Positions 1-39,943 of a stretch of 39,943 nt of DNA are shown here, piece by piece. Source of the stretch: Actinomycetota bacterium (GTDB lineage Bacteria > Actinomycetota > Humimicrobiia > Humimicrobiales > Humimicrobiaceae). Location of the stretch: NCBI GenBank assembly GCA_028697935.1, contig JAQVEM010000001.1, positions 2,475 to 42,417 on the forward strand. Reading direction: 5' to 3'. Below the pieces are notes generated by a model that saw only the letters and a list, made by a program, of their open reading frames with translations, had not been told where the DNA came from and made no database searches. Every line of letters begins with the position of its first letter. Within the stretch, counting starts at the first letter, position 1. A program made the translations under genes and the position numbers.

Positions 1-110
1 AGTTTAAAGTACTTTAATATAAATTAGATCCTCTTACCTTTTTAATTAATCTATGAATTTTAGGGTAGGTATAATATAACAAATTTATATTATTTTGAAT
101 ATTCTTATTA
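1..110 (+). repeat. AT-rich core module M1, copy 1 (left side cut by window edge)
   Basis: By eye about 95% identical to 10397-10506 (same orientation) and to the reverse complement of 27991-28103. It is followed by an ATCTGCG-type array, as in the other copies. Confidence 0.85.
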
Positions 111-119
111 AAGTAAAAA

Positions 120-149
120 ATCTGCGTAATCAGCGAAATCTGCGTGAAA
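120..149 (+). repeat. Phased 7-mer array, ATCTGCG dialect (atctgcgtaatcagcgaaatctgcgtgaaa)
   Basis: Three 7-mers (ATCTGCG / ATCAGCG / ATCTGCG) spaced about 9-10 bp apart, ending in GTGAAA. The same unit recurs more than 15 times in the window in both orientations. Confidence 0.9.
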
Positions 150-240
150 TAACTTGAGCTAATTAATTAATTTAAAAGTTATAAAATTTAGCTAAAAACA
201 TTAATGCATAGTAAAAGAACATATCTTTAATTATAAATTT
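150..240 (+). repeat. AT-rich core module M2, copy 1
   Basis: By eye about 90% identical to the reverse complement of 25285-25376, including the flanking array types. Confidence 0.8.
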
Positions 241-242
241 TT

Positions 243-420
243 ATCTGTGATATCTGTGCTATCTGTGAGAGGTTAACAAAAAATCTGTGATATCTGTGCT
301 ATCTGTGAGAGACCTTATCTGTGTAATCTGTGTAATCTGTGAGAGGTTAACAAAAAATCTGTGATATCTGTGCTATCTGTGAGAGACCTTATCTGTGATA
401 TCTGTGCAATCTGTGAGAGG
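243..420 (+). repeat. Tandem array of five ATCTGTG-dialect triplet units (higher-order period 74 bp, about 2.4 copies)
   Basis: Five units of (t)atctgtg x3 plus agag, with alternating spacers gttaacaaaaa and acct. Odd-numbered units start at 243, 317 and 391, giving a 74-bp period. All units have the same orientation. Confidence 0.9.
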
Positions 421-450
421 TTAAAAAATTATAATTAAAAGATATTAACA

Positions 451-1404
451 TTAGTATTGCGAATAATTTGGTTGATTATTTATAATAAGCTCCCTAACTT
501 CTTCCCGATAATCCTTGGCTTGTTTGCCTAGAACTATCCGCTTAATCTTATCCGCCTTACTTTCCAATAATAATTTACTTACAATATATGTTAAACTACC
601 GTTGGTTTCAATTACCATACGCGGAATGCTTAAAGGATTATTCTCCTTGGTAAATGACTTATTTTTTATAGAAAAAGCAAGTTTAATATCCATTGTTTTT
701 AATACATCCATCTCCCTTTCCCCAAAATCAAGTGATGGTATTCCGTTTGGGTAAGCAAAATACTTGACCTGCGTACCTAGCATATCACTTAGTTCTAATA
801 TTGATGATTGGATTTCGTATCGGCTAGTTTGTTCTGTTTCATTTGCTAATATAGGATGGTTTTGAGTATGAGCACCAATTGCTACTAAACCGGAATCGTA
901 CACTTCTTTTAATTCACTTTCACTCATATATGCACCCTGCTCTTCACCTATATGCATAAATAATCGGTATTCATTAATCAGTTCCCAAATTTGCTCCAGT
1001 GTTAAAGAGTTCAATATGGTAATCAATGGTATCTTGGGATTTAGTTGCTTTAAATAGGGATATTTTTTATAAATAATAAATCGGAAAACTTCTTGGTTAT
1101 AATGGCTTCTTTCTTGAAACCAAAAATTTTTACCTGATTTAATGATTTGAGGCGAAACATAGATAGAAACCGGAATTTGATGTTTTTTTATTAAAGGAAA
1201 GGCAATAGTATAAAAGCTTCTATCTCCATCATCAAAAGTAATATGACAGCAAATATGCAATTCTTTTCCCTTATAATAATAATCTTCTATATCTTCAAGA
1301 GAAACTATATTATAGATATTTTTGAGTAAAAGAAAAACCCTTTCCATCCACTTGCTATCCCAAACTTTATGGAAATTAATAATCATATTAGGAAATAGTT
1401 TCAT
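451..1404 (-). CDS. Polysaccharide deacetylase (NodB / CE4 family)
   Basis: 317-aa ORF with the NodB signature ITFDDGDRSFY (TFDDG motif) and a downstream GAHTQNHP histidine motif. It sits in a polysaccharide locus. Confidence 0.8.
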   Translation of the reverse strand: MKLFPNMIINFHKVWDSKWMERVFLLLKNIYNIVSLEDIEDYYYKGKELHICCHITFDDGDRSFYTIAFPLIKKHQIPVSIYVSPQIIKSGKNFWFQERSHYNQEVFRFIIYKKYPYLKQLNPKIPLITILNSLTLEQIWELINEYRLFMHIGEEQGAYMSESELKEVYDSGLVAIGAHTQNHPILANETEQTSRYEIQSSILELSDMLGTQVKYFAYPNGIPSLDFGEREMDVLKTMDIKLAFSIKNKSFTKENNPLSIPRMVIETNGSLTYIVSKLLLESKADKIKRIVLGKQAKDYREEVRELIINNQPNYSQY

Positions 1405-1656
1405 TTCGTTGGCTTCAATTTATATTATGTAATTATAACTCTGTAAAACAAATAATAATTAGGAATAAATTATATAGAGATTGACTTTATTATTATATAT
1501 TAGCAATATGGTTTTTTTACGCCTTTCCCATTAATCAGATAAATTCAAAAGAAACAAATGATTTTTTTTATATTCCCCCTTTTTCTGTTATAATCAGAGA
1601 TACCCAGAAAAAAGTAGAATTACTCTGCAAGTAAATAACACTTTTATAAATAAAAG

Positions 1657-2976
1657 TCAAATAAGGTTGTTAATAACAGGTCTATATTTTCCAGATTTTG
1701 AATTTGGAATATCTTTTTCTTGAATAAACTCAATATTAACATTTCCAATGCGATTTCTTATATTATCTCCAATGATATTCTTTTCATCAGAAGACAATTC
1801 ATCAGCAACATAATGGAATTCAATAGTATCACGAGAATTTTGAATTACTTGAAATTTTCGTAAATCGCGTCTTTCTGCTATATTACTATCAAATATTAAA
1901 TGCCAAAAATAAGCCCAATGCAAATATTCTCCATTTAAACCAATAATATAATCGCATTCTCTACCCAATATTTTTCCAATTAATCGGTGAGCTCTGCCAC
2001 AACTACATTTTTCTGACTTTATGATGAGTTGATCGGCATTATAATATCTGATAAAAGGCATAGAATAATTATTAAGATCCGTACATATCAGATTATTATT
2101 TTCATCAGTCTCAACAATAACATTCTCTTCAGTAATATGCAATCCTTCATGACTACTACATTCAAATGCTATTCCTTCAATTTCTCCACAACCATATTGA
2201 TCATAAGATTCTGAACCTAAAACTTTTTTAAATAATTTTCTATGCTCTTCCAATATGGGCTCAGCAGTTGTCATTATAATTGGTACTTTACATCTAATGC
2301 CTCTTCTTTCCATAATACAGCATAAATTATACAAATATTGAGGATAGCCCCTTATAAGTTTGATATCCTGTTTAATTAAGGTAGATATTATTTTATTCAC
2401 TACATCTTCTTCAGTATCGTAAGGGTTAAAAACAATTGAATTTTCTAGATAATAAATAACCTTATATTTTAAATCGTTAATTTTAGATTTAAGATTATGT
2501 TTATGGATTACATGACCACCCATTAATCTTAATAATTTCTCACCTGTTTTAAATCCCATCCAATCTTCAAATCTTTTATATGCTCCCCATGTATGACTTC
2601 TTGAATTTGCATCATTCCTTTTCATTAATATGTTACCTGTTGTACCTCCAGTCTGACTAATTTTTACACCTTTTATTTTCTTCAAGTTGACAGGAGTGAA
2701 GTCATTATAATTAACTTTAATAATTTCTTTTGTAATAATTGGAAATTCCTTTAATATATCAAGAGATTTAATATCGGATGGAATCATATCTATTTTCTTC
2801 ATATAATTTCTATAATAAGGAACATTTTCATAACAATGATATATTAGACTTCTTAACTTATTAAGTTGAATTTCCTTTAATTCTGACTGAGAAAACCATT
2901 GACTTTCTTTAAATTCTAAATATCTTTTGTATACATTTTTACCTGACAGAATGTCTGCGATTTTTGTAGTATCCAT
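1657..2976 (-). CDS. CapK-like / phenylacetate-CoA ligase (coenzyme F390 synthetase) family adenylate-forming enzyme
   Basis: 439-aa ORF with the adenylation motif SQTGGTTGN. Size and layout are typical of PaaK/CapK-like proteins of capsule loci. It is a paralogue of 3158..4501. Confidence 0.7.
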   Translation of the reverse strand: MDTTKIADILSGKNVYKRYLEFKESQWFSQSELKEIQLNKLRSLIYHCYENVPYYRNYMKKIDMIPSDIKSLDILKEFPIITKEIIKVNYNDFTPVNLKKIKGVKISQTGGTTGNILMKRNDANSRSHTWGAYKRFEDWMGFKTGEKLLRLMGGHVIHKHNLKSKINDLKYKVIYYLENSIVFNPYDTEEDVVNKIISTLIKQDIKLIRGYPQYLYNLCCIMERRGIRCKVPIIMTTAEPILEEHRKLFKKVLGSESYDQYGCGEIEGIAFECSSHEGLHITEENVIVETDENNNLICTDLNNYSMPFIRYYNADQLIIKSEKCSCGRAHRLIGKILGRECDYIIGLNGEYLHWAYFWHLIFDSNIAERRDLRKFQVIQNSRDTIEFHYVADELSSDEKNIIGDNIRNRIGNVNIEFIQEKDIPNSKSGKYRPVINNLI

Positions 2977-3157
2977 AATCTACTCCTTAATTATGTTAAA
3001 TAATAAATTATTATATAGTTACAAGACCTATAAAATAGCTATTTAATGTAGTTAGGCTTAAACGGAATTTAATTTGTTATTGTAATCATTAATTTATGAT
3101 CAATATCGTAATAATACGAAATAAATAGGGGAGGAATTCAACACAATGGGCAAACTA

Positions 3158-4501
3158 TTAGATAGAATTTGAATTAAGAGTAGAGTCAATAAAATATTTT
3201 CTTTTGCCCGATTTTGCAAGGTAGGGAGATTCTGTCTCTTTTATAGTTATTTTAATGTCAGGACCAGCTTGTTTATTTAAGGTACTCAAAATTAAATCAT
3301 CATAAAATGAATTATAATTATTTAATTTAATTAACCAACATACAAGTTCATAATCACTTATCTTTTCTAGGCAATAATACTCTACAGGAATATCTTTAAA
3401 AAGGATAGTAAAACCTGGACCTGTTAATACTCTCCTATTTCCTAAAGTAATTATATCTGAAGTTCTACCTAACACACTATTAATTATTTGTCCATTATAT
3501 TGATAGGATTTATTTATATCATCATCTATGATTATATTGTCACCGACTTGATAATTAATTAAAGGTGTAGCTATATTAAATAAGTCAGTTAACAATGCCT
3601 CCCCTGAATTATTATCACCCTTTTCTTTTAATCTTACAATACTGTTATAACCCACTTCATAAAAACCAGGCACATCAGAAAATGCACATATTCCTCCATC
3701 ATTAGCACCATAACAATCCATAATATTACAATTAAAAGCCTCCTGAATAGTCTTACGATAATTATCAGTCAGTACTTCTGAAGTAGGAAAGCAACATTTA
3801 ATTTTTAAATTTATATTATTTTTTATTACATATTTGGCTAATAGATAAAGTGATGAAGCATAACCATATAAAAAATGAATATGCTTTTTCTTTATCAAGT
3901 CTACATATGATGCACAAGTTTCATCTGACATATTTATACCGTTTACAGCAATTTTCCCCTTTAATCTATAATAAATTATATGCTTAAATGAAGATTTGTG
4001 TTCTACATATAAAGAACTACTTCCTAATGCTAAAAATGGATCTGAATATCTATACCCCATTTTCTCCCAATTATACCAAGTATCAGCATTAATAAAACTC
4101 CAGGAATCATAACTTTGATAATAAGCTGATGGATTTCCAGTTGAACCCCCTGTATGACCTTTTATATGAGGAATATTATTAATCTGTTTAGAGATAAATT
4201 GGGGGAATTTATCCCGAAGCGTATTCTTTGTTAAAATAGGTATATATTTAAGGTCATTAATGTTTTTAATATCTGATGGCACTATATTATTTTCAGCAAA
4301 TAAATTTTTATAATAATCTGTATTTCTATAAGCATATTCAATTAGCTGAGTTAATTTTTTATTCTGCCATTCAGCTATTTCTGATTTACTCCAACAATTC
4401 ATATCTTTTATTTGATTGTAAAATTTTTTTAAAGATGTGTGCATTAATAAATCTGCAAGTGGAATAAATATATTCTTAATAACATACTTATTATCTATCA
4501 T
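3158..4501 (-). CDS. CapK-like / F390-synthetase-family adenylate-forming enzyme (second paralogue)
   Basis: 447-aa ORF with the motif KGHTGGSTGNP and the same architecture as 1657..2976. Its first ~130 codons are duplicated in decayed form at 5891-6278. Confidence 0.7.
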   Translation of the reverse strand: MIDNKYVIKNIFIPLADLLMHTSLKKFYNQIKDMNCWSKSEIAEWQNKKLTQLIEYAYRNTDYYKNLFAENNIVPSDIKNINDLKYIPILTKNTLRDKFPQFISKQINNIPHIKGHTGGSTGNPSAYYQSYDSWSFINADTWYNWEKMGYRYSDPFLALGSSSLYVEHKSSFKHIIYYRLKGKIAVNGINMSDETCASYVDLIKKKHIHFLYGYASSLYLLAKYVIKNNINLKIKCCFPTSEVLTDNYRKTIQEAFNCNIMDCYGANDGGICAFSDVPGFYEVGYNSIVRLKEKGDNNSGEALLTDLFNIATPLINYQVGDNIIIDDDINKSYQYNGQIINSVLGRTSDIITLGNRRVLTGPGFTILFKDIPVEYYCLEKISDYELVCWLIKLNNYNSFYDDLILSTLNKQAGPDIKITIKETESPYLAKSGKRKYFIDSTLNSNSI

Positions 4502-4542
4502 TATTTTAAACCTCCATATAACTATATATATATATATTTAAT

Positions 4543-5601
4543 TTATTTTAATATATTTAATTTATTATTGATAATATTATTAACATCCTTCATTGTAATA
4601 TTCTTTATATTATTAATTAAATCTTTTTTCATAATAATTCTTTGAATTAACCTATTCTTTTTTAATATGAATTTATATTTTTTTTCATAGTCATTTTTAG
4701 ATAATCCCAAAAAAATATAAAACATCTTTTCATATTTTTTATATATATTATTAAAAATATTTATATCTATTAATGATGGCGTATAATCATCCTTTATGTA
4801 TATTCCTTTTATCTCATATTTTGGTTTCTTGCCCTTTATTATAATAAATTGTATGACCATTCCAATTCTAACATTGTTTTTATATATCATATCAAATATG
4901 AAATTTCCTAAAGAATAACATATTATACCTTGTTTATATTCCATAACTGGTTGAATAACATGAGGATGATGTCCTATTATAATATCTGCACCCGCATCAA
5001 TGAATTCTTTTGTATTTTCAATTTGTTTATAGGAAGGAATATTTATATATTCATTACCCCAATGAAAAACAAGTATTTTACAATCTGCGTTTCCCATCTT
5101 ATTAATACAATTTAGTATTGCTTCACGATTATAATCTTGATATAATTTAGTATTATAAATATCATGAATATCATTAAATGCAGCAATAGATATTTTCATA
5201 TTGTTTTTGTAATAATCATAGATAGTATTTTGATATCTACCTATAATATTAAGTCCATTATTTTGAAGAATATTAATAGTACTATTAAAACCCTCTGGAC
5301 CATATTCTAAAATATGATTATTAGCTATATTAATAACATTTATTCCACAATTTTTGAGAAATTGTATGAAATTTTCATTACCTGCAAATGTCATAGAATC
5401 CTTAAATTCAGAATTCGGTAATATTGGAGCTTCAAGATTAATTAAACCAATATCTGAATTAGCAAATATTTTTAAAAAACTTTCTTGCCAGGGAACACCA
5501 TTATGTTTATTAAAATTGCTAATTATACCCTTCCCTTTATGATATGAAAGATTTGCTGGAAAAACATCTCCTGTTGCAGTTAAAATTACTTTATTTTCCA
5601 T
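4543..5601 (-). CDS. CapA-family (PGA_cap, metallophosphoesterase-like) protein
   Basis: 352-aa ORF with the motifs ANNHILEYG, HWGNEY, GADIIIGHHPHVIQP and YSLGNFIFD, which are characteristic of the CapA family. Confidence 0.8.
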   Translation of the reverse strand: MENKVILTATGDVFPANLSYHKGKGIISNFNKHNGVPWQESFLKIFANSDIGLINLEAPILPNSEFKDSMTFAGNENFIQFLKNCGINVINIANNHILEYGPEGFNSTINILQNNGLNIIGRYQNTIYDYYKNNMKISIAAFNDIHDIYNTKLYQDYNREAILNCINKMGNADCKILVFHWGNEYINIPSYKQIENTKEFIDAGADIIIGHHPHVIQPVMEYKQGIICYSLGNFIFDMIYKNNVRIGMVIQFIIIKGKKPKYEIKGIYIKDDYTPSLIDINIFNNIYKKYEKMFYIFLGLSKNDYEKKYKFILKKNRLIQRIIMKKDLINNIKNITMKDVNNIINNKLNILK

Positions 5602-5602
5602 T

Positions 5603-5890
5603 TTATAATTTTTTACTTATTAAATTATGATATATTTCTGATAGTTTATAGATTTGTCTATCTAAATTGAATTCTTTTTTTAGATATTCTCTGCTCCTTA
5701 ACCCTAAGTTAATTCTTTTTTCTTTATTATTTATAAGTTCTTCCATTTTATTAGCTATTTGCTCTATGCCTCTTTGCCTAACCAAAATGCCCCTTCTACC
5801 AAAATTTAGTACCTCTGGAATACCAGCATGATCAGTTGCAATACAAGGTAATTGCATAGCTTGTGCCTCCGTTAAAACCTCAGCAATCAC
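5603..5890 (-). pseudogene. C-terminal fragment of a GT-B (GT4-like) glycosyltransferase
   Basis: The 95-aa ORF begins with a GTG in the middle of the C-terminal domain (TEAQAMQLPCIATDHAGIPEV, the EX7E region). The N-terminal domain is absent. Its stop abuts the start of the CapA-like gene as an operon junction would. Confidence 0.75.
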
Positions 5891-6278
5891 GACTTTGATA
5901 ATAAGGAGATGGATTTCAAGTTGAATTTCCTGTATGACTTTTTCTATGTGAAATATTATTAATTTGTTTGGAAATAAATTCGGGATATCTATGACGGAGA
6001 ATATTCTTTGTTAAAATAGGTATAAATTTAAAGGCAATAATGTTATTTTAAAATATCTGATGACATTATTTTATTATAATCAAATAAATTTTATAATAAT
6101 CTATATTTCTATAAGCTAATCAATCAGCTGAGTTAATTTTTTTCAGCTATTCAGCTATTTAAGATTTACTCCAGCTAAGCATATCTTTGATTTGATTATA
6201 ATTTTTTAAAAAAGTTTGTATTAACAAATCTGTAGCAGGTAATAATAAATTCTTTACGATATTATATCCTATATTCAT
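5891..6278 (-). pseudogene. Decayed duplicate of the 5' ~130 codons of the CapK-like gene 3158..4501
   Basis: Aligns by eye with 4112-4501, including the ATG (cat at 6276-6278 versus 4499-4501). There are many substitutions and indels, and no ORF of 60 aa or more survives. Confidence 0.8.
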
Positions 6279-6327
6279 AATACGCCTTTATTAATTCTTA
6301 TAAGAAATAGTTGAGTAATAACTATGG

Positions 6328-7470
6328 CTAATTTTCTATATTCAATATAACTTTCTTTTTCTTATTTGAATATGATTTATTTAATGTATTTGAGATAATA
6401 TTAGAGTATATCTCTGCTTGTGCATGAGAAGAATATTTTCGCTCAATGAACTTTTGACAGCGAGTTGACATTGTATTCAATTGATTTGGATTCGTTAATA
6501 AATATTTAATATAATAAACATATTTTTCTATATCTTGATAGTTTTCAACTAAAAATCCGTTATATCTATGTTTAACAGCCTCATTTTGACATCCAACATT
6601 AGATACAATAGGTACACAACCACAAGCCATTGCTTCCAGCATAGCAGTTGATAATCCTTCATTTTGAGAAGGCATTATTATTATTTTCGTCTGTTGATAA
6701 TAATTATAAGTATCTTCTACATAACCTTTTAAAACAATATTATGTTCTAATCCAACATTGTTGATAAGAGATAATGTTGATTTATAAAGATCTCCATCTC
6801 CTAACATAATTGCTTTAATGTCAGGATACAAACGAGATAATGCTTTTACAATCATAACAAATCTGTTAGGACCTTTTAACTCCCTAAAAGTCCCCACAAA
6901 TATTAGATCGATATTTCTATTTTGCTCAATTTTTGAATTGTAAATATTTGTATTTATAGATCCATTAAATGTTGAAATATTAGATGTATCAATTCCATGC
7001 TTAATGATATACTCAGTTACCGTTATACCTTTAGTAGTTACAAAATCAGAATGCCTTAATACATATAAATTGATTTTTTTGCCTAACTTTTTAAATTTTA
7101 AATAAGTTTCTAATTCAGGAAAACCACCTATCATTGAAGTAATACAAATCGATTTTGATATCTTTGCTGCAAGAAAGCCATTCCACCCTTTAGGTACAAG
7201 TTGATAGGCATTAATAACATCTGGATGTAAATAGATTGAATAATAAATTATTTGTAGCAGCTCATATAATCTCCTTAATAATCTAGGGCGAAATATAGTA
7301 CGTGTTAATAAATTGTCTGGAATTGTTATATATTTTACACCTTCAATAGGATCTCCTCTTTTTTCTTTAAAAACATATATTTTGTCAAACAATTTGGTTT
7401 CAATTATCGGAATAAGTTTTGATGTTGTGAGTGTTTTTCCTAAGCGTCCGACTATAACGAATAATATCAC
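6328..7470 (-). CDS. Glycosyltransferase, GT-B fold (family 4-like)
   Basis: 380-aa ORF with the C-terminal signature NEGLSTAMLEAMACGCVPIVSNVG. Confidence 0.8.
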   Translation of the reverse strand: MILFVIVGRLGKTLTTSKLIPIIETKLFDKIYVFKEKRGDPIEGVKYITIPDNLLTRTIFRPRLLRRLYELLQIIYYSIYLHPDVINAYQLVPKGWNGFLAAKISKSICITSMIGGFPELETYLKFKKLGKKINLYVLRHSDFVTTKGITVTEYIIKHGIDTSNISTFNGSINTNIYNSKIEQNRNIDLIFVGTFRELKGPNRFVMIVKALSRLYPDIKAIMLGDGDLYKSTLSLINNVGLEHNIVLKGYVEDTYNYYQQTKIIIMPSQNEGLSTAMLEAMACGCVPIVSNVGCQNEAVKHRYNGFLVENYQDIEKYVYYIKYLLTNPNQLNTMSTRCQKFIERKYSSHAQAEIYSNIISNTLNKSYSNKKKKVILNIEN

Positions 7471-7633
7471 GATAATTCCCTTTTGCGTATATGTAATAAA
7501 TTGATCTGCTCAATATAATCTAAATATTTTTAATATCTCATTTATCATCATAACTCACTAAATTTTTTGATTTTATCCCACCATTATAGGTAAAAATCTA
7601 ACTCTTTGTTAAAGACAATAATTAAAAACATTT

Positions 7634-7792
7634 TTAGACCTCTTGGACTATAATTTCGTTATTTAAAACTATCTTATTCAACCGTTTGTTCTCCATCTCC
7701 AAATTATGCTTTCCACTGGCATCACTAGGCATTTTCCCTCTGATTTTCTTCTTCCATCTTATAAGTTGTGTTCCGATTAATTCCTTTATGAT
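7634..7792 (-). mobile_element. Possible relic of an IS3-family OrfA (HTH / leucine-zipper part)
   Basis: A stop-bounded minus-strand frame reads IIKELIGTQLIRWKKKIRGKMPSDASGKHNLEMENKRLNKIVLNNEIIVQEV. It resembles the ..YRWxKK.. / ..ENxRLKK.. region of IS3 OrfA proteins. It lies in a 560-bp ORF-free gap with no catalytic ORF and no terminal repeats identified. Confidence 0.3.
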
Positions 7793-8033
7793 TTATATAT
7801 GTACATAACTTCGTCACCCAGATCTGATAAATCTAAATATGGGTAAATCTGCTACAAATTTGAAAATAAATCTCTGTAATAAATATTCACAACAGAAAAC
7901 TATGCCAACTAGCTCATGCTGTAAGCAAGAACTTCGTTATTAGAAAAAAGTGCTGTATATTAATATATCACAATTCTGCTTATTTGTCTTGCTGCAAAAA
8001 GGTGAGTTATATAATAGTGTAAGACTATTTTTC

Positions 8034-9110
8034 TTAGCCTCTCTGCTTTTTTAATCCCAAATTATGTAAGATTTTCTTTAATTTTATATTCTTAACTTGA
8101 CTAATAGGTGATTTTCCTCTAAAAAATAAAAAACTAATTATTGAATATATCTTCCTTTCATAAAAGAGATAGGGAGCCCACAATTTATTTAAAAGTGGAT
8201 TATTACTTAATTTGCTTGGTTTAATATTATCATTCAAGGGAACAATTCTATTATTAATTACGGAAATTTTATTGGGATTAATAAAAATAGAATTCTGTGA
8301 AAATTGGGCACAAATAATCAGTCCCTCGTAATTCCTTCTTCTATCTAGATATATTTGTCTATTTTCAAATGTAAGGTCGGAAAAACAAAAATTCCCTAAA
8401 CTATAGAAAATATATTTTCCTCGGTAAATTTCATAAGGCTGGATTGTATGAGAATGATGACCAATAATAATATCAGCTCCAGCATCAATTATTTTATGAG
8501 CAATAGGAATTAATTCTTTATCAGGTAATAAAGCTCCTTCCATTTTACCGCCCCAATGTGGATAGACTATTATATAATCAACTTTGTTTCTAAGATTTGC
8601 AATATCCTGCTCTACTTTTTTTAAATAAAACCAATTTGGTTTAACTTTGGCATCTTCTGGAAGATGAGGATTTGTATCGGGGGTTACATAATTAAGAATA
8701 GCTACACTTATCCCATCTTTTACAAAAATAAATGGAATTTCTTCCATTCCTGTCATTGAAGCGCCAATGTAATTTATATTATTATTTGTCAGAAAATCAA
8801 TAGTTTTTTGAAATCCTTCTTCCAGGTTATCATAAAAATGATTATTCGCCAGACAAGCTAATCCAAGATTAATATCTTTTAAATAGTTTAATGTTTCCAG
8901 TTTAGTTTTAAGCCGTGGTTTCTTTAGTAGATTCTCACCTTGCTTGCTTTCAGCAAAACATTCCAGATTGCCAACAACTAAATCACTATCAGCTAAAACA
9001 TTCCCAATTTCATCAAATGGTTTCTCTCCTTTTTCATACAGTTCATTATATTTAGCATTTAAACTAATGTCTCCGAGAAAAGTTATAAAAATTGTTTTTT
9101 CGCCCATCAT
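8034..9110 (-). CDS. CapA-family (PGA_cap) protein, second paralogue
   Basis: 358-aa ORF with the motifs ANNHFYDNLEEGF, HWGGKMEG, GADIIIGHHSHTIQP and YSLGNFCFSD. Confidence 0.8.
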   Translation of the reverse strand: MMGEKTIFITFLGDISLNAKYNELYEKGEKPFDEIGNVLADSDLVVGNLECFAESKQGENLLKKPRLKTKLETLNYLKDINLGLACLANNHFYDNLEEGFQKTIDFLTNNNINYIGASMTGMEEIPFIFVKDGISVAILNYVTPDTNPHLPEDAKVKPNWFYLKKVEQDIANLRNKVDYIIVYPHWGGKMEGALLPDKELIPIAHKIIDAGADIIIGHHSHTIQPYEIYRGKYIFYSLGNFCFSDLTFENRQIYLDRRRNYEGLIICAQFSQNSIFINPNKISVINNRIVPLNDNIKPSKLSNNPLLNKLWAPYLFYERKIYSIISFLFFRGKSPISQVKNIKLKKILHNLGLKKQRG

Positions 9111-9167
9111 AAATATATTAACCTCGTTCTCTACTCATTGTCTGTACAAAAATTATGTTAGTTTTCA

Positions 9168-9802
9168 TTACATAGCACGCATAATATTCTTAGTAACTTC
9201 CTTATAATTGAATTCGTTGTAAACAAGTTCTTTACCCCTCATACCGATAAGTTTTGCCAGCTTCTTTCTATTAACTAGCGTTTCATTTTTCTTCTCTCTT
9301 AAAACCGGTATCTCTTGCAGATCCGGCTCCGGAAAATAACTCGCCGTCTGTGATTCCTCCAGTGCTTCTGAATGTGTCACCAGAAGTGCCTTCGCAAAAT
9401 ATCGGTTCTCGCGCCGAAATTTGAAAGCATAAAATAACCCTACAAAAATAAATAATTCCAGCACAACTGACCCTAAAATCGTTCCCAGCACTATCATCCG
9501 AGAATAATGTAACTGATTGAATATATACATTAGCCCGAAAATAACCACTATCGCATATATATCGCACTTAATTATCTGACTCGCCAACTTAGATGCCTTT
9601 CCCACTTTTTGTAAAGAATACTTCCCACCTAATATACCCACTACTATCCATATCCCGGTAAAGGCAAAGAGAAAACGCCACCACTGAAAATCTGATAGTA
9701 TCCTCCTTGTTCACTCTTTTACCTTTGCCGCAAAAAGAAAGGCAATGACTACAAGAAGGATGTCTAAAAGAAGATAATAAATGGTAGTTTGATTTTTTTC
9801 AT
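9168..9802 (-). pseudogene. Chimeric remnant: disrupted N-terminal membrane domain (polyprenyl-phosphate sugar-phosphate transferase-like) fused to a glycosyltransferase-type C-terminal tail
   Basis: An ATG at 9802 opens MKKIKLPFIIFF and hits a stop. A shifted frame continues LDILLVVIAFLFAAKVKE(stop)TRRILSDFQWWRFLFAFTGIWIVGILGGKY into the 157-aa ORF 9168..9641. That ORF has TM helices and ends in KKLAKLIGMRGKELVYNEFNYKEVTKNIMRAM, a typical GT4 C-terminus. The 9280-9420 segment is locally GC-richer and also carries an overlapping alternative-frame ORF. Confidence 0.5.
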
Positions 9803-9812
9803 ATATTTTTAA

Positions 9813-10555
9813 TCTCACGCAGATTGCGCTGATTCCGCAGATAAGTGCTCTCACAGATAACACAGATTTTAGTTTACCTCTCACAGATTACACGGATAAC
9901 ACAGATAAAAATTTATAATAATAAGATGTTAATATTAGAAGAATTACCGCACGCAGATTGCGCTGATTACGCAGATTTCTTTATTTATGTTAAGAATATT
10001 AAGCACAATCTAAAATTCTGAATTTATCATAGTATATATTATTAAAACCAAAACTGGGCTTAGACATTTCCTTTGCGATTTCAAGAGAGTTAAAATTATA
10101 ATATATTATCAATCATCCATCTGCGTTATCTGCAAAATCTAAGTACTGTATATTTTCATCTCACGCAGATTAAAGAATTTATAATTATAACATTAATAAT
10201 CATCTAACACTTCAAGTATTTATCGCAGTTTATAGTCATTGAAATAAATCATTTGGCTCAGATATTTTTTATTAGATTCCAATATAGTTAAAATTATAAT
10301 GTTTAATAATCATCCATCTGCGTTATCTGCGATATCTGCGTGAAATATAAATAATTATGTTACAGATAACACAGATTATTGTTTTGTAATAAAAAGAGTT
10401 TAAAGTACTTTACTATAAATTAGATCCTCTTACCTTTTTAATTAAGCTATGAATTTTAGGGTAGGTAAAATATAACAAATTTAGATTATTTTGAATTCTT
10501 ATTATAATTAAATCCAATCTGCGGAATCCGCGTTTTTATCTGCTTAATCCGCGGG
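9813..10555. repeat. Composite repeat region: phased 7-mer arrays alternating with core modules M5, M3, M4 and M1
   Basis: Plus-strand order (R = array as CRCAGAT, F = array as ATCTGYG; c = C/G-type, t = T/A-type). R-c 9813-9842, R-t 9848-9867, R-t 9878-9906, M5 9907-9947, R-c 9948-9976, M3 9977-10118, F-c 10119-10140. Then R-c 10159-10170, M4 10171-10315, F-c 10316-10345, R-t 10363-10376, M1 10397-10506, and a degenerate F-c 10517-10555. No ORF of 60 aa or more. Confidence 0.9.
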
Positions 10556-10561
10556 AAAAAA

Positions 10562-11731
10562 TCATACAGGTTCATAGTAAGTATCCGGATCACCTGGATC
10601 ATAAAATTCATTAGTCCAGAACATTGTCAACAACTCCGTATCCCCTATATTAGTAATATTATGTGTAAACCATATCGGCATATCTACATAAGCAGGTTCA
10701 TTCCCATCCAAGATATATTCAATAACTTCAGTAGTTCCATATTTTCGTAATTTAATTGAAGCATTACCTTCAATAACGGCAAAGCGCTCAACTTTTCTAA
10801 GGTGGAAATGATTCCCTCTAATAATTTGTGGTTTAGTGGTTGAATAAGAACTTTGTCCCTTAGACACTGATTTTGCCCATTCTACATAAATACCTCTCTC
10901 ATCTGCATTGATTTTAAACAAACGAGGATAATTATCTAGTGGTATATAGGACCTAAAAGTATTAAAGAGACATAAATCAAAGTAATCACTTAATTCTGGA
11001 AATATGCTATTTTGGTAATACATCTCTTTAAATTCTTGAAGTTTCTCCAAAAGTTCTGAAACTTTATAACTAGCCTGAGATTTTATTTTTAATATCCTGG
11101 GTGGATAATTAAGATTATCTTCTCTAGATTTTCTATTATTTATTGTCTGTGCTAAACTACCATACTTTTCAATTAATTCTATAATAAAATTAACTAATTC
11201 ATTTACATAAATTAAATTCATTTGATTATCTATTTCAATCTTTGGTTCAAGATTATTAACAAGTTGATAGGAAAAGGTAGAAATCACAGAATTGTAGAAA
11301 GGAACTCCAAATGGTCCAAAAACATTAGGTATTATCAATCCTGTAAACATTGCATTGGTTTTATCAGCCCATTTATTTAATAGTTCTCTACCTTCTCGTT
11401 TTGATTTACCATAAGGATTATCAAGAAATTCTTGAAGAGAAGAACTCATAATTACATAAGGTCTTGAAGAAGTTCTTTCAAAAGCAGATATTAACTTTTG
11501 AACCAATTCTATATTCGTTTGATAAAGTACTTCTGGGTTAGAATGTCTATTCATTGCAGCGAGATGAACAATTACATCGCATTCCTTTATGAAAGATTCA
11601 AGCTTACTGGTTTCATTAAAATAATTATCTTCAAAGGGAATAAGAATAAATTTATCCTTAGATAAACTAAGGGTATTAAAGAGGTGAGTACCTATAAATC
11701 CAGATTTGCCTGTAATTCCGATTTTAATCAT
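10562..11731 (-). CDS. fnlB: CapF/FnlB-like bifunctional enzyme (N-terminal SDR domain plus C-terminal cupin domain)
   Basis: 389-aa ORF with an N-terminal Rossmann motif GITGKSGFIGTHL and a C-terminal cupin-like region (GNHFHLRKVERFAVIEGNASIKL). It lies directly downstream of an FnlA/CapE-like gene, as in UDP-L-FucNAc clusters. Confidence 0.65.
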   Translation of the reverse strand: MIKIGITGKSGFIGTHLFNTLSLSKDKFILIPFEDNYFNETSKLESFIKECDVIVHLAAMNRHSNPEVLYQTNIELVQKLISAFERTSSRPYVIMSSSLQEFLDNPYGKSKREGRELLNKWADKTNAMFTGLIIPNVFGPFGVPFYNSVISTFSYQLVNNLEPKIEIDNQMNLIYVNELVNFIIELIEKYGSLAQTINNRKSREDNLNYPPRILKIKSQASYKVSELLEKLQEFKEMYYQNSIFPELSDYFDLCLFNTFRSYIPLDNYPRLFKINADERGIYVEWAKSVSKGQSSYSTTKPQIIRGNHFHLRKVERFAVIEGNASIKLRKYGTTEVIEYILDGNEPAYVDMPIWFTHNITNIGDTELLTMFWTNEFYDPGDPDTYYEPV

Positions 11732-11756
11732 TAAAACCTAGTTTAGTAATACAACA

Positions 11757-12791
11757 TTAATCATAAAAAGGATGTTTATCTCCTAATCCTAACTCCGCTC
11801 TTACATAATCTACTGTTAACAATTTTTCTTTTATTTCAGGTATTGTTAGTCTTTGAGTATTTTCGGAAGTATAATCTTGCACCTTGCTTACCTTTTGTTG
11901 TCCTTTTTCAAAATATATATCATAGTTTAAATCTCTTGTATCTGCAGGTATTCTATAATAACCTGGTAGTTCTATAGCTTTTGCCATCTCTTCTCTATTA
12001 ACCAGAGTTTCATGTTTCTTCTCTCCATGCCTGGTACCTATTATTTTTATTGTCGTTTTTGTTTCGAAGAGTTCTATCAACGCTTGAGCAAGATCTTGAA
12101 TAATACAAGCGGGAGATTTTTGTACAAAAATATCTCCTTGTTGTCCATTTTGATAAGCATAAATAACTAATTCAACTGCTTCTTCTAAGGACATTAGATA
12201 ACGAGTCATTTCAGGATCAGTAATAGTAATTGGTTTCCCTGATTTAATTTGCTCTATAAACAGAGGAATTACCGAACCTCGTGAAGCCATCACATTTCCG
12301 TAACGAGTTCCACAAAGAACTGTTCCGTTTTCAAGTTGCTGTCTGGAATAGGCAATCATAACTTTTTCCATCAGTGCCTTAGACATCCCCATAGCATTTA
12401 TAGGATACACTGCTTTATCCGTAGAGAGTACAATTAGCTTTTTAGCATTATTAGCAATAGCAGCCTTAATTACATTCTCTGCACCCAAAATATTGGTTTT
12501 AACAGCCTGAATAGGAAAAAATTCACAGGAAGGAACCTGTTTTAAAGCTGCAGCATGGAAAACATAATCAACGCCTAACATCGTATTATCAACGCTATCA
12601 TAATCTCTTACATCTCCTATATGAAACTTTATTTTAGAATTATCATAAAATTTCCGCATATCTTCCTGCTTTTTTTCATCCCGACTGAAAATTCTAATTT
12701 CTTTTATATCCGTATTCAGGAAACGATGAAGTACTGTATTGCCAAAGGAACCTGTTCCACCAGTAATCATTATTGTTTTATTTTCAAACAT
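11757..12791 (-). CDS. fnlA: UDP-N-acetylglucosamine 4,6-dehydratase/5-epimerase (FnlA / CapE family)
   Basis: 344-aa ORF with MITGGTGSFGN, IRIFSRDEKKQEDMRK, HAAALKQVPSCEF, LSTDKAVYPINAMGMSKALMEK, GTRYGNVMASRGSVIPLF and GTRHGEK. These blocks match my recollection of CapE/FnlA proteins closely. Confidence 0.85.
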   Translation of the reverse strand: MFENKTIMITGGTGSFGNTVLHRFLNTDIKEIRIFSRDEKKQEDMRKFYDNSKIKFHIGDVRDYDSVDNTMLGVDYVFHAAALKQVPSCEFFPIQAVKTNILGAENVIKAAIANNAKKLIVLSTDKAVYPINAMGMSKALMEKVMIAYSRQQLENGTVLCGTRYGNVMASRGSVIPLFIEQIKSGKPITITDPEMTRYLMSLEEAVELVIYAYQNGQQGDIFVQKSPACIIQDLAQALIELFETKTTIKIIGTRHGEKKHETLVNREEMAKAIELPGYYRIPADTRDLNYDIYFEKGQQKVSKVQDYTSENTQRLTIPEIKEKLLTVDYVRAELGLGDKHPFYD

Positions 12792-14091
12792 TATTATTTA
12801 CCCTCATTATATAATTATTATTTGATATATCATTATAATTATTAGTGTAAATAAAATTTGCTCCTGGAACAATTAGAAACCAAAAAATCCAGGTATGATC
12901 AGAACCAGTATTTTTTAAAAGTCCCATAGCTACAAAAGCTATAATGCTAAGCATATAATAAGGAATATACTTCTTATTCAGAATTTTCAAATTCCTTTTA
13001 TAATTATCCACAATTAGCCATACCCAAGGCACAAAACCTAATAGTCCAAAAGCAGATAACATATCAAACCACTGAGCATGATTAGTGTGTAATCCACCAC
13101 CACTAATCGGATTACTTAAAAAAGACTCTAAAAGCAAAGGAATTCTCCCTAAACGCCTACCTGCATGATAAGGACTTGCATAATAATCTAGATAGGGATT
13201 TTCTATGGTTAAACCAGCATCAAATAATCTATCACCAAGAACAGAGTGAGGAAAGAATTCAGAGCTTCTATAAAAAATCTGAGCAATTGCAGAAGATGGT
13301 ATTACTAAAACAACTATTAATAATGCTATAACTAAGTATATAATATCTTTTTTGTAATTTTCTCTTAAAAAAATAGCAGTAATTCCGAAAATAGCGGAAA
13401 AGAGCAGAAATGCAGTAATTTTAGCATAGATTATTGAAGAGAAAGATAATAATATAAATAGGATCCATCCTATTTTTTTATAACTTTCTATTTGCAATTT
13501 AATTACCATATATACTAATATAGGAAATATTGAACATAAAGCATTAAAAAAACCATAATCCAATAGTCCTAAATATTTATAATATTCACTTAAGTAAAAT
13601 GTTCCTAAATATATATGAGCTTCTCTTATCGCCTCAGGGTAATTTAAAAAGACCAATAAAGAATTAATTACTCCTAAAAAAGTAAAAATAAAAGCTCTTT
13701 TGCATATTCTTCCCAGCGTAATAAAATCATTTTTATGGATATAGTGATTATATACTAAAAGAGCGATAAAAAGAGGAAAATAATCAATAATAACAGATTT
13801 AATATTCAAATATTGCCCTCTTTCCCAAATAATTATGCTTTTTTCCCATATTAACGGAGTAAATATTATATGAATAGCAAAAAAAACATAAAACGGGATC
13901 AGTGACTTTAAAAAGTATGATTTAGGATATAATATGGCAAACGCTGCAAATACTAATGCACTATAAAAATAGTTTGCATGAAATGGAGACGGTAATTGCA
14001 GAAAAGGTAAAGGGAATAATAATCGGGCTAAATACAGAGTGATGACTATTTCAAGTATAGTATGTCTGGTTATATCAGTTTGAACTTTCAC
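12784..14091 (-). CDS. Multi-pass membrane protein, O-antigen polymerase / ligase-like (Wzy_C type)
   Basis: 435-aa highly hydrophobic ORF with about 10 or more predicted TM segments. It has a loop GGGLHTNHAQWFDMLSAFGLLG resembling the Wzy_C/O-antigen-ligase motif, and sits in a polysaccharide locus. Confidence 0.55.
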   Translation of the reverse strand: MKVQTDITRHTILEIVITLYLARLLFPLPFLQLPSPFHANYFYSALVFAAFAILYPKSYFLKSLIPFYVFFAIHIIFTPLIWEKSIIIWERGQYLNIKSVIIDYFPLFIALLVYNHYIHKNDFITLGRICKRAFIFTFLGVINSLLVFLNYPEAIREAHIYLGTFYLSEYYKYLGLLDYGFFNALCSIFPILVYMVIKLQIESYKKIGWILFILLSFSSIIYAKITAFLLFSAIFGITAIFLRENYKKDIIYLVIALLIVVLVIPSSAIAQIFYRSSEFFPHSVLGDRLFDAGLTIENPYLDYYASPYHAGRRLGRIPLLLESFLSNPISGGGLHTNHAQWFDMLSAFGLLGFVPWVWLIVDNYKRNLKILNKKYIPYYMLSIIAFVAMGLLKNTGSDHTWIFWFLIVPGANFIYTNNYNDISNNNYIMRVNNNV

Positions 14092-15152
14092 TTAGAATTT
14101 ATCCTCGCTTGTCTTAAGAATTCATCCCAATTACCCATATCTTTCCAGCTTTTTTCACTAACTGGGAATATACCTACTTTTCTTTTTTCATTGATCAGCT
14201 TTTGCGCCAAATCTGTAATATCAAATGGTTCATTATCAGGAATATCTTCCAATACCCTGGGCTCTAATAGGTATAAACCCGTGTTAATTTTAAAGAACAA
14301 ATCTGGTTTTTCTATTATACTAACCAGCAGACCATTATTATTTGTTTCTAAAACGCCATAGGGTATTTTAATATTCATCATTGCTGATACAACGGTTATA
14401 TCATTTTTATTGGATTTATGAAACTTAAGAATATCACTTAAATCTTGATCAACCAGAATATCACAATTACTAACGAAGAAAGTGGTATGAATTTTATTTT
14501 TTAATAAACCCAAACTTCCAGCTGTGCCAAGAAATTTATCTTCTTCAATAAATTCTATATTGTAGGTATCTTGTTTTAAATTTTTAATATAATACTTTAT
14601 CATATCTGATTTATGATTAATAGATAAATAAAAATTATTACATCCTTGTTCCATAAAGAAATCCATTATCTGTTCAAGAATAGTTTTATCTCCAATAGGT
14701 ATTAAGGCTTTGGGTAAAACATTTGTTATAGGTTTAAGTCTTGAGCCAATACCACCAGCCATTATGACTACAGGTAGATTTACAATATTTCCCCGTAATT
14801 TTTCCTCCTTTTTAAAAATATCTTCCCAGTAAATAACATTTTTTATTTCTCCATTTTTATCTACTATAGGCATATATTCATTTCTTCCCTGTAACATATG
14901 TTGTTTAATCTTATCCATATCATCTGTTTCTGAAGCCACAACTACATCTTCTCTAAGTATTTTTCCCACTGAAGTATTTAAATCAATCCCTTTTATTATA
15001 GCTCTCTGAATATCTCCAATACTTAGCATACTATAATATTTTCCATTTTCTACGACTATTAGCAGTTTTTTATTAATTTGATCCATCTGTTTTAAAGCAG
15101 AAGCAATAGATTCAGTTAAATTGATGGTTAGTTCTATAATGTTATTATTCAT
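14088..15152 (-). CDS. Sugar-phosphate nucleotidyltransferase with N-terminal CBS pair
   Basis: 354-aa ORF. The N-terminal ~120 aa are CBS-like and are followed by the NTP-transferase motif VIMAGGIGSRLKPITNVLPKALIPIG. Confidence 0.75.
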   Translation of the reverse strand: MNNNIIELTINLTESIASALKQMDQINKKLLIVVENGKYYSMLSIGDIQRAIIKGIDLNTSVGKILREDVVVASETDDMDKIKQHMLQGRNEYMPIVDKNGEIKNVIYWEDIFKKEEKLRGNIVNLPVVIMAGGIGSRLKPITNVLPKALIPIGDKTILEQIMDFFMEQGCNNFYLSINHKSDMIKYYIKNLKQDTYNIEFIEEDKFLGTAGSLGLLKNKIHTTFFVSNCDILVDQDLSDILKFHKSNKNDITVVSAMMNIKIPYGVLETNNNGLLVSIIEKPDLFFKINTGLYLLEPRVLEDIPDNEPFDITDLAQKLINEKRKVGIFPVSEKSWKDMGNWDEFLRQARINSK

Positions 15153-16056
15153 TTTTTCTTAAAAACCTAGCGGGATTACCAACCCAAACTTCATTAGAAG
15201 GAATATCGCCTAATACGACCGCACCTGCACCAATTAATACATTATCACCAATTATTTGATGCCCTTTTAGTGTTGAATTTGGTCCTATCCATACATTACT
15301 ACCTATAATAGTAGATCCTGATACATTAACAAGGGCTGTTATAATAACTTGATTACCAATTCCAACATTATGAGCAATATGACATAAGTTATTTATCTTA
15401 GAACCTGAACCAATTATTGTATCAGAAAATGCTCCTCTATCAATACAGGTGTTAGAACCTATTTCCACATAATTTTCAATTATAACTTCACCAATTTGAG
15501 GAAATTTAAATAACTTGCCATCTTCATCTTTAACAAATCCAAAACCAGGATTTCCAATTATAGCTCCAGATTTAATAAGGACATTGTTACCTATTTTCAC
15601 ACAATCACGGATTATCACATTTTCTTGTATTATAGAATTATCTCCAATTACACAAGCATCTATCACGGAATAAGCTCCTATATACACATCTTTACCAATT
15701 TTTGCACCCTGATCAATGATAGCTGTTGGATGGATAATAGGTTTTTCTTTTCTTACAAAAAATTCATTACCGATTTTTGCTATTATTAAATAAGGATTTT
15801 TAACTTGGATGAGCACCTTACCATTTAGTTTCATTTTTTCACTGTAATTGACACCTGGATTTGCAATAATTACTTTTGATATAGAGTTTTCTGCTTTTTC
15901 TTGGGGTTGCTTAGTATTTTGATGAATCCAATCTATATATCTTGAATCACTATTTCTCAATCCTGCTATACCTTCTATCTCAATTCCTTTATATGGTCCT
16001 TGTATTTGGATTACTTGATCTTGAATAAACTTAATTATTTCTTCTAATCTAATCAT
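15145..16056 (-). CDS. LpxD-like hexapeptide-repeat (left-handed beta-helix) N-acyltransferase
   Basis: Long run of hexapeptide repeats (IGDNSIIQENVIIRDCVKIGNNVLIKSGAIIG...) after an LpxD-like N-terminal domain. I place the start at Met26 of the tracked ORF (ATG 16056), which overlaps the upstream stop by 8 bp. The longer form would overlap the upstream gene by 83 bp. Confidence 0.7.
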   Translation of the reverse strand: MIRLEEIIKFIQDQVIQIQGPYKGIEIEGIAGLRNSDSRYIDWIHQNTKQPQEKAENSISKVIIANPGVNYSEKMKLNGKVLIQVKNPYLIIAKIGNEFFVRKEKPIIHPTAIIDQGAKIGKDVYIGAYSVIDACVIGDNSIIQENVIIRDCVKIGNNVLIKSGAIIGNPGFGFVKDEDGKLFKFPQIGEVIIENYVEIGSNTCIDRGAFSDTIIGSGSKINNLCHIAHNVGIGNQVIITALVNVSGSTIIGSNVWIGPNSTLKGHQIIGDNVLIGAGAVVLGDIPSNEVWVGNPARFLRKNE

Positions 16057-17386
16057 AGTAGTTAACTTTTTTATATTCAGGAAATTCTTCTGGATTAAAT
16101 AACAATTCTTTAGGAATTGGTTCATTTTCATAATAATGCTTATATACGGCTTTATAAATATTTACGAGTTTATCCATATTAGCTTTATTATCATATTCTC
16201 TTTCAATAAAAATCTTTGAATTGGTTAACATTTTTTCAACAAGTTCAGGTTCTTTGATCACCCTAAGCATATTATTTGCTAATGAATTAACATCGTCAAT
16301 ATCACTAATTAAAACTGCTTCACCATATTTATTAAGATAAGGAGTTCCTGTTGTCTTATAAGTAATAACCGGAAACCCAAGTATCATTGCTTCTATTATG
16401 GTACCAGATATAACATCAAGTTTAACAGGTAATACCGCATATTTTGCCTGTTGAATATGTTTATGCATATCTGATTGTTTGGGGAAATAGTCAGTAAATT
16501 CAATATTTTCTTTTAACTCTAATTCTTCTATCTTTTTTTCAAGATATTTCTTATAATCAATATCACATTTACCCACAATATTCAAGGTAACTTTTGGATA
16601 TTCTTTTTTTACTAGAGCTAACGCTTGAATTGTATCTTCTATACCTTTTTTCTTTGCCACACCGGCAGCAAAGAAAACAAAATCATATTTCTTTATTACA
16701 TTATTGATCTTTTGTATAGGTATATATGAGGAAGGACAGTAAAAAATAATTGCATTTTGATTATTTCGTAAAATCAAATCTCTATGAATAAGCCCTTCAC
16801 TACAAAAATATTTTATTTTTTGGTGTAACTTTAGTTCTAAATCCCATGTAAATTGATCTACTTCTCCACTGAACTTTTTCCTCAGAGGATTTGTATACAC
16901 CGTTTGAGCAGTAAGTATTAATGGTAAATTTGTAATATCCAAACCTGCGATGGAATAATATGGATTTTCAGAACCTATTAAATTAACAACATCTGGTTTT
17001 ATATCTTTTACAAAACCTTTTATTAAATATCTATTATAATAATATTTTGGTCTTTTTATTCTGAAAAGCTTTCTGAATAGTTTAATAACCATAATATCAT
17101 CATCAGGTCTAAAAAAGTGATAAAATATATTATTATATTTAAAACTATATTTGTTTTTTTTGAGATTCCTGTGAGGAGATATAATATGAATTTCTATTTC
17201 ATTGCGTTTCTCTAATTCGGAGATCAAATTAGTTATCCAGGGGGCAAAATCAAATACTTGTTTTTTTGGTTTGTTTAAAATTCTCCTAATATAATACTCA
17301 AAAGTTTTTTGGGATAAGGGTAACTTATCTCTAACCTCTGGATTAGAAAAATGACAGATTAAAGCTATTCTTAGTAGTCTTGCCAT
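16049..17386 (-). CDS. Glycosyltransferase, GT-B fold (family 4-like)
   Basis: 445-aa ORF with the C-terminal domain motif SGTIIEAMILGFPVITYKTTGTPYL and a typical two-domain length. Confidence 0.7.
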   Translation of the reverse strand: MARLLRIALICHFSNPEVRDKLPLSQKTFEYYIRRILNKPKKQVFDFAPWITNLISELEKRNEIEIHIISPHRNLKKNKYSFKYNNIFYHFFRPDDDIMVIKLFRKLFRIKRPKYYYNRYLIKGFVKDIKPDVVNLIGSENPYYSIAGLDITNLPLILTAQTVYTNPLRKKFSGEVDQFTWDLELKLHQKIKYFCSEGLIHRDLILRNNQNAIIFYCPSSYIPIQKINNVIKKYDFVFFAAGVAKKKGIEDTIQALALVKKEYPKVTLNIVGKCDIDYKKYLEKKIEELELKENIEFTDYFPKQSDMHKHIQQAKYAVLPVKLDVISGTIIEAMILGFPVITYKTTGTPYLNKYGEAVLISDIDDVNSLANNMLRVIKEPELVEKMLTNSKIFIEREYDNKANMDKLVNIYKAVYKHYYENEPIPKELLFNPEEFPEYKKVNYYD

Positions 17387-18063
17387 TAATACCTCCTAAA
17401 AAGTGACATAAAAGCTTCTGCATACATAACCCCAATTCTTGAACCCCGAAAAGCGGCTAAACCTTTTATCGCATAGACACTTCTGGGTAATGGGTCAGGC
17501 ATAATTTCAGTTTCATATAATTTTATAATTTCAATTTTTTTATCTATATAATCAGAAATATCTACAAATGTATTAGGTATAAAAGCATTTTCTAATAAAG
17601 CGGGAGCAAATTCGGTCTCTGAGAGTGTTTCATACATTAATATACTTTTTATAAAGGGATATCTATAATTTTTTGTGCAAGGATAAATTGCTTGAAATGA
17701 TATTCTATGATCAGACTGAACATCACTTCTATTAGGTATATATAAAATATCAGGTTTAATATTATATATAACTTCACTTATTTTACTTATTAATTCTGAC
17801 AGAGAAATAGTATCTATAATCCTTTCATAAAATTTTAAGTTTATAAAATTATTAAATTCATATGAGCTGACAACTTTACCTATAATCTTCTGAACTTTCT
17901 CTACGATTTCAGGACTAAAATCAAAAGGATGATTATTATCCATATCAGTAATATTTAACCAGTTGATTGTATCGCCGTTCGCTTTATGTTTGAGAATAGT
18001 TCCCCCACATCCTAAAGTTTCATCATCAGGATGTACCGAAATAAATAATACATTTCTTTTCAT
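17386..18063 (-). CDS. PIG-L / LmbE-family de-N-acetylase
   Basis: 225-aa ORF with the N-terminal signature LFISVHPDDETLGCGGT. Confidence 0.85.
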   Translation of the reverse strand: MKRNVLFISVHPDDETLGCGGTILKHKANGDTINWLNITDMDNNHPFDFSPEIVEKVQKIIGKVVSSYEFNNFINLKFYERIIDTISLSELISKISEVIYNIKPDILYIPNRSDVQSDHRISFQAIYPCTKNYRYPFIKSILMYETLSETEFAPALLENAFIPNTFVDISDYIDKKIEIIKLYETEIMPDPLPRSVYAIKGLAAFRGSRIGVMYAEAFMSLFRRY

Positions 18064-18293
18064 ATATTACTTAACCTCCATATAACTTATATAAAATTTA
18101 ATTTAATGCACATATTACTAATATGTTATAACCTTATCCTTCCTCCAAATACTATGCATTAATAAAGTTATGTTTTTATACATATAGTATATTTCTTTCT
18201 ATTGCCCCCAAAAGAATGGGAAAGTAAAGGTAATGTATCTTTATTTGGATAGAGGGAACGGATGAAATCAATGATTGGTTGGTATTCCATAGT

Positions 18294-18362
18294 CTACAAA
18301 TTAGTCCACCAATTTACACAAATTAAGGAGAATCCACAAATTTACACAAATTAACACGAATT
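18294..18362 (+). repeat. Phased 8-mer arrays, CACAAATT/CACGAATT dialect (two triplets), left flank of GxxExxY gene 1
   Basis: The sequence is ctacaaatta GTCCACCAATTTACACAAATT aaggagaa TCCACAAATTTACACAAATTAACACGAATT. The period is about 10 bp, and the array runs into the stop codon of 18362..18739. Confidence 0.85.
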
Positions 18363-18739
18363 TATAAGATGAGGCGTTTATATACTAAACTTGAGGATCC
18401 AAAGTTGACTAATAAGCCAACTCTAAGTTTGGTAGCCTTTAGGTAGTTTAATAATTGAGAGATATGATCGTTAGAGATTTCTGCAAGAGCTTTTACTTCA
18501 ACAATTATATTATCAAAGCATAAAAAATCGGCTTTATAACATTTATCTAGGGTTTTCCCTTTATATACTATACGAATATCCTTTTCTTTTTCAAAAGGTA
18601 TTCCTTGCTCTAAAAATTCAAGCATTAAAGATTCTTGATATACAGCTTCAAGAAATCCCGGTCCCAATTCCTTATGAACATTCATACACGCTCCAATTAT
18701 CTTGTAGCATTCTTCTTTATACATAATATCATTATTCAT
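18362..18739 (-). CDS. GxxExxY protein (PD-(D/E)XK nuclease-fold, PDDEXK_3-like), copy 1
   Basis: 125-aa ORF with the family motif GPGFLEAVYQ (G-x-x-E-x-x-Y) and a downstream D...EVK (ADFLCFDNIIVEVKA) typical of PD-(D/E)XK cores. Confidence 0.85.
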   Translation of the reverse strand: MNNDIMYKEECYKIIGACMNVHKELGPGFLEAVYQESLMLEFLEQGIPFEKEKDIRIVYKGKTLDKCYKADFLCFDNIIVEVKALAEISNDHISQLLNYLKATKLRVGLLVNFGSSSLVYKRLIL

Positions 18740-18750
18740 AATTCAAGTAA

Positions 18751-18770
18751 AATTGTGCAAATTGGTGGAC
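18751..18770 (+). repeat. Inverted partner of the 18304-18321 motif (aattgtgcaaattggtggac)
   Basis: Its reverse complement gtccaccaatttgcacaa matches gtccaccaatttacacaa (18304-18321) at 17 of 18 positions. It lies between the GxxExxY start and the stop of the upstream gene. Confidence 0.85.
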
Positions 18771-19747
18771 TATAAATTATATATTCCCGGTTTATATTTG
18801 GCTAAGTTTCGTGGATCGCTGAACCACTCTACTGTTTTTTCAAGACCTTCTCTTAAAGGATATTGAGGTTCATAACCAGTTAGTTCTTTTATTTTGGTGT
18901 TATCACATCTTAATCTGAAGACTTCAGAATGTTCGGGTCTTAACCTTTGTTCTTCAACTATAAGATTTGCATCACTGTGCATTATATCTTTAATCAATGC
19001 AAATAATTCTTTTATAGAAATCTCATCATTTGAACCGATATTTACGGTTTCACCAATTGCTTTATCGCATTTAGCTAATAAAATAAAGCCATTACAAATA
19101 TCTTTCACATAATTGAAATCACGAGTTGGAGTAGTATCACCAATCTTAATTTCTTTATTTCCACTAGCAATTTGAGTGATAATTGTCGGAATCACCGCCC
19201 TGGCAGATTGACGAGGACCATAAGTATTAAATGGACGAACTATAGTAACAGGAAGTTGATAAGCATAATAAAAGCTCGTAGCAATCGCATCAGCACCAAT
19301 TTTACTGGCACTATATGGTGATTGAGGTTGCAATGGATGTTTTTCATCTATGGGAACATATTGTGCGGTACCATAAACTTCGCTGGTAGAAGTTACTAAT
19401 ATTCTTTTGACCTTACAATCTTTAGCTGCTTGACAAATATTCAAAGTGCCTTTGATATTAGTATCTATAAAGCTTTGTGGAGCAATATATGAATAGGGAA
19501 TAGCAATCAATGCAGCTAAGTGGAATATAACATCTATCCCCTTACAAATTTCTCTACAATATGCTGGATCTCTTACATCTCCACAAACAATCTCTAAATT
19601 AGAAGTTTGTTGAATATCTTCCAGCCATCCCCAGTAATTAAAAGAATTATATTGAGCTAAAGCTCTAACATCATATCCTTCCGCTAATAAAGATTCTGTT
19701 AGATGTGACCCAATAAATCCATCAGCTCCCGTAACTAAAACTTTCAT
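18770..19747 (-). CDS. NAD-dependent sugar-nucleotide dehydratase/epimerase (extended SDR, LegB-like 4,6-dehydratase type)
   Basis: Rossmann motif [12 protein letters not shown], then [11 protein letters not shown], and a catalytic YSASK. I use the ATG at 19747, which is preceded by AAGGAAG. The tracked GTG extension (VDRRKED) reads into the repeat motif. Confidence 0.75.
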   Translation of the reverse strand: MKVLVTGADGFIGSHLTESLLAEGYDVRALAQYNSFNYWGWLEDIQQTSNLEIVCGDVRDPAYCREICKGIDVIFHLAALIAIPYSYIAPQSFIDTNIKGTLNICQAAKDCKVKRILVTSTSEVYGTAQYVPIDEKHPLQPQSPYSASKIGADAIATSFYYAYQLPVTIVRPFNTYGPRQSARAVIPTIITQIASGNKEIKIGDTTPTRDFNYVKDICNGFILLAKCDKAIGETVNIGSNDEISIKELFALIKDIMHSDANLIVEEQRLRPEHSEVFRLRCDNTKIKELTGYEPQYPLREGLEKTVEWFSDPRNLAKYKPGIYNL

Positions 19748-19762
19748 ATCTTCCTTTCTTCT

Positions 19763-20073
19763 GTCCACGAATTTTCACAAATTAGCACGAATTATTATAA
19801 TTATCTAAATTTATTATAATCCAATTTTGCTATTTAATTAATTCAACTTTGCCAAATCTCTCAAAACCCTTATTCCCCTTGACTTACATTGAGGACAGGT
19901 AACGACGAGTATGTCGTTTATTCTGGAAAGTATCCATCCGCTCTCTGTCCTTACCCTCTCAACATTCTCAATACATGTAAAGCTTCAGCACGCTCCGACT
20001 ACACAAATTTTTCAATCCTCTAATCCCCTTTCAACCTTCTCTATTTCGTGTTAATTTGTGCAAATTCGTGGAC
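19763..20073. repeat. 311-bp non-coding element bounded by ~31-bp terminal inverted repeats of the CACGAATT dialect (MITE-like)
   Basis: The left end is GTCCACGAATTTTCACAAATTAGCACGAATT (19763-19793). The reverse complement of the right end (20041-20073) is GTCCACGAATTTGCACAAATTAACACGAAATAG, with about 28 of 31 identical. The 247-bp core has no ORF and contains a GC-richer hairpin segment. Confidence 0.7.
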
Positions 20074-20226
20074 TAAGTTAGAGGTTTGTTGAATATCTTC
20101 CAGCCATCCCCAATAATTAAAAGAATTATATTGAGCTAAAGCCCTAACATCATATCCTTCTGCTAATAAAGATTCTGTTAGATGAGACCCAATAAAACCA
20201 TCAGCACCCGTAACTAAAACTTTCAT
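20074..20226 (-). pseudogene. Duplicated 5' fragment (codons 1-51) of the SDR gene 18770..19747
   Basis: 153 bp align with 19595-19747 with 8 mismatches by my count, and the encoded 51 aa are identical. The reading frame then runs into the repeat (tail [10 protein letters not shown], tracked ORF 20041..20226). Confidence 0.9.
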
Positions 20227-20336
20227 TTATTCAATCCTTTATATTATTCCATAAAAAAAATAGTGGTTAATTTATAAAGTATTTATTAAGTTTTTTTGTA
20301 TCAATTAATAAATCTTTTACTGTTCATAATGTAAGC

Positions 20337-21152
20337 CTATTTGGTATTATTAAACATAGTTTTAATTTGTTTTTGGATATCCGCTTTCAACTGCAATCTA
20401 TTTTGTTCCAGCTCATATTCCCCTGCATCTATTAAACTTTCTAAATAACTATTTATTTTATTAATTTCTTCTTTCATATCAATTTCTTTAATTACTTCTT
20501 CATATGTATCTTTATATTTTCTAAAATCCCTATTTATTATTACCATTTTGGAACCAAGTCTAAAATGTTCAGATAAAATTAATTTCCCTTTTTCTAACCT
20601 TGAGACACCACCAAAACCATATTTTATCTTTTTATGGGCAATTTTTTGGCACAAATATTCAATAATACTACCTATTAATGGTTCATATAAAAAATCCAAT
20701 CCCATCCCTATAGATAAATCGTTTAATCCAATATGAACAGCATCAATTCCATCTACATCAAGAATATCATCTACCCTTACTAGTGCTTGTGGAGTTTCAA
20801 GCAATAGGTATTTCATTGCTCTTTCACCAACAAGCTCAACAAAAATCTCCACTTCCTTCACTGTTTTAAACATAGGTAACATTATAATGTCAGCTTTTCT
20901 AGCAATTGATTCTTCTATTTCATTTTCTGTGCCTTCATAAATCGGATTAATTCTGACTAAACATTTTGATTTAGTAAGACATTTTTTTATTTTATCAATA
21001 TCTTCAATACTATGAGCAGAAATAACAGTATTTAACCCATTTTGTCTTTCTTTTTTTCCAATAATTTCAAGATCGACCATAATATCATCTATGCCACAAT
21101 ATTCAAAATATTGTGCTAATTTCACCTCGTTTGTTATAGATATATATTCCAT
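20337..21152 (-). CDS. HpcH/HpaI aldolase / citrate-lyase-beta-like family protein
   Basis: 271-aa ORF with LLLETPQALVRVDDILDVDGIDAVHIGLNDLSIGMGL, resembling the conserved E...D-x-(I/V)-x-IG-x-(N/D)-DL block of this TIM-barrel family. Confidence 0.6.
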   Translation of the reverse strand: MEYISITNEVKLAQYFEYCGIDDIMVDLEIIGKKERQNGLNTVISAHSIEDIDKIKKCLTKSKCLVRINPIYEGTENEIEESIARKADIIMLPMFKTVKEVEIFVELVGERAMKYLLLETPQALVRVDDILDVDGIDAVHIGLNDLSIGMGLDFLYEPLIGSIIEYLCQKIAHKKIKYGFGGVSRLEKGKLILSEHFRLGSKMVIINRDFRKYKDTYEEVIKEIDMKEEINKINSYLESLIDAGEYELEQNRLQLKADIQKQIKTMFNNTK

Positions 21153-21164
21153 ATTTAATTACCT

Positions 21165-22088
21165 CTATATTTTTATTAACCAATCATTATATTTAGGTTT
21201 TATTCCTCTAACTATTTCAAAATACAACTCTTTCAATGCTTTGGTAATACTCCCAACTTCGCCATTATTAACTAGATATTGATCTACACTTAATATGGGA
21301 AGAATTTCCACTGAAGTTCCAACAAAAAATATTTCGTCTGCAATATATAATTCAGTTCTATCAATCTCTCTTTCTTCTACTTCAATATCAAGCTCATATT
21401 TAGCAATTTTAATTAATGTATCCCTTGTAATACTTTCTAAGATAGAAGCTGTGATAGGTGGTGTAATTAATTTATGATTTCTTAGACAGAATAAACAGGC
21501 ACCTGGTCCTTCGGCAACTTTTCCATCTCTATTCAGAAAGATAGAAGAATCATAACCGTTCATTGTTGCTTCCAATAAGGCAAATCTACTATTTATATAA
21601 TTAGCTCCTGCCTTAATCCTGGGTGGAATATCAAATTCGCTAATTCTTTCCCAAGAAGAAATGCAACAGTTTATACCAGTTTTGTCTGAATATACTCTTC
21701 CTTTGGGATAAGGATATATTACAATTCCTATAGGGCTTAAAGAGCTCCAACTACCTTCTTCATCCAAAAACATACATATTTTCACATATAAATCTTCATT
21801 ATATTTATTTGCTTTAATAACATTTCTTAAATTATATATTATATATTCTTTACTAATCTTGTTGTCAATTTGAAATTTTATTAATTTTGATGATTGGAAC
21901 AATCTATTTATATGATCATTTAACCTGAAAGCATATAAGGAATTTTCCTCTTCATTATTATAACATCTAATTCCTTCAAAAACATTTATTCCATATTGCG
22001 CACTGGTATTCATAATATTAATTTTAGCTTCCTTATAAGGAATTATATCTCCTTTAAACCAAATTAACCTATTATTTGTGTTATTCAT
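21165..22088 (-). CDS. Class IV (branched-chain / D-amino-acid type) PLP aminotransferase
   Basis: 307-aa ORF. The N-terminus FKGDIIPYKEAKINIMNTSAQYGINVFEGIRCY and later GKVAEGPGACLFCLRNHKLITPP are typical of fold-type IV aminotransferases. Confidence 0.7.
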   Translation of the reverse strand: MNNTNNRLIWFKGDIIPYKEAKINIMNTSAQYGINVFEGIRCYNNEEENSLYAFRLNDHINRLFQSSKLIKFQIDNKISKEYIIYNLRNVIKANKYNEDLYVKICMFLDEEGSWSSLSPIGIVIYPYPKGRVYSDKTGINCCISSWERISEFDIPPRIKAGANYINSRFALLEATMNGYDSSIFLNRDGKVAEGPGACLFCLRNHKLITPPITASILESITRDTLIKIAKYELDIEVEEREIDRTELYIADEIFFVGTSVEILPILSVDQYLVNNGEVGSITKALKELYFEIVRGIKPKYNDWLIKI

Positions 22089-22102
22089 ATTTATACTCCT
22101 AT

Positions 22103-23338
22103 TTATTCAAAATTATAGGTTTGGAAAATGTATTCAAATGTTTCAGCCTCTTTCAAAATATCAAATCCATCATTTCTTAAAGCAATGATGGGAACATTAG
22201 GAAAAATAAAAGGTGGTTTAAACACAATAGAATAGGACCCCACATTGTCAAAAACAAGATAATCACCTATACAAAGCTCTCCAGAATAATTTTTATAAAG
22301 ATAATCATCTTCTATGCAAGTATATCCCGATATGTCAATAGCATCATAATAATTTCTTTTTGTTTTATTTGTATCTATACTATATACAGATAGAGGCAAA
22401 TTTAGTTTAGTTGTTAACCGATGATAATTAATCTTTGATCCAGAGGTAATTGCAATATGTTTATCTTTAATAGTTTTAATCTCAATTACTTTACATACAT
22501 ATTGCATCGTGTTGGCTACTAAAGCTGTGCCTGGTTCTAATATTAATATTGGTTTATAATAACTTTGTGAAAAGTTATCCTGAAATTTTGTTGCTATTAT
22601 ATTGGCATAATCTTGATAATCAGCAACAGTATAGCCAAGTTGTTGTTTTATTTTGTCGTCTAATTTACCGCCTAATCCACCTCCTAAATCTATATAAAAT
22701 GGCTCATTATAATCAACAACCCTTTCATATATATCAAGCATTCTATTAACTTTTTCTTCATATACTTTTAAATCTCTATAAGGGAAATGACAATGTATCA
22801 TATTAAATCTGATATTTTTTATATTTTTTAACTCTTCTACTATTTGGAAAAATGACTCTTTGCTAGTATCAAATCCAAATCTGGAAAGTGGTGTATCATT
22901 TAACTCAAAATTACACCTCACTCCTAAATTAAAAACTTTACCCGGATATTTACTCGCAATCTTTTTTAGTAGAATAAATTCTGAATAATTATCTAAATTA
23001 ACTATACTCCCTTTAGTTAAATACTTTTCTAAAGATTTCTCTGGTTTATAAGGTCCATTTACAATGATATTTTCAGGATTAACTCCTACTTTAATAGCCA
23101 AATCATATTCCATTTCTGACACAACCTCTGCATATCCTCCCTCGTTATTAATTATCTTACATAATGCTGGAATATAATTAGTTTTATATGAATATGCGAT
23201 TTTTATCTTAGGGTAAATCAAAGTAAAAGCATCATAAAATTCATAAAAATTTGTTCTAAATTTTTCTATATCTATAATGTACCAGGAATCCCCTATTAAT
23301 TTTTCAATTTTATTTAATAAATTATAGTTTAATTTCAT
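22103..23338 (-). CDS. PLP-dependent decarboxylase, Orn/DAP/Arg decarboxylase family (fold type III)
   Basis: 411-aa ORF with the PLP-lysine block IAYSYKTNY, the glycine loop DLGGGLGG, EPGTALVA, and C-terminal CIEDD. Confidence 0.75.
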   Translation of the reverse strand: MKLNYNLLNKIEKLIGDSWYIIDIEKFRTNFYEFYDAFTLIYPKIKIAYSYKTNYIPALCKIINNEGGYAEVVSEMEYDLAIKVGVNPENIIVNGPYKPEKSLEKYLTKGSIVNLDNYSEFILLKKIASKYPGKVFNLGVRCNFELNDTPLSRFGFDTSKESFFQIVEELKNIKNIRFNMIHCHFPYRDLKVYEEKVNRMLDIYERVVDYNEPFYIDLGGGLGGKLDDKIKQQLGYTVADYQDYANIIATKFQDNFSQSYYKPILILEPGTALVANTMQYVCKVIEIKTIKDKHIAITSGSKINYHRLTTKLNLPLSVYSIDTNKTKRNYYDAIDISGYTCIEDDYLYKNYSGELCIGDYLVFDNVGSYSIVFKPPFIFPNVPIIALRNDGFDILKEAETFEYIFQTYNFE

Positions 23339-23405
23339 ATATTATTTTTACTTCTATTATTAGGCTGATTAAAAGAGCAGTATTTTATAATTATTATTGT
23401 GTAAA

Positions 23406-23489
23406 AGATGTGACCCAATAAATCCATCGGCTCCCGTGACTAAAACTTTCATATCTTCGTTTCTTCTGTCCACGAATTTTCACAAATTT
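23406..23489 (-). pseudogene. Third copy of the SDR gene 5' end (about 15 codons plus 37 bp of upstream leader including the GTCCACGAATTTTCACAAATT motif)
   Basis: About 81 bp match 19703-19783 with 3 mismatches. Two are synonymous, and one is in the Shine-Dalgarno region (aaggaag to aacgaag). Confidence 0.85.
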
Positions 23490-23501
23490 CCTAATTAAAC
23501 T

Positions 23502-23528
23502 TTCTCAACCTTCTCAACCTTTACAATA
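23502..23528 (+). repeat. Short phased array, TTCTCAACC dialect (period 9)
   Basis: The sequence is ttctcaacc ttctcaacc tttacaata. Related tctcaac/tctcaat pairs lie at 19957-19972, and a tttcaacct lies at 20029-20037. Confidence 0.6.
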
Positions 23529-23565
23529 ACATTCAAATACTATGAACATTTAAATAATCTCTTAA

Positions 23566-25110
23566 TTAAGGTGCTACCGGTGTTGAAGAATGTCGTATTT
23601 GAAGTTTACGAATCCCTTGAATTATATAGCGCTTAATAGATTGACGCTCATAAAGGTCCATACCCAGATAATATATTGAAATAAAAAGAATTATTTCAGA
23701 GACAAGACTGATTAGAATAAAACGTAACCATCCATAAGAAAAGAAATTTTTAATTATAAAAAACGGAACAACGGATAAACTTACAAGTATTATTTTAAAA
23801 GTAGAATTTTTTAAAAATTCCATAACATCATAATTTAATATAGCTTTTAAAAGAATTAGATCTGTTATAAAGGTCAATGTTGCAGTAAGAAGATAAATAT
23901 AGCCAATAATATAAGGAGGATAACCTGCTTTAAATGCAAAATATGCTAAAGGTAGACCTAAAAGAGTAATGCTACTATATGTTATTTTAAATAGAGCTAT
24001 ATTTCCAGAGGCGTGAATGAAGGGACCAATGCCGTATTGACTAGCAAAAATAACAGATTTTAAAAGCATAGCTTGAACAAATATTGTAGTATACTCGGGA
24101 ACTTCTTTTAACCAAATATTAAGGATGAAATCCGTTTCTAAAAGGATGGGAAGCATAGGGATTGCCATTAAAAAGAAAGAATATTTAGATGCTAAAATTA
24201 CTAAATTACTGGCTCGTTTGTGTTCACCAGCGCTATAACTTTTTGTTATCTGGGGAACAACTGCTTGCCCTAAACTCTGAGCAAAAGATCTCACTATAGA
24301 ATTAACTTGATTAGCTATACCGAAACTGGCATTTAATATGGTTCCAAAAAAACGATTAATAATAATAGCTGCACCTTGATGTTCTCCAACTACGGCTGCA
24401 ACTTCAATTGAATTCAAACCTGTAAAACCCAGCATTTCTTTATACTTTTTCCAGTCTTTAGAAAAATTCCATTTAACCTCATTAAAATATGTTCTGAAAC
24501 AATAAATTATGTAAAGTATAAGTCTTAAAGCATGTATTATAGTTAGAAATATTACATATAATCTTAAATGATTATAAGGAAGATAAATTAGAGCTATAGA
24601 TAATAATAAAATCAGTATCTTATTTAATATTTCAATGGGAACGGTTATTGAAAATTTCTCTTTGGCTACCAATAAACCTTGAAATGGGGTCTCAATAATA
24701 ATGCAGATAGTAATGAGTGTGGAAAAAAGGAAAGTAAAGACTGCGTCATTCAATTTGCCTTCAGGAACATTAAGATAATTATAAATATAATATAATCCAA
24801 CGGTTAAGGAGAGAAAAAGAAATATTATACATAAAAGTAAGTGTATGGATAAACTTATATTAAATATATTATTTACATTACCATCAGGTTTCCCTTCTTC
24901 AAAGGCAATAAACCTATAAGTTGTTGTTATCATTATAGTATTTACAAATGCCATTAAAGAAACCACACCACCAACAACATTATATAGCCCATAATCAGAT
25001 ACCCCCAAAGCCATAAGTAAAAATCTGGAGGTAAAAAAACCAGCTACCATTGACACTACAAGACGAATGTAAAGATAAATACTGTTCTTTATTATAAGTT
25101 TATTGGACAT
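23566..25110 (-). CDS. wzx: Oligosaccharide flippase (Wzx-type, MOP superfamily polysaccharide biosynthesis protein)
   Basis: 514-aa ORF with about 12-14 hydrophobic segments. The N-terminus IKNSIYLYIRLVVSMVAGFFTSRFLLMALGVSDYGLYNVVGGVV is typical of Wzx/RfbX-like proteins. Confidence 0.75.
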   Translation of the reverse strand: MSNKLIIKNSIYLYIRLVVSMVAGFFTSRFLLMALGVSDYGLYNVVGGVVSLMAFVNTIMITTTYRFIAFEEGKPDGNVNNIFNISLSIHLLLCIIFLFLSLTVGLYYIYNYLNVPEGKLNDAVFTFLFSTLITICIIIETPFQGLLVAKEKFSITVPIEILNKILILLLSIALIYLPYNHLRLYVIFLTIIHALRLILYIIYCFRTYFNEVKWNFSKDWKKYKEMLGFTGLNSIEVAAVVGEHQGAAIIINRFFGTILNASFGIANQVNSIVRSFAQSLGQAVVPQITKSYSAGEHKRASNLVILASKYSFFLMAIPMLPILLETDFILNIWLKEVPEYTTIFVQAMLLKSVIFASQYGIGPFIHASGNIALFKITYSSITLLGLPLAYFAFKAGYPPYIIGYIYLLTATLTFITDLILLKAILNYDVMEFLKNSTFKIILVSLSVVPFFIIKNFFSYGWLRFILISLVSEIILFISIYYLGMDLYERQSIKRYIIQGIRKLQIRHSSTPVAP

Positions 25111-25126
25111 AAGTTCTTCTTATATA

Positions 25127-26120
25127 CTCTCACAGATTGCACAGATGACACAGATAAGGTCTCTCACAGATTACACAGATAACACAGATAAAAATTTATA
25201 ATAATAGGTTGTAAACATTAGCAGGATTACCTCACGCAGATTACGCTGATTTCGCAGATAAGTTCTCTCACAGATAGCACAGATATAATTTATAATTAAA
25301 AATATGTTCATTTACAATGCATTAATGTTTGTAGCTAAATTTTATAGCTTTTAAATTGATCAATTAGCTCAATTTATCTCACGCAGATTACGCTGATTCC
25401 GCAGATATGGTCTCTCACAGATTACACAGATATCACAGATTATAATTATAATAAGATTGTTAAAACTGTATCAATTAATTAAAATTGCGTCTTATCGGCA
25501 TATATTAACATTCCCCTTGAATTAATTTTTAAAATCAGAATAAGTTCTTAGAGCATTACCATTCTCTATTCTAAAAAACTAATAAGGGCTTTTTTAAATA
25601 ACCGTTAGTATAAACCATGTTTCTATTCCAGATAAAATTATCATATCCATCAATTTCATTATAAGTGTTTTTAAAGTAATTCTGAAGTTAATTCATTATG
25701 ACGGTAAGAAATAGCACAATTTACATTATACATTAATTCTTTTAATTTCACTATAAATCCTTATCTGTGATATCTGTGATATCTGTGTTATCTGTGTTAT
25801 CTGTAACATAATTTTTTATATTTCACGCAGATATCGCAGATAACGCAGATGGATGATTATAAATACATTATAATTTTAACTATATTGAATCTATTAAAAA
25901 ATATCTGAGCCAAATGATTTATTTCAATGACTATAAACTGCGATAAATACTTGAAGTGTTAGATGATTATTAATGTTATAATTATAAATTCTTTAATCTG
26001 CGGAATCAGCGTAATCTGCGTGCAGTAATTCTTCTAATATTAACATCTTATTATTATAAATTTATATCTGTGTTATCTGTGCTATCTGTGAGAGACCTCA
26101 TCTGCGATATCTGCGTGAAA
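25127..26120. repeat. 1-kb ORF-free composite repeat region between wzx start and the next gene's stop
   Basis: Left half, all R orientation: R-t 25127-25155, R-t 25161-25189, M5-like 25190-25229, R-c 25230-25259, R-t 25265-25284, inverted M2 25285-25376, R-c 25377-25406, R-t 25411-25440. A unique 322-bp centre spans 25441-25762. Right half: F-t x5 25763-25805, R-c 25821-25850, inverted M4 25851-25994, F-c 25996-26023, inverted M5 about 26024-26065, F-t 26066-26096, F-c 26100-26120. Confidence 0.9.
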
Positions 26121-26128
26121 CATTAAAC

Positions 26129-27058
26129 TTATTTATAAAAATCAATTGTACGAGCTAGTCCTTCTTTAAAATCCACTTTCACTTCATAATCTAAGATTTC
26201 TTTGGCTTTGTCTATACTTGCCCAAGAATGTTTAACATCACCTGGTCTTTCAGGTGCAAACTGAGGTTCTATGTTCTTTCCCAGGATATCATTTATCATC
26301 TTTACTAAATCCAGAAGAGTATAGGATTCACCACAGGCAATATTTATTACTTCACCTGGAGCTTTTTCTGCGGTACAGGCTAAAATATTAGCCAGAACAT
26401 TGTTTTCAACATAGGTAAAATCACGCGATTGAGTGCCATCACCACAGATTATTGGTTCTTTATCTTCACTTATAAGTTTAATAAATTTAGGAATAACAGC
26501 ACTATATTGAGAGGTAGGATCTTGATTAGGACCAAATACATTGAAATAGCGAAGTGATGCGGTCTCCAACCCATATAAATTATAGTATATCTGACAATAT
26601 CTTTCCTGAGCATATTTGGTTAAAGCATAAGGAGACATTGGATTAACTGGCATAGTTTCTATCTTAGGAAGTGTTTCACTATTTCCATAAATAGAAGAAG
26701 AGGAAGCACAGATTACTCTTTTTACTCTAAATTCTTTTGCCGCCTCCAGGATATTAAGAGCACCCAGGATATTCACATCATTGGTTGTAATAGGGTCGTT
26801 AATAGAACGAGGCACCGAAGGAAGTGCTCCTTGATGCAGGATAAAATCAACTCCTTTAACGGCAGCTCTAACAATATGAAAACTTCTTAAATCCCCTTCT
26901 ATAACTGTTAAATGTGGATTGGTTATCAAAGGAAGAATATTATCACGTTTACCGGTGGCAAAATTATCCAACACCCGAACTTCCTGACCCTGCTTTAATA
27001 ACTCTTTCACTATATTGGAACCGATAAACCCTGCTCCACCTGTCACTAAATATTTCAT
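26129..27058 (-). CDS. NAD-dependent sugar-nucleotide 4-epimerase (extended SDR, WbpP/TviC/GalE-like)
   Basis: 309-aa ORF with VTGGAGFIGSN, VLDNFATGKRDNI, catalytic YALTK, and RYFNVFGPNQDP. Confidence 0.8.
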   Translation of the reverse strand: MKYLVTGGAGFIGSNIVKELLKQGQEVRVLDNFATGKRDNILPLITNPHLTVIEGDLRSFHIVRAAVKGVDFILHQGALPSVPRSINDPITTNDVNILGALNILEAAKEFRVKRVICASSSSIYGNSETLPKIETMPVNPMSPYALTKYAQERYCQIYYNLYGLETASLRYFNVFGPNQDPTSQYSAVIPKFIKLISEDKEPIICGDGTQSRDFTYVENNVLANILACTAEKAPGEVINIACGESYTLLDLVKMINDILGKNIEPQFAPERPGDVKHSWASIDKAKEILDYEVKVDFKEGLARTIDFYK

Positions 27059-27078
27059 TATTTATTCCTCAATTTATA

Positions 27079-27501
27079 CCTCACGCAGATTACGCTGATT
27101 ACGCAGATTTCTTTATTTATAATTTGAGTGTCAAACATAATCTAAAGTTCTGAATTTATCTATGAATATTGCCAATAATATCAATTAATAGTTGGTTTGG
27201 AGATTTCTTTAACGAATTCAAGAGAGCTAAAATTATAAAGCATTATCATTCATTTATCTGCGTTATCTGCGATATCTAAGCACAGTATATTGTCATCTCA
27301 CGCAGATTACGCTGATTTCGCAGATTAAAGAATTTATAATAAGAATTATAATCATAATCTAAAATCCCAAAGTATTTTCTTATAATTTTGTAACTATACT
27401 CAATTATATGGCCTAAAGCTTTTTAAAGATTTCACTACAGTTAGATTAAATTATTAAACATAAAAACATCCATCTGCGTTATCTGCGCTATCTGCGTGAA
27501 A
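27079..27501. repeat. Composite repeat region (R-c, M3 copy 2, F-c, R-c, diverged M4-like core, F-c)
   Basis: R-c 27079-27107, M3 27108-27255 (alignable to 9977-10118), F-c 27256-27277, R-c 27296-27325, a core 27326-27471 whose ends resemble M4, and F-c 27472-27501 (atctgcgttatctgcgctatctgcgtgaaa). Confidence 0.85.
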
Positions 27502-27511
27502 CATAACTAAT

Positions 27512-27907
27512 TTATTGAAGATCTGGATGATGAATATCATTTGCTACTCTTATTATATTGTCTTTGATTGAATCAGTATTGAAATTGATCAGAAAACCTA
27601 AAGGTTTCTTTGCTATTTTTAGATAAGTTATCAATTGCTTATAATGAACTGGTAATAATGTATCAACAGATTTCAATTCGAGGATTACTTGATCATTTAT
27701 TAAAAAATCAAGTCTGTACTGAATTCCAAGGTTAACACCTTTGTATAGAACTTCTATGGGAACCTGATTTTCTACTTTCAGACCTCTATTATTTAATTCA
27801 ATTAAAAGAGCTTGCGCATAAATATTTTCAAGCAAACCCGGACCTAATATATTGTAAACCTCAAAAACTGAACCTCTGATTTGATAACTTATATCATTCA
27901 AATTCAT
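27512..27907 (-). CDS. GxxExxY protein (PD-(D/E)XK nuclease-fold), copy 2
   Basis: 131-aa ORF with the motif GPGLLENIYAQ and a downstream LDFLINDQVILELKS (D...ELK). Confidence 0.85.
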   Translation of the reverse strand: MNLNDISYQIRGSVFEVYNILGPGLLENIYAQALLIELNNRGLKVENQVPIEVLYKGVNLGIQYRLDFLINDQVILELKSVDTLLPVHYKQLITYLKIAKKPLGFLINFNTDSIKDNIIRVANDIHHPDLQ

Positions 27908-27915
27908 TGTATTTT

Positions 27916-28225
27916 TCTCACGCTGATTACGATAATTCTATTTTTCATTTTATTTCACGCAGATTACGCTGATTTCGCTGATTTTTTTACTTATAATAAG
28001 AATATTCAAAATAATCTAAATTTGTTATATTTTACCTACCCTAAAATTAATAGATTAATTAAAAAGGTAAGAGGAGCTAATTTATAGTAAAGTACTTTAA
28101 ACTCTTTTTATTACAAAACATTAATCTGTGATATCTGTGCAATCTGTGAGAGGTGAAAAAAATCTGTGTTATCTGTGCAATCTGTGAGAGACCTTATCTG
28201 CGTTATCTGCGAAATCTGCGTGAGA
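27916..28225. repeat. Composite repeat region (degenerate R, R-c, inverted M1, two F-t units, F-c)
   Basis: Degenerate tctcacgctgattacgat 27916-27933, R-c 27953-27982 (tttcacgcagattacgctgatttcgctgat), inverted M1 27991-28103, F-t 28122-28153, F-t 28162-28193, F-c 28194-28225. The tracked plus-strand ORF 27881..28087 simply reads through these repeats. Confidence 0.9.
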
Positions 28226-28230
28226 TATCA

Positions 28231-28677
28231 CTAAATTAGGGCAGAAAGTTTTCGCCAATCACGAACCTTTTCTAGATATCCTGCTTGTATTGCTGATGCT
28301 ATAGAACGACAGGGTAGATTTTGTTCAACTATATCTTCTTTGCTTAAGGTTTTCAAATCCAGATCAGGATAATCTTTCAAGGTAGCTCGCATAATCTTCA
28401 AAAATACATTGGGCCAGGTGCTCATTGGTTTCCCTTGAGAATGATATTCACGATTATATCTCTGTATATATATTCTACAATCTTCTTTGTATTCTTCACT
28501 TATAATAATTCTTTTGGCAAAATCAAATATTTTTTTCATAATTGCATTAGAGACACTTGGTTTAGGAATCACTGTTCTTCTTGAAATATACTTATCTAAA
28601 TGAGAATTATAATATGTAACATACTTTTCTTCATTCCCATCAAGTCTTGGAATATTCATTTTTACTTTTGGCTTCAT
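28231..28677 (-). CDS. Hypothetical protein (no family recognised)
   Basis: 148-aa ORF with a good GAGGAG Shine-Dalgarno 6-7 nt upstream of the ATG. It is basic and hydrophilic, and I see no recognisable motifs. Confidence 0.5.
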   Translation of the reverse strand: MKPKVKMNIPRLDGNEEKYVTYYNSHLDKYISRRTVIPKPSVSNAIMKKIFDFAKRIIISEEYKEDCRIYIQRYNREYHSQGKPMSTWPNVFLKIMRATLKDYPDLDLKTLSKEDIVEQNLPCRSIASAIQAGYLEKVRDWRKLSALI

Positions 28678-28717
28678 CTAATGCTCCTCATAATTTAAAG
28701 AATTAAAGGTCATAATA

Positions 28718-29518
28718 TCAAGTTATTGTTAAATAACTATTATTTATAACTGATTTATTTGTTTGTTTAACAATTATTTTCTTTATCTGATTTTTAACAT
28801 TCTGGGCTAATAATTCTCTTGTCCAGTAAAATATATTATCATTCCAGCGTTGTGGATGAGTATTAATCATAATCTGTTCGGGTAATTTATTCTCCTGGAT
28901 TAAATTGATTAGTTGATTAGTATTTTTTATTTGAAAATTATGGGCTGAATGCACTTTATCTCGTATACTAACATCTTCACTATTCCATCTTCTACCGGTA
29001 TCGGTTAAATATAGCACTTTATTAAAATCTATATCAAGATAAGGTTCACATATTATATCTTCGTCTCTGTAATCATATTTTCCCCATAACTTTCTATTAT
29101 CAAATCTTGATAAGGGGCTACCATGCATACAGATTGTTTTTACTGGAGCTATTTTTCTCAATTTCCCAAGGTTTACCTTAAAAGAAAGATATGCTTTATC
29201 AATATCCCCCTTACACAAATCAACATCCTCATAATGATAACCTATATTATGACCCAATGCTGAGATTTCTCTGATTATAGATTGGATAAAAGAGTCTGTA
29301 ACTATTCTAAAATAATAAGTGGCATAAATATCTTTACTCTTTTCTAGTTTAACGAATTTTAAAGCATTAAGGGGCATTTTATCTATATCGTGCCTCATAA
29401 TTATTACCTTAGATAAGGGTGAGCCTATAAAATCTTCTACAGTTTGAAAATTATAGCCAGCTTTTTTAAAAGCATCCAACAATTCATTATACTTTTTTAA
29501 TGTAAAATCCCTATTCAA
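28718..29518 (-). CDS. Polysaccharide-deacetylase-like protein (CE4-superfamily-like, O-antigen-cluster type)
   Basis: 266-aa ORF. The N-terminal pattern YNELLDAFKKAGYNFQTVEDF....IIMRHDIDKMPLNALKFVKLEKSKDIYATYYF resembles a family of deacetylase-like proteins that I recall from O-antigen loci. Recognised by pattern only. Confidence 0.45.
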   Translation of the reverse strand: MNRDFTLKKYNELLDAFKKAGYNFQTVEDFIGSPLSKVIIMRHDIDKMPLNALKFVKLEKSKDIYATYYFRIVTDSFIQSIIREISALGHNIGYHYEDVDLCKGDIDKAYLSFKVNLGKLRKIAPVKTICMHGSPLSRFDNRKLWGKYDYRDEDIICEPYLDIDFNKVLYLTDTGRRWNSEDVSIRDKVHSAHNFQIKNTNQLINLIQENKLPEQIMINTHPQRWNDNIFYWTRELLAQNVKNQIKKIIVKQTNKSVINNSYLTIT

Positions 29519-29548
29519 AAAAAGCCACCTAAATTCCCGAAAAATAGT

Positions 29549-29917
29549 TTAATGGGCAATTCTCTGGAATTCTAATTTTGCCACATTGCCAAAGTTTAAG
29601 ATATATCCTACTTTGAGCCCTGTTGCACTTAGATAATTTATTATTTGTGCGCAATGCATTGAATGAATTATATTACAAGCTTTGAGCTCCAGTATAATTT
29701 TACCTTCTACAATAATATCAGCAATATAATCTCCAACAATTTGATCTCTATAAAAAACTGGTATAGGAACCTGATAAACATAACTAATACCTTGATATTT
29801 AAATTCTACACATAAAGCTCGTTCATATACTTTTCCCAAATATCCGGCACCCAGCTCTTTGTGAACAGCAATTGCACAACCAATAATTCTATCACTCAGC
29901 TCCTTCTCATATATCAT
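29549..29917 (-). CDS. GxxExxY-family protein (PD-(D/E)XK fold), copy 3, with the signature Glu replaced by Gly
   Basis: 122-aa ORF that aligns with copies 1 and 2. Its motif reads GAGYLGKVYE (G-x-x-G-x-x-Y), while the D...ELK block (ADIIVEGKIILELKA) is retained. Confidence 0.8.
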   Translation of the reverse strand: MIYEKELSDRIIGCAIAVHKELGAGYLGKVYERALCVEFKYQGISYVYQVPIPVFYRDQIVGDYIADIIVEGKIILELKACNIIHSMHCAQIINYLSATGLKVGYILNFGNVAKLEFQRIAH

Positions 29918-29950
29918 AAATTTTGGGCTTTCCCTTTCTTATTTTAAAAA

Positions 29951-30424
29951 TTATATAACCTTTTCGGTGTCTTCGGTGCTATCGGTGGCTAATATTTTTG
30001 TATTGTAAATTACCTTTCGGTGCTCTAGGTGTTTTCGGTGGCTAATAAAAATAAACAGCAGAGTCAATATTGCTCCAAAGAGATTCGCTATCATATCCAT
30101 AGGATTAAAGGTTCTATAAGGCAAGAGATATTGTAAACATTCACTGATTATAGCAGAACCGCCTACAATTAGTATATATTTCAAAACAGATTTATGATTA
30201 AAAATTGGATTGCCTTGCCTTTCCGCTATCAAATATAAAGGGATAAAGACAAGAAAAGATACAAAATGAATAAGATAATCCAATCTAAATTCAAATATAG
30301 ATTTGTGAATGATACGATTTAAATCATCTCCCAAGGGAATAACATTCATTGCTAAAACTATAATCAGCCATCCCCAAAATAACCATCTTGCCCCATTTGC
30401 CATCCTTTTATCTTGTATCATCAT
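29951..30424 (-). CDS. VanZ-like family membrane protein
   Basis: 157-aa ORF with 4 TM-like segments. It has DYLIHFVSFLVF and SECLQYLLPYRTFNPMDMIANLFGAI, resembling VanZ-family blocks. The last ~30 codons are encoded by the TTCGGTG arrays. Confidence 0.6.
   Translation of the reverse strand: MMIQDKRMANGARWLFWGWLIIVLAMNVIPLGDDLNRIIHKSIFEFRLDYLIHFVSFLVFIPLYLIAERQGNPIFNHKSVLKYILIVGGSAIISECLQYLLPYRTFNPMDMIANLFGAILTLLFIFISHRKHLEHRKVIYNTKILATDSTEDTEKVI
29961..30043 (+). repeat. Two phased triplet arrays, TTCGGTG dialect, separated by a 22-bp spacer
   Basis: 7-mers ttcggtg / ttcggtg / atcggtg start at 29963, 29972 and 29981. 7-mers ttcggtg / ctaggtg / ttcggtg start at 30016, 30025 and 30034. The period is exactly 9, and each triplet ends in GGCTAAT. 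Confidence 0.9.
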
Positions 30425-30434
30425 TATATTTTTT

Positions 30435-30542
30435 TCTCTGTGCTCTCAGTGGTTAAATTTTTGTCGGTGTATTCGGTGTTCTCGGTGGCTAATATTTTTG
30501 TATTGTAAATTACTTTTCGGTGCTCTTGGTGTCTTCGGTGGC
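30435..30542 (+). repeat. Second copy of the TTCGGTG double-array module plus a ctctgtg/ctcagtg pair
   Basis: 7-mers start at 30435 and 30444, at 30462, 30471 and 30480, and at 30515, 30524 and 30533 (period 9). The internal spacer gctaatatttttgtattgtaaattac is the same as at 29988-30013. Confidence 0.9.
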
Positions 30543-31658
30543 TTCTTCTTTTTTCTCAAACCATTCATCAAGTACTTTTACAATTCTGCTGGCTGTCTTT
30601 CCATCCCAATATTTAGGTATTTTCCCCTGTTTTACATTCCCTTCAATAATTTCCCTGGCACTATTAACGATACTTTCCACATTCAAGTCAACAAGATGAT
30701 TGGTACCTTCTGTAACGGTTATCGGTCTTTCCGTATTTTCTCGTAAGGTTAAACAAGGAACACCAAAATAGGTTGATTCCTCTTGAATACCTCCCGAATC
30801 TGTTAGGATAAATTTTGCATTCATCTCTAACTTGAGAAAATCTAAATATCCTAATGGCTCAGTAATAATAAGATTTGAACTAGTATTTAAAATAGATGAT
30901 AAACCAAGTTCATAAATATTTTTCCTCGTTCGGGGATGCATAGGAAAGATAATCTTTATTTTTCTCCCTATGATTTCCAAAGAGGTTAGCAACATTTTTA
31001 AACCTTCATACTCATCAACATTAGATGGTCTATGTAATGTTACTAAGGCATATTTTTCATTAGGTACCATATTTAATTGGTGAAAAATATTAGAATTTTC
31101 AGCTTTATCTTTATGTGCGACCAGAGAATCAATCATAATATTTCCCACAAAATAAATTTTACCTGGCTCTATACCCTCTTTTTCCAAATTTTTATTTGCA
31201 TCCAGCGAAGGTGTTAATAAAATATCGGATATTCTATCTGTTAGAACTCTATTTATCTCTTCAGGCATTCTATCATCATAACTTCTTAGACCCGATTCAA
31301 GATGAGCTACAGGAATATATAATTTCTTAGCCACTAAAGCACAAGCAATTGTAGAATTAACATCACCTGCAACAATAACTAAATCAGGTTTATCCTCTGA
31401 TAGAATCAAATCTTCATATCGTTCTATTATCCTGGCTGTCTGTTTCCCCTGTGTGCCTGAACCTACATTTAAATAGGCAGATGGCTCAGGCATAGCCAAA
31501 TCATTAAAAAAGAGTTTGGACATTTGTTCATCATAGTGCTGTCCTGTATGTATTATCTGGGGTTCATATCTATTACTATACAACGATAATTTTCTATAAA
31601 GAGGTGCCATTTTCATAAAATTAGGTCTTGCACCCACTATCAAATGAATTAATCTCAT
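30510..31658 (-). CDS. wecB: UDP-N-acetylglucosamine 2-epimerase (non-hydrolysing, WecB family)
   Basis: 382-aa ORF with VGARPNFMKMAPL, HTGQHYDEQMS, GDVNSTIA and HLESGLRSYDDRMPEEINR. The last ~11 codons (EEATEDTKSTEK) are encoded by the repeat array. Confidence 0.85.
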   Translation of the reverse strand: MRLIHLIVGARPNFMKMAPLYRKLSLYSNRYEPQIIHTGQHYDEQMSKLFFNDLAMPEPSAYLNVGSGTQGKQTARIIERYEDLILSEDKPDLVIVAGDVNSTIACALVAKKLYIPVAHLESGLRSYDDRMPEEINRVLTDRISDILLTPSLDANKNLEKEGIEPGKIYFVGNIMIDSLVAHKDKAENSNIFHQLNMVPNEKYALVTLHRPSNVDEYEGLKMLLTSLEIIGRKIKIIFPMHPRTRKNIYELGLSSILNTSSNLIITEPLGYLDFLKLEMNAKFILTDSGGIQEESTYFGVPCLTLRENTERPITVTEGTNHLVDLNVESIVNSAREIIEGNVKQGKIPKYWDGKTASRIVKVLDEWFEKKEEATEDTKSTEK

Positions 31659-31732
31659 AACGCTTTGTCAAATTCCTTAACTCTTATTTTCATATTCATT
31701 CTAATTTTATACCTTTTTCTCTTTATATTTCT

Positions 31733-31766
31733 TCGTTTGTCTCGTTTGTCTCGGTGGCTTCGGTGG
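31733..31766 (+). repeat. Phased array, TCGTTTG/TCGGTGG dialect (4 units, period 9)
   Basis: Units tcgtttg, tcgtttg, tcggtgg and tcggtgg start at 31733, 31742, 31751 and 31760. The array lies between the DUF354-like stop and the wecB start. Confidence 0.85.
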
Positions 31767-31768
31767 CT

Positions 31769-32851
31769 TCATTTAAATATACCAAAATCAAAATCCTTTG
31801 CCTTAACCTCTTTTACCGATTCAGGATAATTTTCTATAAACCAAACCCAGAATGCTGTTACATCAATTTTATCTTGAAGAAGTTTCTCTCTCTTTTTTTG
31901 CCATTCTTCTTTTAAATTAGGAAGTTCCAGAAATTCTTTTATTCTATAAAGCATCCAATCAAATTGAGAAGGATGATAACCAATGGTTAAACCGTATTTC
32001 AATTCTAATTCCTCCAAAACTGCCAATCTATTAGCAAAAGTATTACAACGAAATGAAGGGACTCCTAATACAGCTGCTTCTATAGTCATAGTTTGCGAAT
32101 CAGATATTAGCATTTGAGCATAATATAAAAAAGTATGTATTTCATCAGCTGCTATTGGCATTCTGAATTCAGCAAATTCTGGCTCTAATTCTGTTTCCGT
32201 CGTTATAAATACTTTCCCATATTTAGAAAGAGTATCTATCAAAATATGTTTTTGTTCTTTATTTAAGCCATATTCGTGAATATCATGATGAGCTTTAAAA
32301 GCATTAAACCTTAATATAAAATATTTATTCTCTTCATTTAATCCATATTTTGTCAGGATACTGGGATCAGGTGTAAAATTATTAGGATGTAAATAAGCAA
32401 GTTCATGATAACCAGGATAATATATAGCATTTTTGAGATTTTCATAACTTAGAACATCTGGTGATAGAATATGATCTACATAAGGAGAAACAAACTTTGC
32501 TGTAAATGGTTGAACTGCCTGGTCATCTTCATCCAATAATATTGATTTAGCCTTAGTTACCTTTGAGGCAAAAACTAATAATGAAGCGCCAATTACTATA
32601 TCTATTTCTTTCTCTTTTATAATATTCTTTACCTTACGATTAAAACTAAATTGTTTAATAATTTTCTCTCTAATATTTTTGCCCTTCTCGCCAATTTCAA
32701 TATAGGGTATCTGATAGGTATTTAATAGATTTCTTACTATTGGAATAGATTGACAAACTACGGTTAAATTATGATTATCCTTTAATCTATAATACAAATT
32801 TTTAATGTTATGAAAATGGGCAGGATGAGCTATACCAATTAATATGTTCAT
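31769..32851 (-). CDS. DUF354-family protein (predicted glycosyltransferase-like)
   Basis: MNILIGIAHPAHFHNIKNLYYRL matches the DUF354 N-terminal block (I-x-I-x-HPAH-x-H-x-F-K). I start at the ATG at 32851. The tracked 15-codon extension uses TTG and overlaps the preceding pseudogene tail. Confidence 0.6.
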   Translation of the reverse strand: MNILIGIAHPAHFHNIKNLYYRLKDNHNLTVVCQSIPIVRNLLNTYQIPYIEIGEKGKNIREKIIKQFSFNRKVKNIIKEKEIDIVIGASLLVFASKVTKAKSILLDEDDQAVQPFTAKFVSPYVDHILSPDVLSYENLKNAIYYPGYHELAYLHPNNFTPDPSILTKYGLNEENKYFILRFNAFKAHHDIHEYGLNKEQKHILIDTLSKYGKVFITTETELEPEFAEFRMPIAADEIHTFLYYAQMLISDSQTMTIEAAVLGVPSFRCNTFANRLAVLEELELKYGLTIGYHPSQFDWMLYRIKEFLELPNLKEEWQKKREKLLQDKIDVTAFWVWFIENYPESVKEVKAKDFDFGIFK

Positions 32852-32930
32852 AATTACTTCCCTATCTGGTATTTTTTTGAAACCTGTTACAGCCAATTTC
32901 TTTTTAAAGGATTGTGAACCATTGTGTACT

Positions 32931-33861
32931 TACCATAAGTTGACTAATTTTTCACCAAATTTCTTATTATAATCCCTAATACTATAAGGGATAATAGGTT
33001 TTCCAGCGCTACCGAAATCAAATATAGTTTTCCCTTCCTTTTTACAAAATTTAAATGCTTCCTAAGGTAAGATATCATTTGGGTGATTATCACAATATTC
33101 GGATATATTACCTGAAAACAAAGAAAAAACAGTATCCTTGTATTGAAGAGTAAACATTATACCTATAAGCTTATCATTTAAAAAAAGCACCATATATAAA
33201 CATTCCTAATATTTACAGTACTTTTTTGTAATGCATTTTCAAAGAATAAGATTGAGGGTAAAGATAATTTAGCTCTATTATATACTTCCTTAATAATAGA
33301 ATAACTCTCCATCAAATATTCATTAGTTAATTGACTTACAAATACACCCTCTTAATTGCTTTTTTTTATTTCATTTTTTCTTTTAGAATGTATTTGTTCC
33401 TATAAAATATTCTCGCTTTGAGATAAATCAACAATAATATTTAAATGATCTTCATAATTAAAACCTAATTCTTCATAAATATGTCTCTGGCTTGAATTAT
33501 CGTAATTATTTCTTATTTCGGTATACACAGCCTTTATTTTCATAAAATTTATATAATGTTTTAATAAGGTAGAGAGAGCTTCATCATCAAGAGCAACAGG
33601 AGCTTGCATTAATACTGCCCGGGTAGATATTTTACTGAGAATACCAGGTGAAACTGTTTCTAAGCAGCCGGATAATATGCCCTTGATTTCCTCATTTCTG
33701 TCAATAGCAAAGAAGGCAAAAGAACTGTAGCCTGGCGTTGCATTCCAGACATCATACATATAGGGAGTTGAGAAAATATTACAATTTTCATTATTATCCG
33801 TAAAATCCTGCCATTTTTCTCTGGATATTTGAGAAGCATCAATAACTTTGTATTCACTCAT
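32931..33861 (-). pseudogene. FemAB / BioF2-like GNAT acyltransferase, disrupted
   Basis: The N-terminal 153 aa are intact (33400..33861). The frame continues as ENIL(TAG)EQIHSKRKNEIKKSN(TAA)EGVFV..., then has a frameshift near 33190-33200, then ...NHPNDILP(TAG)EAFKFCKKEGKTIFDFGSAGKPIIPYSIRDYNKKFGEKLVNLW(stop). These are typical family blocks (RxxIrKa, FDFGG, FKxxFG). Confidence 0.75.
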
Positions 33862-34328
33862 CTATTTTGATAAAATCTCTTGATAAAGCTGAATAAGTTT
33901 ATCTGCAATAGATTCCGAATTTAATTTTAAATCAATGATTCTCTGACGACCTTCAGGTTTGAGTTTAATACCTAAGATATAATTGATTTTCTCCGCTAAT
34001 CTATCCGGGAGAGGATTTGTATAATAATATCCTTCAGAATCACCGAAAAGATACTCAATATCACCTACTTTAGTTGCAACAACCGGAATATTACAAGCCA
34101 TAGCTTCTTTTACTATATTAAGAGAACCTTCCTATTTAGATGTTAATAAAAAAACATCTGGGGCATTTAAATAAATGGGCATTAATTTATGATCTACATC
34201 ATATACGATTTTTGATTCTATCTTTTCATTATTTAAATTCTTAACGGTCTGTTTTGCTAAAGCAAAGTTTTTTTAGGACGAGCCGGATTATAAGCAAATA
34301 ATATATATTTTTTTGTCCAATTCCCCAT
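33862..34328 (-). pseudogene. Glycosyltransferase (GT4-like) C-terminal half, disrupted
   Basis: The 79-aa ORF starts inside the EX7E block (MACNIPVVATKVGDIE). Upstream in frame is ...PIYLNAPDVFLLTSK(TAG)EGSLNIVKEA, with a further frameshift after MGNWTKKYILFAYNPARPKK. No N-terminal GT domain is present. Confidence 0.75.
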
Positions 34329-34494
34329 TCTAATTTATTCCTACACTCTTTTTTTATTTAAAGGTCGAAATAGATTTAAGTCAACTCCATTAGGTAGAAT
34401 TATTGCATTATTAAGACCTAATCTTATTTTTATATTTACAAATAAAATTTATTCTCTTTAACTATCAGCATTAAAAAAACCATTATCCTTCTTC

Positions 34495-35637
34495 CTATTT
34501 CTTTAATATATTTTCTAATTTTATGCGCATTTTGTCCCAGGTATAAGGTGTATAATTAAAATAAGGATTATCATATTCACCTTTTATAATTTTGATAATC
34601 CCTTCTTTTATTTCTTGTACAGAATTTTTTACCCATACTACTCCTTTTGCTTCCTTAACATATTTAATTGTAGGCGAATTTTCATTATTATAAATAAAAA
34701 GAACGGGTTTCCCAGAAGCGAGTGTTTCCAGGGTTTTCCCTGGTACCTGATATCCATATTCATTATCAAAAAGAATTAATGCATTAGTTTGTGCAGTGAT
34801 GTAACTTAGTTTTTCCCTATTTATAGCTTTATGGTAAACAATCTTAGGAGATGGTTTGGGTCTGTTACTTCTTTTGAAATTTCCATAAATTTCTAGTTTA
34901 CAGTCACATTCAGTTAATTCAAACGCTTGATATAAATTAATAGGATTGCGCGCCCTTGAATAAAATATACCAGCATACAGAAAAGTAAAATGATTTTTAC
35001 TTGTATTAGATAATTCTTTTACTTTATTGATAAAATCTTTATCCACACCCTGTTCAATTACTTGAAATTTCTCACTAAATTCTGGATATATTTGTCGGTA
35101 GCGAATTTGGATTCCTTCATCTAAAACAATAATGTGGTCAAAGTATGGAAATGCCTTATTTTCAATATATTTAGCTAGCCTGGTTCGGTATGGTCTGTTC
35201 CTATATATCATATTAAAGGAAAAGGGATCTGACATATCAGCAATCAGTTGTAAGGAAGGATAGTTTGTTTTTATCCATCTCCCAAGAAGTAACAATGAAA
35301 AAGGCGTAACACCAATTATTATATTTTTAACATTGTTAACAGATAAAATGTCTCTTAACTTTCTTTTATATTGATTTAATCTAAATATATAAACATCTGG
35401 AAATACAATTCTTCTCATTATCCCATTATAAACATAATAAAACAGTGGATTAATTTTTTGCTTAACAGTGTAAGTTTCCCAACTCTCCAATTTATCGCTC
35501 ATTGGAGAATAAAATAAACTAATATTCTTATGCTGTATTTCAGAAGATTGCGAAATAAAAAGACCAGCATATCTTGCCCCCAGCGCAGAAGAAAGTAAAA
35601 TATCACAGCTTATAAACAAAATTTCATAATTTTCCAT
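34495..35637 (-). CDS. Glycosyltransferase (GT-B fold, family 4-like)
   Basis: 380-aa ORF of two-domain size. It has a C-terminal nucleotide-sugar domain block QVPGKTLETLASGKPVLFIY. Confidence 0.55.
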   Translation of the reverse strand: MENYEILFISCDILLSSALGARYAGLFISQSSEIQHKNISLFYSPMSDKLESWETYTVKQKINPLFYYVYNGIMRRIVFPDVYIFRLNQYKRKLRDILSVNNVKNIIIGVTPFSLLLLGRWIKTNYPSLQLIADMSDPFSFNMIYRNRPYRTRLAKYIENKAFPYFDHIIVLDEGIQIRYRQIYPEFSEKFQVIEQGVDKDFINKVKELSNTSKNHFTFLYAGIFYSRARNPINLYQAFELTECDCKLEIYGNFKRSNRPKPSPKIVYHKAINREKLSYITAQTNALILFDNEYGYQVPGKTLETLASGKPVLFIYNNENSPTIKYVKEAKGVVWVKNSVQEIKEGIIKIIKGEYDNPYFNYTPYTWDKMRIKLENILKK

Positions 35638-35826
35638 TATATATCTCCTTACAATATTATCAGAGTTTTAAGGTAAATTTACAATAAAATAAAATATTAC
35701 TGGTTTTACAAAAATAGATATCAGACATATTAAGTAACCGATTATGCCATCATAATCACAAGAACGCTAAAAGAAAATATAGCAAGATAATAGGTAAATA
35801 GAATCTCCTCTTATAATATTTTCCCG

Positions 35827-37326
35827 TCATTGTATTCCCGCTTCTCTAACCTGATTTTCATGTTTTGGTAAATATAAGATATGATAGGGACATCTTGGAT
35901 CATCTTCTGCATCAGCAAGATATTGATCAACTTCCGCGACTGCCCAGTAATTATTGGTTGCATTAACATCGGCATAAACCATAGAAAAAGGATTTACAGA
36001 TCGCAAAATATAAATAAAGTAGTCGGTTGGTCCATAAAAATTATTATTAGTAATATTGTTTATTTCACCCGTTAAAAAAATACTCTTATTATAAGATTTA
36101 TAAAAATTGTTATAATGGATTTCATTATGTAAACTGGTATGAATTTTTGAATAATATAGATCATAATAATTATTACTAAATTCATTATATTCAATAATTC
36201 CACTACAATATTTATTGCTTATAGCAAAATAATTATCTTGGAAATAACAATTATTTATATAAAGGTTTTTAGCTTTTTCTGCCGAGACTGCTCTTTGAAT
36301 AATATCAATAGCTATACTCTTTGTAATATAAACACTTGTATCACTTCCATCTATATTGGAAATATAGACAATACCAGAGTTATTACAATTGTAAATAACT
36401 AAATATCTAACATCAACATTTCCTTGATTTATAGTAAAAGCTGTTCCACAATCTCTAAAGACCATATAATTCATCTCGCTTGAACTTACATTTATAGAAT
36501 TCAACGCATTATCTCCATAGCTTACAAACCCTGATTTTATGTTCACTTGTTCTCCATAGAAATTCACGGTAGAATAATAGTTATCAAAATCCATTGTAAT
36601 TTGAGCAGTGGAGTATATATCTTTACCTGAAGTTATCTTCCACATATCTTGGGAAGAGGTAAATTCTGGAGTAATAACAGCTCCAAAGAATTTTAGCATA
36701 CAGGCAGGATTGATAAAAATTTGAGTTCTGGGTTGGAATTCTACCGAAGACATAAAATTGACATCGGTAAGGACAAAATAGGAATGGTCGGATTTGAAGA
36801 TAGTGGGTTCACTTACAATGGTAGAGTTATAAGAAGTGGCAGGATAAAGCTCTATAGTGCCAAGATTATTATTTTCTTTTTCTTCTGCTCTAACGGAACA
36901 CAGGTATCTTATTCCCCAATCAGTTTTCCAGAGAACTAGATTATAGTTACCAGCTGTTAATGAGGGAAAGCTAAATTTTCCTTCTGCATCGGTGCTTACA
37001 ACTTTTAAGGGGTTAAAGTTACGATGGTCAAATTCAGTTTCTTGTGTTATCTGCACTCCAATTTGAGGATATTGTTGATTGATTCTCACCAGAGTAGTAT
37101 CTAAAACTGCAGTTTTATATAATGCTACAGTAACTCCAGCATAGTCAACTGGATTTAAGGAAGGATTATCGCTATCATTAACCAGCATCACGGTTCCAGA
37201 AATAGTTCCTTTATCTGCGTTTGTAGAGCAGGAATTACAAAGGAAGGCAAAAATGAGAACAATAAGGCTTATTAAAATGTAGGAATGAGGTTTTAAAATC
37301 GCCCTTGAGAAGTTTTTAATTTTCAT
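35827..37326 (-). CDS. Secreted or lipoprotein with a carboxypeptidase-regulatory-like domain and a right-handed beta-helix region
   Basis: Start chosen at MKIKNF (ATG 37326, preceded by AAGGAGGAAGG). The signal peptide ends in FAFLCNSCS (candidate lipobox Cys). GTISGTVMLV...TDAEGKFSFPSLTAGNYNLVLWK resembles a CarboxypepD_reg-like fold. The C-terminal half is rich in N/Y/I repeats typical of parallel beta-helix proteins. Confidence 0.5.
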   Translation of the reverse strand: MKIKNFSRAILKPHSYILISLIVLIFAFLCNSCSTNADKGTISGTVMLVNDSDNPSLNPVDYAGVTVALYKTAVLDTTLVRINQQYPQIGVQITQETEFDHRNFNPLKVVSTDAEGKFSFPSLTAGNYNLVLWKTDWGIRYLCSVRAEEKENNNLGTIELYPATSYNSTIVSEPTIFKSDHSYFVLTDVNFMSSVEFQPRTQIFINPACMLKFFGAVITPEFTSSQDMWKITSGKDIYSTAQITMDFDNYYSTVNFYGEQVNIKSGFVSYGDNALNSINVSSSEMNYMVFRDCGTAFTINQGNVDVRYLVIYNCNNSGIVYISNIDGSDTSVYITKSIAIDIIQRAVSAEKAKNLYINNCYFQDNYFAISNKYCSGIIEYNEFSNNYYDLYYSKIHTSLHNEIHYNNFYKSYNKSIFLTGEINNITNNNFYGPTDYFIYILRSVNPFSMVYADVNATNNYWAVAEVDQYLADAEDDPRCPYHILYLPKHENQVREAGIQ

Positions 37327-37859
37327 TATTCCTTCCTCCTTTTCCTTTTTTAGCATTATATCGTCAACCTACAGCTTCGCCTCCTCACTTATGCATTTCA
37401 TAGTGAGAAGTATATCTTATATATAGTTTTAGCTAATAATTCAACTCAAAATTAAATAAAAAAAGAGGATAAAGGAGGTAGATACAGGGAAAAATAGTTC
37501 GCAAGCAACTCAGATGGTAAGTTTGAGGATGGTAAATACAAAAAATAAACGGATACAAAATTCCGCTCGTGGTATTGCTGATAAGAAGTTCGTTCCTCCA
37601 TTAGCCTTGCATTCCTTTATTTAATTTTATTGTTGAGCATAATATAAACCTCTACTTTATCTGTCAATAATTTTTTAGCCTTTCTCCTGCCTTAAGAAGC
37701 AAACATATTGACAATAAGAGAGATATATTTATTAAATTAGTTCTCATTTATAATTTTTTATCATTTAATGGAGACACGAAAAACTTATCCAGAGCAACTA
37801 ATATCAAGTTCTGAAAATAACAAAAGGTCATAAGGAATCTTTCCTTTTTCAATTTAGGC

Positions 37860-39821
37860 TCAAACAATTACCTCTCCTTTCACCCAGCCCTCTTCTGGAT
37901 TAACTTCGGATATGATTAATTTAACTGAGTTATGCAGTGGTAAAATCTCCTCTGATTGGAGGAAGATATGTTTATCCCAATTAGTTATTTCAACTAGATA
38001 GCCATCTGTCATAGAACGGATAAGGATGGCATTAAGGGGTTGCTGAAGATATTTTCTCTGAAGAAAGCAAAGAAACCAATATTGTTCACTACGAGCAGCT
38101 ACAGTATGCAAATATAAAACTCGTTCTTCTATTACAGGTATTATAGTTCTCAATTCATCAGCAGAAAAAGGCGGTTTTCCCTTTTTTAGCAAAGCTTCAA
38201 ACTGAACTTGATTGATGATATCAGTAACCCTTCGGATCGGAGAAGTACTATGCAGATAGGCTTTTGAGCCAATTCCAGGGTGAAATCCTGCCTCAGTAGA
38301 AAGAAAAACCTGGTAATAATTATTAGAATCCTCATTCCAACCTTCTTCGTATTGAGCAATATTCCGGTAAATGCAGGGAAGTCCACTCGCAGAAGCGTAT
38401 TCAGCCAGAAAGCGATTATAAAGCACCATCAGTTCTTCAATCAATAAGCGGGAAGGACTATAAAAATCAATACATTCCATCATCAGTTCGCCATTTTTAC
38501 AGACCACATTCCATTCATATCTATTTTTCCCATTACTCTCAAATATCTTATGTCCTTGATTAATATTCCGCACTAACTGAAATAAAGATGAATGCTGGTT
38601 GTTACTTAAATAGCTATCCATATCTTTATAACTGAGGTTTTGTTTCACGCAGATATATTCTGATTTAAATTCCTCTTTTTGAATTTTGAATTGGTTATCC
38701 AAAAACAGATATAAAGACAGCACCTTTCTATTTTCTCCTGCTTTTAGACTGAAAACATCACTGGAAAAGGATGGCGGAAGCAAAGGAATAGTTTCGCAAG
38801 GAAGATATAAAGAGCTAACTCTTTCGCAAGCTTCGTTAAATACAGGAGAATTTAGAGGAAGTTGACCTCCTACATCACTGATATGAATACCCAAAATCCA
38901 TCCCTGCTTAAACTCTTGAAGTGAAATGGCATCATCATAATCGGGAGAATCTGCTGCATCTATAGTAAAGGCATCCAGATTTGCTATATTTTGTCTGCTG
39001 GATTTCTGCTTCAATTCAGCTTGCAATTTCCTCGCTTCTTCCAGCACTTCAGCACTGAAATTTATCGGAATGCCACTATCAGCAGCTATCTTGTCCGTAT
39101 TAGGAGATATATCACCCAGAAGCAAACGAATATTTCTGATTAATGTTCTCAATTTCTGATCGTTACTAAATTTACGGAGAATTTTTGCCAGGTCTTTAGG
39201 TGTGTTCCAACGAAGTAATTCTCTTAGTTCAGCAAGGAATCTTGTTCTGGATTCAGGTGCAAGTGAGGGAGAAATTTGATATTTTATGGTTGAAAAAGAA
39301 TACAGAGAAAGCAAAATATCCAGGTTAGCTTGCAGAAACCTTTCCACTTCTTGTAGAAAAATAGCTCTTTCTTTTGTTTCTGCTTCTTTTTTAAGGTATT
39401 TTAGGCGTTCTTCTTCATTGCGAAAAGAAAAGACCCCCTTTTTGTATTTAAGAAGGTCTTTTCTTTGCAAAATAAGCAAATAAAGGGCAAATCGTTCTAA
39501 ATCATCCTTATCTCCAAGATAGGAGTTTGCCTCATCAAAAGTGAAAGATTCCTTTCTTTCTTGCAATTGCTGAAGCCAAATTTCGCCTTGTTCTTCCATT
39601 TTAAATCTTATTTTATCCTTCAAATCCTTCAAAGTGTTAGAGGATAAAGGTTCATAGCATTTATCCGAAACAAGGATAAATCGTGCAGAAGGTAAAATAT
39701 AGCTTTCGCCCTCTTCACTTAGCACCTTCCAGTGTTTATTCTCTATCCCAGTTATTATGCCAAAATGGAGGTTCCCGTCCTGATAGAAGAGAACTATTTT
39801 CCCTATTTTAAGATTGACCAT
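37860..39821 (-). CDS. RNase II / RNase R family 3'-5' exoribonuclease (RNB domain)
   Basis: RNB motifs DAFTIDAADSPDYDDAISL and HSTSPIRRVTDIINQ. The start is set at Met18 (ATG 39821, AAGGA 5 nt upstream), because the tracked TTG extension is the tRNA gene read in frame. Confidence 0.85.
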   Translation of the reverse strand: MVNLKIGKIVLFYQDGNLHFGIITGIENKHWKVLSEEGESYILPSARFILVSDKCYEPLSSNTLKDLKDKIRFKMEEQGEIWLQQLQERKESFTFDEANSYLGDKDDLERFALYLLILQRKDLLKYKKGVFSFRNEEERLKYLKKEAETKERAIFLQEVERFLQANLDILLSLYSFSTIKYQISPSLAPESRTRFLAELRELLRWNTPKDLAKILRKFSNDQKLRTLIRNIRLLLGDISPNTDKIAADSGIPINFSAEVLEEARKLQAELKQKSSRQNIANLDAFTIDAADSPDYDDAISLQEFKQGWILGIHISDVGGQLPLNSPVFNEACERVSSLYLPCETIPLLPPSFSSDVFSLKAGENRKVLSLYLFLDNQFKIQKEEFKSEYICVKQNLSYKDMDSYLSNNQHSSLFQLVRNINQGHKIFESNGKNRYEWNVVCKNGELMMECIDFYSPSRLLIEELMVLYNRFLAEYASASGLPCIYRNIAQYEEGWNEDSNNYYQVFLSTEAGFHPGIGSKAYLHSTSPIRRVTDIINQVQFEALLKKGKPPFSADELRTIIPVIEERVLYLHTVAARSEQYWFLCFLQRKYLQQPLNAILIRSMTDGYLVEITNWDKHIFLQSEEILPLHNSVKLIISEVNPEEGWVKGEVIV

Positions 39822-39838
39822 ATAATCCTTTATATCTA

Positions 39839-39914
39839 TGGCGCCCCAGAGATGATTTGAACATCCGACCAACGGTTTAGGAAACCGCTGCTCTATCCTC
39901 TGAGCTACTGGGGC
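39839..39914 (-). tRNA. tRNA-Arg (anticodon CCT/CCU), CCA encoded
   Basis: The minus-strand 76-nt sequence is GCCCCAG TA GCTC AGAGGATA GAGC A GCGGT TTCCTAA ACCGT TGGTC GGATG TTCAAAT CATCT CTGGGGC G CCA. It folds into a canonical cloverleaf with a 7-bp acceptor, 4-bp D stem, 5-bp anticodon stem and 5-bp T stem with a TTCAAAT loop. Confidence 0.9.
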
Positions 39915-39943
39915 GTCTTTTCTTCTCCTATCCTTTGAAAATC

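Follow-up and report, generated by a model that had tools for sequence, protein, structure and literature searches.

Phased heptamer arrays between genes as candidate terminal arms of small GxxExxY nuclease cassettes

The helix-45 IVS of the Coxiella burnetii 23S rRNA has a 28-bp stem made by terminal inverted repeats, with an ORF in the loop; its 5' arm consists of three tandem GACAGAT heptamers, and it is excised by RNase III (PMC4990558). The repeats that we analyze here closely resemble this architecture. Like the 23S rRNA IVS, they belong to small elements with an ORF in the loop, and their terminal inverted repeats would form a stem of about 27-28 bp. In both, about three short repeats in tandem make up an arm (GACAGAT in Coxiella, CACAGAT or CGCAGAT here), and repeat copy number varies between strains, which in our case are the window (the whole stretch of 39,943 nucleotides that was analyzed) and the loci L122 and L126. 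Both also show ORF decay and are held to be selfish and horizontally spread. In addition, four-helix-bundle (23S rRNA IVS protein) genes, which are absent from the window, have the same arm design where they occur in other loci. In contrast to the IVS, the present elements lie in mRNA operon junctions rather than in rRNA helices, their cargo is a PD-(D/E)XK nuclease gene rather than an S23p/four-helix ORF, their repeats are spaced at 9 bp (7 + 2) whereas IVS heptamers are contiguous, many copies are gene-less or solo, and RNase III processing is predicted only.

Several other classes of mobile DNA share parts of this design. Mu and Tn7 are TIR elements with several subterminal transposase-binding repeats. 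As in MITEs and TIR transposons, the inverted ends described here contain multiple phased sites, the left and right ends can be told apart (here A2 versus A1), and gene-carrying and internally deleted gene-less copies coexist with presence/absence polymorphism. Unlike those elements, insertions are co-oriented in tight gene junctions, and the cassette encodes a 125-aa nuclease that is no known transposase, with no DDE, HUH, serine or tyrosine recombinase/integrase. REP/REPIN-RAYT systems, reportedly described by Nunvar in 2010 and by Bertels and Rainey in 2011, are similar in that the enzyme gene is flanked by cognate inverted repeats, that a genome has several repeat families each with its own paralogue, and that many intergenic doublets and singlets lie at gene 3' ends. 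They differ in that the enzyme is an HUH Y1 transposase and not a PD-(D/E)XK nuclease, in that REPs are single palindromes with a GTAG head whereas our arms are triple direct repeats, and in that REPs are species-specific whereas one dialect is here common to several phyla. The Foldback (FB) transposons of Drosophila also have long inverted ends of tandem short repeats and a variable loop that sometimes carries genes, but they are eukaryotic, much larger and unrelated in sequence and enzymes. Lastly, seg and mob of T4, free-standing homing endonuclease genes in phage operons, are likewise small nuclease genes co-oriented between conserved genes and patchy among relatives, but lack both inverted repeat arms and gene-less derivatives.

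The original prediction for this locus described units of three phased 7-mers in several dialects, and we find these units where it had placed them. Counting all dialects, the window contains 39 arms with at least two phased cores. Arms are 25-29 nt long, hold 2-4 phased 7-mers (usually three) and occur in inverted pairs; the 7-mer has the general form C(A/G)C-N-R-A-N (5' to 3'). By type there are about 30 ATCTG(C/T)G arms plus about 5 degenerate ones, 4-6 of TCGGTG, 5-6 of CACRAATT and 1-2 of TCTCAAC, closely similar to the numbers first estimated. The sequence ATCTGYGNNATCWGYGNNATCTGYG, with up to two mismatches, matches the window 29 times and never in 100 dinucleotide-preserving shuffles. 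A scan that ignores dialect recovered 48 period-9 triple arrays versus 3.8 in shuffles, while periods 7, 8, 11 and 12 stayed at background level and the two period-10 arrays were both of the CACRAATT type, in agreement with the predicted spacings of 9 and 10 bp. Though ORFs make up about 80% of the window, 37 of the 39 arms are intergenic, and arrays do adjoin the stops at 10562, 26129, 27512, 28231 and 18362 and the starts at 25110, 27058 and 19747. The suggestion that the three sites share one DNA face does not strictly hold: because 9 bp is shorter than the B-DNA turn of about 10.5 bp, each site is rotated by about 50 degrees from the next. The arms, gene-less elements and associated genes are the following.

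1-110: AT-rich core of family K3, truncated at the edge of the window, the same core as at 10385-10500 and the reverse complement of 27990-28110 (alignment A5, about 95% identity)
120-144, minus strand: arm of the A1 sub-dialect, CGCAGAT-TT-CGCTGAT-TA-CGCAGAT as read on that strand
243-415, minus strand: five tandem B arms (CTCTCACAGATnnCACAGATnnCACAGAT) with linkers that are AAGGTC or T-rich
9168-9641, minus strand: Bac_transf gene, a truncated N-terminal fragment directly downstream, in gene direction, of the region under study (9813-10555); relatives have an intact gene with GxxExxY cassettes in front
9818-9906, plus strand: three arms, A1 (9818-9842), two-unit B (9852-9867) and B (9882-9906), pointing left to right and so antisense to the genes
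9952-10140: M3, gene-less, with an A1 arm (9952-9976, plus), a core (9977-10111) and a degenerate A2 arm (10112-10140, minus)
10150-10340: M2, gene-less, with a truncated A arm CTCACGCAGAT (10150-10172, plus), a core and an A2 arm (10316-10340, minus); further copies at 27290-27505 and, as reverse complement, at 25820-26030
10362-10555: gene-less element with a K3 core, comprising a B remnant (10362-10378, plus), the core (10385-10500) and degenerate A arms (10506-10555, minus) that end 7 nt from the stop at 10562
18306-18361, plus strand: two D-dialect arms, CCAC(C/A)AATTTACACAAATTA, period 10, right after the G1 stop, the 3' arm of the G1 cassette
18362-18739, minus strand: G1, GxxExxY/PDDEXK_3 nuclease gene, 125 aa
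18745-18770, minus strand: 5' arm of the G1 cassette, GTCCACCAATTTGCACAATTT on the gene strand; the L122 orthologue is flanked by the same arms
19766-20069: D-dialect gene-less element, with an arm (19766-19792, plus) that lies 19 nt upstream of the ATG at 19747, a core and a second arm (20053-20069, minus)
23471-23529: D remnant (23471-23487, plus) and E-dialect array GTTGAGAAG (23491-23529, minus)
25131-26115: 1-kb arm-packed spacer with AT-rich cores between the arms; on the plus strand B at 25131 and 25165, A1 at 25235, B at 25269, A1 at 25382, B at 25416 and A2 at 25826; on the minus strand four to five B at 25763-25805, A1 at 25996, B at 26066 and A2 at 26100
27072-27290: second copy of M3
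27084-27496: two tandem gene-less elements, A1 (27084-27108, plus) with A2 (27256-27280, minus) and A1 (27301-27325, plus) with A2 (27472-27496, minus)
27512-27907, minus strand: G2, GxxExxY nuclease gene, 131 aa
27916-28220: arm cluster around a K3 core (27990-28110), with a degenerate arm (27916-27935) and A1 (27958-27982) on the plus strand, and B (28124-28148), B (28162-28186) and A2 (28196-28220) on the minus strand; the A2 arm ends 10 nt from the stop at 28231
29525-29546, plus strand: degenerate 3' arm of the G3 cassette (GCCACCTAAATTCCCGAAAAA)
29549-29917, minus strand: G3, GxxExxY nuclease gene, 122 aa
29963-30040, minus strand: two C-dialect arms (AGCCACCGAnnCACCGAnnCACCGAAAAGG), the 5' side of the G3 cassette
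30464-30545, minus strand: two more C-dialect arms, between Epimerase_2 and VanZ
31733-31770, minus strand: C-like arm (CACCGAAGC CACCGAGAC AAACGAGAC...)

The three small ORFs G1-G3 match PF13366 at 137-144 bits (cut-off 22) and TIGR04256 at 134-150 bits (cut-off 35). Their catalytic motifs are intact and invariant (D67, E77-x-K79 and Q91-xxx-Y95), and an AF2 model of G2 (pLDDT 93) has Cas4, lambda exonuclease and the AdnAB nuclease as its nearest folds. We predict that GxxExxY is a RecB/Cas4-like PD-(D/E)XK nuclease. No DNA-binding domain beyond the nuclease fold is recognisable in the protein, a sequence search found no solved structure, and there was no convincing PADLOC or PHROG match to a known defence system. 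The family is large: at 50% identity, its members in the representative library fall into about 17,000 clusters. A homologue occurs in only 7 of 72,556 plasmid records; the two of these that we looked at (L220 and L221) carry housekeeping genes and resemble chromosomal fragments. The sole survey to name the family lists its function as 'Unknown' and reports a patchy phyletic spread with multiple transfers between divisions (PMC3424549). In our literature search the 16-mers appeared in no paper, and none of the five papers naming GxxExxY, PF13366 or TIGR04256 concerned flanking repeats.

Across phyla, GxxExxY genes are bracketed by arms. We sampled 75 such genes from unrelated metagenomes, 45-63% identical to G2, and scored their flanks with a phased 6-mer test in place of the strict period-9 triple detector, which gives too low a count (22 of 75) owing to degenerate copies and to spacings that range from 8 to 11 nt. 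At least two phased copies were found upstream of 52 and downstream of 55 of the 75 genes, a rate of about 70% on each side versus 13% of background windows (286 of 2146). With at least three copies the counts on the two flanks were 15 and 24 of 75, versus 21 of 2146. Convergent arms enclose the gene in 56 cases and leave it outside in 7, and the same design is found in Bacteroides finegoldii (radA-G-FAD gene) and Bernardetia. The dialect, moreover, follows the paralogue: in the window and L122, CACRAATT arms accompany G1; CGCAGAT arms accompany G2 in these two and also in L126 and L210; and the window and L126 share CACCGA arms at G3. Proteins of one dialect are 57.7% identical and those of different dialects 50.8%, a difference reached in 0 of 500 permutations; likewise, the 7-mers of two arms of one cassette agree at 6.05 of 7 positions versus 5.1 of 7 between cassettes, and position 6 is occupied by A in 200 of 203 units. 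Given that arms and gene are inherited as one unit, this co-variation could be simple linkage. Within same-dialect arm pairs GxxExxY was the only cargo recovered, and four long loops in the cross-phylum loci held no convincing gene.

We also considered an obligatory adjacency of arms to GxxExxY and rejected it, as tblastn and HMM searches gave only two genes in 120 cross-phylum genome loci with the motif, one 14 bp and the other 42 bp away from an arm, whereas 120 viral-contig loci yielded none. Exact arms are mostly far from any GxxExxY gene (118 of 120 and 120 of 120 loci, respectively): a gene tends to have arms, but an arm does not imply a gene nearby. That the arrays are the arms of cassettes is, in our judgment, very likely.

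Comparison of related loci gives examples of gain and loss. In L122 the VanZ stop abuts the next ATG, whereas in the window arms, G3 and a further arm are inserted at the same junction; the whole unit 29525-30043 is absent in L122. Cassette copy number also varies between Cloacimonas strains. In a second example, L126 has an arm, about 3.5 cassettes and an arm at a site where L216 has an arm, the last 48 nt of the ORF and an arm (L216:5085-5207, both arms retained). The gene-less arm-core-arm unit of L216 derives by internal deletion from a cassette array as in L126, and the window/L122 junction shows that arms and gene are acquired and lost jointly. The cores in the window were considered as decayed GxxExxY genes, an origin that we rejected given that they show no residual ORF similarity. 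An exact empty site for G3 was not found in a near-identical strain, as close relatives all carry the cassette. A target-site duplication, as made by MITEs and TIR transposons, is not visible at the L216/L126, window/L122, Bacteroides or Bernardetia junctions, none of which is an exact empty/filled pair.

The arrays are not confined to this locus. The arm design recurs in the intergenic DNA of more than a dozen bacterial phyla, in many of which the stop codons of arbitrary genes are followed by hairpins without a gene, or by solo arms, that share the dialect. As far as we have found, this intergenic design is undescribed outside ribosomal RNA genes.

The expectation that arms are better conserved than the DNA between them is true of the M3 pair, in which identity is 93% and 83% for the two arms and 66% for the central part of the core, and does not extend to the other core families, whose cores are about 95% identical between copies. 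On a larger scale, the 7-mers are retained while neighbouring DNA drifts, persisting across about 50% protein divergence and genomes of 24-73% G+C, and the asymmetry of A1 and A2 ends, with its central T-T mismatch, is retained between species. The spacers of paired arms frequently differ. An excess of G-U over A-C mismatches, the signature of RNA pairing, is absent both in a count with known transcript polarity (70 versus 86) and in a second count (52 versus 74). We favour the view that it is the sequence, rather than the pairing, that is conserved, and recognition by a sequence-specific protein seems the best reading of the conserved 7-mers. To this extent the operator- or iteron-like binding sites of the original prediction survive, and its pointer to the GxxExxY proteins as candidates for binding was apt; a reading as operators or iterons of host polysaccharide genes is not supported.

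Based on these comparisons, we propose that the arrays are the terminal inverted arms of small, probably selfish cassettes with the same architecture as the 23S rRNA IVS. Their cargo would be the GxxExxY/PDDEXK_3 nuclease gene, with many copies reduced to gene-less, MITE-like hairpins and solo arms. The cassettes sit at operon junctions, where one gene stops and the next begins, in the orientation of their neighbours. The three phased 7-mers of an arm would be sites at which a sequence-specific protein binds duplex DNA; the likeliest candidate is the cassette's own RecB/Cas4-like nuclease, acting as an oligomer. This nuclease may recognise both arms and cut, or trigger copying by recombination, and in this way cassettes and gene-less derivatives alike would spread or be maintained in trans, as RAYT acts on REPINs and transposase on MITEs. 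In transcripts of the host operon, the arms may also pair into a stem of about 27 bp, of RNase III type, which would make the insertion tolerable. We infer a mechanism of protein binding to the arms (which we favour), RNase III stem formation, or both. As a whole this explanation has, we believe, somewhat the better of the balance. Among its parts, the predicted RNase III-type stem in transcripts is an evenly poised matter, and putative binding of the arms by the cassette's own nuclease is a tentative proposal that falls a little short of that. A broader idea, speculative and on balance doubtful, is that GxxExxY proteins are the sequence-specific enzymes of an unrecognised, very widespread class of prokaryotic mobile elements, in which this minimal RecB/Cas4-like nuclease would recognise the three phased 7-mers of each inverted arm and spread its own cassette together with hundreds of gene-less pairs, with a readable protein-DNA dialect code, and with the four-helix genes as a parallel cargo class and the rRNA IVS as a special case.

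That the four-helix cassettes share the design, and that the Coxiella heptamer is nearly identical, argues for a common factor outside the cargo or for a role at the RNA level. The arms might act purely in this latter way, like an IVS: the stem of about 27 bp would be cut by RNase III, excising or insulating the cassette RNA, or processing and stabilising the flanking cistrons, while the repeats would serve only to build the stem, the dialects would drift with the cassette lineage, and spread would occur by ordinary recombination or HGT instead of by an enzyme specific to the cassette. Apart from the experimentally established Coxiella IVS and a design common to two unrelated cargo families, a role of this kind draws on the co-orientation of cassettes with their neighbours (56 of 64 and 52 of 60), from which co-transcription with both neighbours follows. 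It also draws on convergent pairing, with a partner on the 3' side of 60 of 133 arms and on the 5' side of 5 of 129, and on arm-core-arm units that fold far better than shuffles (z = -5.6 and -3.1), the arms pairing in the folds. However, a stem needs no internal three-fold periodicity, and selection on pairing alone would allow compensatory drift where the 7-mer is in fact kept across phyla and divergent proteins. The missing G-U excess, the often mismatched spacers and the conserved T-T mismatch point the same way, and only about 45% of perfect arms have an inverted partner, about half having none that is detectable. We regard an exclusively RNA-level role as unlikely. Among Rfam covariance models only tRNA passes the gathering score in the window, with weak, miRNA-like chance hits at E below 1; the window has no rRNA, and the elements lie between protein-coding genes. 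Intrinsic terminators were also considered and rejected, as the T-run follows the first arm inside the loop and not the completed hairpin, and terminator hits do not exceed those in shuffles, with only two trivial ones in 9600-10600.

The nuclease gene might instead be a passenger in the hairpin loops of REP/REPIN-type elements that are moved by a Y1 (RAYT/IS200-like) transposase or another third-party recombinase. The intergenic doublets and singlets at gene 3' ends would fit, as would the nested, onion-like arms and the presence of a Y1_Tnp gene in the same cluster in C. acidaminovorans and L217. We consider this improbable, since the Y1_Tnp gene of L126 has its own, different hairpins (GGGTTTCAACCC...) without 9-mer arms, which led us to reject RAYT/IS200 as the partner enzyme; GxxExxY, moreover, was the sole cargo recovered between same-dialect arms, the dialect tracks its paralogue, and the arms lack the palindromic form of REPs. 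No more probable is a domesticated host function in place of a selfish one, for instance in dealing with conflicts between transcription and replication, in the processing of 3' ends, or at hot spots where recombination shuffles polysaccharide loci. Sense arms do lie 2-30 nt after same-strand stop codons in 64 of 102 cases (median 27 nt), cassettes are dense in variable polysaccharide loci, and a cassette boundary coincides with a recombination breakpoint (L135 versus L136); yet patchy presence between close strains, frameshifted copies and deletion derivatives resemble decay rather than maintenance, and the phyletic distribution, as noted above, is patchy with multiple transfers (PMC3424549). 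Finally, operator- or iteron-like sites for a host transcription or replication factor, acting on polysaccharide genes or transcript ends, are very improbable: phased direct repeats beside starts and stops and the well conserved 7-mers of the M3 pair would suit them, but in many phyla these arms occur beside unrelated housekeeping genes as well as around GxxExxY genes, no gene family is enriched among 61 neighbouring ORFs, the arms are gained and lost together with the cassette (window versus L122), sigma-70-like promoter hits in the region are no commoner than in shuffles, the window has no rep gene or origin, and arrays abut starts and stops because cassettes sit in operon junctions, not as marks of host transcript ends.

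The cassette reading, if correct, gives the GxxExxY/PDDEXK_3 family its first functional lead, as a conserved, dialect-specific DNA context yields a testable hypothesis on the target of the nuclease. It would also tie the old puzzle of the origin and spread of 23S rRNA IVS to a far larger population of elements in ordinary operons, and would explain much intergenic repeat DNA in Planctomycetota, Acidobacteriota, Chloroflexota, Verrucomicrobiota, Bacteroidota, Cloacimonadota and others. In variable surface-polysaccharide loci, recombination breakpoints fall at cassette boundaries. There may be practical consequences as well. Contigs with GxxExxY genes are mostly under 2 kb, and the arm repeats may break metagenome assemblies. 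In addition, arms without stop codons lead to artificial ORF extensions and fusions, that is, to annotation errors. In the window, the VanZ ORF reads into the C-dialect arms at 29963-30040, and the ORF upstream of 30464-30545 reads into the arms there and ends in ...ATEDTKSTEK.

We find that the phased repeat arrays of the window are the arms of GxxExxY cassettes resembling rRNA intervening sequences (IVS), and of gene-less derivatives of such cassettes. Each arm consists of 2-4 phased 7-mers (C-R-C-N-R-A-N); a cassette is an arm, a gene and an inverted arm, and a gene-less element is a core between two arms. The window holds three GxxExxY nuclease genes, with pairwise identities of only 33-40%, and their arms are of different dialects.

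GxxExxY genes (PF13366 PDDEXK_3, TIGR04256) of the window and their arms
18362-18739, G1, period-10 CAC(A/G)AATT arms on both sides
27512-27907, G2, CGCAGAT arms
29549-29917, G3, CACCGA arms

The dialect is retained in the orthologues of G1 (in L122, the locus of a close relative), of G2 (in L122, in the Candidatus Cloacimonas acidaminovorans locus L126 and in L210) and of G3 (in C. acidaminovorans). Homologues of G2 named from Cloacimonadaceae, Ca. C. acidaminovorans included, are 76-98% identical to it. Using a metagenome scan, we collected 80 loci with more distant relatives (45-63% identity to G2), nearly all of which have one layout: an outer CTCAC, TTCAC or CCCAC, phased C-R-C-N-R-A-N units, 0-40 nt, the gene from ATG to stop, and an inverted arm ending in GTGAG. 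Two annotated records repeat this layout: the order in Bacteroides finegoldii is radA, an arm (TCAC CACAGAGGA CGCAGAGGA CACGGAGGA), the GxxExxY gene, an inverted arm (CTCTGTGAC CTCTGTGTC CTCTGTG GTGA) and a gene for a FAD protein, and a Bernardetia record has the cassette with ade on one side and a guanylyltransferase gene on the other. At least two phased 6-mer copies are present in 52/75 upstream and 55/75 downstream flanks versus 286/2146 background windows, and at least three in 15/75 and 24/75 versus 21/2146. In the metagenome set, convergent arms enclose the gene in 56 cases and leave it outside in 7; 56/64 upstream neighbors and 52/60 downstream neighbors share its orientation. Of 203 units, 200 have A at position 6 of the 7-mer, and 7-mers are more alike between the two arms of one cassette (6.05/7) than between cassettes (5.1/7). 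Proteins that share a dialect are more similar than proteins of different dialects (57.7% versus 50.8% identity; reached in 0/500 permutations), a test that phylogeny confounds; the within-genome pattern, in which each paralog has its own dialect and the ortholog conserves it, is cleaner evidence. Most GxxExxY-bearing metagenome contigs are shorter than 2 kb (for example, 66/111 blocks for P0064), consistent with arm repeats breaking short-read assemblies.

The cargo protein has invariant D67, E77-x-K79 and Q91-xxx-Y95 in alignment, in addition to the GxxExxY motif. Its confident AlphaFold model (pLDDT 93) best matches, among PDB structures, Cas4 SSO0001, lambda exonuclease, LHK-Exo and the AdnAB nuclease domains, TM-scores being modest (0.4-0.56). 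Based on the invariant motifs and this predicted fold, we identify it as a minimal RecB/Cas4-like PD-(D/E)XK nuclease that appears competent for catalysis. Sequence matching found no solved structure, and defense-system models gave no convincing match. The family is very large, with 17,006 clusters in a 50%-identity library (E up to 0.001). The one survey found to include it, on PD-(D/E)XK proteins, enters its function as "Unknown" and notes "multiple transfers, mixed clades" (PMC3424549). Our literature search found the arm 16-mers in no paper and no earlier description of this class of element outside rRNA; GxxExxY, PF13366 and TIGR04256 led to five papers in all, this survey included, and judging by titles and abstracts the others do not deal with flanking repeats. 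The cassette context offers a first lead toward a function for this very large, functionally uncharacterized family.

The phased units of the original prediction are borne out across the window, a polysaccharide-biosynthesis cluster of ~29% G+C with nearly every gene on the minus strand: ATCTGYGNNATCWGYGNNATCTGYG with at most 2 mismatches has 29 matches versus 0 in 100 shuffles. A dialect-free scan gives 48 period-9 triple arrays versus 3.8 in shuffles, other periods being at background level except for period 10, with two arrays of the CACRAATT type. When all dialects are mapped, arms with two or more phased cores number 39, of which 37 are intergenic, although ORFs fill ~80% of the window. 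In gene direction, a decorated spacer reads stop, 1-3 C(A/G)CAGAT arms, AT-rich core, 1-3 ATCTG(T/C)G arms, ATG, and 9813-10555 comprises three tandem gene-less elements plus additional arms. Relative to host transcription, the 5' arm of the gene-less elements is of type A2 (CGCAGAT-AN-CGCAGAT-AA-CGCAGAT) and the 3' arm of type A1 (central CGCTGAT), the same polarity as in the G2 cassette; this holds in both species. Better conservation of arms than of cores, also part of the original prediction, is seen in the M3 pair of gene-less elements (9952-10140 and 27072-27290; 93% and 83% in the arms versus 66% in the middle of the core) but does not extend to all families, other cores being ~95% identical. 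A tRNA-Arg (CCT; 39839-39914, minus strand) at the right edge overlaps the annotated start region of a 670-aa ORF (37860-39872).

Comparisons between strains provide evidence, from sequence, that arm-gene-arm is a single unit that is gained, lost and decaying. In L122, the VanZ stop codon directly adjoins the ATG of the next gene; at this junction the window carries an insertion of two CACCGA arms, G3 and an inverted arm (30043-29525). Cassette number and position vary among Cloacimonas strains. In a second example, the gap between Por_Secre_tail and MOFRL has identical flanks in two strains; it holds an arm, ~3.5 GxxExxY cassettes and an arm in C. acidaminovorans, and an arm, TTAAAGA, the final 48 nt of the ORF (..DNIIRIANDNNHPDLK-stop) and an arm in the strain of L216. 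The latter is therefore an internal deletion at an AAAGA microhomology, and at least some gene-less arm-core-arm hairpins are MITE-like derivatives of cassettes. Loci L135 and L136 have a cassette and downstream gene in common and different upstream DNA, with homology beginning at the outer TTTCAC of the arm. Just downstream of 9813-10555 in gene direction, a truncated Bac_transf fragment (9168-9641, the N-terminal part) is 45% identical to L126:10432-12030, and in relatives G2 cassettes precede an intact Bac_transf gene at the matching position; since the fragment directly adjoins the repeat region, this suggests past rearrangement at the arms. A second gene fragment (95 aa, 5603-5890) is, by eye, a putative glycosyltransferase C-terminal end. 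Four arm dialects form nested, onion-like layers at L126:8380-8530 and, mirrored, at L126:12020-12360 (from outside in: CGCAGAT, GGAT/AAAATCC type, CACCGA, TTTGAAC), an arrangement suggestive of new elements inserting into the center of older ones.

In several loci, inverted arrays of short phased repeats likewise flank four-helix-bundle genes (PF05635, 23S rRNA IVS protein) on both sides. The dialects there (TTTTGGCG/TTTTGACG, GGTTAT(G/T), GTTCAAGA, GGTAGAA) are unlike those of GxxExxY cassettes, with a period of 7-9 and 3 to more than 10 copies.

Four-helix cassettes
L347:360-960 and 1640-2150
L135:4050-4620
L136:3810-4650
L144:500-1170
L149:660-1350

Both the four-helix family and the GxxExxY genes studied here therefore share one design, in which inverted phased-repeat arms enclose a loop with a small ORF. 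The nearest precedent is the 23S rRNA IVS of Coxiella burnetii, a selfish element whose loop holds an S23p (four-helix) ORF and which has a 28-bp stem from terminal inverted repeats and a 5' arm of three tandem GACAGAT heptamers in strain-dependent copy number; RNase III excises it at the stem (PMC4990558). The window's elements differ in their location at operon junctions, nuclease cargo, 7+2 spacing and abundant gene-less copies, and the rRNA IVS looks like a special case located in rRNA. A further repeat type, (TTTAGATG)GTTGAGAAGGTT, occurs at window 23491-23529 and L122:13149-13286 (up to 4 copies of ~30 nt in L122) with no associated gene in view; it may belong to the four-helix type of arms.

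A scan of species-representative genomes shows that the arrays are not confined to this locus, with at least 120 loci in many phyla. By record title, the matches listed come from Planctomycetota, Acidobacteriota, Chloroflexota, Verrucomicrobiota, Bacteroidota, Cloacimonadota, Cyanobacteria, Desulfobacterota, Gemmatimonadota, NC10, Spirochaetota and others, and none from Firmicutes; one actinomycete match resembles a chance match in a coding region and one gammaproteobacterial match a VNTR. G+C spans 34-73% in these loci, and the consensus unit is (A/T)(T/A)CC-[C(A/G)CAGAT-NN]x3, often with a T-run after it. Among these matches, a same-strand gene stops just before the arm in 64/102 cases (median 27 nt), with downstream genes at greater distance; ~45% of exact arms have an inverted same-dialect partner within 250 nt on the 3' side versus 4% on the 5' side, with loops mostly of 0-165 nt. 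Neighbors are ordinary housekeeping genes, among which no family is enriched. Exact arms also occur on at least 120 IMG/VR contigs (L222-L341), giant-virus bins (GVMAG) among them; 28% of those listed have an inverted partner, and these contigs (986 kb) contain no GxxExxY gene.

What, then, do the arms do? One reading is that paired arms form an RNA stem in the transcript that RNase III would cut. It has a direct experimental precedent in the rRNA IVS, cassettes are co-oriented with host operons, predicted hairpins are stable (z = -5.6 and -3.1), and two unrelated cargo families share the design, one with a near-identical heptamer. As the sole selection, however, pairing does not predict that the 7-mer is conserved across ~50% protein divergence and G+C of 24-73% (genome and viral loci listed), in ~3 copies per arm at fixed spacing; that spacers between 7-mers are unlike in the two arms of a pair; that G-U mismatches are no more frequent than A-C (70 versus 86 with known transcript polarity; 52 versus 74); that arms keep a central mismatch and a left/right asymmetry; or that about half of the perfect arms listed have no partner. 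All of these are predicted if the 7-mers are binding sites on duplex DNA for a sequence-specific protein, the explanation of the grammar that we favor. Because dialects differ between cassette lineages and are uniform within one cassette, the binder would most simply be the cassette's own nuclease. The two readings are compatible, with protein recognition the likely reason for the grammar and an RNase III stem a likely consequence in transcripts. Of the operator- or iteron-like sites originally predicted, protein binding is thus probable, while a role as host regulatory sites is unsupported.

In population structure the elements are like REPIN-RAYT systems and MITEs, but they lack defining features of both: the HUH transposase of REPIN-RAYT is not involved, and no known transposase is present. 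No target duplication is visible at the junctions compared (L216/L126, window/L122, Bacteroides, Bernardetia). A Y1 (IS200/IS605-family) transposase gene in the same polysaccharide cluster (L126:12360-13010; L217:3217-3546, another Cloacimonas strain) is flanked by separate hairpins (AAGTCCCATCGGGACGACAG...GGGTTTCAACCCGGTGAA) that bear no relation to the 9-mer arms; some Cloacimonas strains have this gene and others do not. Rfam families gave no match to the elements.

Arms lack stop codons in some frames, and upstream ORFs therefore run into them. The window's VanZ ORF (29951-30424) runs into the first arm of the G3 cassette and ends ...HRKHLEHRK...ATDSTEDTEKVI, and the Epimerase_2 ORF (30510-31658) ends ...ATEDTKSTEK. 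Automatic annotation fuses adjacent genes, for example a four-helix gene with a 257-aa protein (L347:514-1671), and the many 50%-identity library proteins of 250-295 aa that match GxxExxY twice may be further fusions.

Follow-up and report, generated by a model that had tools for sequence, protein, structure and literature searches.

GxxExxY genes of the PD-(D/E)XK nuclease fold packaged between inverted arrays of phased repeats: evidence for a proposed REP/RAYT-like protein-repeat partnership

The window analyzed here is a single stretch of 39,943 nucleotides from an Actinomycetota bacterium. It holds three GxxExxY genes (G1, G2 and G3) and about 37 repeat arrays, against 0.26 expected; their positions are collected in Table 1. 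The initial annotation had described G1 as a 125-aa GxxExxY gene lying between inverted arrays, and this was borne out by its matches to PF13366 and TIGR04256 and by direct reading of both arms. The bracketing pair that had been proposed, GTCCACCAATTTACACAA at 18304-18321 and TTGTGCAAATTGGTGGAC at 18753-18770 (reverse complement GTCCACCAATTTGCACAA), was re-read in the sequence with 17 of its 18 positions matching, and a repeat search extended it to 32 nt with 81% complementarity. When the two 195-nt flanks of G1 were compared, the top score for an ungapped inverted repeat was 17, a value that none of 3000 shuffles reached (8.4 +/- 1.1, maximum 16).

The G1 arms are composed of tandem units of ~10 bp. 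Their GTCCAC and GTGGAC tips do point outward, as had been claimed, and the period-10 triplet reported to the left of the gene (18333-18362; CCACAAATTT ACACAAATTA ACACGAATT) is real. The upstream arm, within which the epimerase gene ends (TAG stop, 18770-18772), has the inverted partner ascribed to it, but comprises only two good units in the window where its orthologues have three. The G1 dialect of the repeat recurs at 19763-19794, 20042-20073 and 23468-23488, in agreement with the earlier reading, and at no further site in the window; the pattern CACRAATTNNCACRAATT has nine matches in the window against 0.26 expected.

Table 1. GxxExxY genes, repeat arrays and associated features of the window.
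Feature	Position	Strand	Description
Same-direction arrays	120..417	+	six arrays (ATCTGYG x3, then AGAG)
Array cluster	9817..10534	.	four minus-strand arrays, interior, two plus-strand arrays; tips outward
G1 distal second downstream arm	18302..18324	-	two units and tip: AATTTGTG TA AATTGGTGGAC TA; partner of 18753-18770
G1 proximal downstream arm	18332..18362	-	three period-10 units: AATTCGTG TT AATTTGTG TA AATTTGTGGAT
G1, GxxExxY / PD-(D/E)XK gene	18362..18739	-	125 aa; matches PF13366 and TIGR04256
G1 upstream arm (gene orientation)	18741..18772	+	AAAATTGTG CAAATTGGTGGAC; tip GTGGAC 18765-18770
Gene-less unit, G1 dialect	19763..20073	.	arms 19763-19794 and 20042-20073; 247 nt non-coding between them
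Duplicated epimerase 5' fragment	20073..20239	-	13 nt upstream and 51 codons; 92% identical to 19594-19760
Second epimerase 5' remnant (62 nt) and upstream solo array	23406..23488	-	array GTCCACGAATTTTCACAAATT (23468-23488)
Intergenic kilobase	25130..26117	.	~13 arrays, CACAGAT and CGCAGAT dialects; single, tip to tip or in runs of one direction
Two adjacent gene-less array pairs	27083..27498	.	27083-27273 and 27300-27498, ~200 bp each
Arrays beside G2	27472-27498 and 27957-27983		CGCAGAT dialect; tips inward
G2, second GxxExxY paralogue	27512..27907	-	131 aa
Gene-less MITE-like element	27957..28150	.	arm, 125-nt interior, arm
G3, third GxxExxY paralogue	29549..29917	-	122 aa; arms of CACCGAA dialect
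G3 arms	29963-29989		TTCGGTG TC TTCGGTG CT ATCGGTGGCT; degenerate partner ~29522-29548

The G1 protein scored 138.5 bits against PF13366 (PDDEXK_3; E = 1.6e-40, cut-off 22) and 149.7 bits against TIGR04256 (E = 4e-44, cut-off 35), and G2 and G3 were also above the cut-offs of the family models. The motif G28-x-x-E31-x-x-Y34 was read in the translation of G1 as G28-F-L-E31-A-V-Y34, and the residues of the PD-(D/E)XK signature (D71, E81 and K83) are invariant in the three window paralogues and in 28 sequences. An AF2 model (pLDDT 94.2, pTM 0.87) has a restriction-endonuclease-like alpha/beta fold. Its closest structural matches in the PDB (TM-scores of just 0.5-0.6) were Cas4 SSO0001 (E = 1.4e-4), lambda exonuclease and tRNA-splicing endonucleases. 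Searching solved structures by sequence gave nothing significant (T7 endonuclease I, E = 0.35), and PADLOC and PHROG models of anti-phage defence and phage proteins gave only weak local matches around the catalytic strand (E = 1e-4 to 5e-3). No Rfam 15 covariance model matched at its gathering threshold, and nothing beyond chance hairpins was found at E <= 1. The G1 protein is not notably basic, although this was judged from its sequence and not computed.

The GxxExxY/PF13366 family comprises 17,342 clusters at 50% identity, and many paralogues occur per genome. A single weak relative was found in viral contigs, and a plasmid collection yielded eight records, without repeat annotation. No function for GxxExxY is given in the searchable literature, where the name is mentioned only in passing, nor was any earlier description found there of genes and repeats packaged in this way.

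The arrays of the window are not confined to the flanks of the genes. G2 is placed between two gene-less units and not inside one, because the tips of the neighboring arrays point inward; for G3, an orthologue in locus L013 retains both arms intact. The 32-nt arms of the gene-less unit in the G1 dialect are 91% complementary, with outward tips. This unit is absent from the L002-type allele; in L102 and L103 it is present ahead of the epimerase gene. In the window, the duplicated 5' fragment of the epimerase is joined exactly to its GTGGAC tip. Discrete, array-bounded copies (~190 bp) of the MITE-like element beside G2, with interiors ~95% identical and unrelated flanks, lie at 10345-10534 and 1-190, and the two adjacent array pairs at 27083-27498 are related to 25825-26022 and 9945-10350. 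The window encodes no transposase, recombinase or RAYT, and no other candidate reader protein is encoded near the arrays.

Two tests proposed when G1 was first described, one of enrichment of flanking inverted arrays and one of correlation between protein clade and dialect, both supported the idea that GxxExxY proteins may act on their cognate arrays. Motif-agnostic scoring of inverted repeats and a regular expression for the core were applied to the flanks, and a strong inverted repeat was found at 50 of 80 GxxExxY genes drawn from many phyla, archaea included, compared with 4 of 125 neighboring genes used as controls (62% and 3%, respectively; Fisher 6e-22). Among those controls, the motif-agnostic score also picked up a true RAYT/REP pair (locus L070). 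In an independent metagenome set, strong inverted repeats were present at 42 of 71 genes (59%) and at none of 14 controls. Over both sets, packaging was seen at about 60% of the 151 relatives, which span many phyla of bacteria and archaea, and the association, with the same grammar, extends across more than 15 phyla, including archaea. The strong repeat is missing at ~40% of GxxExxY genes, yet some array lies within 150 nt at 75 of the 80.

The arms follow a common grammar, in which a 7-bp core (C-R-C-N-R-A-D) is repeated, most often three times per arm, and a TT(A/G)N-CC(R)C tip that points outward closes the outermost unit. Tips point out in 70 units and in in 6. The core is directly preceded by C in 80 of 90 outermost units, compared with 8 of 187 inner ones. 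Unit spacing is 9 bp in 141 cases and 10 bp in 94, and a strict generic tandem-repeat detector missed most arms because of this mixture. Arms lie close to the gene, at a median distance of 27 nt upstream of the ATG and 15 nt downstream of the stop codon, and the median length of a unit is ~495 nt. Arm-to-arm identity is 0.82-0.96 at core positions 4-7, compared with 0.66 and 0.47 at spacer positions; information is carried by the repeated cores and not by pairing of the arms.

A unit in Bacteroides finegoldii (WP_032839887.1), an example from a cultured bacterium with a 30-bp arm (TTCACCACAGAGGACGCAGAGGACACGGAGG), lies between radA and the gene for an FAD protein, and most units in other phyla occur in unrelated contexts. 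PF05635 genes in the same genomes have a different type of repeat (GGAGTTCAAAGTGC-type in L103), and in L103 a PF05635 gene lies between its own inverted repeats. Similarity between the 9-mers and DnaA boxes (TTATCCACA) was considered and dropped, as TTATC alone is common to both; the 'BrickBuilt' MITE of P. gingivalis, with repeats of 23 nt, is unrelated.

The dialect of the arms was found to vary with the protein. The correlation between protein clade and dialect that had been anticipated from G1 is present (Mantel r = -0.196, with none of 2000 permutations as extreme), and the nearest protein relative carried an identical 7-mer in 32 of 76 cases, compared with 6.4 expected. Part of this correlation is simple co-inheritance, because gene and arms are physically linked. 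At the level of single positions, residue 11 varies with core base 5: Thr is paired with G in 25 of 27 cases, and Ala, Cys or Val with A in 22 of 22. Residue and base switched on the same tree branch eight times, compared with 2.0 expected; this count was made on a rough UPGMA tree, with covarying protein columns taken from a mutual-information screen and chosen post hoc. Three paralogues with three dialects occur together in the one window, and additional arrays in other phyla agree with the dialect found locally (Hamming distance 1.2 versus 2.08, p = 0.0004).

In this lineage the G1 unit is vertically inherited beside the same epimerase, which its orthologues follow in the same orientation in all 29 independent contig places. 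The orthologues have a dN/dS of about 0.09, and their arrays are 0.87-0.94 identical, compared with 0.72 at third codon positions; the proximal downstream arm has a mean pairwise identity of 0.94 among seven orthologues. In 40 related contigs around G1 and G2 the gene units are fixed, and variation is limited to neighboring cassettes and to how many extra copies of the tip are present. At least 12 syntenic pairs in other lineages hold the GxxExxY gene in place, and there was no instance of a gene-bearing unit occupying two separate sites. The GxxExxY gene therefore behaves as a stable resident, since gene-bearing units keep their sites.

Comparison of orthologous loci for presence or absence of the whole unit with clean boundaries, suggested at the outset, did not give the anticipated result. 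All-against-all comparison of flanks over 199 loci revealed no clean empty site or excision, and just one informative syntenic pair (L034/L142). At one site of this pair the unit is present in L034 and a solo arm alone remains in L142; at the other, the arms are orthologous and the cargo differs, being a GxxExxY gene in L142 and an unrelated 194-aa ORF in L034. Inspection by eye of the 10 nt beyond the arms at 70 well-defined units, for which the exact ends are uncertain, showed no target-site duplication. Recombination at the arms is suggested by this cargo swap and by the epimerase junction at the GTGGAC tip, and both were counted in favor of the gene and its arms forming a module.

Taken together, the association, arm grammar, covariation, conservation, gene-less copies, cargo swap and tip rearrangement junction that were observed make it reasonably probable that GxxExxY genes and their arms constitute a widespread two-part module, a protein-repeat partnership like that of REP and RAYT built on a PD-(D/E)XK fold. 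There is no biochemical evidence; binding, cleavage, mobility and the route of recombination are inferred. One part of the proposed module would be the ~125-codon gene, encoding a minimal PD-(D/E)XK nuclease fold with the D...E-x-K residues intact, and the other the inverted pair of arms that boxes it, with about three units per arm at intervals of 9-10 bp, or roughly one helical turn. The protein is proposed to read its own arm dialect sequence-specifically, and probably to act on it as a nuclease. Each unit would be occupied by a single protomer along one face of the DNA, with residues 8-11, at the N-terminal end of helix 1, and the 114-118 loop contributing to the reading of bases. Gene-less arm pairs, with 125-250 bp between them, could then be a non-autonomous population maintained by the protein, as REP and REPIN sequences are by RAYT. 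A PD-(D/E)XK enzyme cuts and cannot join, and spread and cargo exchange would therefore most likely proceed via breaks at the tips and not by classical transposition; such breaks might be repaired by recombination between array-flanked slots.

Some of these observations could also be accounted for without a protein that acts on the arrays. The arms might operate at the level of RNA, pairing in a read-through transcript to form a stem that insulates or excises the ORF (by RNase III, for example), as occurs in 23S rRNA intervening sequences with PF05635 genes. The minus-strand transcript of 18290-18785 is predicted to fold with the arms as a closing 20-bp stem (MFE -125.5 kcal/mol, z = -5.6), the arms abut the start and stop codons and so leave little room for a promoter, no intrinsic terminator-like site lies near the G1 unit, and 62 of 64 GxxExxY genes share their direction with one or more neighbors; the boxed PF05635 gene of L103 is a further parallel. 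However, a stem requires full complementarity, and the spacers match between arms at only 47-66%, compared with 82-96% for the cores. Nor does a stem need the same 7-mer three times per arm or account for a dialect that covaries with protein residues, and many arrays are solo or in same-direction runs of three to six, unable to pair, and lie in both orientations relative to transcription. An explanation purely at the RNA level is accordingly considered unlikely. It is equally unlikely that the arrays are a host-wide intergenic repeat with some other host reader, or landing pads, and that GxxExxY is a passenger or selfish gene that does not act on them. The same arms enclose the 194-aa ORF in L034 and non-coding interiors in the window, the window has ~37 arrays to three genes, and G2 lies between array pairs and not inside one, all of which a passenger would permit. 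A single host factor is nevertheless improbable because the same grammar is shared by more than 15 phyla, archaea among them; moreover, one genome holds three dialects, each beside a different paralogue, protein residues switch together with core bases, the PF05635 genes of the same genomes have another type of repeat, and no other candidate reader is encoded nearby.

A regulatory role would make GxxExxY a DNA-binding autoregulator, akin to a toxin or defence nuclease, with triple sites on both sides of its gene and dispersed arrays as its regulon. The helical phasing of the units is typical of cooperative binding sites, and arrays lie 15 nt before the epimerase ATG at 19763, again at 23468, and 5 nt before a gene in L142. 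Against this, there is no partner antitoxin or immunity gene, defence families gave weak local matches only, and invariant catalytic residues would be superfluous in a pure repressor; mirrored sites after the stop codon, outward tips and array-bounded copies are also not predicted. We give this explanation little credence. The anatomy of the locus also recalls the invertons of Bacteroides capsule clusters, in which inverted repeats flank short segments: here, repeats of 20-32 nt flank 250-470 bp within a capsule/polysaccharide gene cluster, and flipping of the segment by a site-specific recombinase encoded elsewhere might, as in a shufflon, make the polysaccharide locus phase-variable. This is barely tenable and was rejected because the orientation of G1 relative to the epimerase is constant (29 of 29 independent contig places) and the window encodes no recombinase; most units of other phyla are in unrelated contexts, such as that of radA and the FAD protein in B. 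finegoldii.

A protein-repeat module thus remains the preferred explanation, and may be taken further. It is conceivable, and offered only tentatively, that GxxExxY proteins are a vast cross-domain family of modular DNA readers or nucleases that underlies a transposase-free repeat system and cassette exchange. Under this joint hypothesis, a few residues per clade would read the 7-bp core (residue 11 reading base 5, and loop 115-117 reading bases 2 and 7), the proteins would act on arrays of three phased sites, and proteins and arrays together would propagate gene-less copies without a transposase. The same system might also move cassettes from one array-flanked slot to another, for instance where polysaccharide loci have variable junctions.

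Pairing a GxxExxY gene with a cognate, rule-based DNA element provides the first testable role for a large orphan family. If the protein does act on the arrays, this would be a second, independent partnership of the REP/RAYT type, with a different enzyme fold and in many more phyla. In that case it would also account for intergenic repeats of a widespread, unannotated class, and might explain the exchange of gene cassettes at the junctions of surface-polysaccharide loci. Were the joint hypothesis true, it would add a further class to the selfish or domesticated elements, along with a protein-DNA recognition code that is both new and simple. So compact a read-out, with one residue tracking one base, could interest protein engineers.

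Of the known systems, REP/RAYT is the closest in logic. In both, the cognate repeat stands in inverted orientation on either side of a small single gene, intergenic DNA contains many further copies without a gene (singlets, inverted doublets and clusters), and different paralogues are matched to different repeat variants. GxxExxY genes also share with RAYT genes vertical inheritance and purifying selection in place of multiplication (PMC5581495, PMC8049555). The description of G1 as a REPtron-like unit consequently holds for its logic, in that inverted cognate repeats flank the gene and gene-less copies exist, but the unit is not a REPtron. GxxExxY matches only PD-(D/E)XK families in Pfam and NCBIfam and is not an HUH/Y1 (IS200-like) transposase; the true RAYT of L070 is quite different from it. 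REPs are GC-rich palindromic hairpins with a GTAG head, whereas GxxExxY arms have about three direct 9-10-bp units and a terminal tip, without an internal palindrome. Genomes carry many GxxExxY paralogues rather than one or a few, and the module extends to archaea and to many phyla outside the Proteobacteria.

Insertion sequences and MITEs offer a second comparison, as they too include short coding units bounded by terminal inverted repeats and shorter non-coding derivatives that share the same ends and have near-identical interiors at several sites. In contrast to these, GxxExxY units have no DDE, HUH, serine or tyrosine transposase, no visible target-site duplication and no second gene-bearing copy, and their ends consist of internally repeated units and not simple inverted repeats. 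The ends of Tn7 and Mu contain multiple transposase-binding sites, and the GxxExxY arms recall them.

Homing endonuclease genes, free-standing or carried by introns and including that of the PD-(D/E)XK enzyme I-Ssp6803I, are likewise tiny nuclease-fold genes inserted singly in conserved operons, and spread by cutting and repair is plausible for both. Presence or absence of a GxxExxY unit at a syntenic site rests on the L034/L142 pair alone, in which a solo arm remains. The target of a homing endonuclease is destroyed by insertion, however, whereas the DNA signal of GxxExxY belongs to the element and is kept; GxxExxY genes also lack an intron or intein and have gene-less copies. The intervening sequences of 23S rRNA that carry PF05635 (four-helix-bundle) genes resemble GxxExxY units in having a small ORF between inverted repeats able to pair in the transcript, and the two kinds of unit occur in the same genomes and even at the same loci. 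They differ in protein fold and repeat motif, and GxxExxY units lie in protein-coding operons, with arms that are conserved as cores and not as a stem.

The protein of 125 aa encoded by the GxxExxY gene G1 matched Pfam PF13366 (PDDEXK_3) at 1.6e-40 and NCBIfam TIGR04256 (GxxExxY) at 4e-44. When the repeat to its right was reverse-complemented, 17 of 18 positions agreed with the repeat to its left, and a repeat search lengthened this match to 32 nt (81%). The top ungapped inverted-repeat score of the G1 flanks was 17, compared with 8.4 +/- 1.1 in shuffled sequence, and none of 3000 shuffles reached it. The initial annotation had described this inverted bracketing accurately, and its further observations also held: the tips (GTCCAC / GTGGAC) face away from the gene, an additional period-10 triplet lies to the left, and the same dialect (core sequence variant) recurs in the window, only at 19763-19794, 20042-20073 and 23468-23488. 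The G1-dialect pattern had nine matches in the window against 0.26 expected. The TAG stop codon of the epimerase upstream of G1 is provided by an array tip.

The window has a GC content of ~29%, with all of its long ORFs on the minus strand. As a capsule or polysaccharide cluster it encodes glycosyltransferases, sugar epimerases, PGA_cap, a flippase-like protein, an aminotransferase and a decarboxylase; transposases, integrases and RAYTs are absent from its encoded proteins. The closest protein relatives are from anaerobic-digester metagenomes, several with Cloacimonadaceae or Cloacimonetes labels, which makes Cloacimonadota the likely, though unproven, origin of the window. A protein identical to that of G1 is labelled 'Actinomycetota bacterium' (one NCBI MAG), a 96% relative 'Caldisericia' and another 'Cloacimonadaceae'; these conflicts probably reflect binning errors in digester metagenomes.

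Two paralogues, G2 and G3, are 38-40% identical to G1, with D71, E81 and K83 common to all three, and each of the three adjoins arrays of its own dialect. A scan for at least two WTYNGYG cores 9-10 bp apart found ~37 arrays in the window against 0.26 expected from shuffling, and self-similarity gave 20 strict matches at lag 9, one at lag 10 and none at the remaining lags from 6 to 13. The arrays are laid out as singlets, same-direction runs of three to six, tip to tip, or, most commonly, as outward-pointing pairs around 125-320 bp of non-coding DNA. The homology of three gene-less elements (arms without a gene) that have a common interior stops at the arrays, their flanks being unrelated, and G2 is situated between two gene-less elements and inside neither. 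The three elements with the common interior are hybrids, each pairing a CACAGAT-dialect arm with a CGCAGAT-dialect arm; either purine (A or G) at core base 2 may be tolerated by a single reader, or else two cooperating paralogues may be involved. An ORF of 148 aa (46-59% identity between contigs) recurs beside GxxExxY units and array clusters on several Cloacimonadota-like contigs. Another tandem motif, CTCAACCTT (AAGGTTGAG on the opposite strand), directly adjoins a solo GTCCACGAATTT array upstream of an epimerase remnant, and GGTTGA-like repeats resembling it are present in the unit interior 19795-20041.

Coordinates of the features discussed; positions are those of the window unless a locus from another genome or metagenome (L-number) is named
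Feature	Position	Description
G1	18362..18739 (-)	dialect AATT(C/T)GTG, period 10
Left repeat of G1 pair	18304-18321	plus-strand reading GTCCACCAATTTACACAA
Right repeat of G1 pair	18753-18770	plus-strand reading TTGTGCAAATTGGTGGAC
Second array by G1	18333-18362	three units, period 10
G2	27512..27907	GxxExxY paralogue; dialect ATCTGCG / ATCAGCG, period 9
G3	29549..29917	GxxExxY paralogue; dialect TTCGGTG, period 9
Gene-less elements with common interior	1-190; 10345-10534; 27957-28150	interior ~95% identical
Epimerase 5' copy 1	20073-20239	51 codons, 92% identity to epimerase gene 18770..19768
Epimerase 5' copy 2	23406-23467	~20 codons, 96% identity; 23406-23488 with array
148-aa ORF	28231-28677; L012 1725-2171; L102 161-607; L109 3879-4325	no family match
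CTCAACCTT motif	23495-23526; L008 ~600-640	period 9
Cargo-swap site	L034 2007-2646 vs L142 1460-1900	arms TTAACCAC.AATT.CAC.AATT.CAC ... GTGAAATTCGTGGTTA
RAYT-like gene	L070 5516-6082	HUH transposase, HVHLL motif
Tip-out array pairs	L084 2848-2915; 3386-3453	one complete pair on each gene side
Tandem field of tip-out array pairs	L028 3700-4400	
PF05635 gene	L103 478-960	boxed by inverted repeats

Enrichment was examined with 80 GxxExxY loci from one-genome-per-species contigs (Calditrichia, Armatimonadota, Bacteroidota, Chloroflexota, Planctomycetota, Verrucomicrobiota, Ignavibacteria, Patescibacteria, Thermoplasmata archaea and others) and 80 further loci from metagenomes, scoring each gene, irrespective of motif, by the strongest ungapped inverted repeat shared by its two 180-nt flanks. 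A score of at least 13 was reached by 50/80 genome loci (62%) and 4/125 control genes (3%; Fisher p = 6e-22), and by 42/71 metagenome loci (59%) and 0/14 controls (p = 3.5e-5). Three of the four matching controls were a genuine RAYT with REPs, a different ORF boxed by arrays of the same type, and a gene between two units. By core regex, an outward-facing array pair was present within 150 nt of 49/80 GxxExxY genes and 4/130 controls, and 75 of the 80 had some array no more than 150 nt away. A cultured example is Bacteroides finegoldii (TTCACCACAGAGGACGCAGAGGACACGGAGG ... gene ... CTCTGTGACCTCTGTGTCCTCTGTGGTGAA), between radA and a FAD-dependent protein gene. In some Bacteroidota, including a Chryseobacterium gleum MAG (L084), a complete tip-out array pair with an 11-20-nt loop, a REPIN-like hairpin, stands on each side of the gene, so that the gene is flanked by a 68-nt inverted repeat.

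The anatomy of the unit was derived from 76 parseable examples, in 70 of which the tips point outward and in six inward. Whole units have a median length of ~495 nt. The arms most often contain three repeats, spaced by 9 bp (141 cases) or 10 bp (94), and the frequent cores are CACGAAT (17), CGCAGAT (9), CACGGAT (7), CACGAAG (6) and CACAGAT (5). A C precedes the core in 80/90 outermost repeats as against 8/187 inner ones, and T(T)(A/G)N is favoured past the tip. The upstream arm ends a median of 27 nt ahead of the ATG, and the downstream arm begins a median of 15 nt past the stop codon, which an arm sometimes overlaps. Arm-to-arm identity is 0.82-0.96 at unforced core positions and 0.66 and 0.47 at two spacer positions, a contrast repeated between adjacent repeats inside one arm. 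Conservation of core but not spacer would be expected of repeated protein-recognition sites, not of a base-paired stem.

The initial annotation had proposed tests both of enrichment and of a correlation between protein clade and dialect, and the correlation was recovered: protein identity and core distance gave a Mantel r of -0.196 (0/2000 permutations as extreme), and the nearest relative below 85% identity had an identical 7-mer in 32/76 cases, against 6.4 expected. Mutual information peaked between residues 8-11 and core base 5 and between residues 115-117 and core bases 2 and 7, both peaks exceeding the permutation maximum. Core base 5 was G in 25/27 cases with Thr at residue 11, and A in 22/22 with Ala, Cys or Val; on a rough UPGMA tree the two positions changed on the same branch eight times (2.0 expected). 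Gene and arms are, however, linked and co-inherited, and the protein columns were picked post hoc. Extra gene-less arrays in other phyla were closer to the local dialect than to those of other loci (Hamming distance 1.2 vs 2.08; p = 0.0004). As a single core is common to all six or more repeats of a locus and cores differ between loci, and as three dialects lie beside three paralogues in one genome, the arrays' reader would appear to be encoded in cis. After the enrichment and dialect tests, the protein-repeat interpretation of the initial annotation is supported, on sequence evidence.

A confident AlphaFold2 model of the G1 protein (pLDDT 94.2), whose best structural neighbours in the PDB were Cas4 SSO0001, lambda exonuclease and tRNA-splicing endonucleases (modest TM-scores of 0.5-0.6), assigns it a predicted PD-(D/E)XK fold without placing it in any particular functional family. 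A sequence search of the PDB gave no significant match, and the protein had no membership in PADLOC or PHROG families. The GxxExxY family comprises 17,342 clusters at 50% identity. Some members of 250-290 aa have two tandem GxxExxY domains (e.g. P0122, P0132 and P0134) and may represent either true fusions or neighbouring units whose gene calls were merged.

G1 orthologues (85-100% identity; dN/dS ~0.09, dS up to ~1) invariably follow the same SDR-type epimerase, and are followed by PIG-L, a decarboxylase cassette, DegT or a 148-aa ORF. Their arrays are 0.87-0.94 identical, compared with 0.72 at third codon positions, and differ only in extra-tip copy number. Syntenic genome pairs from at least 12 other lineages retain a GxxExxY gene at one site (proteins 57-86% and flanking nucleotides 66-86% identical), which implies that the gene is a stable resident under selection; RAYTs are likewise stable, selected residents (PMC5581495).

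Within the syntenic pair L142/L034, orthologous arms enclose a GxxExxY gene in one locus and an unrelated 194-aa ORF, a predicted membrane protein without a Pfam match, in the other. At a second site L034 carries the unit, of which L142 retains only a solo arm. A duplicated stretch of 167 nt from the epimerase 5' end joins the tip of the window's gene-less unit 19763-20073 exactly, and this unit is not in the L002-type allele. The truncated epimerase copies are scars of cassette rearrangement in the polysaccharide locus. The cargo swap, solo arm, tip-joined duplicate and array-bearing remnant are indicative of recombination at the arms. In related contigs, the region upstream of this epimerase holds at least four different gene sets.

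A role of the arms at the RNA level, as in rRNA intervening sequences, cannot be excluded, because base-pairing of the arms is predicted for the operon transcript (z = -5.6) and GxxExxY genes almost invariably share their direction with one neighbour or more. As the main constraint, however, RNA pairing is at odds with conservation of cores and not spacers, with array runs that have no pairing partner, and with the covariation of dialect and protein. That the gene is a passenger merely occupying host repeats is weakened by the constancy of the association across domains and by the different repeat type that accompanies a PF05635 gene at L103, a related metagenome locus. Operator or toxin-antitoxin functions leave unexplained why arms are mirrored downstream and why gene-less copies are bounded, and an inverton is contradicted by the single orientation in all 29 contig places. 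The PF05635 gene (also in L102 and L104) encodes a bAvd-like four-helix bundle, annotated as '23S rRNA intervening sequence protein', and is boxed by inverted repeats of another tandem motif, AGTGCGGGAGTTCAAAGT ... ACTTTGAACTCCCGCACT, with GGAGTTCAAAGTGC repeated upstream, which suggests a second, parallel family of gene plus cognate repeat.

A mechanism for the GxxExxY system that comprises binding, cleavage at the tip, spread mediated by recombination, and cargo exchange is an inference, without experimental data. Searches of full-text literature found no account of the association between GxxExxY genes and arrays; subscription journals were outside this coverage, so a prior description is possible. 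The units do not fit a classical IS, having no transposase and no evident target-site duplication, nor a classical homing endonuclease gene, as the DNA signal is kept after insertion. One Phycisphaerae MAG locus of 6 kb (L070) carries both a GxxExxY unit and a bona fide RAYT-like transposase with palindromic REP-like repeats on either side; the two systems coexist there. As in REP/RAYT systems, the GxxExxY gene is boxed by its cognate repeat, gene-less copies are dispersed, inheritance is vertical and dialects are paired with proteins; the logic of the REPtron-like reading in the initial annotation therefore matches. However, both defining features fail, since a HUH/Y1 domain is missing from the enzyme and the repeats are non-palindromic. 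The unit is therefore not a REPtron; the system is rated instead as a protein-repeat partnership with a new fold and a new repeat architecture.

Follow-up and report, generated by a model that had tools for sequence, protein, structure and literature searches.

A hairpin element resident upstream of a legB-like dehydratase gene, and a probable recombination joint in a broken copy of that gene

A 311 bp element (19763–20073) lies in the window (the whole stretch of DNA that was analysed, 39 943 nucleotides) between an intact dehydratase gene and a fragment of a second copy of the same gene, and one of its tips falls on the point at which the fragment breaks off. The question raised by this arrangement is whether a mobile element has broken the gene or whether the joint has another history. 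An initial annotation had implicated the element ends in the rearrangement and likened the element to a MITE. The comparison was based on this single 40 kb genome window and on short metagenome contigs. The genes concerned lie on the minus strand; arms are named in the sense of transcription and the features are listed in Table 1.

Table 1. Positions in the window of the element, its parts and the adjoining genes, gene remnants and cassette.
Feature	Coordinates	Strand	Remarks
5′ arm	20042..20073	-	GTCCACGAATTTGCACAAATTAACACGAAATA
Decayed GGTTGAGAG 9-mer array	20011..20041	-	GAGAAGGTTGAAAGGGGATTAGAGGATTGAA
Small hairpin module	19970..20010	-	AAATTTGTGTAGTCGGAGC-GTGCTGAA-GCTTTACATGTATT; direct sequence reading
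Hairpin module B, ~100 nt	19858..19958	-	Single copy here
AT-rich 3′ segment	19795..19847	-	...TTGAATTA.TT.A.TAGC.AAATTGGATTA...ATAATTATAA...; just inside 3′ arm, family-conserved
3′ arm	19763..19794	-	...AATTCGTGCTAATTTGTGAAAATTCGTGGAC; tip 15 nt from dehydratase ATG
15 nt spacer with ribosome-binding site	19748..19762	-	AGAAGAAAGGAAGAT; between 3′ arm tip and ATG
Intact legB-type NAD-dependent 4,6-dehydratase gene	18770..19747	-	TIGR04180, 503 bits, above cut-off
Fragment S′, dehydratase codons 1–51, 153 bp	20074..20226	-	Confirmed in L180 and L181
Older relic, dehydratase codons 1–15	23406..23452 (whole relic 23406..23530)	-	Between flippase and decarboxylase genes
40-codon N-terminus remnant, DegT-like aminotransferase	18168..18290	-	ORF MEYQPIIDFIRSLYPNKDTLPLL... 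compared with L039/L035 protein
GxxExxY (PDDEXK_3, PF13366) cassette	18304..18770	-	Inverted arms, z = 8.4

The geometry given in the initial annotation (inverted repeats of 31 nt and about 90% identity around an ORF-free core of 247 bp, a right tip on the break point at codon 51, a left tip 16 bp upstream of the ATG and no visible target-site duplication) held with small adjustments. An inverted-repeat search gave arms of 32 nt each (19763–19794 and 20042–20073) that are 91% complementary and enclose a 247 nt core with stops in all six frames. The dehydratase ATG is at 19745–19747 and the element tip (19763) at −16. Homology of the gene fragment stops at the other tip with an ambiguity of one base, as the G at 20073 may open codon 52 or belong to the arm. 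The flanks (ttct before GTCCAC and taag after GTGGAC) contain no target-site duplication. Each arm is composed of three sub-repeats of ~10 nt of the unit type CAC(G/A)AATT (CACGAATTTG, CACAAATTAA and CACGAAAT in the 5′ arm); the arm motif GTCCACSAATTTDCACAA occurs six times in the window compared with 0.2 expected, a count reached in 0 of 100 shuffles. The transcribed strand of the element folds into a structure that closes on the arms (−85.7 kcal mol−1, z = −6.3).

When the core was compared by blastx with the GxxExxY and four-helix-bundle proteins of the locus, the lowest E value was 0.25 and there was no coding signal. Rfam at the gathering threshold returned tRNA alone and no rRNA over the whole window, and a permissive search of 19700–20300 returned nothing credible (top match RAGATH-17, 23 bits versus a threshold of 102 bits). 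A sigma-70 promoter scan was at background, with 13 promoter-like sites versus 10.8 expected, and a terminator scan gave zero hits. The core is nevertheless built of recognizable parts. Its 9-mer array has homologues in sister elements, where such arrays are long, and in the leader preceding the FAD-oxidoreductase gene in type-B loci, and the 9-mer itself is the arm repeat of a neighbouring cassette that encodes an Avd-like four-helix-bundle protein. The small hairpin module recurs in the L017 and L048 elements; its three variants include one compensatory stem change, which is weak support for the stem. Module B is present in one to three tandem copies in the sister elements of L014, L026, L036, L046 and L049 and also in the element at a second site in L041/L054, and its four distinct variants include one compensatory pair and several disruptions. 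Core positions 1–70, on the side of the AT-rich 3′ segment, have matches in about 15 loci.

Further copies bounded by the same inverted repeats were found in related contigs. Approximately 17 sequence-distinct versions, ranging from 157 to 707 bp, all lie 15 nt upstream of the dehydratase gene, and full elements are always situated between a nucleotidyltransferase or flippase gene and this gene. The length differences stem from the 9-mer arrays and from the number of tandem copies of module B (one to three). The dehydratase gene in the element-bearing contigs is only 76–87% identical to the window copy at the DNA level; as the same slot is occupied nonetheless, the element was not inserted recently and would, judged by this sequence comparison, be a long-term resident of the slot before the legB-like dehydratase gene. 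Across the fetched loci the junction of arm, spacer and ATG, with this spacer and ribosome-binding site, recurs at about 30 places, and L007 carries a decayed version of the element in the same slot. A second conserved site is occupied in L012/L033/L041/L054, and in the contigs examined full copies are confined to these two slots. Target-site duplications are absent from the sister copies (flanks ATTTA and AGAAG) and likewise from the second conserved site. Where the initial annotation had looked to empty sites, no precise one was present among the contigs compared: the element-free contigs L002–L009 also lack the 153 bp gene duplicate and carry another allele, and in the other relatives the slot always holds an element.

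The 5′ end of the dehydratase gene is duplicated over 19594–19760 and 20073–20239 with 92% identity. The fragment is preceded by an HpcH-type intergenic region of 110 nt and not by an element, and a 61-residue ORF (20041–20226) that spans the junction recurs in the independent assemblies L180 and L181, again in the HpcH context. The joint of codon 51 with GTCCAC is also present in L060, L061 and L023 without a full element, where one arm and about 70 nt are followed by the FAD-oxidoreductase and SDR2 genes; the same junction without the element in relatives is what the initial annotation had named in advance as speaking against its reading. Codon 52 onwards follows the element in none of the contigs, and this, together with the missing target-site duplication, excludes simple insertion into the gene. 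The proposal that the element ends were implicated in the rearrangement thus survives in so far as a tip sits on the break point, with the junction itself placed at a microhomology. This microhomology is the 7 nt sequence AATTTAG, shared by codons 49–52 of the gene and by the sub-repeat that usually precedes the arm: in loci of types A and B the arm is flanked by CACGAATTTA directly before GTCCAC, and the gene sequence TCTAATTTA followed by GAG is confined to the DIQQTSNL allele. The fragment in L023 departs from the window copies at 19–23 of 153 positions but matches L061 exactly over its final 30 nt; L181 has L002-type polymorphisms upstream of the codon-51 junction. A full tandem, in which stump, element and gene are preceded by another element, was absent from the contigs examined. 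The broken copy accordingly reads, at the level of sequence, as an old recombination scar common to other strains and not as a fresh transposon hit.

Two other derivations were considered and rejected. Insertion into codon 51 of a composite unit of element, gene and GxxExxY cassette is contradicted by the DNA past the cassette, which is an aminotransferase stump and not codon 52 onwards. Contigs of the L002 type do not derive from the window arrangement by simple deletion, as L002–L009 carry a third allele at codons 45–51 (DIGSNSNL).

A third relic of the gene 5′ end (23406–23489) had escaped the initial annotation. It continues from codons 1–15 into the same spacer (23453–23467), a partial 3′ arm (23468–23489) and a pair of GGTTGAGAA units that reach about 23530, and is present in the element-free (‘empty’) contigs too. 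In L029 and L042 full dehydratase copies stand on either side of a decarboxylase–aminotransferase–HpcH block, and such a two-copy ancestry explains the relic as the remnant of the first gene copy. Alternative blocks are found between conserved flanks, either the dehydratase gene or the FAD-oxidoreductase and SDR2 genes, and the decarboxylase–aminotransferase–HpcH block is present or absent. In relatives the gene for the DegT-like aminotransferase follows the cassette; the window keeps a 5′ stump of it beside the cassette arm. Gene 5′ stumps adjoining arms comprise, besides fragment S′, those at 18168–18290 and 23406–23452 and a further one in L037, with end points that differ (codons 15, about 35, about 49 and 51). 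An exact look-up of the intact dehydratase protein gave no identical entry.

On its other side the dehydratase gene abuts the GxxExxY cassette, the tip of which (TAGTCCAC) overlaps the stop codon TAG by one base in the window and directly follows it in nearly all relatives. The GxxExxY gene (18362–18739) lies between arms of the element's own dialect (GTCCACCAATTT...; 83–90% identity to the element arms) and has TA beside both tips. Proteins of this family keep the E...D...ExK nuclease residues, and a PD-(D/E)XK fold is predicted with a pLDDT of 92.8. A fold search retrieved only generic PD-(D/E)XK nucleases (best PDB match Cas4 SSO0001, TM score 0.47–0.58) and a sequence search of the PDB gave nothing significant (T7 endonuclease I, E = 0.35); as modelled, the protein is a minimal PD-(D/E)XK fold without a close solved relative. 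In the literature searched no transposase activity of PDDEXK_3 is known, and that on GxxExxY contains nothing about cassettes and no description of these repeats. In L035, L039, L046, L047 and L029 the cassette after the dehydratase gene is replaced by one that encodes a PF05635 (23S_rRNA_IVP) protein (E = 3e-36), and the two kinds swap 10–12 nt inside the arm that follows the dehydratase stop codon. The window contains three GxxExxY paralogues amid three different arm dialects. Inverted arrays bracket eight of ten tested GxxExxY or four-helix-bundle genes (z = 4.6–35; z ≤ 2.6 for five control genes) even though the repeat unit varies from cassette to cassette, and arm complementarity is the feature conserved.

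Inverted sub-repeat arrays of several dialects flank the GxxExxY and 23S-IVS-protein genes and also fill many intergenic gaps, those between sugar-biosynthesis genes of this lineage included. In a gene for a DegT-like aminotransferase arm units form an in-frame, stop-free insert of variable length, divisible by three in 15 of 15 contigs; these inserts are tandem arrays of 36 nt (12 residues) plus one inverted unit, and another dialect can occupy the site instead. The arm motif is found in many phyla, often at contig ends, and is multi-copy elsewhere, for example on at least 21 contigs of one Bacteroidales MAG. A Cloacimonetes MAG (L089) has a similar mix of motifs.

These observations are best accommodated, with a probability of roughly 0.6, if the element is a resident gene-less hairpin cassette and the codon-51 junction an inherited joint made by microhomology recombination. 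The element would stay in place and change size as internal repeats and modules are added or lost. The junction would have arisen once, by illegitimate recombination at AATTTAG between codons 49–52 of one gene allele and the extra sub-repeat (CACGAATTTA) preceding the arm, and would later have been moved among variants of the locus by homologous recombination over the initial ~130 nt of the gene as well as over the arm and leader. The window would then be a mosaic with three copies of the gene 5′ end: the codon 1–15 relic, the codon 1–51 fragment and the intact gene. Function, like mobility, is inferred here and would lie at two levels. As DNA, the recurring arms and the gene stumps may provide portable homology for swapping glycan-gene modules. 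As RNA, by analogy with 23S rRNA intervening sequences, the arms of a polycistronic transcript may pair into a long stem, which would serve processing, stability or insulation just upstream of the ribosome-binding site. This putative RNA-level role is unsupported by the 17 arm pairs, which show no compensatory changes and no sense-strand G·U bias (A·C 16 versus G·T 14), and the in-frame arm units in the DegT-like gene argue against obligatory cleavage, by which the mRNA would be destroyed.

An unlikely alternative is one-sided copying of the homing type, in which a nuclease breaks donor or recipient DNA at the arm tip or a sub-repeat boundary, the element, spacer and gene 5′ end are copied from another allele and the free end is joined at AATTTAG, so that the duplication is made in one step. 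Proteins with a predicted nuclease fold are encoded nearby, and the break exactly at the tip, the swap of cassettes 10–12 nt inside the post-stop arm and the several stumps beside arms might be traces of cleavage at the limits of sub-repeats and not of chance microhomology. The stumps, however, end at different codons, the junction is common by descent and recombination and needs no local origin, microhomology suffices alone and there is no direct evidence of cleavage.

Less probable still is transposition into codon 51 of a MITE mobilized in trans by the GxxExxY nuclease, with a second gene copy present or restored for survival. The element has the structure of a MITE, shares its arms with a cassette that encodes a predicted PD-(D/E)XK nuclease with the corresponding residues and has TA beside both tips, and belongs to a window with three GxxExxY paralogues amid as many arm dialects; the spread of the arm motif over phyla and contig ends is also as expected of a mobile repeat. 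Of the relation of MITE to autonomous element drawn in the initial annotation, the shared arms and the non-coding character stand. The core, on the other hand, is related to the repeat of the four-helix-bundle cassette and is not a gutted GxxExxY cassette, and autonomy of the latter is unsupported, transposase activity of PDDEXK_3 not being known and literature searches being empty. Transposition is also at odds with the lack of a target-site duplication, of codon 52 onwards beyond the element and of a precise empty site, with the ancient spacer–ATG junction at the far tip (~30 places), with the codon-51 junction that exists without a full element and with the restriction of every full copy found to two conserved slots.

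Inverted-repeat-bounded, non-coding segments of a few hundred base pairs just upstream of a polysaccharide gene are the classic layout of invertons, known from Bacteroides capsule loci. That the arms are recombinase sites between which the 247 bp core flips, switching the dehydratase and downstream glycan genes, is highly improbable here: the ~17 distinct copies from many samples have a single core orientation, the arm mismatches at positions 13 and 23 stay arm-specific, each tied to its own side, a neighbouring recombinase gene is lacking, promoter-like sites are at background frequency and the same arms bracket whole genes and sit in-frame inside a gene. Equally improbable is a chimera in which stump, element and gene were mis-joined at repeats from reads of co-existing strains, a reading suggested by the co-occurrence in similar samples of related strains with different arrangements and by contig ends that frequently fall within these repeats, and largely refuted for the right-hand junction, which is no assembly artefact since the HpcH–stump–arm junction is identical in the Logan assembly (L180) and recurs with strain-level differences in the ENA assembly L181, reading 47 nt past the junction ORF into the core.

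The resident-cassette reading has consequences beyond this locus. No function has been established for the GxxExxY (PDDEXK_3) or the 23S_rRNA_IVP proteins, both of which are plentiful in Bacteroidota, Planctomycetota, cyanobacteria and candidate phyla; here the two families are alternative occupants of one intergenic slot, each with its own inverted arrays, and their cassettes adjoin gene-less and in-frame relatives. The nature and mobility of rRNA intervening sequences thereby become approachable outside rRNA, where allelic variation is readable. The repeats also matter for annotation: assemblies break at them, they give rise to gene stumps and to short fusion ORFs, the 61-residue ORF being one, and they mark joints for the exchange of surface-polysaccharide gene modules between strains. 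A doubtful, though conceivable, extension is that hairpin cassettes with arms of inverted sub-repeat arrays, in many dialects, make up a class of selfish or recombinogenic elements that spans phyla and is so far undescribed, of which 23S rRNA intervening sequences would be no more than the best-known special case, with a nuclease that cuts at sub-repeat boundaries. Their cargo would be a GxxExxY PD-(D/E)XK nuclease, an Avd-like four-helix-bundle protein or none; cutting would drive cassette replacement in fixed intergenic slots, colonization of enzyme loops in-frame and shuffling of glycan genes, and the codon-51 stump would be a by-product.

Among the closest known systems is a 23S rRNA intervening sequence (IVS) with a 28 bp terminal stem and an ORF of the 23S_rRNA_IVP family, which is excised by RNase III and of which mobility has been suspected but never demonstrated (PMC4990558). 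As in the IVSs of Coxiella and Leptospira (with an S23p/23S_rRNA_IVP ORF) and of enterobacteria and Campylobacter (ORF-less), the termini of the element pair into a long stem; the same ORF family (PF05635) is found in the sister cassettes, the 311 bp element having none, and both groups are sporadically distributed across taxa. An IVS sits in helix 25 or 45, whereas the element lies between protein genes of a polysaccharide locus, in operons transcribed into mRNA, and the arms of the cassettes here are, unlike those of IVSs, arrays of 7–15 nt tandem sub-repeats in several dialects. The Correia elements of Neisseria measure 100–155 bp, have 26 bp terminal inverted repeats and a TA duplication, are co-transcribed and are cut by RNase III. 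With these and other MITEs the element shares its shortness, its non-coding nature, its terminal inverted repeats, its place at in-operon gene boundaries and at rearrangement joints and, in the sister GxxExxY cassette, TA beside the tips; it differs in having neither target duplication, precise empty site nor known transposase partner, in its two slots and in a family size range of 157–707 bp that results from internal minisatellite change.

REP/BIME–RAYT systems and REPINs likewise combine a small gene flanked by an inverted repeat with singlets, doublets and arrays of this repeat scattered between genes, different paralogues being paired with different repeat variants and the repeats serving as joints of recombination or duplication. 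The genes flanked here encode PF13366 PDDEXK_3 (PD-(D/E)XK) or PF05635 (Avd-like helical bundle) proteins and not an HUH Y1 transposase, and the repeats do not carry the GTAG or CGTC tag that PMC3733652 gives for REPs. Where REPs have single GC-rich palindromes, the arms here are arrays of tandem sub-repeats. Palindromic repeats that lie in-frame within protein genes are known as Rickettsia palindromic elements; the likeness is to the DegT-like gene of the relatives, the 311 bp element itself being intergenic. In O-antigen and capsule loci, finally, remnants of genes and joints at repeats lie where modules meet. Stumps of the gene that usually comes after a junction, mosaic alleles and alternative gene blocks exchanged between conserved flanks are common to those loci and to this one, in which sub-repeat hairpin cassettes, and not IS or JUMPstart-type sequences, form the joints.

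All genes of the region lie on the minus strand. In the order of transcription, the HpcH-like gene is followed after 110 nt by a stump of the legB-like dehydratase gene, the non-coding inverted-repeat element, a spacer of 15 nt that holds a ribosome-binding site, the intact copy of the dehydratase gene and the GxxExxY cassette. The two arms of the element (19763-19794 and 20042-20073) were identified by an inverted-repeat search; they are 32 nt long, 91% complementary and 247 nt apart. The 5' end of the dehydratase gene is duplicated with 92% identity across 167 nt and the homology of the duplicate ends at the arm tip, with an ambiguity of one base. The placing of the element by the initial annotation was borne out. 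The core contains stop codons in all frames; it resembles none of the local cassette proteins and gave no match in Rfam. Each arm is built of three sub-repeats of ~10 nt (CACGAATTTT, CACAAATTAG and CACGAATTAT). The arm motif GTCCACSAATTTDCACAA occurs at six sites in the window (0.2 expected from shuffling), four of which are both element arms and both arms of the GxxExxY cassette (18304 and 18753); the remaining two lie at 18332, as a second unit, and at 23468.

Coordinates of the element, its modules and associated genes (positions in the window unless a related contig is named)
Feature	Position	Strand	Remarks
Codons 1-51 of legB-type 4,6-dehydratase (stump)	20226 to 20074	-	
Element	20073 to 19763	-	
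Intact dehydratase gene	19747 to 18770	-	TIGR04180 above its cut-off
Module B, ~100-nt hairpin	19858-19958		One copy; tandem 1-3x in L014, L026, L036, L046, L049
Small hairpin	19970-20010		Common to L017, L048
Module B (hairpin-rich), 2-3 copies	L014 7834-8113; L026 1162-1595; L046 2837-3116		Period ~150-160 nt; successive copies separated by 9-mer arrays
DegT-like aminotransferase stump, 40 codons	18168-18290	-	Directly after GxxExxY cassette; full gene in relatives
23S_rRNA_IVP slot after dehydratase	L029 8766-9740; L039 2386-2927		Also in L035, L046, L047
Further four-helix-bundle paralogues	L022 1506-1880; L042 2153-2596; L048 122-496; L053 7504-7905; L123 5931-6329		

When metagenomes were scanned for the arm sequence, 51 loci were returned, and the junction of arm tip, spacer and dehydratase ATG was found in about 30 places. 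Full two-armed elements occurred in 17 sequence-distinct versions of 157 to 707 bp, nearly all of which have a nucleotidyltransferase gene on one side and the dehydratase gene, followed by a GxxExxY cassette, on the other (type A). The element has kept this slot through substantial divergence, because the dehydratase genes of the contigs that carry these versions are only 76-87% identical to that of the window. Read in the sense direction, the family consists of a 5' arm, an A-run, a GGTTGAGAG 9-mer array whose length varies widely, nested modules in some members, a conserved AT-rich segment of ~55 nt and a 3' arm; the 9-mers are decayed in the element of the window. Module B gave no match in Rfam. 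In L012/L033 and L041/L054 similar elements are found at another conserved site, with module B present in the latter pair. Precise presence versus absence of the element was seen in no contig compared. The element occupies a conserved slot and varies in a modular, minisatellite-like way.

Related contigs at ~95% DNA identity were retrieved by an exact look-up of the GxxExxY protein. In L002-L006, L008 and L009 the HpcH gene is followed after 108 nt by the intact dehydratase gene, and both the element and the duplicate are absent; L001 and L007 have different genes upstream, and in L007 the same slot holds the element in decayed form. A third copy of the dehydratase 5' end, of codons 1-15 only, lies in the window between flippase and decarboxylase genes (23406-23530, including the motif site at 23468), together with the same 15-nt spacer, 21 nt of the 3' arm and two GGTTGAGAA units. 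This codon 1-15 relic is retained after the flippase gene in L002-L006 and L008 despite the missing element; L009 begins downstream of this region. Two full dehydratase genes flank the decarboxylase-aminotransferase-HpcH block on either side in L029 and L042, a solo arm and spacer preceding the second, and because of this two-copy arrangement the relic in the window was assigned as the remnant of the first gene copy. In L029 the second copy (4208-5181) is a pseudogene, whose start is altered and whose reading frame holds an internal stop and a frameshift; the first copy is intact. Another relic, in L037 (2682-2940), combines part of an element and a spacer of reduced length with the dehydratase gene from codon 1 to about codon 49, interrupted by an internal stop; this relic is preceded by a flippase remnant and followed by unrelated sequence, a CACTTTGAACT-type array and the nucleotidyltransferase gene.

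The junction at codon 51, ...CAACAAACCTCTAA(C/T)TTA joined to GTCCACGAATTT..., is also present in L060, L061 and L023. In these contigs an element or partial element plus spacer precedes the stump, which is followed by one arm, a 9-mer-like leader of about 70 nt, genes for an FAD-dependent oxidoreductase and a different SDR, and then a GxxExxY cassette. In a second type of contig (type B; L016, L022, L043, L053, L057 and L058) the nucleotidyltransferase gene is directly followed by the same arm, leader, oxidoreductase and SDR2, and an extra sub-repeat, CACGAATTTA, precedes the arm in those that include the flank. Dehydratase codons 49-52 read TCT AAT TTA GAG in the DIQQTSNL allele only; given this and the extra sub-repeat, AATTTAG is common to both partners across the break. 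Of its 153 positions, the stump of L023 has 19-23 that do not match the window copies, but its last 30 nt are identical to those of L061. L181, an independent assembly, carries L002-type polymorphisms early in the stump and the junction of the window at its end. These mosaics show that homologous recombination in the 5' region of the gene moves the junction block between backgrounds. Both L180 and L181 have the 61-aa ORF that spans the junction, next to HpcH as in the window, and an assembly chimera at this junction was therefore ruled out. The junction probably arose once, either when a type A and a type B locus recombined illegitimately at AATTTAG or by tandem duplication, and later homologous exchanges would have brought it to the arrangement of the window.

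The dehydratase stop codon TAG directly abuts the tip of the next cassette in nearly all relatives, giving TAGTCCAC. In L029, L035, L039, L046 and L047 a 23S_rRNA_IVP-family gene (PF05635, E = 3e-36; weak bAvd match) replaces the GxxExxY cassette, of which only 10-12 nt of the GTCCAC arm are left. This Avd-like gene is bracketed by (GGTTGAGAG)n, the same 9-mer as inside the element, and (CCTCTCAAC)n. The repeat units of other four-helix-bundle paralogues are the 7-mers GCGGAGA and AACCCGC and the 15-mer GTGCGGGAGTTCAAA; in some, the 3' array lies partly within the C-terminus of the ORF. Flanking inverted repeats were detected for eight of ten GxxExxY or four-helix-bundle genes (z = 4.6-35); five ordinary genes gave z <= 2.6. 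The DegT-like aminotransferase gene downstream of the cassette carries an insert made of the same arm units (36 nt, encoding the 12-aa ESTNLHKLSQVQ) in up to eight copies plus one inverted unit, and in some contigs the same site holds the 9-mer dialect (GGTTGAGAA/CTCAACC) in their place, a dialect being a version of the sub-repeat unit. All 15 insert variants are stop-free with a length divisible by 3 (L011, L013, L014, L018, L024, L025, L031, L032, L035, L036, L039, L047, L052, L055 and L056).

The window is rich in similar modules of other dialects (CACGCAGATTACGCTGATTACGCAGAT, CTCTCACAGATTACACAGATAACACAGAT and TAGCCACCGATAGCACCGAAGACACCGA), which form inverted pairs enclosing non-coding cores, surround or adjoin another two GxxExxY genes (27512-27907 and 29549-29917; PF13366 in both cases) or form tandem arrays in one orientation. 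The array at 242-415 is not an inverted pair: it contains five same-orientation units (ATCTGTG x3 plus AGAG) at 34-41 nt spacing, which alternate two junction types, AGAGGTTAAC... and AGAGACCTT.... ORF-free stretches at 9807-10560, 25127-26127, 27076-27506 and 27919-28228, the largest about 1 kb, are nested and abutting inverted pairs of the dialects CGCAGATTA and CACAGATWA, with a further CCGCG-type variant at 10500-10560. The two GxxExxY paralogues are 37% and 40% identical to the first, and the arm dialects around them are CGCAGAT and CACCGAAGA; the gene at 27512-27907 may lie between two elements and not inside one, because the array 'tips' point towards it. Two direct copies (~80 nt) of a double TTCGGTG-type module (29964-30045 and 30464-30545) flank the body of a 157-aa ORF (29951-30424), the first overlapping its 3' end.

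In a scan of one genome per species the motif was found in at least 118 loci. The matches listed include Planctomycetota, Bacteroidales, Chloroflexota, Calditrichota, Nitrospirales, Treponema and a Cloacimonetes MAG, and many of the cross-phylum matches among them are at contig ends; they take forms such as tight hairpins and consecutive CACGAA sub-repeats, and do so even where the genome is GC-rich. One Bacteroidales MAG (L065-L136, contigs CAYMLS01...) has the motif on at least 21 contigs, on many of them no more than 10-30 nt from the contig end; L068 and L072 have in common a ~190-nt repeat that contains the motif and has short terminal inverted repeats (GAGTCCAGT/ACTGTACTC).

In the transcript of the operon the arms would pair into an RNA stem. 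RNase III excises an intervening sequence (IVS) that has a terminal stem of 28 bp and carries an ORF of the same family (PMC4990558), and by analogy this suggests an RNA-stem role, to which arm complementarity, the single feature conserved across the dialects, also points. No strand-specific wobble signal was present in the arms, and in-frame copies must be translated through; both count against such a role. The main rival explanation of the junction, a less probable one, is that the GxxExxY nuclease would make breaks at the arm boundaries. The GxxExxY protein is probably an active nuclease, judged from its sequence and model: E41, D71, E81 and K83 are common to all three paralogues, the AlphaFold model is confident (pLDDT 92.8) and the closest solved folds are generic PD-(D/E)XK nucleases (Cas4 SSO0001, lambda-exonuclease-like proteins and DrdV; TM <= 0.58). 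A PDB sequence search with the protein gave nothing significant, and nothing ties it to transposition. The initial annotation had rightly recognized the arm motif common to the GxxExxY cassette and the tip on the breakpoint, but disruption of the gene by a MITE is not the preferred account. Target-site duplications and empty sites were looked for and neither was found, and no transposase partner is known, so that the element does not qualify as a MITE; the junction is also shared with other contigs.

The underlying system is richer than had been suggested, and no description of such a cassette system was found in the searchable literature. The element is not an rRNA IVS, because it does not lie in rRNA, nor a REP/RAYT element, because the flanked genes encode another kind of protein, nor an inverton, because only one orientation was seen in the copies compared. 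The sister copies are like Rickettsia palindromic elements in being in-frame. In how it works, the element itself comes closest to an ORF-less intervening sequence or to a hairpin repeat of the Correia/REP type.

Follow-up and report, generated by a model that had tools for sequence, protein, structure and literature searches.

Gene remnants mark recombination junctions in the O-antigen clusters of Escherichia and Salmonella, in the cps locus of Streptococcus pneumoniae and in the K loci of Klebsiella. Bacterial genomes also carry short palindromic repeats, among them MITEs, REP/BIME sequences, the Correia elements of Neisseria and the Rickettsia palindromic elements. Here we analyze a stretch of 39,943 nucleotides of DNA (the window) in which the 5′ end of one gene, LegB, occurs three times. 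The window is probably a surface-polysaccharide locus, of the legionaminic-acid type, from an uncultured low-GC Cloacimonadota bacterium of wastewater, and its three LegB 5′ ends are probably scars left when diverged loci with LegB, all of one lineage, were rearranged with one another on at least two to three separate occasions.

As in the O-antigen and capsule loci, truncated copies of a sugar-pathway gene lie beside the intact allele in a hypervariable polysaccharide locus, relatives show alternative arrangements, and the conserved genes are mosaic. By contrast with the remnants described there, three copies of one 5′ end fall within 4 kb, two of them are undecayed with synonymous divergence only, the terminal array of a repeat element contains one of the junctions, and the host is an uncultured Cloacimonadota bacterium. 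The formation of such scars is an ordinary type of event, well documented here, and will not surprise those who study the evolution of O-antigens and capsules; less usual is the by-product, inverted-repeat elements that carry small ORFs. The locus is a clean, internally controlled example of how a surface-polysaccharide locus is rebuilt in a phylum of anaerobic digesters that is uncultured and found worldwide.

The three LegB 5′ ends and the genes around them

The LegB copies and the genes, leaders and elements around them lie on the minus strand. Copy 1 is an intact gene for a LegB-type NAD-dependent 4,6-dehydratase (18770-19747), with codons 1-51 at 19595-19747. Its product scored 502.9 bits against NCBIfam TIGR04180, above the cut-off of 475, and matched the Pfam families Epimerase and GDP_Man_Dehyd. 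Copy 2 (20074-20226) holds codons 1-51 of a second LegB allele and is cut at the outer end of a repeat motif, R. Exact alignment of 19595-19747 with 20074-20226 gave 8 differences in 153 nt (codons 7, 10, 14, 22, 28, 38, 48 and 50), all 8 at third positions and synonymous, and the two 51-residue peptides are identical. Copy 3 (23406-23488) consists of R (23468-23488), leader 1 (23453-23467) and LegB codons 1-15 plus 2 nt (23406-23452), and matches 19701-19783 at 80 of 83 nt. Two of its differences fall in the 47-nt coding part and are synonymous; the third, G>C, turns AAGGAAG into AACGAAG and weakens the Shine-Dalgarno region. The first-pass annotation, made from the letters alone, had counted 8 differences with an unchanged peptide for the first 51 codons, and 2 synonymous differences plus 1 in the Shine-Dalgarno for about 15 codons and leader near 23406; the exact alignments agree on both.

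A repeat search of the window placed the copies in two families (D7 and D9), in direct orientation over a span of 3.9 kb. Both fragments are homologous to the intact LegB and lack the remainder of the ORF: they are non-functional leftovers of LegB. Translation of copy 2 probably continues, yielding a useless peptide of 61 aa. The ORF (20041-20226) reads through into R, which yields a repeat-encoded tail of 10 residues, and the product matches Pfam Epimerase at the N-terminus only.

Between the two fragments lies a three-gene block (20337-23338), identified with Pfam and NCBIfam, of an HpcH-type aldolase (20337-21152), a class IV aminotransferase (21165-22088) and a PLP-dependent decarboxylase (22103-23338). 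Beyond copy 3 is a wzx-like flippase gene (23566-25110; weak MatE and WZX_like matches) that is not alignable at the DNA level with the wzx of L161. We compared the window with related low-GC Cloacimonadota loci (L081-L090, L161-L166, L167, L168/L169 and L170-L172). On the other side of LegB, before a PIG-L family deacetylase gene (17386-18063; Pfam) that is the first of an operon, tblastn with residues 1-41 of the LegC of L089 (E = 7e-10) located LegC′ (18168-18290), a decayed 5′ stump, about 41 codons long, of a LegC-family aminotransferase gene. Its changes include the conserved PLHEP segment, and relatives carry a full LegC at the same place. LegC′ is a fourth gene stump in the window, absent from the first-pass annotation. 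Among LegC and the other legionaminic acid genes, this decayed 41-codon stump is all that the window holds, and it contains no other DegT-type aminotransferase; relatives do have LegC and NeuD. The substrate of LegB is therefore uncertain here.

As to the host, an exact-protein look-up found no identical LegB protein on record. A LegB search of genome contigs returned relatives of at most 79% identity, which point to the phylum Cloacimonadota and are uninformative on arrangement. The three closest Cloacimonadota loci checked (L001, L003 and L004) have a GC content of 44-45%, and an RNB-domain protein shares 70-75% identity with proteins of Candidatus Cloacimonas and Syntrophosphaera.

Repeat-bounded elements flank LegB

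Motif R (GTCCACGAATTTTCACAAATT, 21 nt) is present in 6 copies in the window, where 0 would be expected. It adjoins the truncation point of copy 2 (20073/20074) and precedes the leader of copies 1 and 3; the first-pass annotation did not mention it. Leader 1 (AGAAGAAAGGAAGAT, 19748-19762), with its Shine-Dalgarno, separates R from the LegB start codon, and R plus leader 1 stand in front of LegB in all of L081-L090, L161 and L167. Inverted copies of R at 19763-19783 and 20053-20073 bound an ORF-less element of 311 bp, E (19763-20073), and the two arms are predicted to pair in an RNA fold of -85.7 kcal/mol (z = -4.9). E-like elements of 140-700 bp lie upstream of LegB in relatives, and the interior of E is missing or different in other strains. 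At the other end of LegB is an element (18304-18770) whose small ORF (18362-18739) encodes a GxxExxY (PDDEXK_3) protein (PF13366, E = 1.6e-40; TIGR04256, E = 4e-44), bracketed by R at 18750-18770 and inverted R at 18332-18352 and 18304-18324. The order LegB, R, GxxExxY, R recurs in L081, L082, L085-L089, L161 and L167. The spacer after wzx (23489-23565) contains a second repeat family, iterated GGTTGAGAA units, which in L161 and L084 lie on either side of 23S_rRNA_IVP ORFs and are also present in the E elements of relatives.

Like the known palindromic repeats, E and its kin are short, inverted-repeat-bounded, multi-copy and intergenic in operons, with predicted hairpins, and, as with the Rickettsia palindromic elements, some kin are inserted in frame in a protein-coding gene, LegC. 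The R-bounded units share terminal inverted repeats, small size and many copies with MITEs. They are also polymorphic: by relative, the LegC loop site holds an R-type insert, a CTCAACC-type insert or none, and GxxExxY and IVP elements alternate downstream of LegB. Unlike known palindromic repeats, however, E and its kin end in arrays of iterated 9-11-nt units, comprise several sequence families of one architecture, encode GxxExxY (PD-(D/E)XK) or 23S_rRNA_IVP proteins rather than transposases where an ORF is present, and show no target duplication. The flanks of the R copies showed no target-site duplication, the outer flank often being another repeat unit, and the 40-kb window contains no cognate transposase. 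An integron cassette array was considered and rejected: there is no integrase or tyrosine recombinase in the window, and R, as read, has no GTTRRRY core of an attC site.

Rfam gave nothing in 18000-24000 and only a tRNA at the window end, and E is not a known RNA. A promoter/terminator scan showed no enrichment, no terminators and no sign that E supplies a promoter. The GxxExxY protein had no solved relative in the PDB and no defence-system membership in PADLOC, and a literature search found nothing on GxxExxY/PDDEXK_3 function or on Cloacimonas repeats. To our knowledge, the GxxExxY and 23S-IVS-type protein families have no known function, and the setting of their ORFs here suggests a testable function for both. 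This inverted-repeat family punctuates operons, sits in frame in LegC and coincides with one breakpoint, and it may be the more valuable part of the locus.

The copy-2 junction: a probable join of an aldolase-linked LegB allele to element E

Copy 2 is preceded by leader 2 (20227-20336), an aldolase-LegB spacer without R that aligns only with L170, where it is shorter; no other relative gave a match. Copy 2 and leader 2 are collinear with the aldolase-LegB junction of L170 at 88.6% identity through to 20085. From 20073 to about 18170, on the other hand, the window (E, LegB, GxxExxY, LegC′) is collinear with the canonical locus of relatives. At the join, with parental sequences inferred from relatives, AAYTTAG in LegB meets GAATTTAG in the terminal repeat array of E, a microhomology of TTAG exactly and of 6/7 nt when extended. 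By a rough estimate, 4 nt of exact microhomology arise by chance in a few per cent of cases in such AT-rich DNA and are only mildly improbable. The array of E at the join also lacks one outer repeat unit that relatives have. The join is probably an illegitimate, not a homologous, junction. Copy 2 would be the remnant of a LegB allele that adjoined the aldolase, as in L170, and either a deletion or the import of a patch from a canonical locus may have joined its codon 51 to the terminal array of E via the short microhomology. Such a join would recall homology-facilitated illegitimate recombination or microhomology-mediated deletion, with a homologous LegB side and another side joined over 4-7 nt. 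It would differ from these in lying inside the pairable region, so that part of the gene was duplicated rather than replaced.

The break lies so near the element end that it is also compatible with an element-driven event. E, or a composite of E, LegB and GxxExxY, might have been moved or cut at its repeat ends and joined into codon 51 of a resident LegB, perhaps by the action of the PD-(D/E)XK GxxExxY protein. The break does adjoin R; R-type and related repeats are high in copy and differ between strains; in different lineages, one and the same LegC site holds such a repeat in frame (L004 has none); two kinds of small-ORF element alternate at the LegB 3′ flank; and the D...ExK motif, read from the sequence, is kept in 3/3 GxxExxY proteins. 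Nevertheless, we consider this origin unlikely. The break is inside the array and not at its tip, because the outer unit seen in relatives is missing; LegB does not resume at codon 52 after the element; target-site duplications, and a transposase or integrase in the window, are lacking; and no activity is known for GxxExxY proteins.

More broadly, it is conceivable, and we propose it only tentatively, that the R-type units and their sister families (CGCAGAT, CACAGAT, CACCGA and GGTTGAGAA types) form one undescribed class of selfish elements, whose ends, as favored sites of breakage and joining, shuffle gene modules in the surface-polysaccharide loci of Cloacimonadota; the copy-2 junction would be one result. 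These families have in common terminal inverted arrays of iterated 9-11-nt units, an optional small ORF for a GxxExxY PD-(D/E)XK nuclease or a 23S_rRNA_IVP four-helix protein, and positions between polysaccharide operon genes and in frame inside LegC.

Gene orders in related loci and the origin of copy 3

The canonical order in relatives is NTP-transferase, E, LegB, GxxExxY, LegC. The block occurs in other arrangements, with a DNA identity of 69-89% across L161-L172. In L161 and L167 it lies between two LegB copies, 89-90% identical to each other within each locus, in the order LegB, small ORF, LegC stump, block, LegB; the LegC stump, of 11 codons, forms the upstream edge of the block. In L170 the block is directly followed by one full LegB without R. 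In L168, L169 and L172 it runs directly into the PIG-L operon found downstream in the window (L168 2725-8240 is collinear with window 18060-12535). The block is thus continuous with the PIG-L operon in these three loci, which makes the segment E, LegB, GxxExxY, LegC′, and not the block, the variable piece among these relatives.

Each fragment has a full-length LegB at its site in some relative: copy 2 corresponds to the LegB of L170 and copy 3 to the upstream LegB of L161 and L167. The two fragments are of separate origin. Copy 3 would be the remnant of the upstream LegB in a LegB, x, block, LegB arrangement, left by a deletion that may have begun at codon 16 and stopped about 50 nt short of the decarboxylase gene. 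In the spacer that separates copy 3 from the start codon of the decarboxylase gene (23339-23405), the proximal ~45 nt look similar, as judged by eye only, to the leader in front of that gene in L161 and L167; BLAST gave no match among the fetched loci for the spacer after copy 3 (59-67 nt) or for the stretch after LegC′. The arrangement with LegB on both sides of the block might itself best be explained by a single-crossover (Campbell-type) or duplicative insertion, with LegB as the shared homology. As in Campbell-type integration, direct repeats of the shared homology flank the insert (full LegB copies in L161 and L167, stumps only in the window). Unlike there, the two flanking copies have diverged by 10%, no circular intermediate is known, and a LegC stump forms the upstream block edge, so that a clean homologous crossover cannot account for both ends.

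The first-pass annotation had instead read copies 2 and 3 as the scars of one homologous cassette exchange at the LegB start, which inserted the block as cargo between wzx and LegB. Parts of this stand. LegB sequences bracket the block in the window, as two full copies of LegB do in L161 and L167, and the 5′ end of LegB is prone to recombination, its identity to L081 being 94% over nt 1-90 and that of the following stretches of the gene 74-80%, 91-97% and 68-71%. LegB itself is a recombination mosaic, and recombination inside it is common. The fragments, however, are not the two ends of one exchange. A double homologous crossover does not leave duplicated stumps; copy 2 has a different leader, is collinear with L170 and stops at a join that is probably non-homologous; the upstream block edge in L161 and L167 is a LegC stump and not LegB; and in L168 and L172 the downstream operon follows the block with no LegB between them. 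Nor did two of the annotation's proposed checks favor it. In none of the relatives compared is wzx directly followed by LegB. Upstream of LegB stands instead the NTP-transferase, with an E/R repeat between, in all but one of the relatives whose contigs extend that far, or the aldolase in L167 and L170 (the L085 contig is too short to tell). The block also does not differ in composition from its neighbors, having the same codon usage and GC3 (0.17-0.185). Overall, we give the exchange little credence.

For the separate rearrangements that we prefer, order and number are inferred, because no sampled genome shows the direct precursor. In particular, the tandem of block, LegB, ..., E, LegB that a simple deletion model needs occurs in no relative.

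The fragments probably derive from functional alleles

If copies 1 and 2 had diverged by neutral decay, the probability that 8 random substitutions are all synonymous would be 5e-6 to 2e-5. Polarization with outgroups placed derived synonymous changes on both the copy-1 and the copy-2 lineage, and copy 1, copy 3 and L081 have in common a derived haplotype at positions 21, 30 and 42. Remnants that did decay in place look different: the downstream LegB of L161 has an ATT start, a stop codon and 18/51 residues changed, LegC′ (18168-18290) has 17-22/41 residues changed, and an orf447-like stump (5856-6260) has several stops. With 8/8 synonymous differences and both lineages affected, the divergence of copy 2 arose before its truncation, in line with the earlier suggestion that the fragments stem from functional alleles and did not decay in place. 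Synonymous differences are the only ones between the coding parts because each fragment belonged to a functional allele up to its truncation and has since had little time to decay. LegB acts as portable homology whose rearrangement stumps can be dated, the fresh ones carrying synonymous differences only and the old ones visibly decayed. For copy 3, the 3 differences (2 synonymous, 1 Shine-Dalgarno) are too few to distinguish decay in place from allelic divergence. The peptides of copies 1 and 2 are the same where relatives differ by 4-9 residues, and partial gene conversion between the two copies may have occurred. Silent cassettes for antigenic variation were rejected as an interpretation, the copies encoding one same peptide.

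These data effectively refute a scenario in which the LegB start was locally duplicated in tandem and the copies then diverged where they stood. The direct orientation of the copies within 3.9 kb might suggest this scenario, which we regard as very improbable: the 8/8 synonymous differences (P ~1e-5) with derived states on both lineages, the leader of copy 2, unrelated to that of copy 1 and common to L170, and the unlike look of truly decayed stumps all stand against it.

Independent assemblies carry both junctions

Both junctions recur in assemblies made independently from other samples. Logan contigs of run X1 cover 19754-20131 and 20113-23489 with 0 differences. The block and the copy-2 and copy-3 junctions are also found in runs X2, X3, X9 and X12 and in the RNA-library runs X4, X5 and X13. 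Short-sided Logan joints (18063->23496, 19804->23496 and 23522->18766) were rejected as evidence of an empty site, their 24-33-nt sides sitting in multi-copy repeats. A metagenome assembly chimera, in which strain variants of one LegB start were stitched in series, is hardly credible even for a source that is evidently a repeat-rich metagenome in which several strains co-exist, since independent Logan contigs cross both junctions (X1 as above; X2, X3 and X12 with a few differences from the window) and the copy-2/R junction recurs in an ENA assembly. Two other assemblies (L174 and L175) list a protein identical to the entire 61-aa translation of the copy-2 ORF, with the tail that the repeat encodes.

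Three LegB starts and the repeats around them

Every gene in this part of the window lies on the minus strand, among them the SDR gene (18770-19747), whose product is a LegB-type NAD-dependent 4,6-dehydratase (TIGR04180, 502.9 bits; cut-off 475). The first 153 nt of this gene (19595-19747, copy 1) are found again at 20074-20226 (copy 2) with eight differences, all at third codon positions and all synonymous, leaving the two peptides identical. For eight random substitutions, the probability that all would be synonymous is 5e-6 to 2e-5. Copy 3 (23406-23488) comprises the first 47 nt of LegB, the 15-nt leader 1 (19748-19762 in copy 1) and a further 21 nt. Of its three differences, two are synonymous; the third, a G>C change in the Shine-Dalgarno sequence, is its only sign of decay. 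Alignment confirmed the LegB fragments reported in the first-pass annotation, including their coordinates and difference counts.

The window contains six copies of a 21-nt motif, R (GTCCACGAATTTTCACAAATT), where none is expected. Read in the direction of the genes, copy 2 is followed by R, 269 bp, inverted R, leader 1, LegB, R, a GxxExxY ORF and two inverted R copies. The truncation point of copy 2 coincides exactly with the beginning of R. Since R and inverted R stand at its ends, the 311-bp stretch at 19763-20073 (element E) is an ORF-less, inverted-repeat-bounded unit; its RNA is predicted to fold into a single long hairpin (z = -4.9). The PDDEXK_3/GxxExxY ORF at 18362-18739 (Pfam/NCBIfam) is bracketed by R copies in the same way. 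The last R is immediately followed by a fourth stump, LegC' (18168-18290), which holds about 41 badly decayed codons of a LegC-family aminotransferase gene. Inverted R and leader 1 precede the start codon in copies 1 and 3; the leader of copy 2 (leader 2, 20227-20336) is unrelated.

E and related elements bear a resemblance to MITE, REP, Correia and Rickettsia palindromic elements. They are not accompanied by target duplications, no transposase was found in the window, and at their ends stand arrays of iterated units of 9-11 nt. An integron reading of the locus was rejected: no integrase was found in the window, and R, judged by eye, reads unlike attC.

The LegB copies and their junctions are not an artefact. 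Logan contigs of sequencing run X1 covered 19754-20131 and 20113-23489 with no differences. The block of decarboxylase, aminotransferase and aldolase genes (20337-23338) and both junctions were also present, at approximately 99% identity, in runs of other studies (landfill, activated sludge, digesters), with the interior of E different or missing. The LegB fragments have no evident function. Copy 2 retains its Shine-Dalgarno sequence and probably gives rise to a translated product of 61 aa, a Rossmann-fold stump whose tail is encoded by the repeat; this product was called, exact, in two further assemblies. Metatranscriptome-library contigs contain the copy 2 region, possibly through DNA carry-over.

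Arrangements in related loci

Scanning metagenomes for LegB yielded ten loci of the same lineage (83-86% protein identity, 30-33% GC). On contigs long enough, the order was NTP-transferase, R - E - inverted R, leader 1, LegB, small-ORF element, LegC and NeuD. The small-ORF element carried GxxExxY in eight loci and 23S_rRNA_IVP in the other two (L083, L084). A second LegB start was absent from all ten.

Block-bearing contigs, located via aldolase homologues, fell into four settings. Six contigs (L161-L166) carry wzx, NTP-transferase, LegB, an IVP ORF, an 11-codon LegC stump, the block, inverted R, leader 1, a decayed LegB, GxxExxY and a 148-aa ORF. Downstream of these follow PIG-L in L162 and UDP-glucose dehydrogenase-domain ORFs in L161, L163 and L165; L164 and L166 end earlier. 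L167 has LegB, GxxExxY, the same 11-codon LegC stump, the block, inverted R, leader 1, LegB and GxxExxY. The paired LegB copies within L161 and within L167 are 89-90% identical to each other. L170, whose aldolase is the closest (92%), carries aminotransferase, aldolase, a short spacer and a full LegB without R. Its alignment to window 21354-20085 is unbroken and crosses leader 2 to end in copy 2. Finally, L168, L169 and L172 have PIG-L directly after the aldolase; L169 and L172 stop within PIG-L. After PIG-L, L168 continues with GT4, hexapeptide transferase, CBS-NTP-transferase and a 425-aa ORF, the operon found downward from 18063 in the window.

LegC 5' stumps turn up in several lineages and vary in length: 41 codons in the window (18168-18290), 44 in L086 (6774-6905) and 11 in L161 and L167, upstream of the decarboxylase. 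The junction between LegC codon 11 and the block is common to L161 and L167.

Origin of the copies

The first-pass annotation had taken the block for the cargo of a single cassette exchange and the fragments for its scars. As a whole, that interpretation is supported in part: the allelic origin and the involvement of recombination hold, whereas one exchange carrying the block as cargo is not supported. By position, copy 3 appears to be the stump of an upstream LegB that is complete at this place in L161 and L167, and copy 2 the stump of an aldolase-adjacent LegB allele, which in L170 is present in full behind an R-less spacer. Copy 1 is part of a 1.9-kb stretch, from 20073 to about 18170 (E, LegB, GxxExxY, LegC'), collinear with the canonical locus. 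This stretch is wholly absent from L168 and L172; therefore, the variable piece among relatives is that patch and not the block. The GC3 (0.17-0.185) and codon usage of the block match those of its neighbours.

In relatives, the left end of E carries an extra outer repeat unit (...GTCCACGAATTTA|GTCCACGAATTT...). LegB codons 48-52 read ...TCT AA(T/C) TTA GAG..., and the window at the join reads ...TCTAACTTA|GTCCACGAATTT. These sequences place the join within the repeat array, at TTAG, with 4 nt of exact microhomology or 6/7 nt over AAYTTAG. No target duplication was found at the copy-2 junction. The join thus bears what looks like the signature of illegitimate, microhomology-guided joining. Its source could be a deletion between the resident LegB and a downstream E - LegB, or the import of a canonical-locus patch.

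From these comparisons we infer an ancestral arrangement LegB - x - LegC' - block - LegB. A deletion would have cut the upstream LegB down to 15 codons, and an illegitimate join would have swapped the aldolase-adjacent LegB, from codon 52 onward, for E - LegB - GxxExxY - LegC'.

The proposal that the fragments derive from functional alleles holds. Compared with outgroups, copy 1, copy 3 and the relative L081 share a derived A at positions 21, 30 and 42, where copy 2 has the common T. Private changes occur in copy 1 at 66 and 114 and in copy 2 at 144. Therefore, synonymous changes accrued on both lineages while the genes worked. Decay in place leaves other marks: in L161 the downstream LegB begins with ATT, contains a stop codon and differs at 18 of 51 residues, and in LegC' 17-22 of 41 residues are altered. 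An orf447-like stump (5856-6260) corresponds to residues 7-143 of a gene like orf447 (3158-4501), with 53% protein identity and several stops. It has a PGA_cap gene on one side and a glycosyltransferase gene on the other, and adds a further 5' remnant to those of the locus.

The identity of copy 1 to L081 is 94% over nt 1-90, 74-80% over 136-400, 91-97% over 496-720 and 68-71% over 721-978, while its last 200 nt are 84-88% identical to L083, L084 and L170. LegB thus reads as a patchwork gene, which supports the earlier suggestion that a conserved gene served as a recombination handle. One mosaic boundary lies near a very conserved stretch (codons 32-44), not far from the point where copy 2 is cut. 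Single-crossover or duplicative insertion via LegB would be expected to produce the LegB - block - LegB order of L161 and L167. Gene remnants at the junctions of O-antigen and capsule loci are a familiar picture; the same picture appears here in a new phylum, and the evidence for dating is unusually clean.

Host and locus content

The window (GC approximately 29%) encodes glycosyltransferases, a wzx-like flippase, CapE/CapF-like enzymes, a NeuC-like epimerase and three GxxExxY ORFs. Its RNB-domain ribonuclease shares 70-75% identity with proteins named Candidatus Cloacimonas or Syntrophosphaera. Together with the GC content, this identity points to an uncultured low-GC member of Cloacimonadota as the host, and the sample types fit. 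LegB itself is intact and conserved; a complete LegC, a NeuD-type acetyltransferase or another DegT-type aminotransferase was not found in the window. LegB may act here in another pathway, perhaps with the block; the two occur together in L161, L167, L170 and L171. A tRNA gene (39842-39914, minus strand, 65.5 bits) extends into the 5' end of the ORF 37860-39872, which begins with TTG. The ribonuclease itself starts further in, because its homologues have 653 aa.

Repeat families and small-ORF passengers

Small ORFs framed on both sides by inverted arrays (2-4 iterated units of 9-11 nt) occur in the window at 18304-18770, 27464-27982 and about 29520-29992, and in relatives at L161 3343-3773 and L084 2257-2685. 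Those in the window are three GxxExxY/PDDEXK_3 ORFs; 23S_rRNA_IVP is bracketed in relatives. The repeat family differs from ORF to ORF (CACGAATTT/CACAAATT, CGCAGAT, CACCGA or GGTTGAGAA). The three window GxxExxY proteins are only 33-40% identical to one another, and all keep the D...ExK motif. In the searched literature no function was found for GxxExxY or 23S_rRNA_IVP proteins; for GxxExxY there was no solved structure, and no defence-system model matched.

Arrays built in the same way but lacking an ORF (CACAGAT, CGCAGAT and CACCGA units) occupy most intergenic spaces (1-460, 9800-10500, 25112-26115, 27074-27512, 27948-28236 and 29960-30545). They give rise to direct and inverted repeats of 50-136 nt across the window, such as 10362-10496 and 28004-28138 (96%).

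A single loop site in LegC holds in-frame, translated inserts whose repeat family varies by relative (L089 11961-12042, L087 11973-12120, L085 2702-2889, L088 about 4949-5058, and the LegC genes of L081 and L084). R-type inserts read VHEFAQIN...KFVEICGQ and CTCAACC-type inserts QPSQPSQ; L004 has no insertion. These inserts are reminiscent of Rickettsia palindromic elements. In L081-L089, inverted R ends in GTGGAC, and these six bases include the GTG with which LegC starts; the start codon is therefore supplied by the repeat.

ORFs of 148-149 aa adjoin small-ORF elements in the window (28231-28677) and in L161 (8812-9258), L167 (5469-5918) and L089 (13811-14257). The first three had no credible Pfam match and the last no NCBIfam match. 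They may represent a third kind of small-ORF passenger.

Follow-up and report, generated by a model that had tools for sequence, protein, structure and literature searches.

A kilobase-long gap upstream of wzx is probably a compound cluster of interspersed Cloacimonadota repeats at a rearrangement junction of a glycan locus

The window, that is, the whole stretch of 39,943 nucleotides that was analysed, includes a glycan locus in which a wzx-type flippase gene and the epimerase/dehydratase gene upstream of it are separated by a spacer of 1,018 bp (Table 1). Homologues of the flippase carry the PF01943 and PF01554 domains and are named O-antigen export proteins. As an earlier note on this DNA had claimed, the gap of about 1 kb in front of wzx contains no credible ORF; the sole frame of at least 40 aa is one of 46 aa (25171–25311) that sits on repeat arrays and has no match in Pfam. 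The same note had regarded the gap as an oddity within an otherwise tightly packed cluster of genes. This part of the description does not hold: the cluster has eight more gaps (921, 634, 570, 564, 504, 504, 454, and 438 bp), so the operon is not compact and the wzx spacer is the largest among several gaps. CRCWGAT arrays, the repeats that fill the wzx spacer, also occupy three to four other gaps in the window (e.g., those of 921, 454, and 324 bp).

Table 1. Features of the wzx spacer and of related regions, in positions of the window.
Feature	Position	Strand	Description
wzx-type oligosaccharide flippase gene	23566..25110	-	downstream of spacer
ORF-free spacer	25111..26128	.	between wzx and epimerase gene; compound near-palindromic cluster of repeat units
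Module M1	25127..25196	+	CA arrays 25131–25155 and 25165–25189, then AT-rich leader ATTTATAAT
Module M2	25231..25300	+	A-type CG array 25235–25259 (middle unit CGCTGAT), 9-nt linker, 2-unit CA array 25269–25284, leader
Module M3	25378..25447	+	A-type CG array 25382–25406, CA array 25416–25440, leader
Unique centre	25441..25762	.	322 bp
Sigma-70-like candidate facing wzx	25445..25474	-	TTGATA, 18 nt, TATAAT; 11/12, best match
Five-unit CA array	25763..25805	-	points left to centre; inverted partner of 25416–25440
Gene-less unit U	25815..26030	-	A arm 25996–26020, core of ~145 nt, B arm 25826–25850
Right terminal composite arm	26059..26116	-	CA array 26066–26090, 2-unit B-type CG array 26100–26115; pairs with M1 and M2
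NAD-dependent epimerase/dehydratase gene	26129..27058	-	upstream of spacer
GxxExxY (PDDEXK_3) nuclease gene	27512..27907	-	here between two gene-less units, not inside one
Second compound array cluster	9818..10553	.	in 921-bp gap; holds 98% twin of spacer U
Array clusters of the window	120..415; 9818..10553; spacer; 27084..27496; 27958..28220		all intergenic

The arrays are built from a phased unit of 9 bp, in which a conserved 7-mer (CRCWGAT) is followed by two variable bases (NN); both Tandem Repeats Finder and a pattern search reveal arrays of this unit in the spacer. With at most one mismatch, CRCAGATNNCRCWGAT has 61 matches in the window, compared with 0.05 expected. Using a strict definition of an array (at least two units of CRC[ATG]GAT at a 9-bp period), the spacer contains 11 arrays. 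The whole window contains 34 arrays (96 units), gathered in five clusters. Positions 3, 5, 6, and 7 of the unit are invariant and positions 8 and 9 vary; position 2 is either A or G (31 each), which divides the arrays into two 'dialects', CA and CG. The CG arrays have two forms: in the A form, the middle unit is CGCTGAT (10 of 10) and the spacers between the 7-mers are T-rich; in the B form, these spacers are A-rich. CA arrays occur as tandem units of 34–40 nt (up to five consecutively, at 243–415), and they also lie on the inner side of composite arms that have a CG array outermost. On the core side of each arm lies an AT-rich leader around TTATAAT (TAAAGAATTTATAAT).

Read outward from wzx, the spacer consists of the modules M1 (which begins 17 nt before the start codon of wzx), M2, and M3, the unique centre, and a five-unit CA array with a leader that faces left; beyond this array are a complete but reversed gene-less unit (U; vide infra) and then a leader with CA and B arrays that face left. 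Besides the U unit, six to at least seven arm-plus-leader ends can be recognized, three of which, on the left side, face right, and the rest of which, on the right side, face left. The arrays on the left side (those that start at 25131, 25165, 25235, 25269, 25382, and 25416) read CRCAGAT on the plus strand; those on the right side read the complement, ATCTGYG (25763, with five units, 25996, 26066, and 26100), with the exception of 25826–25850, which reads CRCAGAT on the plus strand. The earlier note had described eight arrays left of 25440, all in the R orientation, and six arrays on the right, five of them in the F orientation; the shared orientation on the left stands, but the count does not (we find six), and the description of the right side agrees with ours if 25763–25805 is counted as two arrays (otherwise four of the five fit, the exception being 25826–25850). 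With the split point fixed, the probability that at least 10 of the 11 arrays would fit the mirror pattern is P = 0.012.

The large imperfect palindrome of repeat units that had been proposed is real. Its outer inverted arms (25142–25259 and 25996–26113) are 118 nt in length and 86% identical; its inner inverted arms (25416–25440 and 25772–25796) are 25 nt in length and 96% identical and enclose 331 bp. The A array of M3 is also a perfect 27-nt complement of 25996–26022. Because the 118-nt inverted repeat includes leader sequence and not arrays alone, its two sides are either copies of the same type of element or the products of an inverted duplication. The centre of the palindrome is unique, as had been claimed, that is, the assembly has no second copy of it, and it contains neither an ORF of at least 40 aa nor an Rfam match. 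When the centre and the spacer were searched for a coding remnant, neither tblastn (queries: the three GxxExxY proteins and two of their neighbours) nor blastx (database: 4,372 ORFs from the MAG and from related loci) returned anything below E = 0.3. Among 40 relatives of the MAG and five Cloacimonadota genomes with arrays, none has a match to the spacer or the centre; in strain variants from two other runs the centre is ~96% conserved, similar to the flanking genes.

The gene-less unit in the spacer is one of seven copies of U that can be aligned. In each copy, which is ~200 bp in length (197–216 bp), a core of ~145 nt separates an A arm from an inverted B arm; the arms do not vary among the copies, and the identity between cores is 50–79%. 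The copy in the spacer is 72–79% identical to the units at 9946–10142, 27078–27279, and 27295–27504. A segment that includes most of it (25790–26002) has a 98% identical twin in reversed orientation ~15 kb away (10164–10376; 5 differences in 213 bp); two CA units and a linker of 13 nt also belong to the twin stretch, which ends after the first unit of the A arm. The gap that holds the twin (9641–10562) is the other large gap in the window, and its build is nested like that of the spacer. The twin points to a recent duplication or to gene conversion. We infer the mobility of the U units from their copy number and this twin, and gene conversion would yield the same twin; in the alignments of the U-unit ends no target-site duplication is evident, and no empty site was found.

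The window encodes three PDDEXK_3 proteins, and their relatives in other genomes connect the arrays with nuclease genes. In the closed genome G246, three orthologs of the nuclease at 27512–27907 (77–79% identical) each start 17 nt past a CRCAGAT arm, and a tandem nuclease cassette terminates in an inverted A-type arm; in G261 and G256, orthologs of the same nuclease are enclosed by convergent CA arms located 12–73 nt from the ORF. The arm and the leader of ~20 nt in the U units are 88% identical to those of the G246 cassette over 43–49 nt; homology of the U core to the nuclease gene is not detectable. These similarities support the view that the arrays form the arms both of GxxExxY cassettes and of gene-less elements derived from them. 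The association between orthologs and arrays (9 of 11 genomes, compared with 10 of 80) is confounded by phylogeny. PF13366 has no match in three genomes that are rich in arrays (51 triplets in G252, 72 in G318, and 18 in G272); thus, the arrays persist without a nuclease gene, unless these MAGs miss the relevant loci.

A RAYT was considered as the cognate enzyme and rejected: Y1_Tnp genes are present in array-rich genomes, yet arrays do not flank them. In G246 and G261 they are located 0.5–4 kb or more from the nearest arrays listed, one copy in G246 (L057) has no array within 2 kb, and the window contig has no Y1_Tnp gene. GxxExxY proteins are without known activity, and in the literature searched we found no description of the motif, of GxxExxY cassettes, or of repeats in Cloacimonas; the repeat family appears to be undescribed.

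The exact triplet of the 9-bp unit is found in 19 of the 91 genomes of the Cloacimonadota (the phylum of MAG G243), with up to 77 copies per genome; in the same search, a reversed control pattern had 0 matches. In the closed chromosome of G246 (2,246,820 bp), the triplets are spread across the sequence, all of the arrays in a 52-kb sample are intergenic, and array-filled gaps of 0.6–1.9 kb are comparable to the wzx spacer. In the nominal phylum of the MAG that contains the window, the triplet is found in none of 200 genomes, including genomes of the same genus and the same family. Thus, the presence of the triplet across the Cloacimonadota and its absence from the nominal phylum imply that the contig is probably mis-binned Cloacimonadota DNA. 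Other properties can be set beside this distribution: PF13366 is absent from 40 genomes of the MAG's family; the RNB ribonuclease encoded by the contig has no match in 10 genomes of the same genus and is 71–75% identical to proteins labelled Candidatus Cloacimonas and Syntrophosphaera; and contig C65 has the lowest G+C content of the 60 contigs of at least 8 kb and a low tetranucleotide correlation. Judging by these compositional and homology data, C65 and a strain-variant fragment, C116, are probably a Cloacimonadota contig that was mis-binned into another MAG, and for annotation the window contig is best kept apart from the MAG to which it is assigned.

In the assembled 'genome', 36 of the 39 arrays are located on the window contig, which could be taken to mean that the arrays are confined to the glycan locus; we rejected this inference because the contig is probably mis-binned, so that the figure is uninformative on the point. 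As separate observations, one 'provirus' contig in IMG/VR carries five tandem A arrays and nothing else that is related, and spikes in depth at the arrays indicate only their abundance in wastewater metagenomes.

The gene order of relatives places the spacer at a break in synteny. In the closest genome (G256), which encodes a Wzx that is 79% identical to that of the window, the homologous glycan locus (C3, 111–153 kb) opens with wzx, which is preceded by a divergent gene and a 1.46-kb non-coding stretch; orthologs of the gene at 18770–19768 and of the GxxExxY gene at 18362 come immediately after wzx. The orthologs of the epimerase (85%) and of the 27512 nuclease are located 37 kb from wzx, at the opposite end of the locus, and the junctions of the locus are occupied by GxxExxY genes (eight in all) and by arrays in five or more dialects. 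Because wzx is at the head of the G256 locus and the epimerase gene is 37 kb away, the spacer is a rearrangement junction. An independent metagenome contig (L011; wzx 92%) retains the start of the spacer, with 98% conservation of the first 92 bp upstream of wzx, M1 included. This value and the ~96% conservation of the centre in strain variants imply that the spacer is stable within the species and marks the joint of two modules. In L013 (66%), wzx is located 35 bp after the upstream gene, with no spacer; in L015 (64%), wzx is preceded by a gap of 427 bp that is free of arrays.

The earlier note had further argued that the spacer must contain the signals that serve wzx and the genes downstream. 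This necessity is not borne out: the 11 sigma-70-like sites in the spacer are at the level expected by chance (9.9 ± 3.8), no Rfam family is present (the search of the spacer returned only miRNA-like chance matches with E-values of 0.12–0.84, far under the gathering scores), the centre has no folding signal (z = −0.5 and +0.2), and the L013 wzx dispenses with a spacer altogether; no intrinsic terminator was found in the spacer. A promoter inside the gap probably serves wzx in the window, and such a promoter is plausible and consistent with the position of wzx at the head of the G256 locus behind 1.46 kb.

The data show how the spacer is built, that it belongs to the repeat family, that one unit was recently copied, that synteny is broken, and that the arrays are spread across the lineage. 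The explanation that we favour, and consider probable, is that the spacer is a compound BIME-like or nested-MITE-like cluster of an interspersed Cloacimonadota repeat family, located at a rearrangement junction of the glycan locus. The arms of this family are triplets of the 9-bp unit, each followed by an AT-rich leader; in full-length members, convergent arms enclose a small nuclease gene of the GxxExxY (PD-(D/E)XK) type, and gene-less members (U, ~200 bp) retain the arms and the leader. Right-facing ends on the left and left-facing ends on the right give a mirror image around a remnant of 322 bp. The units may multiply or be exchanged by array-directed recombination or by mobilisation, possibly through the GxxExxY nuclease. 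Minus-strand RNA that reads through the gap would be expected to form a stem of ~130 bp and an inner stem of 25 bp, and such stems would be likely substrates for RNase III or barriers to transcription or translation. For the mirror arrangement, a better explanation is that it arose as a by-product when inverted copies of a dispersed repeat family came to lie nested or side by side; nothing identifies the spacer as a purpose-built genetic switch. The 322-bp centre is a remnant with an origin that the repeat-cluster account leaves unexplained.

A bolder form of this account gives the arrays an active role: in an integrase-free shuffling of cassettes in the glycan loci of the Cloacimonadota, the arrays and the GxxExxY nucleases would cut out, invert, and rejoin modules. 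The spacer would be both a scar and a promoter-bearing head, its ends would drive transcription toward wzx, and its hairpin would insulate the gene from upstream read-through. We regard this scenario as speculative and rather unlikely.

We consider it somewhat more doubtful that the giant hairpin of the minus strand has been selected as an RNA, either for cleavage by RNase III that splits the messages or as a stem that brings the stop codon of the epimerase gene near the start codon of wzx. The folding is very strong; the minus-strand structure prediction that the earlier note had suggested gives −318 kcal/mol, compared with −197 ± 8 kcal/mol for 25 dinucleotide shuffles (z about −15), and in the minimum-energy structure 26125–26132 are paired with 25112–25119 at the foot of the stem, which includes part of the wzx start codon. 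However, inverted repeats in DNA produce such folds whatever the role of the RNA, and the plus strand folds nearly as well (−297 kcal/mol). A strand preference of the hairpin was examined as a possible signature and rejected, because the advantage of the minus strand (21 kcal/mol) is matched by an equal bias in control regions. Covariation in the U units is also absent, that is, the arms are invariant and 1 of the 34 predicted pairs is compensatory. In one RNA library the contig depth is 67–113 in the centre, 14 in the U core, and 6–9 in wzx, a weak hint of discontinuity from a quantity that cannot rank expression. A precedent for excision is provided by the intervening sequences of 23S rRNA, which are removed from long hairpins by RNase III (PMC4990558).

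That the spacer is a dedicated operator, in which the phased 7-mers bind a regulator or nucleoid protein and the palindrome is selected for cooperative binding or looping, seems to us unlikely. Whereas the 2-nt spacers and the cores drift, the 7-mers do not vary, a pattern that fits sequence-specific recognition of each unit; the middle unit of the A arms (CGCTGAT in 10 of 10) gives any A/B hairpin a conserved T-T mismatch, which argues against selection for pairing only. The arrays, however, are distributed genome-wide next to many unrelated genes and also serve as the arms of nuclease-gene cassettes, the window has no regulator gene, and in wzx relatives of 64–66% identity the gap immediately before wzx is free of arrays.

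An invertible segment, in which 25416–25440 and 25772–25796 would be recombination sites and a promoter in the centre would toggle wzx and the downstream genes, is the least likely of the promoter, processing-site, and inverton readings, and we judge it improbable. The geometry is suitable: the 25-nt inverted repeats (96%) surround 331 bp, within the range of 100–500 bp for such segments, sigma-70-like sites inside the centre face wzx (25474–25445 and 25686–25658), and wzx heads the locus in G256. The promoter-like sites are not enriched, however, and arrays with dozens of copies per genome, which lie in every orientation and also in tandem, do not constitute a dedicated site pair; no recombinase gene is found among the ORFs of the 42-kb contig (the long ORF at its head was judged by eye only). 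In an RNA library, one contig connects 25440 with 25778 across opposite strands; its shorter side measures 46 nt. RNA libraries commonly contain artefactual fold-back chimeras formed at inverted repeats, and the joints listed for three DNA runs do not include this one; in the source-like run, a 383-bp contig is identical to the window and has the reference orientation.

Finally, although the order of the blocks in the gap rests on one assembly and the read evidence consists of short assembled contigs only, a mis-join of repeat-bounded fragments in the metagenome assembly is very improbable as the source of the order and orientation, because the arrays (25–43 nt) are below ordinary read length, identical sub-contigs cover 25378–25760 and 25831–26020 (X3; one from X2, 25834–26022, differs by one letter and one gap), L011 independently confirms wzx-M1-M2 at 98%, and the closed genome has comparable compound gaps. 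The case for a mis-join is that no independent contig spans the gap, that public contigs break at the arrays, and that the contig is probably mis-binned. Weak alternative joints are also present, for example, 25440 to 25818, which skips 377 and is found in three DNA runs with 24–29 nt on the shorter side; others connect 25441 to 26098 and 25204 to 26094 (opposite strands; 33–44 nt). These joints are essentially inside arrays and may come from other loci or organisms, so we draw no conclusion from them.

If the repeat-cluster explanation is correct, the gap exemplifies a lineage-specific repeat family that remodels a surface-polysaccharide locus: the repeats and the nuclease genes that they enclose would be located at almost every junction, and it is there that the module order of the two closest genomes differs. 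The large orphan GxxExxY/PDDEXK_3 family would then gain a testable substrate, the CRCWGAT triplet arms, and the arrangement would hint at a mechanism for the diversification of glycan loci in uncultured anaerobic-digester bacteria. The new elements are the placement in the Cloacimonadota, the genome-wide distribution, the array-rich genomes without a nuclease, the break in synteny, and the parse of the spacer. For annotation, long 'regulatory-looking' palindromes in array-bearing genomes should be viewed with caution, as these are usually repeat clusters.

Several known systems share features with the spacer. The invertible promoters of the Bacteroides capsular polysaccharide loci and fimS are similar in that a segment of a few hundred bp ahead of a polysaccharide operon lies between inverted repeats; in the window, however, the repeats are multi-copy and dispersed, no recombinase is nearby, and the opposite orientation is not listed in the DNA runs. 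The attC sites of integron cassette arrays are, like the repeats of the window, imperfect inverted repeats at nearly every junction of a unidirectional array, with gene content that varies between relatives and with conserved mismatches in the hairpins. In contrast to integrons, the sites in the window are often multiple, tandem, or nested; an integrase, attI, and Pc were not found, and no window ORF matches the integrase family. The 23S rRNA intervening sequences of Coxiella and Leptospira, which carry an S23p ORF (PMC4990558), are also small selfish elements with inverted ends and a small ORF in a transcribed region, and their stem is a target of RNase III (PMC4990558). The elements of the window differ in being located between protein-coding genes and in the family of their ORF, and their excision from RNA would be hypothetical.

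The REP/BIME clusters and the REPINs with their RAYTs in Proteobacteria are closer. They, too, are short conserved repeats between genes, often inside operons, that form clusters of alternating orientation with the potential for long hairpins and number tens to hundreds of copies per genome, and the repeats also lie on both sides of a small nuclease-type gene. However, the unit in the window is a direct triplet of 7-mers at a 9-bp period instead of a palindrome of 20–40 nt, so that palindromy exists only between arms, and the gene that accompanies the family encodes a PD-(D/E)XK protein of the GxxExxY type, not a Y1 HUH transposase (TnpA-REP). The spacer falls outside the REP/RAYT family in unit structure and enzyme and agrees with it in copy number and clustered alternation.

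Among MITEs, the comparators are the Correia elements of Neisseria and the modular BOX elements of Streptococcus pneumoniae. Like these, the U units are non-coding intergenic units of ~200 bp that have inverted ends and several dispersed copies, would be co-transcribed and form hairpins, and sometimes nest; their modular structure (A arm, 0–5 CA arrays, core, B arm) resembles the boxA-(boxB)n-boxC of the BOX elements, and, as in MITEs, their termini are common to a gene-carrying relative, the GxxExxY cassette of G246. Unlike the ends of MITEs, those of the U units are phased arrays in which an internal mismatch is conserved. Except for a target-site duplication, of which none was seen, and a known transposase, most of the features of MITEs are present, and of the known systems the gap is most like a BIME or a nested-MITE cluster.

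The window contig (G000:C65, the whole contig, window 1-39943) and the short contig C116 of the same MAG are probably Cloacimonadota DNA that was mis-binned into a MAG from another phylum. The window's repeats were not found in 200 nominal relatives of the MAG, and its GxxExxY nuclease genes were not found in 40 nominal relatives. The RNB ribonuclease encoded by the window contig has no match among 10 genomes of the same genus, and it shares 71-75% identity with proteins from Cloacimonas and Syntrophosphaera. The window contig also has the lowest G+C among all MAG contigs of at least 8 kb; its 42 kb, of a total of 1,558 kb, is about equal to the stated contamination of 2.67%.

Part of the window recurs in C116 as a second strain variant. 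At the protein level, the 148-aa, 266-aa and 27512-like nuclease products match the window with 92-98% identity, and both pieces of the 29549-like gene do so with 60-95%. A single GxxExxY gene is divided between these overlapping pieces; this suggests a frameshift.

The closest genome (G256, Cloacimonadota) contains a glycan locus homologous to that of the window, with eight GxxExxY genes within ~40 kb, two biosynthesis genes in duplicate, and phased arrays at almost every gene junction in at least five dialects (CACAGAT, CTCAGTG, TTCGGTG, GTTGAGA/TCTCAAC and the 10-bp ATTCGTG). In both G256 and locus L012, the epimerase gene corresponding to window 18770-19768 directly follows wzx. In the window, the gap downstream of wzx contains a fragment of this epimerase gene, as does L011, an independent metagenome contig; given this fragment and the direct wzx-epimerase order in G256 and L012, the three amino-acid-type genes have the appearance of an insert with a duplicated junction at its borders. 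Elsewhere in the window, a 95-aa ORF whose sole match is to the C-terminal third of a group-1 glycosyltransferase probably represents a gene fragment derived from rearrangement.

Coordinates of the features compared
Feature	Location	Detail
Y1 transposase gene	L057:6568-6993 (G246:C1:802567-802992)	IS200-like
Periodic arrays	L058:8891-9304 (G246)	five same-orientation copies, 95-109-bp periods
Periodic arrays	L061:2129-2361 (G246)	three same-orientation copies, 104-bp period
Viral-record arrays	L037 (IMG/VR UViG_3300026311_000741), 2917-3486	five tandem A-type arrays, ORF-poor
Strain variant	G000:C116:1-2240	window 27.5-29.9 kb
Split GxxExxY gene	C116:1879-2079, 2051-2224	
G256 glycan locus	G256:C3:111000-153300	L066-L068
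95-aa ORF	window 5603-5890	
Gap with epimerase fragment	window 23338-23566; L011:1930-2004	25 codons, 5' end
Epimerase gene	window 18770-19768	
Amino-acid-type genes	window 20337-23338	
GxxExxY ortholog	window 29549-29989	TTCGGTG arrays
GxxExxY ortholog	G256:C3:117897-118333	CTCAGTG arrays

Periodic same-orientation arrays also lie between ordinary genes at two loci of G246 (an array-rich Cloacimonadota genome), so tandem arm-plus-leader units are a recurrent architecture, to which modules M1-M3 of the spacer upstream of wzx likewise belong. The L037 contig, classed as a provirus, showed no similarity to the window beyond its A-type arrays. The tabulated Y1 transposase gene of G246, with an in-frame TAG reported within its match, shares an array-rich, cassette-rich 16 kb with the tandem GxxExxY copies; 2-4 kb separate it from the nearest arrays.

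The tabulated GxxExxY orthologs of the window and G256 are 91% identical in protein sequence and are flanked by different dialects; therefore, the repeat dialect can shift by two bases with hardly any change in the protein, a point relevant to the claim that dialect tracks the GxxExxY protein.

Follow-up and report, generated by a model that had tools for sequence, protein, structure and literature searches.

Why should a small nuclease-like gene lie between two repeat arrays that both point at it, when the arrays around its relatives nearby point away? The question arises in a stretch of 39,943 nucleotides of Actinomycetota DNA, hereafter the window, and concerns the second of its genes of the GxxExxY (PDDEXK_3) family, copy 2 (27512..27907, minus strand, 131 aa). 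The gene is flanked on the left by an alpha array with a GTGAAA tip (27472..27501, plus strand, atctgcgttatctgcgctatctgcgtgaaa) and on the right by a beta array with the same tip (27953..27982, minus strand, tttcacgcagattacgctgatttcgctgat). Both are triple-nonamer arrays, and they are inverted copies of one another, matching at 24 of 30 positions and sharing a perfect 12-mer (ATCTGCGTGAAA / TTTCACGCAGAT) that is gene-proximal on each side; they differ in type, every heptamer of an alpha array being ATCTGCG and the middle heptamer of a beta array being ATCAGCG. Read in the sense of copy 2, the left array is reverse (R) and begins 10 nt past the stop codon, and the right array is forward (F) and lies upstream of the gene. 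A degenerate forward-array remnant (27916..27933, minus strand, tctcacgctgattacgat), consisting of the tip TGAGA and the single heptamer ATCAGCG, precedes the ATG by 8 nt; in the related strain L217, this site carries a full beta-like array with the same terminal ATCAGCGTGAGAAAAATACAATG. In outline, this agrees with a first-pass annotation of the locus, which had placed copy 2 between inverted ATCTGCG arrays with the GTGAAA tips toward the gene, had noticed the degenerate copy and had quoted every sequence at its correct position. It had also set copy 2 against copies 1 and 3, and rightly so, as the tips of those two (GGTGGAC and GGTGGCT) point outward. Copy 1 (gene 18362-18739) lies inside its unit (18290..18772, minus strand), which uses the AATTTGTG dialect with a period of 10 and ends in the terminal inverted repeat GTCCACCAATTT...AAATTGGTGGAC. 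Copy 3 (gene 29549-29917) likewise lies inside a unit (29519..30043, minus strand), here of the TTCGGTG dialect, with two reverse arrays upstream (29961-30043) that overlap the 3' end of VanZ; the forward array on the downstream side (29519-29548) is degenerate and carries the GGTGGCT tip.

Arrays of this kind are abundant in the window: the two-unit pattern ATCTGCGNNATCTGCG, with at most 2 mismatches, matched 59 times against an expectation of 0.06, and 28 period-9 triple arrays were found against none in shuffled sequences. They consist nearly always of exactly three nonamers, each of 7 conserved bases and 2 free ones, with a tip after the last, and fall into two main dialects, ATCTGCG (tip TGAAA or TGAGA) and ATCTGTG (tip AGAGG or AGAGA). 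Both flanks of copy 2 belong to larger, non-coding units. Unit U1 (27078..27280) comprises a beta arm (27084-27108) with its tip toward the start of an epimerase gene, a core and a degenerate alpha arm (27256-27280). Unit U2 (27299..27501) comprises a beta arm (27299-27325, tip TCTCAC), a core (27326-27471) and an alpha arm (27472-27501), and folds into a long hairpin in which the two arms form 7-bp helices separated by 2x2 internal loops (z = -5.5). Unit U3 (27953..28227) starts with a beta arm and continues with a core of about 140 nt (27983-28123), two ATCTGTG arrays (28124-28148 and 28162-28186) and an alpha array (28196-28220) whose tip, GTGAGAT, is 3 nt away from the stop codon of a 148-aa gene; the core is repeated at 1-120 and 10362-10496 (93-96%), and the pairing of the beta array inside the unit is weak (z = -1.0). 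The left array of copy 2 is thus the right arm of U2 and its right array the left arm of U3, and the earlier description of the gene as sitting between two units, not inside one, holds. In gene-direction reading, each of the three units is RC(alpha)-core-beta, all with one shared polarity, and copy 2 is beta, gene, RC(alpha). As the units carry their tips outward, any gene between two of them appears with the tips facing in. Ordinary genes do the same. The NAD-dependent epimerase gene (26129..27058, minus strand) has a forward array upstream and a reverse array downstream, and wherever an ATCTGYG array adjoins an ordinary gene of the window, it is forward if it lies upstream of that gene and reverse if it lies downstream. 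Genes and units in the window are all co-directional, and the arrays lie within 3-25 nt of stop or start codons.

Whether copy 2 departs from a rule can be judged from the family at large, for which we used a gene-first sample of 80 diverse metagenomic GxxExxY genes, 40-55% identical to copy 2 (L163 alone reaching 83%). Arrays were called with a chained-heptamer detector; a detector with a strict period missed most of them because the spacing ranges from 8 to 12 nt. Heptamer arrays were present within 150 nt of the gene at 55 of the 80 GxxExxY loci, in 9 of 422 control windows (2%) and in none of 160 shuffles, an enrichment of about 30-fold (Fisher p = 5e-44); about 30% of the 80 genes had no detectable array. 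The array consensus is CTCTGYG with the tip GTGAA or GTTAA, in 3-4 tandem copies spaced by 8-11 nt and with exactly three units in 79% of cases, and the dialects are many, among them CTCTGTG, CTCCGTG, CTCTGCG, CTTTGCG, GTCTGYG and ATCTGYG. The tips of some other phyla (ATCTGTGGATAA) brought the DnaA box to mind, a candidate that was rejected by inspection as neither the internal units nor the window tips GTGAAA and GTGAGA fit it. The two arms around one gene have a common dialect and spacing; their spacer lengths were mirrored in 26 of 28 cases, and their spacer bases were merely 54% complementary. The nearest upstream array was R at 32 loci and F at 7 (p = 7e-5), and the nearest downstream array F at 30 and R at 9 (p = 1e-3); the orientation of arrays at GxxExxY genes is therefore non-random. 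Genes with R upstream and F downstream outnumber those with F upstream and R downstream by 13:3, the canonical layout being 4-5 times commoner than the tips-in one. The norm for the family, then, is a gene inside a unit, the reverse array immediately preceding its ATG, the forward array immediately following its stop codon and the tips pointing outward. Cultured bacteria provide further examples of the gene: in Bacteroides finegoldii, canonical arms separate the gene from radA on one side (TTCACCACAGAG...) and from the next gene on the other (...CTCTGTGGTGAA); in Sphingomonas, a GxxExxY gene is inserted between fabD and fabG; and Bernardetia has another.

The first-pass annotation had named random orientation as the outcome that would favor mere co-localization, that is, GxxExxY genes and arrays piling up independently in repeat-rich intergenic DNA. 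That ordinary genes are array-flanked too, and that 118 of the 120 array-first loci listed (see below) lack a GxxExxY gene, could be read in this way. However, the roughly 30-fold flank enrichment and the strongly non-random orientation contradict it, as do the shared dialect and spacing of the two arms of one gene and an association that holds from Bacteroides to Gemmatimonadota; we regard an unrelated coincidence as scarcely credible.

The orientation at copy 2 had prompted two further suggestions, that the system may tolerate both arrangements or that the arrays may be landing sites for the gene. Neither is supported, because ordinary genes such as the epimerase look alike in this respect and the canonical state dominates. 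The second suggestion, in which an armless GxxExxY gene was inserted at the tip-to-tip junction of two pre-existing units, nevertheless has points in its favor: a tip lies just 8-13 nt from the gene on each side (upstream it is that of the remnant at 27916-27933, where L217 has the full array), units do cluster, and the tips-in layout with complete units on either side, as at copy 2, recurs in the unrelated L153, L189, L198 and L207 and in cultured Gemmatirosa. But the geometry is identical at the epimerase and other ordinary genes, the gene-inside-unit state is several times the commoner one, and comparison between strains, to which we now turn, speaks against it on two further counts, so that we consider it unlikely.

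Ten metagenome contigs encode a protein identical to copy 2; across them, the segment that runs from the epimerase through the upstream unit is 93-98% identical, the gene and its upstream unit are nearly invariant, and two contigs (L001 and L008) have another unit type downstream. At 28238, L001 seemed to show a block boundary, which proved to be a scaffold gap (Ns) and was rejected as a junction; farther down, strain-to-strain homology stops inside the array cluster at 26042-26075. Strain L217, with an 88% homologue of copy 2, also shows the tips-in layout, and its units are simpler. More distant homologues differ: L163 (83%) and L131 (55%) are canonical, with tips out and in the same dialect, and so is Candidatus Cloacimonas acidaminovorans (L214, 76% identity). 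In the latter, the homologue lies on the opposite side of the epimerase, the copy-2-like element is a tandem R-gene-R-gene-F with the perfect terminal repeat tgtcccaCGCAGAT...ATCTGCGtgggaca, and three further copies form a second cluster 7 kb off. In L131, a canonical element stands directly upstream of the same epimerase, the very position of copy 2, which is one count against a landing of the gene between units. Copy 2 belongs to the lineage with the ATCTGCG dialect, and the tips-in state that it has in the window looks derived, since the homologues in L214, L163 and L131 are tips-out in the same dialect. No simple route to it was found: we considered inversion, circle integration and unequal crossing-over between arrays, and none of them turns a canonical element into a tips-in one. 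An empty site of copy 2 was not found by looking up either the epimerase or the 148-aa neighbor, the latter returning short contigs with the same arrangement only. For copy 3, L217 provides such a site. With its arrays, copy 3 is present in the window, in L002 and in L214, with 2 to 4 upstream reverse arrays; in L217, the whole block is missing and VanZ directly adjoins the next gene. Gain and loss of a GxxExxY gene therefore include its arrays, the second count against an armless insertion. The presence of copy-2-like elements at two sites, and in tandem, in Ca. C. acidaminovorans is further evidence of such block mobility, as are the insertions between fabD and fabG in Sphingomonas and, with canonical arms, after radA in B. 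finegoldii.

An entirely different reading places the function at the RNA level: within a co-directional transcript, inverted array pairs would form stems, for mRNA stabilization in the manner of REP/BIME elements or as an RNase III site like those of rRNA intervening sequences, and the arrays around copy 2 would loop out its ORF as the canonical ones do, both designs then being functional. Several features are consistent with this. All genes and units share one direction of transcription with arrays 3-25 nt from their start and stop codons; in canonical elements, the reverse array stands too close to the ATG for a promoter to fit; the spacers of the two arms mirror each other in length; and the copy-2 flanks could form a perfect, gene-adjacent stem of 12 bp. 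On the other hand, on the sense strand G.U was not enriched over A.C among the arm mismatches (15 vs. 20, a small test of little power); the agreement between the flanks of copy 2 is limited to 24 of 30 positions, whereas within U2 the left array is strongly paired (the pairing in U3, as noted, is weak). The RNA-level reading is weakened by the missing G.U bias, which speaks for the DNA level, and by this preference of the left array for its own unit. Moreover, a stem leaves unexplained why the heptamers are three in number, discrete and conserved while their spacers are free, and no Rfam family matched: in the window, a tRNA was the sole match at the gathering threshold, and what a permissive threshold added over the arrays were spurious miRNA and snoRNA models. 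We therefore rate an RNA-level role, the looped-out ORF at copy 2 included, as improbable.

Copy 2 scores 142.5 bits against TIGR04256 (cutoff 35) and 144.1 bits against PF13366 (cutoff 22), and copies 1 and 3 likewise exceed both cutoffs. In an alignment of 43 sequences, D67 and E77 are invariant, K79 is conserved in at least 90%, and Q91 and Y95 of the QxxxY motif are invariant. The predicted model (pLDDT 90) places D67, E77 and K79 on strands E58-70 and E74-79, that is, the D ... (D/E)-x-K arrangement on a central beta-sheet that defines the PD-(D/E)XK fold, and its top structural match is the Cas4 protein SSO0001 (E = 8e-4, TM 0.59), followed by LHK-Exo, lambda exonuclease and the nuclease domain of AdnAB, all moderate (E about 1e-3, TM 0.5-0.6). 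On the strength of its RecB/Cas4-like core (D67, E77-x-K79, Q91-xxx-Y95), copy 2 is predicted to be a RecB/Cas4-like PD-(D/E)XK nuclease, with both the QxxxY motif and the fold in place and the structural similarity moderate, and the intact motifs suggest that the predicted nuclease is probably active. It is not a true Cas4, as it contains no cysteine and hence no four-cysteine Fe-S cluster, and there are no cas genes in the window. A PDB sequence search with copy 2 gave no relative, and tblastn against phage genomes gave no GxxExxY, so that there is no phage link. The PF13366/TIGR04256 family is very large, with at least 8,000 scored candidates, essentially all within the E-value threshold. 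The 2012 survey of PD-(D/E)XK proteins lists its function as "Unknown" and notes multiple horizontal transfers. Searchable papers on GxxExxY/PDDEXK_3, PF13366, TIGR04256 or Cloacimonas repeats contained no description of the system.

Arrays are not confined to the surroundings of these genes. Scanning species-representative genomes with the pattern ATCTGYGnnATCWGYGnnATCTGYG gave at least 120 loci, in Acidobacteriota, Planctomycetota, Verrucomicrobiota, Chloroflexota, Cyanobacteria, Cloacimonadota, Bacteroidota and even archaeal MAGs, where the arrays again form short palindromic units, in genomes of 34-73% GC despite their AT-rich heptamers. Among the matches listed, 68 adjacent array pairs are R..F, with tips outward, 63 of them with a gap under 200 nt, and 14 are F..R; a GxxExxY ORF was found at 2 of the 120 listed loci, and gene-less units thus outnumber gene-bearing ones. 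The sole longer candidate for a cargo other than GxxExxY among the listed array-first loci, in L085, showed nothing suggestive by eye. Complementarity between the ends of a unit extends over about 28 nt and then stops, and outside 24 units, compared as filled sites, we saw neither a target-site duplication nor a direct repeat; the mechanism is therefore probably not classical cut-and-paste.

The wide distribution also bears on the idea that the arrays are Chi-like, oriented outward as signals for RecBCD or AddAB, protecting the enclosed DNA and focusing recombination. This would account for arrays at the junctions of variable polysaccharide loci and fits oriented, G/T-rich heptamers in 3-4 tandem copies with flexible spacing, the end of between-strain homology within the array cluster at 26042-26075 and an associated protein with a RecB-family nuclease fold. 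Yet the 40-kb window holds only about 5 isolated ATCTGYG heptamers against about 5.5 expected by our base-composition estimate, several dialects exist within one genome, and identical heptamers occur in very distant phyla, unlike the species-specific Chi. With heptamers not over-represented outside arrays and with dialects coexisting, the case is weakened to the point that we think it very improbable.

What then does the arrangement at copy 2 mean? The account that we favor, and hold to be moderately probable as a whole, is that copy 2 is a resident nuclease gene in the gap between two independent, gene-less repeat units of a selfish nuclease-plus-repeat system that operates at the level of DNA. 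A unit is a polar palindrome of tip, three reverse heptamers, core, three forward heptamers and tip, belonging to a very widespread family in which the GxxExxY gene normally takes the place of the core. The RecB/Cas4-like nuclease may act on the heptamer arrays themselves or on a hairpin or cruciform structure formed by them, and so copy or maintain the units, much as a transposase gene serves its miniature derivatives or a RAYT its REPINs. In the window, gene-less units would have accumulated beside the gene or replaced its own arms, and the reversed orientation would be a by-product and not a second functional design. From the pattern of association, we infer a selfish mechanism in which the nuclease works on the arrays at the DNA level; the tie between the two is nevertheless purely associative, and a gene simply co-inherited with its flanks would give an identical pattern. 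For mechanistic models, the consequence is that the tips-in orientation should not enter as a second functional design. More broadly, the GxxExxY family gains a testable context, as a nuclease with a candidate DNA substrate, and an abundant, conserved class of repeats that current genome annotation ignores comes into view. These arrays probably break metagenome assemblies, extend ORFs artificially and mark junctions in variable polysaccharide loci.

Array-bounded GxxExxY units in many phyla apparently represent an undescribed kind of selfish repeat system, and comparison with known ones helps to define it. Like the ends of Tn7, Mu or Ac/Ds in pairs of autonomous transposons and MITEs, the units have terminal inverted repeats made of 3-4 direct repeats, with polarity and a defined tip, and short non-coding derivatives share the arms; Tn7 even has a PD-(D/E)XK nuclease in its TnsA. 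Unlike those pairs, they have no DDE or other transposase as a partner, their repeats are just 7 nt long at 8-11 nt spacing, and their cargo is one protein of 120-130 aa; at the 24 filled units compared, no target-site duplication was found. Free-standing homing endonuclease genes, PD-(D/E)XK ones included, are similar in being small nuclease genes between co-directional genes (here fabD and fabG, radA and the next gene, VanZ and the next gene) with presence/absence polymorphism at a conserved intergenic site, as for copy 3, absent from L217; they differ in that they carry no structured inverted arrays and spawn no abundant gene-less units. Integron cassettes with attC sites also alternate short ORFs with imperfect palindromic units in a single orientation, and chains of unit, gene and unit resemble cassette arrays, but no integrase was seen here and the canonical ORF lies inside the palindrome, not beside it; inspected for the attC core sites (RYYYAAC / GTTRRRY), the unit tips had none. 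Intervening sequences of 23S rRNA with an ORF hold a small ORF in the loop of a long inverted-repeat stem, as is the case here. The present units, in contrast, lie between protein genes, have stems of heptamer arrays and are associated with no rRNA gene.

A close parallel is with REP/REPIN sequences and their RAYT (tnpA_REP) genes in Pseudomonas, E. coli and others. There, too, a small single-copy enzyme gene lies between inverted short repeats, numerous inverted doublets without a gene are dispersed over intergenic regions and between cistrons, and each paralogue within a genome has a repeat variant of its own. Target-site duplications are absent in REPs, and none was seen here outside the 24 filled units compared. 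The gene-less doublets far outnumber the gene, as in REPINs, with gaps under 200 nt in 63 of 68 R..F pairs and a gene at 2 of 120 listed loci. The differences are as clear: RAYT is an HUH-Y1 transposase and the gene flanked here is PD-(D/E)XK and RecB/Cas4-like; a REP is a GTAG-headed imperfect palindrome and the arm here is three tandem heptamers and a tip; and the heptamers, unlike REPs, recur across phyla. Ca. C. acidaminovorans (L214) has, at 12360-13020, a RAYT-like Y1_Tnp gene accompanied by unrelated REP hairpins of its own, in addition to its GxxExxY elements, and the two systems are therefore distinct. It is conceivable, though we put this forward only tentatively, that GxxExxY genes and triple-heptamer arrays make up an undescribed, pan-bacterial class of selfish elements in which the nuclease recognizes or cuts the units and drives their spread, gene-less derivatives included. 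With comparable reserve, one may picture this class as the PD-(D/E)XK counterpart of RAYT and REPINs, reaching from Bacteroides to Planctomycetota and Acidobacteriota.

The arrays upstream of copy 3, the GxxExxY gene of TTCGGTG dialect that adjoins VanZ, expand and contract in tandem, since the number of reverse array-plus-core modules there varies among the strains compared: the window has two (29961–30043), the related strain L002 has four (3780–4060), and the Candidatus Cloacimonas acidaminovorans locus (L214) has three (3473–3633) together with one of the CTCAGTG dialect. Among the loci found by array scan, many short MAG contigs have a terminus about 250 nt or less from an array, and frequently 40 nt or less (L019, L020, L028, L034, L053, L089 and others), which suggests that the arrays are multicopy repeats that break assemblies. 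Tandem organisation at a larger scale is seen at 241–462 of the window, where five tandem ATCTGTG triple arrays, joined by the linkers GAGAGGTTAACAAAAA and GAGAGACCTT in alternation, form a 74-nt higher-order repeat.

In the window, two pairs of TTCGGTG-dialect arrays, each pair enclosing a 22-nt core, reach into coding sequence: the one at 29961–30043 overlaps the VanZ ORF at its 3' end, and the one at 30461–30543 does the same with the Epimerase_2 ORF. The odd C-terminal tails of the two ORFs, ...ATDSTEDTEKVI and ...EEATEDTKSTEK, are array encoded; given that the VanZ ORF of the related strain L217 ends differently, it is probable that these tails are either annotation artefacts derived from the repeat or recent replacements. 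The first 25 or so codons of an NAD-dependent epimerase gene occur in three copies (19701–19783, 20180–20262 and 23406–23488; 71–96%), and a AATTTGTG-dialect array follows two of these, the first and the last; the fragments appear to have been duplicated together with arrays or beside them. Elsewhere, about 340 nt from the 5' part (4093–4434) of the gene for a 447-aa protein (3158–4501) recur at 79–83% at 5873–6214, within the gap upstream of 5603–5890, and this second copy is probably a gene remnant. At the far end of the window, the TTG at which the 670-aa RNase R-like ORF (37860–39872) is annotated to start is overlapped by a tRNA gene (39842–39914, minus strand, 65.5 bits), and the true start of the ORF must therefore lie further downstream.

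Beyond the window, a subgroup of canonical elements (L139, L144, L146, L156 and L205), with the GxxExxY gene inside the unit and the tips outward, carries an additional hairpin between the gene and each array; the loops, TGAGAGG upstream and CCTCTCA downstream of the gene, echo the tip sequence GAGAGG found with the ATCTGTG dialect in the window. In Sphingomonas parapaucimobilis (L220, NZ_CP155749.1, 482837–483265), the fatty-acid synthesis operon carries, between fabD and fabG, a GxxExxY gene whose ATG is abutted by a reverse array (TTTTCACGCGAAGGCGCGAGGACGCGAAG) and whose stop is only 2 nt from the fabG start. The Ca. Cloacimonas acidaminovorans locus (L214, CU466930) also holds at 12360–13020, just downstream of a tandem repeat of about 117 nt with TTCGGTG arrays, a 116-aa Y1_Tnp (RAYT/IS200-like) gene together with inverted hairpins, GGGACGACAG...AACCCGGTGA, on both sides; this is a classical REP/RAYT-type arrangement and has no relation to the heptamer arrays.
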